Virus record (IMG/VR): IMGVR_UViG_3300017728_001586
Strand: one strand, 5' to 3'
From: an uncultured virus (IMG/VR IMGVR_UViG_3300017728_001586)
Lineage: Duplodnaviria; Heunggongvirae; Uroviricota; Caudoviricetes
Length of the DNA: 20,000 nt
The position numbers and the translations under genes are program-made. The notes under the pieces are model-generated. The model ran no database searches, was not told where the DNA came from, and worked only from the letters and a program-made list of their open reading frames with translations. Positions 1 through 20,000 of the stretch are shown here, piece after piece; position 1 is the first letter of the stretch, and the number at the start of each line of letters is the position of its first letter.

Positions 1-19
1 CTACGCCTTTTATTGCCAT
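1..19 (-). CDS. 5' end of next gene (MAIKGV...), runs off the window
   Basis: ATG at 19-17 overlaps the TAA of the 110-aa gene (TAATG coupling). Six open codons ATG GCA ATA AAA GGC GTA reach the window edge. Confidence 0.55.
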
Positions 20-351
20 TATCTGGTTACTCCTGGTGTGACTATTGCTTGACCTTCTACAACTCTTGTTGTTATACCACCAGCACTTGTTATGTTCATA
101 TCATACACATATCTTCCAGGTTCTAATGCTGATGTTTGAGTATCAGTCAAAGATAATGTCACTTTACCGGTAACATTCTCATTACTGGTAGTGAATGTGG
201 CAGATATGGTTGAAGAACCATAGGTCTTTCTTATTTGTCCTGCTGATGTATAACCAGAGAGATTTAAAACCTGTCCTGTTGAATCGGAAACATCTACAGC
301 AACTTGAAAGTCTGTTCCCTGGTCGATAAATAAATTTGCGATTATAGCCAT
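19..351 (-). CDS. Conserved T4-like phage hypothetical protein, 110 aa, probably a beta-sandwich virion/baseplate-associated protein
   Basis: Motifs ANLFIDQGTDF, GKVTLSLTDTQTSALEPGRYVYD and RVVEGQAIVTPGVTR match a small protein family I recall from tail regions of marine T4-like phages. It is co-oriented with the operon. Confidence 0.8.
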   Translation of the reverse strand: MAIIANLFIDQGTDFQVAVDVSDSTGQVLNLSGYTSAGQIRKTYGSSTISATFTTSNENVTGKVTLSLTDTQTSALEPGRYVYDMNITSAGGITTRVVEGQAIVTPGVTR

Positions 352-356
352 ATTAC

Positions 357-363
357 TATTTAG
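357..363 (-). promoter_or_regulatory. Putative T4-type late promoter variant (CTAAATA)
   Basis: Minus strand reads GACTAAATAGTAATATG in the 17-nt gap before the 110-aa gene. This resembles the gp55 late promoter consensus TATAAATA. Confidence 0.55.
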
Positions 364-368
364 TCATC

Positions 369-1463
369 CTATTCGTCAAACGGCAAAGCAGGTACCTGAT
401 GAATTTTCTCAACTGTTGAACTATCTTTCTTAACAAAGACTTTAGTTGAAGCTTTTACAACACCATCACTATCTTTTATAAAGACTCCTTTCACTTTTGC
501 AACTGGCGTTATTGGTCGATTAGAGTTCTCTGTTGCTTGAAATATAAACGGAGACCTGAATCCATATGGTTGTTGTCTGTTTTGTTGAAAACTATAAGAC
601 GCCTGACCTTGTGCAATATATGGTTGTCGACCAATAGTAGGATTTCTGTAAATAGAAGGACTTCTATATGAGAAAGGATATGTAAATGGTTGCCTTCTAA
701 TAACAGGGTCTTGTCTATTGTGAGTATTAAGATATTGTGCGTTATGTGCTGAAGGTGTTCTCTTATTTCTAATATTAGGTTCTTGTTGACTTCTAATATT
801 AGGTTGTTGTTTATTTTTAAGCGCTTGTCTAATAGAAGGTGTTTGTGCGCTTCTAATATTAGGTTCTTGTTGACTCGCTGGTGTTCTTGTTATAGAAGGA
901 GTTTGTTTACTCGCTTGATAAGCAGACTGTTTGTTTCTTATAACAGATTCCTGTTTATTTTTAATAGTAGGTTGTTGTTGATTTCTAATAAAAGGATTCT
1001 GCGTATTCGCTTGTGCATCTGCGGTGTAAGGACTTTGAGCGCTTCTAATATTAGGTTCTTGAGCAGTCTGTTGGGCGCTTCTTATACTAGGCGCCTGTTT
1101 GTCTCTAATAACAGGTTCTTGTGCGTTTGCAGTATACGGAGTTTGATGAGCTCTTTCAAACGGATTTTGTCTGTTTCTAATATTAGGTTCTTGTTGATTT
1201 CTAATATTAGGTTGTTGATTACTTTCCTGCTGATTTCTTTCAAACGGATGTTGTTTGTTTCTAATATTAGGTTGTTGATTACTTTCCTGCTGATTTCTTT
1301 CAAACGGATGTTGTTTGTTTCTAATAACAGGTTGCTGTGCCTGATGCTGTCGATTTCTTTCAAACGGATGTTGTTTGTTTCTAATAACAGGTTGTTGCGC
1401 TGGTTGTTGCACCTGTGTAGCAATAGGATGTTGGTATATGGATGGTTGTTGTCCTACTGGCAT
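369..1463 (-). CDS. Q/N/R/P-rich repeat protein, 364 aa (NIRNKQQP-type repeats), putative fibre partner chain
   Basis: ORF with AGGAG SD 9 nt upstream of ATG. It has 8/12/6-residue Pro-terminated repeats and a short C-terminal beta-rich tail (VAKVKGVFIKD...KVFVKKD). Confidence 0.85.
   Translation of the reverse strand: MPVGQQPSIYQHPIATQVQQPAQQPVIRNKQHPFERNRQHQAQQPVIRNKQHPFERNQQESNQQPNIRNKQHPFERNQQESNQQPNIRNQQEPNIRNRQNPFERAHQTPYTANAQEPVIRDKQAPSIRSAQQTAQEPNIRSAQSPYTADAQANTQNPFIRNQQQPTIKNKQESVIRNKQSAYQASKQTPSITRTPASQQEPNIRSAQTPSIRQALKNKQQPNIRSQQEPNIRNKRTPSAHNAQYLNTHNRQDPVIRRQPFTYPFSYRSPSIYRNPTIGRQPYIAQGQASYSFQQNRQQPYGFRSPFIFQATENSNRPITPVAKVKGVFIKDSDGVVKASTKVFVKKDSSTVEKIHQVPALPFDE
1201..1396. 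repeat. 60-bp coding tandem repeat, about 3 copies (20 aa: NIRNKQHPFERNQQESNQQP)
   Basis: 1201-1260 and 1261-1320 are identical. 1321-1380 is a diverged third copy whose last 29 nt are identical to the others. Confidence 0.95.
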
Positions 1464-1469
1464 ATCACA

Positions 1470-3071
1470 TTACTCCTGGTTATTATCATCGTTTTCATCG
1501 TCTTCTGGTTCTTCGTTTTCGTAATACAGAGTCACTTTTAGCGATATTGTATGAGTTCCCATATTAGCATCTGGACTTGTAAATGTAAATGTATTAGTTG
1601 TCTCGTACTCCTTAACATCTCCACCGCTAGCATTATCACATTTCCACTTGGTAAAAGTACCATTAGTTGTACCAAAACTCCAAGAAGTGCTAGTTATTGC
1701 AGTGCCTGTAGAAATGTTTCCGCTCAGAGTACCCTCATTGAAGGTACCATGAGTAGAGGTACTTCTAGCAACAGAATAATTAGTTCCAGCATCGTCTATT
1801 TTGTATAGAAGAATAGCACTATTTGCATTAATGCTTTGCTGCTGACCATTTTGAGTACCGCCGGTATTTGTTTCTTCCAGATATGCATCAGCATTCTGTC
1901 CAGGTGGTATACCATCAGATGAAGCATAAACATATACATTAACATCATTACTTGATTCAACACAATATAATACAATCCAAGGTTCTAGACCGCTATGGTC
2001 CGAAACTGAAACCTCACAATGAACTTCAGTATATGGAGCAGTCGTAGTACCAATGTTTTGCTGTTGTAATTCACTAAAGATAAACGGTGTTCGTGCATTT
2101 CTTGAGTTTTGTGTATTGACAATTACTGGAGTTGTAAATGGTGACCTATGTTGGTAAATACTCGGCGATTGATGCTGATAAATTGACGGACTTCTAAATG
2201 GTGACCTATGCTGATAAGTACTTGGCGATTGATGCTGATAAATTGACGGACTTCTAAATGGCGACTGATGCTGATAAGTACTTGGCGATTGATGCTGATA
2301 AATTGACGGACTTCTAAATGGCGACTGATGCTGATAAATCAACGGACTTCTATGGTCATAAGTGTCTGGACTTCTATGTTGATAGATACTAGGTTCTCTA
2401 TTATCGTATGTAGAAGGTGACCTATGGTCATAGGTAAATGGTGACCTATGTTGATAAGTAAACGGACTTCTATAAGGCGACCTATGGTCATATATTAAAG
2501 GTTCTCTATTTTGATATGTAGAAGGTGTTCGAGAAGGACTTTGGTGGTTATATGTTGAAGGACTTCTGTGGTCATATGTAAAAGGACTTCTATGTTCATA
2601 TGTTAAAGGTTGTCTATTTGTATAGATGCTAGGCGTTCTAGTCTGAGTCGGTGTACGATATATCAAAGGACTTCTATGTTGATATGTAGAAGGTTCTCTA
2701 TGTTGATAATTTAACTGATAAGTAAACGGTGACCTATGTTGATATGTCAACGGACTTCCATGTTGATATGTAGAAGGTGTTTGAATATTGTATATTGAAG
2801 GCGCCCTACTTGTGTATATAGCAGGCGACCTGTGATTATAGGTTTTTTGTGCGACACCTTGAGCAATTATTGGATTTTGTGCATTACTAGGCGTCTGAAC
2901 ATTTGTAGGTGTTCTACTTTGATATGTAAATGGTTGTGTTCCTTGAGTAGTAACCTGATAAATTCTTTGTGCGATATTCGGTTGTTGACCGGCTGCAGGT
3001 ACTCTGGCTAAAAAGGGTTGCTGAAAAGTTCCACCATTCTTATCATGTTTTATAAAAATATCGTCTGACAT
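1470..3071 (-). CDS. Y/H/R/S/P-rich repeat protein, 533 aa (xTYQHRSP repeats, aa 20-329) with a C-terminal ~200-aa non-repetitive domain, putative fibre with tip domain
   Basis: About 40 Pro-terminated segments, all of even length (4/6/8/12/14/16), then a Ser/Thr/Gly/Asn-rich domain and an acidic tail. It lies directly downstream of a fibre-like gene. Confidence 0.85.
   Translation of the reverse strand: MSDDIFIKHDKNGGTFQQPFLARVPAAGQQPNIAQRIYQVTTQGTQPFTYQSRTPTNVQTPSNAQNPIIAQGVAQKTYNHRSPAIYTSRAPSIYNIQTPSTYQHGSPLTYQHRSPFTYQLNYQHREPSTYQHRSPLIYRTPTQTRTPSIYTNRQPLTYEHRSPFTYDHRSPSTYNHQSPSRTPSTYQNREPLIYDHRSPYRSPFTYQHRSPFTYDHRSPSTYDNREPSIYQHRSPDTYDHRSPLIYQHQSPFRSPSIYQHQSPSTYQHQSPFRSPSIYQHQSPSTYQHRSPFRSPSIYQHQSPSIYQHRSPFTTPVIVNTQNSRNARTPFIFSELQQQNIGTTTAPYTEVHCEVSVSDHSGLEPWIVLYCVESSNDVNVYVYASSDGIPPGQNADAYLEETNTGGTQNGQQQSINANSAILLYKIDDAGTNYSVARSTSTHGTFNEGTLSGNISTGTAITSTSWSFGTTNGTFTKWKCDNASGGDVKEYETTNTFTFTSPDANMGTHTISLKVTLYYENEEPEDDENDDNNQE
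1473..1477 (-). promoter_or_regulatory. Shine-Dalgarno (AGGAG) for the 364-aa gene
   Basis: Minus strand CAGGAG-TAATGTGAT-ATG. The SD lies in the last codons of the 533-aa gene. Confidence 0.75.
2135..2337. repeat. 60-bp coding tandem repeat, about 3.4 copies (20 aa: SIYQHQSPSTYQHQSPFRSP)
   Basis: 2161-2220 and 2221-2280 differ at 4 positions. 2221-2280 and 2281-2340 differ at 2 positions. Confidence 0.95.
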
Positions 3072-3081
3072 ATTTTGTTCA

Positions 3082-5514
3082 CTATATTAAAAAGAAAAGA
3101 TGACCTATCTCTTTTCCACTACCACTAGGAAGACCACTAGATAAATCTGAGTCTGTTATCACACTATAATCTAACTCTATGTCGTTACCATCTAGAGTGA
3201 TACCATTACTCACTGAAGCTTCTAATGTTATCTCACCATCTGTAGTTGTATTAGTACCACCGTCTGGATTATCATTGTAGGTGAGTTTTATACCTTTATT
3301 TAGTTCAACATTTGCAGTACCATTTTGAGCTATTGTTCCATCACCACTTGCATCGAACTTAAATTGTTTAGCGACTCTGTTGTCTGTAAAGAACACAGCA
3401 GAAGCGTCTTCAGTTAAATTACTAGTACTACCAGCTTGGTCACCAGGGTTCCAAGCAGAACCACTCCATATTAGTATTTGACCAGTACTTGCACCACTAT
3501 TGACATTTGCTAAATCTTCTAAGTCGATTGATGGTAAGTCTGATAGAGTTAAAGCAGTAAGAGTAGTTGCAATAGATACATTACCCTTTGCAGTCTGAGT
3601 CTGGGTACCAGTGACTGCACCTGTTAATGTGAAAGTTGAATTTGCAATTGTTAAATCTATTGTACCATCAGCGTCATCGTCATTGTAAGTTGCTGTAAGA
3701 CCTGTATGTGTACCATTGGTTGCAATCTGAGCACCAGTAATGTCTTGTACTTTCTCGGTGAGTGTGACATTTGACCATGAAGAACCAGTTTGAACTAAAA
3801 TTTGGTCATTAGTATTGTTTGCATCTGAAACATCGTATAAGTCATTTAGAGCAAGTTCGGTAGAAGTAATATCTCCTTTAGTCAAAGCTCTAAGAGTAGT
3901 TGCAATTGTCAAATTACCTTTTGCAGTCTGAGTAGCAGTACCTGTGACTCCACCTGTTAATGTGAAAGTTGAATTGTCTACTACTAGATTTGTTTTGCCT
4001 GTATCATCGTTGTATGTGACTGATAGACCTGTTTCAGTATTACCAGCGAACATTGCACCAGCGATATCTTCAACTCTTTCTCGCATGGGTGTGTTTTCCC
4101 ATTGGTCTGTGGTATCATTATACAGTAAAACATGGTCTTCTGCAAGCGCAATAGGATGGTCTACATTTGCAAGATAATCTATATTCTTTAATGCGATTCT
4201 AGCGTCTGCTCTTGCATCTGTATAATATAGATTAGAATTATGTTCTGTTAAGTTTTGTGTTGTGTGGTTTGCAATACTTGAAACTGTACCAGTCAAAGAA
4301 CCTGCGTTTGCATTACTGTCGTGGTCAGATGTTGTATCTAGTATTGTGTGAGTACCAGCAAAGTTTTTAATGTTATTAACTACAGAACTACCTGATTTGA
4401 ATACTGAGTTAGTATCACCTGTTATATCATCGACACTTGTAATGTCGCCACCAGTGATATTCAATGTACCATCTGTTAGAGTTCCTACTGTTGCAGTTCC
4501 TGATACATTTGATAAGTTTGAATATACATTTGACCATCTCTTTGATGTTAAACCCAATGAATATGTATTAGTTGTTTCTGGTCTTAGATGAGAGTTTGCA
4601 TAACCTGTGAATGTAATTGTATCACTAGCGGCATTACCTAATGTTGTGTTTCCGTCTACTGTAAGGTTTGCATTTAAGGTTGTATTATCAACTACTTGAA
4701 GTGTTGATTGCATATGCACATCACCATCAATGTCTACAGCATCTAAATGAGATGTACCATTTACATCGATGTCGCCTTCGATATCTAAGAATCCTGAGAA
4801 TGTTCCGTTGACTGCGCCTGTTATAGAACCACTGTTGATACTCATTGTAGAATCAGTGATAGTAGGTGCAGTTAGTGTCTTGCCTGTTGTGAGTAAGATA
4901 TCATCTTCTGCAAATGTCTTACCTGCAAGTTGTATTGTATATCCAGATTCTAGTAGAGTTGTTGGTGATGAACTATCTCCATTTATAATAACACCGTTTG
5001 CATTGGTGTTATAGATTGTGTTCTCAACTGTTTTCTGGAAGAATGATGCAACTGAGTTTGCAATATTTGTTCCTACAAATGCACCAGTGTATGAGTATAC
5101 ATGAAGTCTATCGTTAGTAGACATTGCATTTGCTTGACCAGATGCATAAGTACCTGTTAGTGTGATACCCTCATGCGAACCTGTACCAGTAGGATTAGAA
5201 ATAATGAAATCTACATCTTCTATCAAATGTCTTTCGTTTTTAAATACTTGAATCTTATCTTTTACAAAAATTAAGTTATTTGCAAACTCATCGTTACCTG
5301 TAAATAGTGTTTGGTTTGTTGATGCAACGAATACGAACTCTTGGAAGAAAAACTGTTTGTCTTCTAAAACATTGACAGCATCAACTAGTGTTCCGTTGTT
5401 TCCAGATTTTAATCCTTCTCTTAGACCAGAAACTTCACCCACATCATATGCGAGTTCGTTATAGGTAGTTCTAAAGTCTTCAATTGTTGCGAAGTTGTCT
5501 ACTGTTTTAGCCAT
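3082..5514 (-). CDS. Tail-fibre-like structural protein, 810 aa
   Basis: N-terminus T(I)EDFRTTYNEL resembles fibre attachment segments of marine T4-like phages. It is Thr/Gly/Asp-rich, with fibre-type motifs (NLTVDGNTTLGNAASDTITF; TQNLTEHNSNLYYTDARAD; LxDLxxV...QILxxxGSxW) and an internal duplication. Confidence 0.75.
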   Translation of the reverse strand: MAKTVDNFATIEDFRTTYNELAYDVGEVSGLREGLKSGNNGTLVDAVNVLEDKQFFFQEFVFVASTNQTLFTGNDEFANNLIFVKDKIQVFKNERHLIEDVDFIISNPTGTGSHEGITLTGTYASGQANAMSTNDRLHVYSYTGAFVGTNIANSVASFFQKTVENTIYNTNANGVIINGDSSSPTTLLESGYTIQLAGKTFAEDDILLTTGKTLTAPTITDSTMSINSGSITGAVNGTFSGFLDIEGDIDVNGTSHLDAVDIDGDVHMQSTLQVVDNTTLNANLTVDGNTTLGNAASDTITFTGYANSHLRPETTNTYSLGLTSKRWSNVYSNLSNVSGTATVGTLTDGTLNITGGDITSVDDITGDTNSVFKSGSSVVNNIKNFAGTHTILDTTSDHDSNANAGSLTGTVSSIANHTTQNLTEHNSNLYYTDARADARIALKNIDYLANVDHPIALAEDHVLLYNDTTDQWENTPMRERVEDIAGAMFAGNTETGLSVTYNDDTGKTNLVVDNSTFTLTGGVTGTATQTAKGNLTIATTLRALTKGDITSTELALNDLYDVSDANNTNDQILVQTGSSWSNVTLTEKVQDITGAQIATNGTHTGLTATYNDDDADGTIDLTIANSTFTLTGAVTGTQTQTAKGNVSIATTLTALTLSDLPSIDLEDLANVNSGASTGQILIWSGSAWNPGDQAGSTSNLTEDASAVFFTDNRVAKQFKFDASGDGTIAQNGTANVELNKGIKLTYNDNPDGGTNTTTDGEITLEASVSNGITLDGNDIELDYSVITDSDLSSGLPSGSGKEIGHLFFLI
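3440..4080 (-). repeat. Intragenic tandem duplication of about 108 aa in the fibre gene
   Basis: ERVEDIAGAM...NSTFTLTGGVTGTATQTAKGNLTIATTL versus EKVQDITGAQ...NSTFTLTGAVTGTQTQTAKGNVSIATTL. Copies start at 4080 and 3756 (324-nt offset). Confidence 0.9.
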
Positions 5515-5728
5515 GTAATTTCTCTACTATATCTTTTAATAAGTCTTTAATTTCTGTTACCTCTTTCTTAAGAGTATTTATTTCATTCTTTTGAGTTTTT
5601 AAAAACTCTCTTCTTCTCATTGTCAACCTATACTGTTCTTCGTTAGTATTGATAATGGCATGAGAGGATTCATCCCTAATTAGGTCTGAAAATCCTTCCA
5701 CTTTATGTACTATCTTACGCAAGAGCAA
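5507..5728 (-). CDS. Small conserved phage protein with C-terminal coiled coil (start codon uncertain)
   Basis: KVEGFSDLIRDESSHAIINT followed by heptad-like EINTLKKEVTEIKDLLKDIVEKL. I recall this gene type following VrlC-like genes in marine T4-like phages. Its stop overlaps the ATG of the fibre gene. Confidence 0.8.
   Translation of the reverse strand: MLLRKIVHKVEGFSDLIRDESSHAIINTNEEQYRLTMRRREFLKTQKNEINTLKKEVTEIKDLLKDIVEKLHG
5575..5582 (-). promoter_or_regulatory. Possible late promoter (AATAAATA) about 60 nt upstream of the fibre gene
   Basis: 7/8 match to TATAAATA inside the small gene. It could be chance in AT-rich DNA. Confidence 0.35.
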
Positions 5729-8700
5729 TACACCTCAATGCAGTCACTAGTGGTACAATCGAAGTATTACTTGATTGACCAACTATCTTAACTACAAAAC
5801 CTGTGAACTCTGGTAAACCTTCAGCAGTATATTCATACTCTTTAAAGTTTCTTGCATCTTTTTCGGTCACCACATCTGGTTCTCCATCTCCATTGAAGTA
5901 TTCGAACCCTAAGTCATCGATAGGTGTTGTCTCGTCATTCTTTAATATCTTAAACATGAATTTTAAATCAGATTCAGGTGGTCTATAGTTATCTGCAATA
6001 ACTTTCAATGTAGTTGCAGGATTCTTAAGATTCACTTTTCTAGTGATATAGACCATGGCGTTATTATCGCCATCTGGATCAGTTGAAGGCACATGAATCA
6101 TAGAACCAGTTGAACCACCAGGTAGGTCATTAGCAGAATCAATATTATTGATTCTATTCATGATACCCAAACAACCAATCGTACCAATATCAATTACTGG
6201 AGATAAGTTCTGGTTAGCACTAGTAAACTGTAATCTACATTCAAATGATTTATTATTTGTGCCACCAGTCTGTTCTTCTGATTCATTAATACTCGATGCG
6301 ATAATACTAGGTCTTTCGAAATAGTTATTGTCATTTAATGTAATGAATTCATTCTTTGAGCGTAATGTAAATGTTGAATCTAAATTATTATCTTCAGGTG
6401 AATTAGTTCCTGTTCTTCTAACACTTGACAATAATGTTGTGTCTTTATATGTTAAAGAAGGTATCATTGTATGCAATACATCATAGTACATGTTAGTAGT
6501 TGCATATGCTTGGTCACCACCAGCAATAGTTGATTCAACTGCATTGGTATATGATAAGTGATATGATGATAAGTCTGGTGTACATGCAAATGAGTCGATA
6601 CCATAATTATTGATACTACTGAATACTTTATTAATTGAATCTACAGGGAAACCACCCAATGTATCTCCAACACTTGATAATGTTATAGTTGCATTGTTTG
6701 AACCATCATAGTTATTAATAGTGATAGATTCGTTTGCAGTATAACCTACACCTGGGTCTTTGATTGTCACTGAACTAATTTGATTTCCACTATTAACTGT
6801 TATTGTATCAATCTTAAGTCCTGTACCAGTACCACTGTAGGTATATCCTGTGGAATCCCAATTGGCGCCACTATTGTTATATGTACCAGCAGTTGGAGTT
6901 CCTGTTGTTGAACCTGCTACAGTTAATACACCATTCTTCTTATCTCCTTCTACGCCATATATAACAACATTCGATTGATTGTCGTACATACCATGTGAGT
7001 AAGAGTATACTCTAAAGAATGATTGATTAGAAAAAGTTTCTATTGAATTATTCTGCAATTTCTTAGGTGGTAAATGTGCGTTGTTAAACACGATGTTTGC
7101 AGCTGTAGTTGTATTAAACTTAGCGACTCTCATATTAAACTTCAAGTCATCTGTTTGTTCTGCTGTCCATGTAGATGCGTTCTGAGACATGAACAATGAA
7201 CCAGCGTATGGTTGTCCTGATATTGTCTGTCCAGTAATTAAATCTGTTTCGCCCATTCTGGAAATGAAACACTCGTAATCTGTTGAGTTAGTATACACAA
7301 CAAAACAATATTCATGTTTGTCTTCTAGGTATACAGGTGACTCAAATGTAAATGTAGTTGCGGATGAACCATCATCTGAAGTATTGACTTCATCTGGATT
7401 CTTTGTCACAATTGAGAATGGTATAGTTGTCTGTCCTGGATATCCATTTATCATATTTCTGATTTCTACTGATACAGGTAAACTAGTTGCCTTACTCTTA
7501 AAGAATACATCTATAGATGTTAGGAACATACCGCCATCAGATTCTACCATGAATGATTCTGCTAATGGGTCTTGCCAACCTCTTGGTTCTACTGGAATAT
7601 CAAAGTCAAATATTCTTCTGTCTTCTCTTGGAAGAACCATTAAATCAGCGGGTGGGAACCTTGGAGGTAATGGTACAGGAGGTGGTACAGGAACAGGCAC
7701 CGGCGGTGTAGGCACAGGCACAGGTACCGGAACTGGTACAGGGACTGGCACAGGCACAGGCACCGGATTCGGCACTGGCACATATACCGGAGTTGGTGGC
7801 ATAGGTGGTGGTGTCGGTGGTATTGGTGGAGGCGGCGCAATAGGTGGTGGTGGGGGTGGTAATGAACCATCTCCTGTCACATTTAATCTTTCACCTCTTC
7901 TTGTAATTGTTCTTTCGCCTGATAATCTTTCTGTCACCACTCTACCATTTCTAGTAGATACTATTTCTGTTTGTGAACTATTTAAGAGACCTTGTGCTTG
8001 ATAAATCTCTGCACCCATTGAATCTGGATTACTTTGATTCGATGACTGAGATGTTATCTTTAATTCTCTTTGTCCTGTTGGGAATCTTTGGAAGTTGTCA
8101 TTAGGTATTAAGAACTTACATTCTACTTTACCATTACCATTTGTTTTTATTCCAACACCCTTGTTTGTTGTTCCGTCTTGTGAGAAGTCAGCACTACTAG
8201 GTGTGACATAACCATCTACTCTGATACCATCAAAGTATACAAAGTGTTTTGTGTTTGGTTTTAAGTTAGTTCCTACTGCGGTTATCTCTCTACTTCTAAT
8301 GAAAGGTATAACACTGACACTAACAACTCTATCGTTTCTTGTTTCTACAAAGTCTTCAACTACTGAAGTATTAACACCTTGTCTTGATTGAATTTCTGGT
8401 GTTTCGGTAATCTCTGTTGTTATGATTGTACCTTGAACCCATTCACCACCTTGAGCAGGGTCACCAGACCAATTGCCAGGAACAGCTGCATCTACTGAAG
8501 AACTAACTACGGTTGGTTCACCAACCCATGTTGTCTGCCAGTTATTCCATATTGTTCCAAGTGAGTTTTGATTCTCTGCAAGAACAGCGTCAAAGTTTCC
8601 TTCTCTGTTGATTCTAACTTCTGGTAATTGTTCTGTATCATTCCATATATCAGAACCAGGAGTTAATTTGACATTACCTATAAATGCAAATACATGATAT

Positions 8701-11700
8701 GGATTAACATTGACATGTCTAGATGCCTTATCCTGATTTACATATGATACTTGTGAGTAAGGTAATGTAATTAAATCACCAGTCTGCTGATAACCAGTTG
8801 AACCAGATGCATTTAATTCTATATCAAAGAAGTTTGATACTGATTCTGGTCTTAATTGTCCCAATTTAGTATCTATACCAACATGATAATCAGGATGAGA
8901 TACATCACCAATTTTGTGACCTCTGAAGTTATCTACTAAGAAACCAGATTTGAATCTATCGAAACCTTGTGCATCTAATATCTGTTTTGTTTGTGTGTCT
9001 TTCTCTAATAAAGACAATGCAGTAATTCTTTCTAAGTTTGTGACTCTCTGATTGATTTTACCAATGTCGCCCATTGTAAATCTTCTGTAGTCTTTTGTTT
9101 TTACTTGTATTTGTTTTACATTTCTTGTAAATGCAGGTATAAACAATTCGAACATTTCTAAAGAATCATCAATTGAATTTGGTCTTTGTGGTGTTAAGGT
9201 CGGATTACCTTGTGCAACTTCGAATTTACCACTTCTATGTAAGAATACTTTATCGATTCTAGGCACATAGAACTCTATGTTTGACTTAATCATTGATGTT
9301 GGCAAAGGACATCTTGAATATGATGCATGTGCTGTCGTAATATCAGCAGTAGATACTCCTAATAGATTATCTCTAGAGGATTCAAAACTTCTTGCTTCAT
9401 ATGCAAATGGAGATATTAAGTGACCTGTACCATCACCACTACTGTAGTCTGATACATCTAATATACTTGCAATATTGAATACATAACTCTGACTAACTAA
9501 ATCTGCATTACCAAATAGTTGACCAACTGATGGTCTAAAGTCTACTGCATCTGCAAGTTCAAATTGTCCATCTGGTTCAAAACCACCCAAGTCTACTTTG
9601 TTTGGTGAGAAGTTAGGAATGTCTTTATATGAAATACTATTTGTATATGAATTTACATCATAGAAATCACCAGAACCACCTACAAACATATCAAATAATA
9701 CTGTTATTTGATTATTTGGTGTTGTCTGTCCTTGTTTTAAAATAAGTTTTGCGTGGTCATAATAACCATCTCTTTGACCATTGTCTAAAGAGTATCTATT
9801 TGTTATTTCAGGAGATTGAACTCCTAATGATGTTATGGTTGCAATTCCACCTGTTGTTTCATCTACTACTGTTTCGCCTGCGGTAAACTTTTCGGTTCCT
9901 AAGTAGTAAAAATAACATGTTTGCGTATCAGTAAACTTCATAAGTTTAGCACGAACACCTGTTGTAGCACCTTTAATTATATTTCCTGTTGTACTTGTAC
10001 CAGATGTTAGAGTTATAACTGCATTTGGTGGTGTTGCAACACCACTTGTATCTGTTCCTGGAACTGCCTCAAATATGCCTCTGATTTTGTATACATCTGA
10101 AACACCAAGAGATAGTTCTTTGTAGTCATATGCAGTACCATAGAATGGATTATCTGCATGTGCATCGTTCTTAGTGAATCTTAATGCACGAAACTCTCTT
10201 AAGTTCTTTGATTTCGATGTTGGGTTAGTGACACTAACTGTATATGTCGCCCTTACGATTGCACCATCGTCAGCAGCTGCACCCAATACAACTTCACCAG
10301 ATGATGTATTGACTGAAGAGACATCATCGCCTCCTAATACTACACCATTAGCTCTTGTTGGACTTCCTGTCGCTTCTTTGACAATTGCGAACTGATAGTT
10401 GTCGTTGTTTTTTGGTTCAAATGATTCGTTTGCTTCTTTTGTGAGTGTTATCTCACCAGAAGTACCAACTTCAAATTCTTTTTGATACTTAACTGTAATC
10501 TCTGTAGGTGTTGATTTACTTACATGGTCTCTAGGGAATGCAAATACTGTAGCAGATTGGTCTTGATTGTAAAGTTTTGCTCTTCGTCTGAGTAGTCCAA
10601 CTTGTTTAATGTTAGTTCCGGCAGCAACTAGTGTTGCATTTGAATTGTCTGTCACGGATGCAATAAGTTGTTCAGCACCATTACCATCTAAGACTATATC
10701 ACCCTTTCTTAGTTCAGTCAAGAAATCAGTACCAACACCTGTTAAAGCTGTACTAGTTATTGTTGTTAGACCCGATATAACTTTGTCGTTGTCTAATGCA
10801 ATATTGGCAGTAAAGTTTTGTGTTCCTGTTGTTTCAGAAGACTTAGTTTGACCAACACTTCTTGCATCTTCTACTTGAAAACTACGAACAGCAGTAATAC
10901 TAAAATCTACTTTTACTTTACCTGTTCCAGTTCCTGCAGCTGCAGCCGTGAAAGTAGAACCTACTGCGTATGTCTGACCAGAAGTGCCTGCGGCCGTATT
11001 CCACTGTGCTTGAGTTGTGTTTCCAAGTTCCGTTATTATATATGGAGTAGTTGAAACAAAACTTCCAGCATTGACTATAATCGTACCGCATGTACCTTGT
11101 CCCTTTAGTGAAAGGGTATCTGTTGTTTTGAATGTACCAACAACATCATGTACCATAATATGATTGTTTGTAGTATCTGCATATGCAACAATACCTACTG
11201 CGCCAGATGCTGAACCTGTGACTTTATCACCAACTTTGAAGTTGTTTGTCGCAACTGTAGTACTTAACATTGTGAACATCTTGATATCAAATAGATATAG
11301 ATTTTCAAAAGCAGTTGAGTGTTCGTCAATGTTTCTTACTCTTGCAAAACCGATATGACCAACTGTTGTTGTTGATCCAGTGCCTGCATATGCATTAAGT
11401 GTGCCTGGTGTTGCAGTTGCCTTATCAAATAGTTGAATTGCTTTATATGATTCTGTATTTGTAGAATCACCAAACTCTGGTTGACCATGTGAATCTTTAA
11501 TTCTTAATTTGTTTCCTAGTCTTGCAGGTGTGTTTGCGTTTGTAAGCGCCTCTGTTGTTCTTGCCTTGTTTAATGTTAAATTCGTTGTGCCTGTTTTATC
11601 AATAGAGTAACCTTTAACATATGCTTTACCAGGAGAGACTTGCATAACAAATTGACTCTCATCTCCACCTTGATACGCTTCATAGAATCCTCTATTGAAT

Positions 11701-12701
11701 CCGTCTAGTAAATGTTCTCTAAATGAATGTGTGAATTGTCGTATTACAAAATCACCATTCGCATCAAATGTTCTTTGTGCAAGTGTGTTTTCTATATGAT
11801 TGTATACTGGTCTTTTTACTTCTAATTCTATAACACCATTACTAACTCTTCCCAACTCTACAAAGTTTGTATCTGTTGTAGCAGTTAGTGCGAACTTAGC
11901 AAGTGTTAATGTGAACTTAAGTCTATCTGCACCAGCAGCGTTTTCATTTGTTGTTCCTTGTGAATTGTCTAGTAGAGTTGTATCAGTGCCAGAACCAACA
12001 AGTTCTTCTACAATGTCTAGACCAATTCTATAAGAAGGTTTACCATTATACTTTTCTAATACAATTGTTTGTGCATCTACTTTGACGAAGTATCCTCTTA
12101 AGAATACAACACCCTCATTTATACTTGCAATAGATGAACGGCCGACTGGTGAAAGACCAAGTGCAGCTACTTTGAATTCATTGTTATTTGATGCAGTGGT
12201 TATTGCACCAGCGGCACTAACATTAACTTCACTTATCTCTTCAGAAGGACTAAATCTTTCTGAAGGATTTGTTGTTGCAGTTTCGTCTGTACCATGTTGT
12301 AAATATCTTACAATAATAGTTGCTAAATCTGTTCCTGTAGATGCAACTGTTTTTACTATCTCTGCAACGACTCCAGTTGTCTCTCCTTGAATTAGTTTAC
12401 CTGTGAAACCACTTAGATATGTAGCGACATCAGCTGTTCCAGTAGAGTTAGGATTAGTTGCCTCGACTTTAACATATTCGACATCCATATCGATGTCTGT
12501 CTCTGCACCATTGACAATCGAACCCTCTTTGAACATGTGACTACCAAATTTTTGTATTTGGTTTTGTAAGATTGATTGTGACTGAGTTAGTTCTCTTGCC
12601 TGTAGGGGTCTACCTGCTCTGAAGAGTACTTTGTGATAATTGTTATCCTCATTGTAGTCATCGTAGTATGGTGATATATTTAAGTCTGTTTTTTCTGACA
12701 T
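5715..12701 (-). CDS. Large virion structural protein, VrlC-like / DUF4815 family, 2328 aa
   Basis: Characteristic N-terminus TDLNISPYYDDY...YHKVLFRAGRPLQARELTQSQSILQNQI. Internal motifs ENAAGADRLK, GKAYVKGY, DRFKSGFLVDNF, NVNPYHVFAF and DPLAESF. It follows gp8. Confidence 0.88.
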   Translation of the reverse strand: MSEKTDLNISPYYDDYNEDNNYHKVLFRAGRPLQARELTQSQSILQNQIQKFGSHMFKEGSIVNGAETDIDMDVEYVKVEATNPNSTGTADVATYLSGFTGKLIQGETTGVVAEIVKTVASTGTDLATIIVRYLQHGTDETATTNPSERFSPSEEISEVNVSAAGAITTASNNNEFKVAALGLSPVGRSSIASINEGVVFLRGYFVKVDAQTIVLEKYNGKPSYRIGLDIVEELVGSGTDTTLLDNSQGTTNENAAGADRLKFTLTLAKFALTATTDTNFVELGRVSNGVIELEVKRPVYNHIENTLAQRTFDANGDFVIRQFTHSFREHLLDGFNRGFYEAYQGGDESQFVMQVSPGKAYVKGYSIDKTGTTNLTLNKARTTEALTNANTPARLGNKLRIKDSHGQPEFGDSTNTESYKAIQLFDKATATPGTLNAYAGTGSTTTVGHIGFARVRNIDEHSTAFENLYLFDIKMFTMLSTTVATNNFKVGDKVTGSASGAVGIVAYADTTNNHIMVHDVVGTFKTTDTLSLKGQGTCGTIIVNAGSFVSTTPYIITELGNTTQAQWNTAAGTSGQTYAVGSTFTAAAAGTGTGKVKVDFSITAVRSFQVEDARSVGQTKSSETTGTQNFTANIALDNDKVISGLTTITSTALTGVGTDFLTELRKGDIVLDGNGAEQLIASVTDNSNATLVAAGTNIKQVGLLRRRAKLYNQDQSATVFAFPRDHVSKSTPTEITVKYQKEFEVGTSGEITLTKEANESFEPKNNDNYQFAIVKEATGSPTRANGVVLGGDDVSSVNTSSGEVVLGAAADDGAIVRATYTVSVTNPTSKSKNLREFRALRFTKNDAHADNPFYGTAYDYKELSLGVSDVYKIRGIFEAVPGTDTSGVATPPNAVITLTSGTSTTGNIIKGATTGVRAKLMKFTDTQTCYFYYLGTEKFTAGETVVDETTGGIATITSLGVQSPEITNRYSLDNGQRDGYYDHAKLILKQGQTTPNNQITVLFDMFVGGSGDFYDVNSYTNSISYKDIPNFSPNKVDLGGFEPDGQFELADAVDFRPSVGQLFGNADLVSQSYVFNIASILDVSDYSSGDGTGHLISPFAYEARSFESSRDNLLGVSTADITTAHASYSRCPLPTSMIKSNIEFYVPRIDKVFLHRSGKFEVAQGNPTLTPQRPNSIDDSLEMFELFIPAFTRNVKQIQVKTKDYRRFTMGDIGKINQRVTNLERITALSLLEKDTQTKQILDAQGFDRFKSGFLVDNFRGHKIGDVSHPDYHVGIDTKLGQLRPESVSNFFDIELNASGSTGYQQTGDLITLPYSQVSYVNQDKASRHVNVNPYHVFAFIGNVKLTPGSDIWNDTEQLPEVRINREGNFDAVLAENQNSLGTIWNNWQTTWVGEPTVVSSSVDAAVPGNWSGDPAQGGEWVQGTIITTEITETPEIQSRQGVNTSVVEDFVETRNDRVVSVSVIPFIRSREITAVGTNLKPNTKHFVYFDGIRVDGYVTPSSADFSQDGTTNKGVGIKTNGNGKVECKFLIPNDNFQRFPTGQRELKITSQSSNQSNPDSMGAEIYQAQGLLNSSQTEIVSTRNGRVVTERLSGERTITRRGERLNVTGDGSLPPPPPPIAPPPPIPPTPPPMPPTPVYVPVPNPVPVPVPVPVPVPVPVPVPTPPVPVPVPPPVPLPPRFPPADLMVLPREDRRIFDFDIPVEPRGWQDPLAESFMVESDGGMFLTSIDVFFKSKATSLPVSVEIRNMINGYPGQTTIPFSIVTKNPDEVNTSDDGSSATTFTFESPVYLEDKHEYCFVVYTNSTDYECFISRMGETDLITGQTISGQPYAGSLFMSQNASTWTAEQTDDLKFNMRVAKFNTTTAANIVFNNAHLPPKKLQNNSIETFSNQSFFRVYSYSHGMYDNQSNVVIYGVEGDKKNGVLTVAGSTTGTPTAGTYNNSGANWDSTGYTYSGTGTGLKIDTITVNSGNQISSVTIKDPGVGYTANESITINNYDGSNNATITLSSVGDTLGGFPVDSINKVFSSINNYGIDSFACTPDLSSYHLSYTNAVESTIAGGDQAYATTNMYYDVLHTMIPSLTYKDTTLLSSVRRTGTNSPEDNNLDSTFTLRSKNEFITLNDNNYFERPSIIASSINESEEQTGGTNNKSFECRLQFTSANQNLSPVIDIGTIGCLGIMNRINNIDSANDLPGGSTGSMIHVPSTDPDGDNNAMVYITRKVNLKNPATTLKVIADNYRPPESDLKFMFKILKNDETTPIDDLGFEYFNGDGEPDVVTEKDARNFKEYEYTAEGLPEFTGFVVKIVGQSSNTSIVPLVTALRCIALA
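7651..7860 (-). repeat. Low-complexity poly-Pro / (VP)n coding tract
   Basis: PPPPPPIAPPPPIPPTPPPMPPTPVYVPVPNPVPVPVPVPVPVPVPVPTPPVPVPVPPPVPLPPRFPP. The DNA is locally GC-rich with imperfect 6-bp periodicity (ggcaca/ggtaca). Confidence 0.95.
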
Positions 12702-12730
12702 AGTTTAATCTTCTTTAAATTTAAGAATGT

Positions 12731-12751
12731 AAAAGGGGGAGTTAAACTCCC
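12731..12751 (-). terminator. Putative weak rho-independent terminator after gp8
   Basis: Minus strand GGGAGT-TTA-ACTCCC-CC-TTTT begins 4 nt after the gp8 stop. It has a 6-bp stem and a short U tract. Confidence 0.6.
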
Positions 12752-12755
12752 TATA

Positions 12756-14258
12756 TTACATTTCAATAATTAGTTTAATATCTTCAATTTGGTCAGCGGC
12801 TCTTGAAACTGCGCCTCTATTTTCAACATAGAGAATTTGACCTGTAAATCTTTGCATTTCTGGATGAGCAGAAGAGACACCAGATGCGGTAACATCAGCA
12901 ACTTTTGTGCCAGCTTTATAGACTTCATCATCATTTGCAAATGCGATATATTCGCCACCTGAATTAGCAACAGGTAAGGTTTTTAGAGTATTACTTGTCT
13001 TAGATACAACTCTTACTTTAGCAGTGGTTGCTGATTCAGATGAAGCATCTGTAAGTAAGTCATCAACATTAATTGAAGAAGCATTATCAACTGTCAACAT
13101 ATTTGTTGCAGTCATTGTTGCATCTCCAGAAACAGCACCAGATGATGCTTTTACTGGATTCTTAATAAGACCAATTCTTCTGAAGTCATTGTCTGTTGGG
13201 AAATCACTAAACCCACCATCAAGACCTTCACCAAACTCTAATCTAGAGTTTACGATTGCATAGTTACCACCCATTTCTTCGATAGGGTTAGCACCATGAC
13301 CATTAATTGGCGACATTATAATATGAACTGTAGCACCTGAACCACCTGCAATACCTGAAACATTGGAGTCTAATGTAGGTAATGATGCTCTTTTATAACC
13401 TGTTCCCCAATAACTAGTACCAGAACGATGATATGCTTGTTTTAAATTACCTGAAACGAAACTTAAAGTGACTTCTGCACCAGAACCATCTCCCTGTACA
13501 GGAACATTAACTGTAAATGTATTTGATGAACCACTTGTGTAACCAGAACCGGCAGCGGTTACGACATAATGATAAACTGCGCCGTCTACGGCAGCGTTTT
13601 CAACATCCCATTGAGCAGAACCATCATCATCAGCAGTTGAACCAAACCCACCATTTGTACCAGAACCTACTACAGCAGATTTAGCACCAAGTGATTTTAC
13701 TGGTATAAAGTCGTTAGTGACAAACTTAATAACATCTGAAGCGGTAACTGAGTACATAAATTTCCACATATATCCTAAAGATGCATTTGCATCTGCGGTC
13801 ACTTCAGGAACTGTTGTTGAAATAGTTATTGGTTTAACTGTAGAATTTATAGTTGCACCATTTGAATCAACACCTGTTCTTAAACATTTGTATACTTTAA
13901 ATTCGTCTGTAATTACATAACCTCTTCCATCGAAGAAGTTAGATACATTTGTGACATTGGTTGTATTGGAAGCAGAATAGTTATCTCTGTATTCATCATA
14001 CTTAGTACCATCTGTCCAATTATATCTTACCAATCCATGTGAGATATCAGTTGAAGCGACTGCCTTTAGGGCAATCATGTCTTCATATACACCGATTTCT
14101 TCTGATTCTGAGTTTGCAGGAGGAGGTGGTTGTGTGTCATCTGCCCATGCATGTGAACGACCAATAAAGACATAGTTCTTTTGACCACTCTCTGAGAAGT
14201 CTTCAATGAACTGCCTTGCATTGTGCGTTCTAAATTTTTCTGTGATTATTGCTGCCAT
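12756..14258 (-). CDS. gp8: Baseplate wedge subunit, T4 gp8-like, 500 aa
   Basis: MAAIITEKFRTHNA N-terminus, YVFIGRSHAW, RYNW..G..YDEY, VYKCL, GYMWKFMY, NDFRRIGLIKNP and the C-terminal GQILYVENR...RAADQIEDIKLIIEM are typical of marine T4-like gp8. Synteny is gp6-gp7-gp8. Confidence 0.92.
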   Translation of the reverse strand: MAAIITEKFRTHNARQFIEDFSESGQKNYVFIGRSHAWADDTQPPPPANSESEEIGVYEDMIALKAVASTDISHGLVRYNWTDGTKYDEYRDNYSASNTTNVTNVSNFFDGRGYVITDEFKVYKCLRTGVDSNGATINSTVKPITISTTVPEVTADANASLGYMWKFMYSVTASDVIKFVTNDFIPVKSLGAKSAVVGSGTNGGFGSTADDDGSAQWDVENAAVDGAVYHYVVTAAGSGYTSGSSNTFTVNVPVQGDGSGAEVTLSFVSGNLKQAYHRSGTSYWGTGYKRASLPTLDSNVSGIAGGSGATVHIIMSPINGHGANPIEEMGGNYAIVNSRLEFGEGLDGGFSDFPTDNDFRRIGLIKNPVKASSGAVSGDATMTATNMLTVDNASSINVDDLLTDASSESATTAKVRVVSKTSNTLKTLPVANSGGEYIAFANDDEVYKAGTKVADVTASGVSSAHPEMQRFTGQILYVENRGAVSRAADQIEDIKLIIEM

Positions 14259-14299
14259 TTTCTTTATAACTCCAAGTTATTTTTTATAATTCGTTCTAT

Positions 14300-14307
14300 T
14301 ATTTATA
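14300..14307 (-). promoter_or_regulatory. T4-type late promoter TATAAATA upstream of gp8
   Basis: Perfect consensus on the minus strand, overlapping the gp7 stop codon, about 41 nt upstream of the gp8 ATG. A GGAG SD lies between them. Confidence 0.8.
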
Positions 14308-17300
14308 ACAATGCCAAGGCACTATTTGTAATATTTGATGAATTAACATAGGAACTAAATGCAATATTAGTTCTTCTTCTCTGTTTTTTATCTATCTCTT
14401 CGACATATAAAAGACCTGTCAGGTCACTCATCTGTTTAATTGTTAGTCCGTCTTTTTCAGAATCTTCTGAAAGTAGACCACTTATGCCATCTTCTAATAA
14501 GATTTTGTCTTCTTCATTTGCACTAGAAGTCTCATCTAAGATATAATGAGATATCTTATAACAATTTTGGAATGCAATCTTATTTAGGGTTTTTAAAGTC
14601 GGACCAATTGGAATGAATGTATGTACCTCTTCGCCTGACTCTTCATCTACTATAGGAACACCATCTTCAAATACTATTCTAGAATTGTCTTCCATATACA
14701 TGTAAGAATTGTCTAGTTCAATTGACCTTTCAGTCACAAAATACTCTCTAGTCTCAGGTACAGTTTCATCTTCTAGTAAGAAACTACCTGAACCATCTTC
14801 CATTAAAATCTTTTCACCATATAAGTCTCTATCGAATGGATCGAATCTTACATAGTTTAAAGGTTCTTCGTTTAAAATCTTTGTGCCGTCTTCATGTATC
14901 AATACTTCTTCTGACGGATGCCAGAACTGAAATACTTTACCAGAGTCAGCAGGTCTTATCGCAACATTACCGTATTCACTTGTCAATGGAACATTTGAAT
15001 TATTCACATAGTAATCGTGGTCGGCAGTGTCGAGATTTAATACAGTCACAGCGCCATCTCTTCTTGGAGATTTTTGTATGAATGTATTGAATTCTGTTAT
15101 TGTTGGTCTTCTAATTGATGATACAGTACTTGGGTCATTATCTATTTTAGTATCTAATGCACTTGTTATAAACTCTTTTCTGTTTAGAATGTTTAAATGA
15201 CCTGCACCCTTGTGTTTATCTGTTGATATGTTTGTACCTGATGCCTCACGATATTGAAGTATCATGTCTTGATTTTCTACTTCAGCAGAAGTTGTATGGA
15301 ACAACATGAGAGTTTCTTTACTTAGATGTGCTACATTGTCTCTGGAGTCTTCATTTTCTAACAGATGACCGTCTTCAGTTAAAACTCTAACTGATTTATC
15401 TCTAGTAGATTCTTCGAACAACATATTGTCTGTTGGGTATGCCTGAATGACAATTGTGGGAACAAACTCTGTAGAAATAATTCCCATTTTGTTCTGTTCA
15501 TTAACATCAAATGGTATTTCTTTAACACCATCTAATGATGAACCTAGAAGTTGAGACTTGAGTGCAACCTCACCAAAGAATAAGTGACCTGATGGATGAA
15601 CTAAGTCTTTAACTATAGAACGATACTTATTGATTGACTCACCAACTTTAATAACATAAGAGTGAGACTGATAGAATTTACTATCTTGTATGTTTGCAAC
15701 TTTAGAAGATAGATAACCTTTGTCACTTAAGAAACCATCGTTTATTAAACCTTCACCAGCAACTTTACCTCTTGCAGTATATGGGTCATTCTTAAGAATT
15801 AAGAAACTATCTGAACCCTCATAAGTTACCTTTTCATCATTGATGAACATACCCTTTAAGTTTTTATACTTGAGTATTTGTCTGATTGTATCGTAATTTT
15901 GAACTGTTGCAGTAGCACCAGAAATTACACCAGTAATTGTTATGCCTTTGTTTAGATTACCTGATGGTGTAGTTATCAACATATTATGGAAAGATGTTGC
16001 TTCGTCTAATACTGCATCTGAATCAAACTTACTACCTTGGTCTAGTAAAGTTACCTTCTCAATACCACCAATCCTAGATGACCATGCGAAGAACTTAGCA
16101 CCTGTACCATCTGATACCTTGGCACTACTACAAACTTTAGTTGTAGAAGAATTTCCCCCTACTATGTTTTCGCCATCTTGGAAAACACCAGCATCAGTAC
16201 TGAATCTTTTAATTACGAGTCTGTTCTTTTTCGGTTCTAGTCTTAAAATTGTACCTGTAGCGTTTGAAGTAGAACCTGTAATAGTTTCACCCTTTTGGAA
16301 TCCTGTCGTATCTTTAAAGTATAGATAACCACCTGGGAATGCTTGAGGCAGTGTTTCATATCCTGCACCACCACTTGTTATTTCGACTCGTCTTACTCTT
16401 TGGTCTGTTGATACAATTGAACCACCATCAGTATTTTGATATGCATTGATTAACATCTCTGTACCATCTTCGTACAGTAATCTACTCTTATCGGTAAATA
16501 TCTCTACTCTTTCTCCGCCACTTAAATTTGGATTTGTTGTGAATGTTATCTTTTGTGGTTCTATACTATATGTTGATTGTGATTGAACTATGCCATCGAT
16601 GTGAACTTCTAATGCACCGTGAAATCTGTTAATTGAAATTGGTTTGCCATGGTCATCTAATACATTATCGAATCTATTTCCATTTTGTATTACACCACCA
16701 AATACAGTTTGGTTTGCAACTGCGGTTATTTCATACTGTTCATCTGCATGAGCATCTTCTAAGATTATCTCATCACCGACTGCACCAATGATACCCTCTG
16801 CACCACCTCCGCCTGTACCTTCGTCATCGAATACTACAATATCTCCACCACTGTAAGTTTGACCAGTAGTTTCTATATAAATCTTTTCTACAGGACCTCT
16901 AGTTAGTCCTGTCACATTACCTAATGCCCTATTTGCATCTGTATCTGTTTTTGAACCAGTGAAGTTGATGAAGTCTTGAGGACTATACATAGAACCAATT
17001 GAAGTTTCTTCATGTAGTAATCCATTTCCATCTTCGTCTAATATAGAACCAGTTGAGTCTTCTAATGAGAAATAGATTGAACCGTTTGTTGGGTCTACTG
17101 TAGATACAATACCCTTAACTGTTCCGATATACTCGGTGACACCATCTCTATCTAATACTTTTGCCTCTTTGTTGAACTCAAATGTTCCTCTGTGGTCTTT
17201 CGATATAGAGAGTGAATACTCATTGTTTGCTAAATCTATTGGTGATACTTGTTCTACGACTGCCTCTGCTGTCACAATACTAGCATCGTTAATGTCATAT

Positions 17301-18109
17301 TGTCTTATTCTATCAGTTGCTGACGGTACAGCTTGTGATAGATTCATTGAAATTGCAAGTCTTCTATCTTCACCATATCCTGATTCGGATGCGAATACAG
17401 TTTCGTCTATGGGGTAAGATATCTCGGCATCTTCACCATATAATAATCTCATCAAGAACTTAACAGAATCAGCAGTACCCTTTTGTTTGTACAGTGTTCC
17501 GATATTCTTAATAGTTAATCTTGCGTTTTGTGTCTCTTTTAAATCTAGAGATGGTACGAAATCTTTTTGGAAATACTGTAAAAATGTTTCCAATGTTTGG
17601 TCTATATCTGAATAATCTAATAGTCTGTTGTTTGCGACTACTTGGTTTTCTTTATATGTCTTAACTACACCAGTCTGATTACCATCTCTTCCTGTGATTG
17701 TTTCTGTCTCTGAGAAACCTGTACCTGATATAGTGTCTACTATTAATGTTAGACCATTAATAACTTTAATCTTTGCAACTGAACCACTTTTGTTTCCGTA
17801 GATGTATTCACCCACTGAGAATGGTTCTATTTCTCCCTCTTGTATTAACTTAGATGTTAATATATCGGGAGCAGAGGTTTCGGTACCTTCTTCAATCAGC
17901 ACTGAAGAGGCTGTCTCAGAGGTACCGTCCTCGTATCGTATTCCTGTTAATTCACCTTTCGATGTCAGGACTATGATTTCGGATTCTAGGTACTCAAAAT
18001 ATGATTGTAGAAACAACTCAAATACTGGTGCCTCATCTCTGATATACTCAGGAAGAAGACTTGGTAGTCGAGTAGATAATCTATCTACAATGTGTTTTTC
18101 ATGTGCCAT
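14303..18109 (-). CDS. gp7: Baseplate wedge initiator, gp7-like, 1268 aa
   Basis: N-terminal LPEYIRDEAPVFELFLQSYFEYLE and IKNIGTLYKQKGTADSVKFLMRLLYGE. Later IQDSKFYQSHSYVIK...YRSIVKDLVHPSGHLFFGEV. It lies between gp6 and gp8. Confidence 0.82.
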   Translation of the reverse strand: MAHEKHIVDRLSTRLPSLLPEYIRDEAPVFELFLQSYFEYLESEIIVLTSKGELTGIRYEDGTSETASSVLIEEGTETSAPDILTSKLIQEGEIEPFSVGEYIYGNKSGSVAKIKVINGLTLIVDTISGTGFSETETITGRDGNQTGVVKTYKENQVVANNRLLDYSDIDQTLETFLQYFQKDFVPSLDLKETQNARLTIKNIGTLYKQKGTADSVKFLMRLLYGEDAEISYPIDETVFASESGYGEDRRLAISMNLSQAVPSATDRIRQYDINDASIVTAEAVVEQVSPIDLANNEYSLSISKDHRGTFEFNKEAKVLDRDGVTEYIGTVKGIVSTVDPTNGSIYFSLEDSTGSILDEDGNGLLHEETSIGSMYSPQDFINFTGSKTDTDANRALGNVTGLTRGPVEKIYIETTGQTYSGGDIVVFDDEGTGGGGAEGIIGAVGDEIILEDAHADEQYEITAVANQTVFGGVIQNGNRFDNVLDDHGKPISINRFHGALEVHIDGIVQSQSTYSIEPQKITFTTNPNLSGGERVEIFTDKSRLLYEDGTEMLINAYQNTDGGSIVSTDQRVRRVEITSGGAGYETLPQAFPGGYLYFKDTTGFQKGETITGSTSNATGTILRLEPKKNRLVIKRFSTDAGVFQDGENIVGGNSSTTKVCSSAKVSDGTGAKFFAWSSRIGGIEKVTLLDQGSKFDSDAVLDEATSFHNMLITTPSGNLNKGITITGVISGATATVQNYDTIRQILKYKNLKGMFINDEKVTYEGSDSFLILKNDPYTARGKVAGEGLINDGFLSDKGYLSSKVANIQDSKFYQSHSYVIKVGESINKYRSIVKDLVHPSGHLFFGEVALKSQLLGSSLDGVKEIPFDVNEQNKMGIISTEFVPTIVIQAYPTDNMLFEESTRDKSVRVLTEDGHLLENEDSRDNVAHLSKETLMLFHTTSAEVENQDMILQYREASGTNISTDKHKGAGHLNILNRKEFITSALDTKIDNDPSTVSSIRRPTITEFNTFIQKSPRRDGAVTVLNLDTADHDYYVNNSNVPLTSEYGNVAIRPADSGKVFQFWHPSEEVLIHEDGTKILNEEPLNYVRFDPFDRDLYGEKILMEDGSGSFLLEDETVPETREYFVTERSIELDNSYMYMEDNSRIVFEDGVPIVDEESGEEVHTFIPIGPTLKTLNKIAFQNCYKISHYILDETSSANEEDKILLEDGISGLLSEDSEKDGLTIKQMSDLTGLLYVEEIDKKQRRRTNIAFSSYVNSSNITNSALALL

Positions 18110-18128
18110 TTATGAATCCTATTTGGTA

Positions 18129-18617
18129 TTATATACCAGCTACTGTTGAATTTGTTCCAACGATTGAGAGTGGATGCCAAACTAATGACCCCTCTGAACC
18201 CAATGCGATACAAATCACTGCACCACCAGTCTCTAAAAGAATCTGAGGAGTGCCTGATGTATCTTTCCAACCTTCAACGGTAATATCTGCATTATATGAA
18301 ACACCATCATCATTTCTTACGATGATTTTGATTTGTCCAACTGAAACACCTCTAGCAAGTGAAAACTGAACATCACCGCCTTCGCTGGTCATGTCTAGTG
18401 TTGTCACTGCTTTAGTATTACTGATTGCACCTGCATCTGTTAATGCTTCAACATCATCAAATGCAATGTAAGTTGGAAGATTGTTAAACATTCTTGCCAA
18501 ACTCATTTTTTTATTAACTGGAGTTCCGCCTGGGTTATCAACCACATGTAGTAAATCTACACTGTTGACATCACCTGCCGCAATCTCTGTTAATGCTGTT
18601 ATTTTCTTATCTGCCAT
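18129..18617 (-). CDS. Small virion protein, 162 aa (MADKKITAL... family), putative short spike/decoration
   Basis: Strong AGGAGG SD. The N-terminal KKITALT...[18 protein letters not shown] motif is common at the start of phage fibre proteins. The C-terminus is beta-rich (GQIKIIV...GGAVICI...WHPL). Confidence 0.8.
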
Positions 18618-18625
18618 TCTATTTT

Positions 18626-18631
18626 CCTCCT
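18626..18631 (-). promoter_or_regulatory. Shine-Dalgarno AGGAGG
   Basis: Minus strand AGGAGG-AAAATAGA-ATG, 8-nt spacing. Confidence 0.85.
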
Positions 18632-18691
18632 ATAATCCAATTGAATGGGAAACTACTCATGGCATAAACCATGACCACTTTTTTCATATTA

Positions 18692-20000
18692 TTAATAATT
18701 TGTACTAGATGTAGATACGAAACCTACCCCAGCACTACTCTCACCACTACTAATGGTGTCGACTTCGCCACTAACCCTAATGTCGTCAATGCTGATGTCA
18801 ACTAGAGAACCCCTAATTGCAACAACATCACCACTTGAAGGTATAACAGTGAAGTCTATCGATGTGTCACTATTTACTGTTGAAGTAAATTTGATGGCAT
18901 CAATCGAAATCTTTCCACTGGCATAATCTATAGTACCAGCACTTTGGTCTGCGAACACTCTTGTACCACTATCTAATGAATATCGTCTGACATTACCAGA
19001 ACCGTCATCATCAAAGAAGTAGGTATTGACTATATCGCCCTCGACCTTAAAACCTGTTGATGTTAAAATGCCCCCAGCAGCCTTGTTATGGCCGTCATGA
19101 GGATGATAAAAACCATTTCCGAAGATAACATTAAAACCTTCTGTAAGGCTTATCTTAAGATGTTTTCGTTTTTGCAATCTAACATTGGTCACATTGGATA
19201 GTATTGCAACATTCGTTTCATCAATCGCCTTGGCGAGATTTGAATGTCTGAATATACTATCGAAGTTGTTTAAATTTGTATTATCAAAAGAGACTATGCC
19301 ATTTCTTACTATGGTTTCTAACTCTCCTTTTGATAATGTAGTATCTGCTTCGTTATATTTGAATACAGTAGTCAATAGAATTTTAACTATCTCTGCATCT
19401 ACAATTACAGGTCTAACAGTCAACATATTAAGTTGATTCAATTTATTCTGTACTTGATTTTTTTCTACAGTTGATAAGTAATCTGAATTTTGTGGTTTAA
19501 GTGTTATGAATACTTTACCATACTCAGGTGGATCGTTGTCTTCACCACCCCATACTGCAACTGCATCAGCGTTGGGATAGTATTCTTGTACCTTTGCTTT
19601 ATAGTCATTCAATGTGACTAATCTATTTTGTGATGTATAGAACTTTGTTGCTTTGAACTTAATTGATTCGATAGATTCTTTCTCTGCACCGCCACCAGCA
19701 ATCGTCAAAGTCGTGATAGTAGCGTTTGAGAATCCATTGATTGTATCTGTAGATGTGAATATTTTTGCACCATCAGCATGAATATCATCAACTGCAATAT
19801 AAGTGGCACTTATAACATCGCCATCATTCAAACCATTGCCCAATACACCATCACCAAAGTATATCTCAATAAAACCCTCTTCGTTTTCTTGTGCATAGAA
19901 TACACGAGATGAACTTGTAATTGTTGACACTTCTGTTGAGAGTGAATACTTTGATACTGAACCGTTTGAGTTTACAGATATTTCTAATCTGGATTTATCA
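18692..20000 (-). CDS. gp6: Baseplate wedge subunit, T4 gp6-like, 5' part outside the window
   Basis: EIYFGDGVLG, GGAEKESIESIKF, QNRLVTLNDY, VWGGEDNDPPEYGKVFI and GTIDYASGKI motifs. The frame stays open from the GTG at 19930 to the window edge (DKSRLEISVNSNGSVSKYSLSTEV), so the true start is upstream. Confidence 0.95.
   Translation of the reverse strand, partial: DKSRLEISVNSNGSVSKYSLSTEVSTITSSSRVFYAQENEEGFIEIYFGDGVLGNGLNDGDVISATYIAVDDIHADGAKIFTSTDTINGFSNATITTLTIAGGGAEKESIESIKFKATKFYTSQNRLVTLNDYKAKVQEYYPNADAVAVWGGEDNDPPEYGKVFITLKPQNSDYLSTVEKNQVQNKLNQLNMLTVRPVIVDAEIVKILLTTVFKYNEADTTLSKGELETIVRNGIVSFDNTNLNNFDSIFRHSNLAKAIDETNVAILSNVTNVRLQKRKHLKISLTEGFNVIFGNGFYHPHDGHNKAAGGILTSTGFKVEGDIVNTYFFDDDGSGNVRRYSLDSGTRVFADQSAGTIDYASGKISIDAIKFTSTVNSDTSIDFTVIPSSGDVVAIRGSLVDISIDDIRVSGEVDTISSGESSAGVGFVSTSSTNY

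Follow-up and report, generated by a model that had tools for sequence, protein, structure and literature searches.

Two adjacent genes of an uncultured T4-type virus encode mirror-matched repeat chains proposed to form an antiparallel fibre stalk

What is the function of two neighbouring genes whose products carry the same series of proline-delimited segments, one read backwards and the other forwards? The question is raised by a 20,000-nucleotide stretch of an uncultured virus (IMG/VR IMGVR_UViG_3300017728_001586), hereafter the window, in which two minus-strand reading frames, A and B, follow each other. A preliminary description of this DNA proposed that the two products pair antiparallel, residue for residue, over their entire repeat regions. 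We assign a probability of roughly 0.78 to the reading that A and B pair as strands of a single long antiparallel fibre stalk, encoded in the host-recognition cluster of a T4-type phage resembling pelagimyophages. The features of the locus, in window coordinates, are as follows.

1470..3071, minus strand: gene A, open reading frame of 533 aa, with a proposed N-terminal base strand, a 310-residue stalk and a C-terminal tip domain
3015..3071, minus strand: A aa 1-19 (MSDDIFIKHD...QQP), which would be the base strand opposite the start of the B tail
2085..3014, minus strand: A stalk, aa 20-329, in which Y-type units predominate, consensus [F/S/L]-T-Y-[Q/N/D]-H-R-S-P
1473..2084, minus strand: A tip domain, aa 330-533, globular and nearly orphan, all-beta according to a low-confidence model
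1473..1477, minus strand: AGGAG Shine-Dalgarno-like motif within the last A codons, 9 nt ahead of the B ATG (1461-1463)
369..1463, minus strand: gene B, open reading frame of 364 aa, with a 310-residue stalk and a conserved C-terminal tail
513..1442, minus strand: B stalk, aa 8-317, in which n-type units predominate, consensus N-I-R-N-[A/Q]-Q-[Q/E]-P, plus 12-mers FERNQQESNQQP
372..512, minus strand: B tail, aa 318-364 (ITP-VAKVKGVFIKDSDGVVKASTKVFVKKDSSTVEKIHQVP...), proposed base element
19..351, minus strand: 110-aa neighbour gene, phrog_1084 / phrog_3304, annotated 'L-shaped tail fiber protein assembly'
3082..5514, minus strand: upstream open reading frame, 810-aa fibre-like protein with a MAKTVD... 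N-terminus, syntenic in all related loci

Both reading frames were recovered on the minus strand with the sizes originally given. The composition of the A stalk is S14 P13 Q12 T11 Y10 R9 H6 (%), and that of the B stalk is Q19 P11 N11 R10 (%). No Pfam or PHROG family was matched by A, B or the upstream 810-aa protein, the sole trace being a sub-threshold Bflower_3 hit in A (17 bits vs a cutoff of 34). A and B gave 0 matches at E<=1 in a phmmer search against all PDB chains, and none of 50,697 phage records was matched by the window in megablast or by either protein in tblastn, a result to which the low-complexity filter may contribute. The spacing from the A stop to the B start is -1 to 13 nt in 36/36 unique related two-gene loci; translation of the two genes is probably coupled, which would yield equal amounts of the two proteins. 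A and B share a reading frame in the window, separated by the stop and two codons. Stop-codon read-through to an A-B fusion was rejected, since a 1-nt overlap or a spacing of 1, 2, 11 or 13 nt breaks the frame in related loci.

Cutting after each proline, the A stalk read C-to-N gives 14/4/8/8+4/8/8+4/8/8+4/8,8,8,8,8/8+4/8/8+4/8,8,8,8/6,6/8/12/8,8,8,8/16/6,6/8+16/6+6, and the B stalk read N-to-C gives 6+8/4/8/12/8/12/8/12/8,8,8,8,8/12/8/12/8,8,8,8/6,6/8/12/8,8,8,8/6+4+6/6,6/18+6/12; both series reproduce the reported ones exactly. The units that had been delimited by motif, as their proline is substituted, were confirmed within a 24-mer (TIKNKQES/VIRNKQSA/YQASKQTP) and a 16-mer (SAHNAQYL/NTHNRQDP). 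The stalks are of equal length (A aa 20-329 and B aa 8-317, 310 residues) and stand in mirror register: a single offset, i+j=336, brings 31 prolines of each chain into coincidence (31/36 in the B stalk and 31/41 in the A stalk), compared with 21 at the best parallel offset. When the order of the B segments was shuffled 1000 times, the coincidences averaged 12.6 and peaked at 20, with 0/1000 shuffles reaching 31. Matched against itself, A yields 24 ordered pairs (12 distinct) and B yields 18, and these low self-mirror counts indicate that neither chain is palindromic. The further claim that segment lengths are even holds for all stalk segments in the window but is not universal; two single-gene relatives (L071 and L087) run units of 7, 9 and 11 residues, which are at odds with a strictly regular beta-ribbon.

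Related loci were collected by using the conserved 110-aa neighbour (phrog_1084 / phrog_3304) as an anchor, and 63 of the 68 loci in this anchored, non-random sample carry a two-gene or a single-gene form. Among the 37 unique two-gene pairs, the mirror score was reached by 0/1000 shuffles in 24 pairs, by 2-17/1000 in 7 and by 71-280/1000 in 6. Subtracting the position of the AKVKG motif in the B tail from the best mirror offset gives 11-14 in 29/36 unique pairs and 3 in the other 7, while the motif position, a readout of stalk length, ranges from 189 to 348 across the 36 pairs. The mirror is kept in homologous pairs at stalk lengths between ~190 and ~350 residues, with the offset at 246 in the L042 pair and at 336 in the window, and the best fit is obtained with the cognate partner. 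For 21 representatives, hand-picked from the 37 unique pairs so as to drop near-duplicates, the diagonal of the 21 x 21 mirror-fit matrix has a mean of 0.67, a value reached by 0/100,000 permutations, vs an off-diagonal mean of 0.36; the cognate partner ranks first for 15/21 A's and 15/21 B's. A group of loci (L044, L047, L049, L051-L053 and L056) has a weak single-offset mirror, with 11-14 coincidences that are reached by 15-280/1000 shuffles, and in this L044/L047-type group the cognate partner comes 11th and 13th for A, 8th and 5th for B.

A and B also co-evolve in length. The preliminary description had proposed compensatory indels as a check, and A indels are indeed matched by B indels of equal length at mirrored positions. 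Between the window and L022, A indels of +4, -16, -4 and +10 predict B indels at 106-109, 63-64, 43-44 and 13-22; those observed are +4 at 100-103, -16 at 62/63, -4 at 39/40 and +10 at 12-21. Likewise, L070 and L057 differ by -12, -4, +10 and -8 in A and B alike, in mirrored places. Two of the nine indel comparisons (window-L042 and L033-L036) are too rearranged for a one-to-one assignment.

Facing units are complementary in type as well as equal in length. With unit type assigned by one residue, an aromatic at position 3, the 277 cleanly matched unit pairs of the 21 representatives comprise 257 Y-type:n-type, 5 Y:Y and 15 n:n pairs, against 64 Y:Y and 74 n:n expected under independence; Fisher or chi-square tests on these counts overstate significance, because the lineages are related and units duplicate, so that the pairs are non-independent. 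Exclusion of three all-Y A lineages leaves 207 Y:n, 4 Y:Y and 10 n:n. In the best parallel register, 171 unit pairs are 54% heterotypic, compared with 93% in the mirror, and 330 prolines coincide, compared with 476. Shifting the register by +/-8 or +/-16 still gives 73-88% heterotypic pairs from fewer units (60-157), a high share that is due to super-repeats and to all-Y and all-n chains.

The complementarity extends to single residues. His5 is opposite Arg/Lys3 in 105/120 pairs, and Asn5 is opposite Ala3 in 23/23. The mutual information is high solely for Y5/Y7 with n1/n3 and for Y1 with n5/n7, and it sums to 1.89 bits on the anti-diagonal vs 0.32 on the parallel diagonal. The covariation between the chains is thus antiparallel, as anticipated, and involves every second residue; this period-2 pattern suggests paired beta-strands kinked at facing prolines.

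In some relatives both halves are fused in one gene that lacks the tip domain and has an A-type N-terminus and a B-type tail. The unit series is 7x6,9,9 ... 9,9,7x6 in L071 and 7x6,11,7 ... 7,11,7x6 in L087. In 7/14 unique single-gene forms, no significant self-mirror was detected by the exact-offset statistic (195-606/1000 shuffles), which is too rigid for half of these forms. The complementary unit types and the single-gene hairpin forms are two points beyond the preliminary description.

The tip domain follows the A stalk and precedes the start of B. A word-indexed search with it retrieved only itself, and an exhaustive search of 1.84 billion representatives retrieved 2 fragment matches only. 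The AF2 model of the domain contains ten strands at a mean pLDDT of 54; a Foldseek search of the PDB with this model gave nothing at E<=0.001, and the best score for the domain in the ESM Atlas was 0.83, below the useful range. In L006/L019, the tip is swapped for an unrelated domain on a near-identical stalk. Judged by invariant alignment columns, conservation in B-type and single-gene proteins is highest in the B tail. An AF2 monomer of the single-gene relative L058, built on a 12-row alignment, is unstructured (mean pLDDT 31), its sole predicted structure being a tail-equivalent beta-hairpin (488-511) with a pLDDT of about 50. Complex prediction for A 1-350 and B at 1:1, from 14-row alignments and without controls, scored 0.02 vs a mark of 0.32. 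Neither prediction tells for or against the antiparallel pairing. Extrapolation of the register places A 5-9 opposite B 327-331, which agrees with the earlier suggestion that A 'DIFIKHD' would lie next to B 'GVFIKD' at the base.

A and B are located between baseplate genes (gp6, gp8, VrlC/DUF4815; gp6, gp8 and DUF4815 upstream) and fibre genes. Passages of a study on pelagimyophages describe the region downstream of VrlC as a host recognition cluster (PMC7029224). A and B lie downstream of VrlC (DUF4815), among the fibre genes of a T4-like marine phage, and the pair is in the host-recognition cluster of a pelagimyophage-like (Kyanoviridae-like) T4-type phage. The curli-like proteins of pelagimyophages were rejected as an identity, being placed in a different genome region in the same passages (PMC7029224). 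The closest cultured relatives of the 110-aa neighbour gene are in Melnitz, HTVC008M and Mosig, in which no A/B cassette is present at this location; the neighbour is therefore not specific to A/B.

In the fibre stalk that we propose, the A chain would run from the base outward over ~310 residues to a variable globular tip, likely the receptor-binding part, and the B chain would begin beside the tip and return to the base, where its conserved C-terminal beta-hairpin tail would adjoin the A N-terminus. It is the mirror covariation that points to this out-and-back topology. Each proline-delimited unit (6, 8, 10 or 12 residues) would lie across from one of the same length but the other type, with Y-type units (x-T-Y-x-H-R-S-P, F-T-Y-R-N-P) facing n-type units (N-I-R-N-x-Q-x-P, V-N-A-Q-E-P, Y-I-A-x-x-Q-x-P), such that Tyr3 would lie over Ala/Gly5, His5 would face Arg3 or Asn5 face Ala3, and Ser7 would face Asn1. 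The pairing is probably a beta-ribbon and the stalk would be about 100 nm long; by analogy with other T4-type fibres, the oligomer is possibly a trimer of A:B pairs. Physical A:B pairing, a place in the virion and receptor binding are predictions from sequence. The core of the original proposal, antiparallel in-register pairing over the entire repeat region, is supported at this level, having passed the shuffle, homologue, indel and covariation checks.

The mirror could instead be a historical artefact without structural meaning, if one gene originated as an inverted duplicate of the other (B of A, or A of B) and the former antisense strand is now read. The inner ends (1442/2085) and outer ends (513/3014) match the geometry of a hairpin-type inverted repeat, and the antisense strand of B contains a long open frame (783-1541, 252 aa). 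However, the DNA is not an inverted repeat, as had been noted before: the search returned just two inverted pairs, both chance-like and neither longer than 16 nt. The identity of the A sense strand to the reverse complement of B is 25.5% at the implied register, at the level of the shuffle mean (25.2%), and at most 34.6% over 97 offsets, compared with 35.8% in direct comparison. Antisense translation of neither gene resembles the other protein, as blastp against the partner gave one 15-residue match at E=2.3 and none in the opposite direction. Homologous units share the N-to-C orientation in both chains (direct repeats D11, D13 and D14), and a frozen accident is unable to explain matched indels and cognate specificity across diverged lineages. 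On the inverted-repeat search, the identities and the antisense translations, this origin was rejected and retains practically no probability.

A different way to match lengths would be for A and B to lie, without contact, in opposite polarities along a third periodic scaffold that acts as a ruler, for example the trimeric shaft of the 810-aa fibre. Such a fibre-like gene is directly upstream and syntenic in related loci, the ruler would account for the matching lengths alone, and structure prediction gave direct contact no support (the single-gene L058 model is unstructured). We nevertheless consider it quite improbable: a ruler predicts equal lengths but not opposite unit types (257/277), it does not predict the facing-residue covariation (His5/Arg3, Asn5/Ala3), and the length of the upstream fibre (529-810 aa; 399-432 aa in single-gene loci) has no obvious relation to stalk length. 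Antiparallel pairing could also be true while the product is a flexible extensible tether or a compact solenoid-like body, or while B is an assembly strap absent from the virion. The polar low-complexity composition (Q, P, S, T, N, R, Y), the lack of structure in the AF2 model (L058), the prolines each 6-10 residues that would kink a ribbon and the annotation of the 110-aa neighbour as a fibre assembly protein are in line with such forms. Against a transient strap, the single-gene forms hold the returning strand covalently, and the conserved tail and constant base register suggest a defined end-to-end architecture; we regard this group of alternatives as unlikely.

To our knowledge, the phage fibres studied to date are either homotrimers of parallel chains or, in the case of a short needle, one chain that folds back on itself. 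In A/B, a simple readable code appears to match two different gene products, unit for unit, along hundreds of residues, and this code appears to evolve by paired indels. We see a slightly better than even chance that the paired stalk is a natural sequence-coded antiparallel protein heteroduplex, analogous to base pairing, in which two unit classes set partner and register over >300 residues. Such a code would come in three formats (6:6, 8:8 and 10:10) and include finer rules, for example His5:Arg3 vs Asn5:Ala3, and phages could lengthen, shorten or re-tip the fibre by gaining or losing unit pairs through compensatory indels across the two genes. If true, this would be a new construction principle for fibres and a new way of making long rods from protein; it would account for a family of unannotated genes that is widespread in the host-recognition region of abundant marine myoviruses, and it would offer a programmable modular protein zipper or scaffold whose length and pairing specificity are readable from sequence.

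The statement that such a fibre has no precedent stands in part. A protein pair of this kind is not described in the literature searched, with subscription journals and supplements outside its scope, but the T4 gp37 needle and streptococcal AgI/II are out-and-back stalks with a tip. A/B is closest to these two and a member of neither. According to passages of PMC6957217, domain D10 of gp37 is made up of residues 811-881 together with 1010-1026, so that the chain runs out to the tip and then back, and the homotrimeric needle (D10-D11) comprises about 130 residues with seven iron atoms bound by histidines. As far as these passages go, gp37 resembles A/B, with its predicted topology, as an out-and-back T4-type receptor-binding fibre with the tip at the far end, and both are encoded in the tail-fibre cluster of a T4-like phage. 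In contrast, gp37 is a one-gene homotrimer, whereas A/B has two genes (one in some relatives), ~310 residues per strand and proline-delimited units of two complementary types. No gp37-type HxH iron-binding motif occurs in the A stalk or B, where Y-type units carry a single His opposite Arg, and neither a sequence relationship with gp37 or any other solved fibre chain (phmmer, PDB, E<=1) nor a Pfam fibre family was detected.

In AgI/II (SpaP, SspB, BspA), passages of PMC7732690 describe two repeat regions that flank a variable V domain and intertwine antiparallel into a stalk >50 nm long, with the V domain at the tip, the N- and C-terminal parts locked at the base, and Tyr or Asn of one repeat interlocking with the other. 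AgI/II is a single chain, in which an Ala-rich alpha-helix pairs with a Pro-rich PPII helix and partner repeats are unequal in length. The A tip, swapped in L006/L019 and absent from single-gene forms, is likewise a variable domain between stalk strands. A/B differs in that its units are of equal length with one Pro each in both partners, its covariation is period-2 and beta-like, and its strands are usually separate phage gene products rather than one chain. Ala-rich/Pro-rich pairing was not found in the two stalks, in which Ala is 3.2% and 7.4% and both have one Pro per 6-12 residues.

An eight-residue period in an elongated beta structure is also known in another T4-type tail protein. The C-terminal domain of T4 gp5 is a triple-stranded beta-helix of octapeptide VxGxxxxx repeats, with parallel strands from three identical chains and, unlike A/B, no partner chain of complementary type. 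The A and B stalks contain 0 VxG, and the parallel register is clearly worse than the mirror. Fibronectin-binding repeats of staphylococci and streptococci form tandem beta-zippers, in which a repeat chain that is disordered contributes antiparallel beta-strands to a row of partner modules and the order of short motifs sets the register. We know of no mirror-length rule or two-type unit code in these zippers. Their partner is a string of folded host-protein domains, whereas the partner proposed for each A/B strand is a second repeat chain.

The long open reading frames of the window are all on the minus strand and make up a T4-type module of baseplate and fibre genes, as follows:

18692-19930, minus strand: gp6-like protein
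14303-18109, minus strand: 1268-aa wedge-like protein that repeatedly matches large PHROGs annotated 'virion structural' and 'baseplate wedge'
12756-14258, minus strand: gp8-like protein
5715-12701, minus strand: 2328-aa DUF4815/VrlC-like protein (phrog_358, E=0)
3082-5514, minus strand: 810-aa fibre-like protein
1470-3071, minus strand: gene A, 533 aa
369-1463, minus strand: gene B, 364 aa
19-351, minus strand: conserved 110-aa protein (phrog_1084/phrog_3304)

The module contains two structural giants, of 2328 aa (DUF4815) and 1268 aa. A and B match no family in Pfam or PHROG, and no solved structure is related to either. Among cultured phages, the 110-aa protein has its nearest relatives in Methylophilales phage Melnitz and in HTVC008M and Mosig, two Pelagibacter phages, at 49-57% identity. 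Melnitz-1 and HTVC008M carry no proline-periodic genes at the A/B site; there, upstream of the 110-aa homologue, lie fibre-like, unrelated genes of 536 aa and 626 aa with 2-4% Pro, and the A/B pair is thus a replaceable cassette of the host recognition cluster, the name given to the region downstream of VrlC in pelagimyophages (PMC7029224). Opposite gene B, the plus strand has a 252-aa open frame (783-1541) with 'SNIR' motifs of its own. They come about because the Asn-Ile codons AATATT form a DNA palindrome and the Pro codon CCT gives AGG (Arg) in antisense. In all likelihood the frame is a side effect of the repeats rather than a gene.

The preliminary description had cut both stalks (A 20-329, B 8-317) after each proline and found that the segment series of A, read backwards, mirrors that of B. 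Both series were reproduced exactly, and the mirror is confirmed. At the mirror offset i+j=336, where residue i of A faces residue j of B, 31 prolines coincide (31/36 of the B stalk and 31/41 of the A stalk), compared with 21 at the best parallel offset; when the order of the B segments was shuffled, none of 1000 shuffles exceeded 20 coincidences. Neither chain alone is palindromic. The symmetry is confined to the protein level, as had been proposed: inverted repeats in the window do not exceed 16 nt, the DNA identity of A and B at the implied antisense register equals the shuffle level, and neither antisense translation resembles the partner protein.

Related loci were gathered with A as query and also with the 110-aa neighbour as anchor, since selection on the repeats was to be avoided. 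The best 80 of 144 anchor matches were kept, 12 of which had too little upstream sequence; the 68 usable loci comprise 47 two-gene A/B loci, 16 with a single proline-periodic gene and 5 unclassified. At L064/L066 and L080, a B-type gene (238 or 299 aa) follows a short ORF that fails the A-type filter, because its N-terminus differs or its start was called internally; these loci were treated as unclassified and excluded from all counts. Among 37 unique two-gene pairs, window included (1000 shuffles each), the mirror score is reached by no shuffle in 24 and by 2-17 shuffles in 7, while in the remaining 6, all of the L044/L047 group, 71-280 shuffles reach it. Subtracting the position of the conserved B tail motif from the best mirror offset leaves 11-14 for 29 of 36 pairs and 3 for the remaining 7, over motif positions that span 189 to 348; the base register therefore stays constant as stalk length changes. 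The 37 pairs, with near-duplicates dropped, supplied the lineage representatives for a 21 x 21 matrix, in which a mean of 67% of B stalk prolines are matched in cognate pairs versus 36% in non-cognate ones, and none of 100,000 permutations reaches the diagonal mean. The cognate partner ranks first for 15/21 A's and 15/21 B's; the other cognates are close relatives at rank 2-4 or L044/L047 lineages at ranks 5-13.

A test set out in the preliminary description was whether an indel in one gene is matched by an equal-sized indel at the mirrored place in the other. Nine pairwise alignments of related lineages were made, two of which have no indels; the table gives two of the comparisons.

Table. 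Indels in A, converted to mirrored B positions, and indels in B.
Window versus L022, A: +4 (106-109), -16 (63-64), -4 (43-44), +10 (13-22)
Window versus L022, B: +4 (100-103), -16 (62/63), -4 (39/40), +10 (12-21)
L070 versus L057, A: -12, -2-2, +10 (83-92), -8
L070 versus L057, B (mirrored places): -12, -4, +10 (83-92), -8

Between L084 and L070 the places are the same and the net sizes agree (+14 and -4), and the large indels agree for L084 versus L057 and L041 versus L045. The rearrangement is too great for one-to-one assignment in L033 versus L036 and in the window versus L042, the latter with net changes of 90 and 89 residues.

The units were classed by one residue, an aromatic at position 3 defining the Y-type and all others the n-type (consensus sequences below). 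In diverged pairs (e.g., L057 and L084), both kinds occur in both chains, yet opposite kinds lie at mirrored positions. The 277 cleanly matched unit pairs of the 21 representatives, which are units in related lineages and not independent events, comprise 257 heterotypic, 5 Y:Y and 15 n:n pairs, against about 64 Y:Y and 74 n:n expected under independence; without the three lineages whose A is all Y-type, the counts are 207, 4 and 10. The best parallel register matches only 171 units, 54% of them heterotypic. Shifting the register by +/-6 or +/-14 gives 20-47% heterotypic pairs; at +/-8 or +/-16, super-repeats keep the share at 73-88%, with many fewer units matched.

Table. Consensus of paired units.
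8:8, Y-type [F/S/L]-T-Y-[Q/N/D]-H-R-S-P; n-type N-I-R-N-[A/Q]-Q-[Q/E]-P
6:6, Y-type F-T-Y-R-N-P; n-type V-N-A-Q-E-P
10:10, Y-type F-T-Y-A-R-Q-G-Q-T-P; n-type Y-P + Y-I-A-x-x-Q-x-P

With proline facing proline, Arg6 lies opposite Ile2, and 111 of the 179 8-mer pairs set Tyr3 against a small residue (Ala, Gly or Ser). His5 faces Arg/Lys3 in 105/120 pairs, and Asn5 faces Ala3 in 23/23, never Arg/Lys, a rule that is independent of which chain bears the Y-type unit. Mutual information exceeds the shuffle level only for Y5/Y7 with n1/n3 and for Y1 with n5/n7, all odd positions. The anticipated anti-diagonal of inter-chain covariation is present, with a sum of 1.89 bits versus 0.32 for the parallel diagonal. 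The direction of these effects is robust; their p-values are not. Such covariation, linking the C-terminal end of one unit to the N-terminal end of its partner at a period of two, agrees with the prediction for an antiparallel β-ladder; a PPII helix would give a period of three.

Taken at the level of sequence, conservation, cognate specificity, compensatory indels, unit complementarity and antiparallel residue covariation support an antiparallel, in-register pairing of A and B. A would run from the base outward to a variable tip and B from the tip back to the base, with paired units setting the register; stalks of 190-350 residues, fully extended at about 3.3 Å per residue, would measure roughly 60-115 nm. 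The closest phage analogue is the T4 gp37 needle, in which the chain goes to the tip and back in a short, iron-stapled homotrimer encoded by one gene (PMC6957217); unlike it, A and B have no HxH motif, and they share no sequence similarity with it. In architecture, the nearest counterpart is the stalk of streptococcal AgI/II, whose repeat regions on either side of a variable domain pair antiparallel, an α-helix with a PPII helix, within a single chain (PMC7732690). The literature outside subscription journals and supplements yielded no account of a pairing code with two genes, equal units and two unit types.

The ATG of B is in frame with A, separated by a TAA stop and two codons (window 1461-1472), and read-through would yield a single stalk-tip-stalk chain; this arrangement is not conserved, as the spacings at related loci include -1, 1, 2, 11 and 13 nt. 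An AGGAG inside the end of A, 9 nt ahead of the B start, and an A-B spacing of -1 to 13 nt in 36/36 related unique loci suggest coupled translation and equal amounts of A and B. The single-gene forms argue against a role of B as a transient assembly factor. At 16 loci (14 unique proteins, 446-543 aa), one gene joins an A-type N-terminus to a B-type tail without the tip domain. The L071 series reads ...7,7,7,7,7,7,9,9... and later ...9,9,7,7,7,7,7,7..., and that of its relative L087 reads ...7x6,(2+9),7... and ...7,11,7x6..., which is a compensated change within one chain. The self-mirror at exact offset is significant in 7 of the 14 proteins (0-22/1000 shuffles) and not in the other 7; in alignments, the base-proximal half shows the mirror clearly, and its units are Y/n-complementary as in the two-gene pairs. 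A hairpin with a loop in place of the tip domain would fit these forms.

Extrapolated to the base, the register sets A 5-9 (IFIKH) against B 327-331 (VFIKD), and in an AF2 model of the single-gene relative L058, the B-type tail is the sole folded part, a β-hairpin; the base could plausibly be a three-stranded sheet.

The tip domain (A 330-533) has almost no relatives, with 2 fragment matches in 1.84 billion representatives, and is all-β in a low-confidence model. In L006/L019 (A gene, L019:2776-4374), the window is closely matched by B (93% identity) and by the A stalk (about 90%), and the whole C-terminal 200-residue tip domain is exchanged for unrelated sequence. Receptor-binding modules typically show such swaps on a conserved stalk, and the tip may be one. 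Two A-type proteins (L067:2891-4615 and L072:993-2750) end, after the tip region, in a Hint/intein-like domain (Hom_end_hint, 33.6 and 37.4 bits, cutoff 32.1; Vint, 34.5 bits, cutoff 27), and PF14890 is precomputed on many matches of the A and B homologue searches. Adjoining the start of B, a self-cleaving or ligating domain of this type might process the stalk at its tip end. The A-type protein at L079:2763-4580 appears Hint-like by eye and has only a weak AXH match. At L037, the short B partner (269 aa) shows a modest mirror (14 coincidences, 10/1000 shuffles), and the 582-aa A-type protein (L037:2922-4667) has a long C-terminal region with a nine-glycine run and a further proline-containing tail beyond the tip.

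Follow-up and report, generated by a model that had tools for sequence, protein, structure and literature searches.

Two adjacent genes and their repeat regions

The window, that is the whole stretch of 20,000 nt analysed here, derives from an uncultured virus (IMG/VR IMGVR_UViG_3300017728_001586) and carries on its minus strand two adjacent ORFs with strongly repetitive products. Gene A (1470..3071) encodes 533 aa and is the Tyr/His-rich chain of the pair, while gene B (369..1463) encodes 364 aa and is the Asn-Ile-Arg/Gln-rich chain. Chain A consists of an N-terminal cap that is conserved in type-1 relatives (residues 1–18, MSDDIFIK...QQP; 3018..3071), a repeat region of 311 aa with 41 prolines (residues 19–329; 2085..3017) and a non-repeat C-terminal domain which ends in an acidic tail and which we propose as the distal tip (residues 330–533; 1473..2084). 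In chain B, a repeat region of again 311 aa with 35 prolines (residues 7–317; 513..1445) is followed by a small, conserved C-terminal domain (residues 318–364, AKVKGVFIKD...EKIHQ; 372..512). The span of 513–3014 given in a preliminary description of this DNA matches the two repeat regions almost exactly, and both ORFs as well as all motifs quoted there were found at the positions it gave. At the A/B junction (1461..1480, all features on the minus strand), the stop codon of A is separated by 6 nt from the start codon of B, and an AGGAG sequence lies within the last codons of A, ahead of the B start. In three related loci (L039, L041 and L043) the A stop overlaps the B start. Taken together, the Shine-Dalgarno sequence and the start/stop spacing suggest that translation of A and B is coupled.

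The repeat region of A is mostly composed of units of the type x(T/I)Yx(H/N)(R/Q)(S/E)P, with additional units of 4, 6, 12 and 16 residues, and shows tandem periods of 24 and 60 nt (TRF). The units of B are mostly (N/V)IRxxQxP and FERNQQESNQQP, and Tyr-type units appear towards the C-terminal end of its repeat region. Glycine is scarce, with four residues in the A region and three in that of B. All Pro-Pro spacings are even in each chain checked (40/40 in A, 34/34 in B and 46/46 in the A chain of L039) and range from 2 to 24 residues. Across 28 representative pairs we counted 2442 consecutive even spacings, although these were counted within parity-defined runs and are hence even by construction. 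The two phases differ strictly in composition: none of the 30 Tyr, 20 His and 10 Phe in the A repeat region shares the phase of Pro, and in both regions Tyr, Phe and His occur in the opposite phase only. Proline occupies only about one quarter of the residues of its own phase, which also carries Ile/Thr, Gln/Asn and Arg/Gln; the other phase carries Tyr, Phe, His and Ser in Tyr-type units and Arg, Lys, Ala and Glu in Arg-type units. Both faces are polar, neither is hydrophobic enough for a buried core, and the A and B chains contain no HxH metal motifs. The two-residue periodicity along each chain is that expected of an antiparallel beta-ladder.

Mirror register and unit complementarity

When A and B are aligned antiparallel and without gaps at shift 0, so that A residue i lies opposite B residue 336-i, 31 of the 35 repeat-region prolines of B coincide with a proline of A, and 10 of the 41 A prolines face other residues. 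Shuffling the Pro-delimited segments of B and taking the best score over all shifts gave 15.5±1.8 coincidences (maximum 22), and none of 300 shuffles reached 31. The best parallel alignment yielded 21 and the second-best antiparallel shift 22. In this register, 30 co-terminous blocks tile the full 311 aa of A19–329 against B, which is the gapless 1:1 residue correspondence expected of an antiparallel ladder. Smoothed tracks of aromatic versus cationic residues, scanned at odd shifts only, were anticorrelated at full antiparallel overlap (r=-0.75; null -0.42±0.09; 0.5% of 200 shuffles as low), whereas the best parallel value (r=-0.38) was not significant.

The preliminary description had noted matching caps at both ends and an exchange of roles near the base, and the alignment bears out both: AAGQQP (A26–31) sits in the block opposite B306–317, FIFQATENSNRP, VGQQP (B3–7) lies opposite PFIFS (A329–333), and TNVQTP, SNAQNP and IIAQGVAQKTYNHRSP of A face TIGRQP, SIYRNP and VIRRQP+FTYP+FSYRSP of B. 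The central (S/F/L)(T/I)YxH(R/Q)SP octads likewise face (N/V)IRxxQxP octads, as described. Since A of the window is almost entirely Tyr-type and B almost entirely Arg-type, this central opposition holds under any alignment; what is non-trivial in the window pair is the Pro register, the equal lengths of 311 aa, the exchange of roles at one end and caps that are identical at both ends.

The same register recurs in other gene pairs. In the second pair of the same phage, all 56 B prolines coincide with one of the 67 prolines of A over 465 aa, in 55 blocks, and 33, 32 and 30 prolines coincide in L039 (A 45/B 39), L041 (A 43/B 40) and L043 (A 45/B 37), respectively. For each of seven pairs compared with shuffles (null 15–25±2), 0/300 reached the observed value. 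The best antiparallel alignment exceeded both the best parallel one and the second-best shift in all 41 unique IMG/VR gene pairs, and it was also the best in L109, which stems from a MAG (24/26 prolines coincident). Parallel pairing, with at best 17–46 coincident prolines versus 30–64, was rejected, as was self-pairing, which scored below hetero-pairing in 9/9 pairs tested. The second-best antiparallel shift was always -8 and never +8 (22 coincident prolines at -8 in the window; shift -8 versus +8: 44 versus 33 in the second pair, 24 versus 19 in L039, 22 versus 20 in L041 and 22 versus 18 in L043).

Unit types are complementary across the register. In 25 representative pairs, equal-length units of Tyr-type and Arg-type were opposed 362 times and units of like type 25 times (93.5% hetero), compared with 77.5% after displacement of these pairs by ±8 or ±16 and 49.7% among non-cognate ones. 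Among 899 co-terminous blocks, 360 were Y8:R8, 198 were 6-mers of the VSAQEP:FTYRNP kind, 67 were 10-mers that pair YPYIANAQEP with FTYARQGQTP, and a single block was R:R. The preliminary description, which had proposed a cross-strand recognition code, suggested tabulating opposite residues among homologues, and this tabulation revealed recurrent pairs. In 367 Y8:R8 blocks the facing residues were most often H:R (316), R:I (334), S:N (297) and T:Q (265), and position 1 of a unit co-varies with position 7 of its partner (F:Q 101, L:E 58, S:T 29). An antiparallel cross-chain code is thus supported by sequence statistics over many gene pairs, but its details differ from those first envisaged. Opposed motif types are confirmed, although there are more than two motifs, and units of 4, 6, 8, 10 and 12 residues each pair with units of equal length. 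Of the supposed matching of Tyr/His with Arg/Asn/Gln, the His:Arg part holds, while Tyr has a small residue as its partner, with Ala opposite in 161 cases and, next to it in frequency, Gln in 83. The separation of motif types onto different chains applies to the lineage of the window, whereas relatives interleave both types in both chains. The suggested descent of both chains from a single self-complementary ancestor is plausible, as they share one unit repertoire and the same GQQP start and R(S/T)PFIF finish.

Partner chains also match in length. The repeat regions are equally long in the window (311/311), in the second pair (465/465) and in L052 (223/223), L072 (425/425) and L096 (269/269), and over the 28 representatives, which span 199–543 aa, the lengths co-vary with a Pearson r of 0.949. 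Crude run lengths differ by more than 12 aa in 12 of these 28 pairs, and A and B of L064 and L069 are clearly of different length; such mismatches may represent assembly collapses, ORF-start errors or real differences. Of 28 A chains, 24 scored highest in antiparallel alignment with their cognate B (exceptions: L064, L069, L081 and L097), and the two pairs of one phage are mutually orthogonal, with cross scores of 19 and 18 versus cognate scores of 31 and 56. Comparison of the window with L024 revealed 13 facing co-substitutions where 5.9 were expected (P=0.002), such as Gln to Arg in A with Glu to Ile in B (three times) or Ser to Phe with His to Glu (twice); comparison with L037 revealed no excess (2 versus 2.5 expected). 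Because the gene pairs share descent, all these counts do not represent independent events.

Relatives, genomic context and terminal domains

We found 234 matching stretches in IMG/VR, with A orthologues in the same synteny, and both pair types occur together on at least 11 further contigs. B matched 80 representative clusters (E<=1e-3, out of 1.84 billion), which include spurious low-complexity matches; the long matches P0040, P0052, P0055, P0062 and P0081 were discarded as unrelated low-complexity proteins. The A/B pair is not an assembly artefact, since the same A/B lengths occur in six IMG/VR contigs, at least 93% of sampled words are present in 14 DNA runs of 14 seawater metagenome studies, and no indels were listed in the four runs compared. 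Contigs from three RNA libraries of three studies cover parts of A, B and the junction, for which DNA carry-over is possible.

The surrounding genes point to a tail. Downstream of B, a gene for 110 aa (19..351, minus strand) matches phrog_1084 and phrog_3304, the latter annotated as ‘L-shaped tail fiber protein assembly’; it always follows B in type-1 loci and is syntenic in L032, L037, L039, L041 and L043. Directly upstream of A lies a fibre-like gene of 810 aa (3082..5514, minus strand) without a family match, and the second pair likewise follows a related fibre gene. Neighbouring genes place the locus in the tail/baseplate region of a T4-like myovirus: PF21387 (Gp6_C-I) is matched at 27.2 bits (cut-off 27), PF09215 (Gp8) at 2.5e-19 and the giant structural protein family DUF4815 at 8e-63, together with phrog_219, phrog_438 and phrog_358. 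The neighbouring gp8 shares 31–34% identity with its counterparts in pelagiphages, Methylophilales phages and cyanomyophages. With fibre-like genes on its flanks, a conserved N-terminus and an exchangeable C-terminus, the pair resembles fibre or receptor-binding proteins in general, but it belongs to no described fibre family: A, B and five homologues matched no Pfam or PHROG family, and PF21786 (Bflower_3) scored 17 bits on A, below its gathering cut-off of 34, with no stretch passing alone. A PDB sequence search returned nothing for A or B, and the ESM Atlas only a cluster of viral ‘hypothetical protein’ (0.77). Megablast and tblastn found no match to A or B in 50,697 phage records, with a low-complexity filter on that may hide repeats; the pair is absent from the syntenic stretch in Pelagibacter phage Mosig, and no cultured relative carrying it was found. 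The motif strings did not occur in the open-access literature searched, and titles and abstract openings there on heterodimeric beta-ribbon or two-stranded antiparallel fibres, on octapeptide repeats of phage fibres and on proline-rich repeats of cyanophages held nothing relevant. Composition and even-only periodicity do not fit collagen-like Gly at every third residue, and units of 4–24 residues differ from the constant gp5C-type octapeptide, whose first residue is Val and whose third is Gly.

The termini are conserved at one end and exchangeable at the other. At the N-terminus of A, residues M1, S2, I5, F6, Q17, Q18 and P19 are invariant (alignment A1), and the same start is found in L051, L052, L057 and P0026. 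In the C-terminal domain of B, the invariant residues are A322, K323–I329, D331, G334, K353 and H355–P358 (alignment A2); the domain is conserved in alignment A4 as well, and AlphaFold2 (AF2) predicts four short strands at 327–353 (pLDDT 50–61). The C-terminal domain of A has near-identical relatives only (one cluster among 5.8 billion proteins; six IMG/VR loci with 84–100% identity) and is modelled by AF2 as a low-confidence all-beta region. In L037, the A repeats are 90% identical to those of the window while the C-terminal domain is unrelated, and other A relatives carry further unrelated domain types. Type-2 pairs bear a terminal domain on A' rather than B', yet at the same physical end, a comparison that rests on weak similarity: BLASTP detected none between the B C-terminal and A' N-terminal domains, and hhalign aligned 23 columns (E=3e-4, probability 39%), so that the likeness is suggestive only.

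A Hint-like C-terminal module is absent from A of the window and occurs in A', the paralogous chain of this phage (G001), as well as in L076, L086, L096, L109 and P0026. In A', it starts with a Gly-run followed by Cys, contains a TDxHP block and ends with His-Asn; invariant residues (alignment A3) are C11, D78/H80/P81 and H168/N169, corresponding to the N-terminal Cys, Thr-x-x-His and His-Asn of Hint domains. Its profile matched PDB entries at 1e-5 to 8e-3, including the bacterial intein-like (BIL) domain 2lwy (2.2e-5) and DnaB inteins; the module stayed below the Pfam gathering scores (Intein_splicing 31.3 versus 35.8 bits, Hint 21.2 versus 29.7). His-Asn is followed by Phe or Tyr instead of Cys, Ser or Thr, so canonical splicing is not expected in A'. 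The titles and abstract openings searched contained no description of a Hint/BIL domain that terminates a chain of fibre-like repeats.

A putative two-chain fibre shaft and alternative readings

From these sequence patterns we infer that A and B physically pair, probably as an antiparallel, in-register two-chain beta-ladder of 1:1 stoichiometry which forms the shaft of a thin fibre on the virion of a T4-like marine myovirus. Along this heteromeric ladder, each A residue i (19–329) would lie opposite residue 336-i of B. Prolines would occupy non-hydrogen-bonded positions and block the outer edges, in which case Pro facing Pro is to be expected. Each unit would oppose a partner of the same length but of the other type (His:Arg, Arg:Ile, Ser:Asn, Thr:Gln, Tyr:small residue), and the irregular order of 4-, 6-, 8-, 10- and 12-residue units could serve as an address specifying a single register and a single partner. 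Such pairing would oblige both genes to expand and contract together. Fully extended, the duplex would measure about 100 nm (311 x ~0.33 nm). We propose that its proximal end is formed by the conserved A N-terminus together with the conserved C-terminal hairpin domain of B, and that the exchangeable C-terminal domain of A, beside the N-terminus of B, would be the distal, host-binding end. The sequence data point to a previously undescribed beta-ribbon fibre of two chains with sequence-coded register. Against this reading stand the polarity of both faces, the coil that AF2 monomer models show in the repeat regions and, to our knowledge, the lack of a solved precedent for a long isolated two-stranded ribbon.

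Phage fibres are trimeric as a rule, and the T4 gp37 needle is reportedly a six-stranded antiparallel structure. The same A:B ladder might be part of a closed assembly, for instance three A and three B chains that alternate about a threefold axis as a six-stranded needle or tube, in which each strand has two partners. It would be akin to the gp37 needle, but with the outgoing and returning strands contributed by different polypeptides. With Pro in only about one quarter of the positions of its phase, that edge could still bond, and the constant second-best shift of -8 could mark a second interface. However, this asymmetry may just reflect 4+8 units opposite 12-residue units, the polar faces and missing HxH motifs speak against a buried or metal-bound core, and the data require no more than two strands; we consider the closed form unlikely. 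Less probable still is a role of B as a stoichiometric assembly template or chaperone that keeps A extended and is absent from the finished virion. The gene order of fibre, A, B and a 110-aa gene with a fibre-assembly label would fit, as chaperone genes commonly lie downstream of fibre genes, e.g. in T4 and lambda. It is countered by the residue-level match of B to A over 311–543 aa, by the co-varying lengths and by the conserved terminal domain of B, and the terminal domain found on A' at the same physical end in type-2 pairs, albeit by weak similarity, argues for a joint end structure.

AF2 models of the monomers, too low in confidence to be of use (mean pLDDT 28.1 for A with alignment A1 and 36.7 for B with A2), show the repeat regions as coil without strands, which could be taken in favour of two further readings. 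Antiparallel in-register pairing in another extended two-chain structure, such as one rich in polyproline II, would also agree with the polar composition and a proline every 4–12 residues. Polyproline II has a three-residue period, while the observed spacings of 2–24 are exclusively even; strict two-residue periodicity with gapless 1:1 correspondence is a signature of beta-strands, and we regard this alternative as very improbable. The other reading, which appears the most remote, is that A and B are disordered low-complexity proteins that do not interact, the mirror being a by-product of repeat evolution or DNA symmetry. Indeed, the PNIR coding unit CCTAATATTAGA, present seven times in gene B, is a near-palindrome. 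But the reverse complement of a Pro codon encodes Gly, Arg or Trp, never Pro, so this near-palindrome cannot yield Pro opposite Pro, and the genetic code rules out a reverse-complement origin of the mirror. There is no known genetic mechanism by which a protein would be written in reverse, the shuffled-segment nulls fell short in every pair tested, and the drop to 50% hetero opposition in non-cognate pairs as well as the length co-variation (r=0.95) also speak against this reading.

If the two-chain ladder is real, it represents a protein architecture without described counterpart, a very long beta hetero-duplex that does without a hydrophobic core and has a specificity which can be read from sequence much like base pairing; the rule i+j=336 is a precise prediction of it. 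It would provide widespread uncultured marine myoviruses with a novel fibre type whose distal domain can be exchanged, offer a clean case of two-gene co-evolution at the level of residues, units and lengths, and supply protein design with natural beta-zipper pairs that are mutually orthogonal and programmable in length. A bolder view, which we put at slightly below an even chance, is that such pairs are a natural protein counterpart of the nucleic-acid duplex: chains that zip antiparallel over 170–540 residues in a register coded by Pro-bounded units, with two orthogonal duplexes (311 and 465 aa) on one virion. In some members, the Gly-run and Hint domain of A' would sit at the meeting point of the A' C-terminus and the B' N-terminus, and the domain may process this distal end or staple the two chains into a covalent hairpin.

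Among known systems, the T4 gp37 needle resembles the proposed A/B fibre in being long, thin, all-beta and antiparallel and in belonging to a T4-like phage, with outgoing and returning strands side by side and the receptor-binding part at the far end. A single gp37 chain, within a homotrimer with a metal core on HxH, supplies both strands, whereas A and B are separate gene products that lack HxH and consist of Pro-delimited complementary units, and we found no sequence relation. The triple-stranded beta-helix of T4 gp5C, with its VxGxxxxx octapeptide, shares with A/B an eight-residue repeat, in/out alternation kept from unit to unit and a T4-like tail, but its three identical strands run parallel, with a constant period of 8 and a kink at Gly, in contrast to even units of 2–24 residues and an antiparallel hetero-chain match. 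The likeness to Hint/BIL domains concerns the paralogue A' and P0026, not A of the window. Designed or minimal beta-hairpins and single-layer sheets such as that of OspA are exposed, antiparallel, two- or three-stranded and coreless, and are stabilised by cross-strand pairs that include aromatic/cationic ones; they comprise 10–30 residues within one chain, while A/B would extend over 311–543 residues, join two chains and use a unit code of natural origin. Heterotrimeric collagen, antiparallel coiled coils and, as an analogy, nucleic-acid duplexes resemble A/B in that partner and register are specified in a periodic sequence, with matched lengths and orthogonal pairs. Collagen and coiled coils have periods of 3 or 3.5/7 residues, whereas A/B combine the two-residue beta period with Pro-bounded units of variable length.

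Mirror register of the two repeat chains

The repeat region of A spans residues 19–329 (311 aa; window 2085–3017, minus strand) and that of its neighbour B residues 7–317 (311 aa; window 513–1445, minus strand). In a gapless antiparallel alignment that sets residue i of A opposite residue 336-i of B, 31 prolines coincide with prolines and the full repeat region splits into 30 blocks with common starts and ends, compared with 21 coincident prolines in the best parallel alignment. With shuffled B segments, the highest count at any shift was 15.5±1.8, with 31 reached in 0 of 300 trials. The preliminary description had noted Tyr-type segments facing Arg- and Gln-type segments, with exchanged roles near the base and matching caps at both ends. 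Splitting A and B after each proline recovered every motif that it quoted, and the polarity swaps and end caps lie in our alignment where it had placed them. The second-best antiparallel shift was always -8 and never +8 in the window pair, in those of loci L039, L041 and L043, and in the second pair of the same phage (scores of 44 and 33, respectively, in the latter); this could reflect a second interface or be a by-product of 4+8 units opposite 12-residue units.

Counting 899 blocks with common ends from 25 representative pairs revealed a limited set of unit pairs. Tyr-type octads, such as (S/F/L)(T/I)YxH(R/Q)SP, faced Arg-type octads, such as (N/V)IRxxQxP, in 360 blocks, followed by VSAQEP-type opposite FTYRNP-type 6-mers (198), YPYIANAQEP-type opposite FTYARQGQTP-type 10-mers (67) and YIANAQQP-type opposite Tyr-type octads (62). 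Arg-type units faced each other in a single block and Tyr-type units in 24, of which 23 were 6-mers. Hetero blocks made up 93.5% at the best shift, falling to 77.5% at shifts of ±8 or ±16 and to 49.7% when chains were combined with non-cognate partners. Sequence statistics across homologues support the cross-strand recognition code previously suggested, also at the level of residues: in 367 Tyr-type:Arg-type octad blocks, specific opposite pairs dominate, namely Arg:Ile (334), His:Arg (316), Ser:Asn (297) and Thr:Gln (265), with Tyr opposite Ala in 161 and opposite Gln in 83. Moreover, residue 1 of the Tyr-type unit co-varies with residue 7 of the Arg-type unit (Phe:Gln 101, Leu:Glu 58, Ser:Thr 29, Ala:Thr 23). 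Between the window and locus L024, 13 substitutions stand opposite substitutions where 5.9 were expected (P=0.002), in three cases Gln to Arg facing Glu to Ile; the comparison of the window with L037 gave no excess of facing co-substitutions (2 versus 2.5 expected).

Both chains also follow a strict two-residue period. Within the repeat regions, all Pro-Pro spacings are even, ranging from 2 to 24 residues (40/40 in A, 34/34 in B), as in all homologues examined, with odd spacings confined to region borders. Pro, Gln, Arg, Thr, Ile and Asn occupy one phase, and all Tyr, Phe and His as well as most Ser and Ala the other. By standard beta geometry, an unbroken two-residue period over 311–465 residues would point to an extended beta strand without phase-shifting turns. 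AF2 monomer models of A and B had no confidence, and we infer the beta conformation of the pair, as well as its stoichiometry, presence in the virion and function.

A DNA-level origin of the mirror was rejected, since no duplication writes a protein backwards. The reverse complement of a proline codon is a Gly, Arg or Trp codon. The Pro-Asn-Ile-Arg coding unit CCTAATATTAGA occurs in 7 copies (0.02 expected; window 768–1271, minus strand) and is a near-perfect DNA palindrome, so that Asn-Ile-Arg is read in the antisense frame too; as a source of the mirror this unit was likewise discarded, as it is unable to set a Pro of one gene against a Pro of the other. Long plus-strand ORFs over both genes (e.g. 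783–1541) are by-products of the repeats. Regarding the assembly, A and B measure 533 and 364 aa in five of six IMG/VR loci (A being cut off in one of these five) and 529 and 364 aa in the sixth, L024. At least 93% of sampled words are present in each of 14 DNA runs from 14 studies, and comparison with four sequencing runs listed no indels.

Gene module, relatives and partner specificity

The window carries a baseplate/fibre module of a T4-like myovirus, encoded throughout on the minus strand. In gene order it comprises a gp6-like wedge protein (18692–19999), a 162-aa protein, a 1268-aa wedge-like protein, gp8 (12756–14258), a 2328-aa DUF4815 protein (5715–12701), a 73-aa virion protein, an 810-aa fibre-like protein (3082–5514) directly before A (1470–3071), B (369–1463) and a 110-aa protein (19–351) assigned to phrog_1084 and to phrog_3304, which is labelled L-shaped tail fibre protein assembly. 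The identity of gp8 to that of pelagiphages, Methylophilales phages and cyanomyophages is just 31–34%, and the nearest record to the window is the 60-kb IMG/VR contig G001 of the same phage, with 95% of sampled words in common. A and B have no relative in Pfam, PHROG or PDB. The gap between them is 6 nt, AGGAG lies within the 3′ end of the A gene, and the stop codon of A overlaps the start codon of B in relatives, which together suggests that their translation is coupled. The 110-aa gene follows B in every locus seen with a pair like that of the window (type 1). The fibre-like genes preceding each of the phage's two pairs (810 aa here; 884 aa at L017:12596–15250) lack a family assignment and have internally repeated segments in common. 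Residues 1613–1684 of the DUF4815 protein (window 7650–7865, minus strand) are 72 residues of nearly pure Pro and Pro-Val repeats, coinciding with a local G+C peak of 0.41–0.42.

The second pair in G001, A′ (700 aa) and B′ (488 aa), lies about 10 kb beyond the low end of the window (L017:8954–12563, minus strand). Its repeat regions are 465 aa each, and all 56 repeat-region prolines of B′ fall on prolines of A′, giving 55 blocks. Of 234 stretches matched in scans of IMG/VR, we retained 65 loci, and these yielded 41 unique pairs of adjacent genes. In every one of the 41, the gapless antiparallel alignment scored higher than the parallel alignment and than the second-best shift. The pair of the MAG contig L109 has the reversed gene order and scores 24/26 in the antiparallel alignment. 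This 121-kb contig, labelled as a Sphingobacteriales MAG, was the sole match among 185,579 species genomes; since the neighbours of the pair are phage fibre genes, this is probably phage sequence that ended up in a bacterial bin rather than a clue to the host. In distant relatives, Tyr-type and Arg-type units are interleaved within both chains with mirror complementarity kept, so that keeping them on separate chains, as the window pair does, is a peculiarity of its lineage.

Partners are also matched in length and identity. Among 28 representatives, repeat lengths of 199–543 aa correlate between partners (r=0.949), being identical in 5 and within 12 aa in 16, and the cognate B was the top antiparallel partner for 24 of the 28 A chains. 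When the chains of the phage's two pairs were cross-matched, the scores were 19 and 18, versus 31 and 56 for the cognate combinations. In L064 and L069, the repeat regions of A′ and B′ differ by 56 and 76 residues and related contigs have matched partners; these mismatches may be natural, recombinant or due to repeats collapsed in assembly.

Two subtypes and Hint-bearing chains

Type-1 pairs combine an A chain of short N-terminal cap and C-terminal domain with a hairpin domain on B, whereas in type 2 (pairs like A′/B′) the A′ chain has an N-terminal domain of 54 aa that is Trp-rich and conserved, and B′ ends in a short tail that is likewise conserved, both at the same physical end as their type-1 counterparts. 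The type-1 hairpin domain and the type-2 N-terminal domain show a weak likeness (hhalign E=3e-4, probability 39%). Both types occur together on at least 11 IMG/VR contigs besides G001. A Hint/intein-like domain closes A′ in G001, L076, L086, L096 and L109 as well as the type-1 A of the protein-database relative P0026, and is preceded by a Gly run (eight Gly in A′ of G001) or an acidic tail. Since it has Cys1, TDxHP and a terminal His-Asn and lacks the +1 nucleophile, self-cleavage rather than splicing is predicted from the sequence of these chains. The genes immediately following the type-2 pair, both in G001 (L017:1011–8916) and in the distant L109 (L109:5811–9238), encode a GT8-like glycosyltransferase (24.4 bits, cut-off 24.3), a protein of 183/187 aa and members of the 2OG-Fe(II) oxygenase family. 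One idea is that their products might act on the Pro/Ser/Tyr-rich chains, hydroxylating or glycosylating them for instance.

A putative two-chain fibre

We propose that A and B would form an antiparallel beta-ladder. Pro-on-Pro would fall at non-hydrogen-bonded positions, where the missing NH costs nothing and further sheet growth would be blocked. Based on the facing-residue counts and beta geometry, one face of the ladder would present the pseudo-symmetric pairs Ile/Thr:Arg/Gln, Gln:Asn and Pro:Pro, and the other His:Arg, Tyr opposite small residues and Phe/Leu:Gln/Glu, with Arg diagonally flanking Tyr. The irregular order of unit lengths would set one register and one partner per duplex. 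With each residue adding the standard rise of about 0.33 nm, the 311-residue duplex would be about 100 nm long when fully extended, and that of 465 residues about 150 nm. The A:B pairing would equally be retained in a six-stranded A3B3 needle, which the chains may form instead, or if B served as a removable template, as it may. That A and B do not interact at all is very unlikely because of the controls on pairing, which count against it. In the portion of the literature seen in our search, we found no paper with the motif strings or describing such a pair.

In the proposed ladder, the conserved N-terminus of A and the conserved C-terminal hairpin domain of B would meet at one end, and the C-terminal domain of A would lie at the opposite end, adjoining the N-terminus of B. 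This C-terminal domain is swapped between relatives whose repeats stay 90% identical. Such a layout of the ends would fit the usual logic of phage fibres, which are anchored at the proximal end and bind the host with the distal tip.
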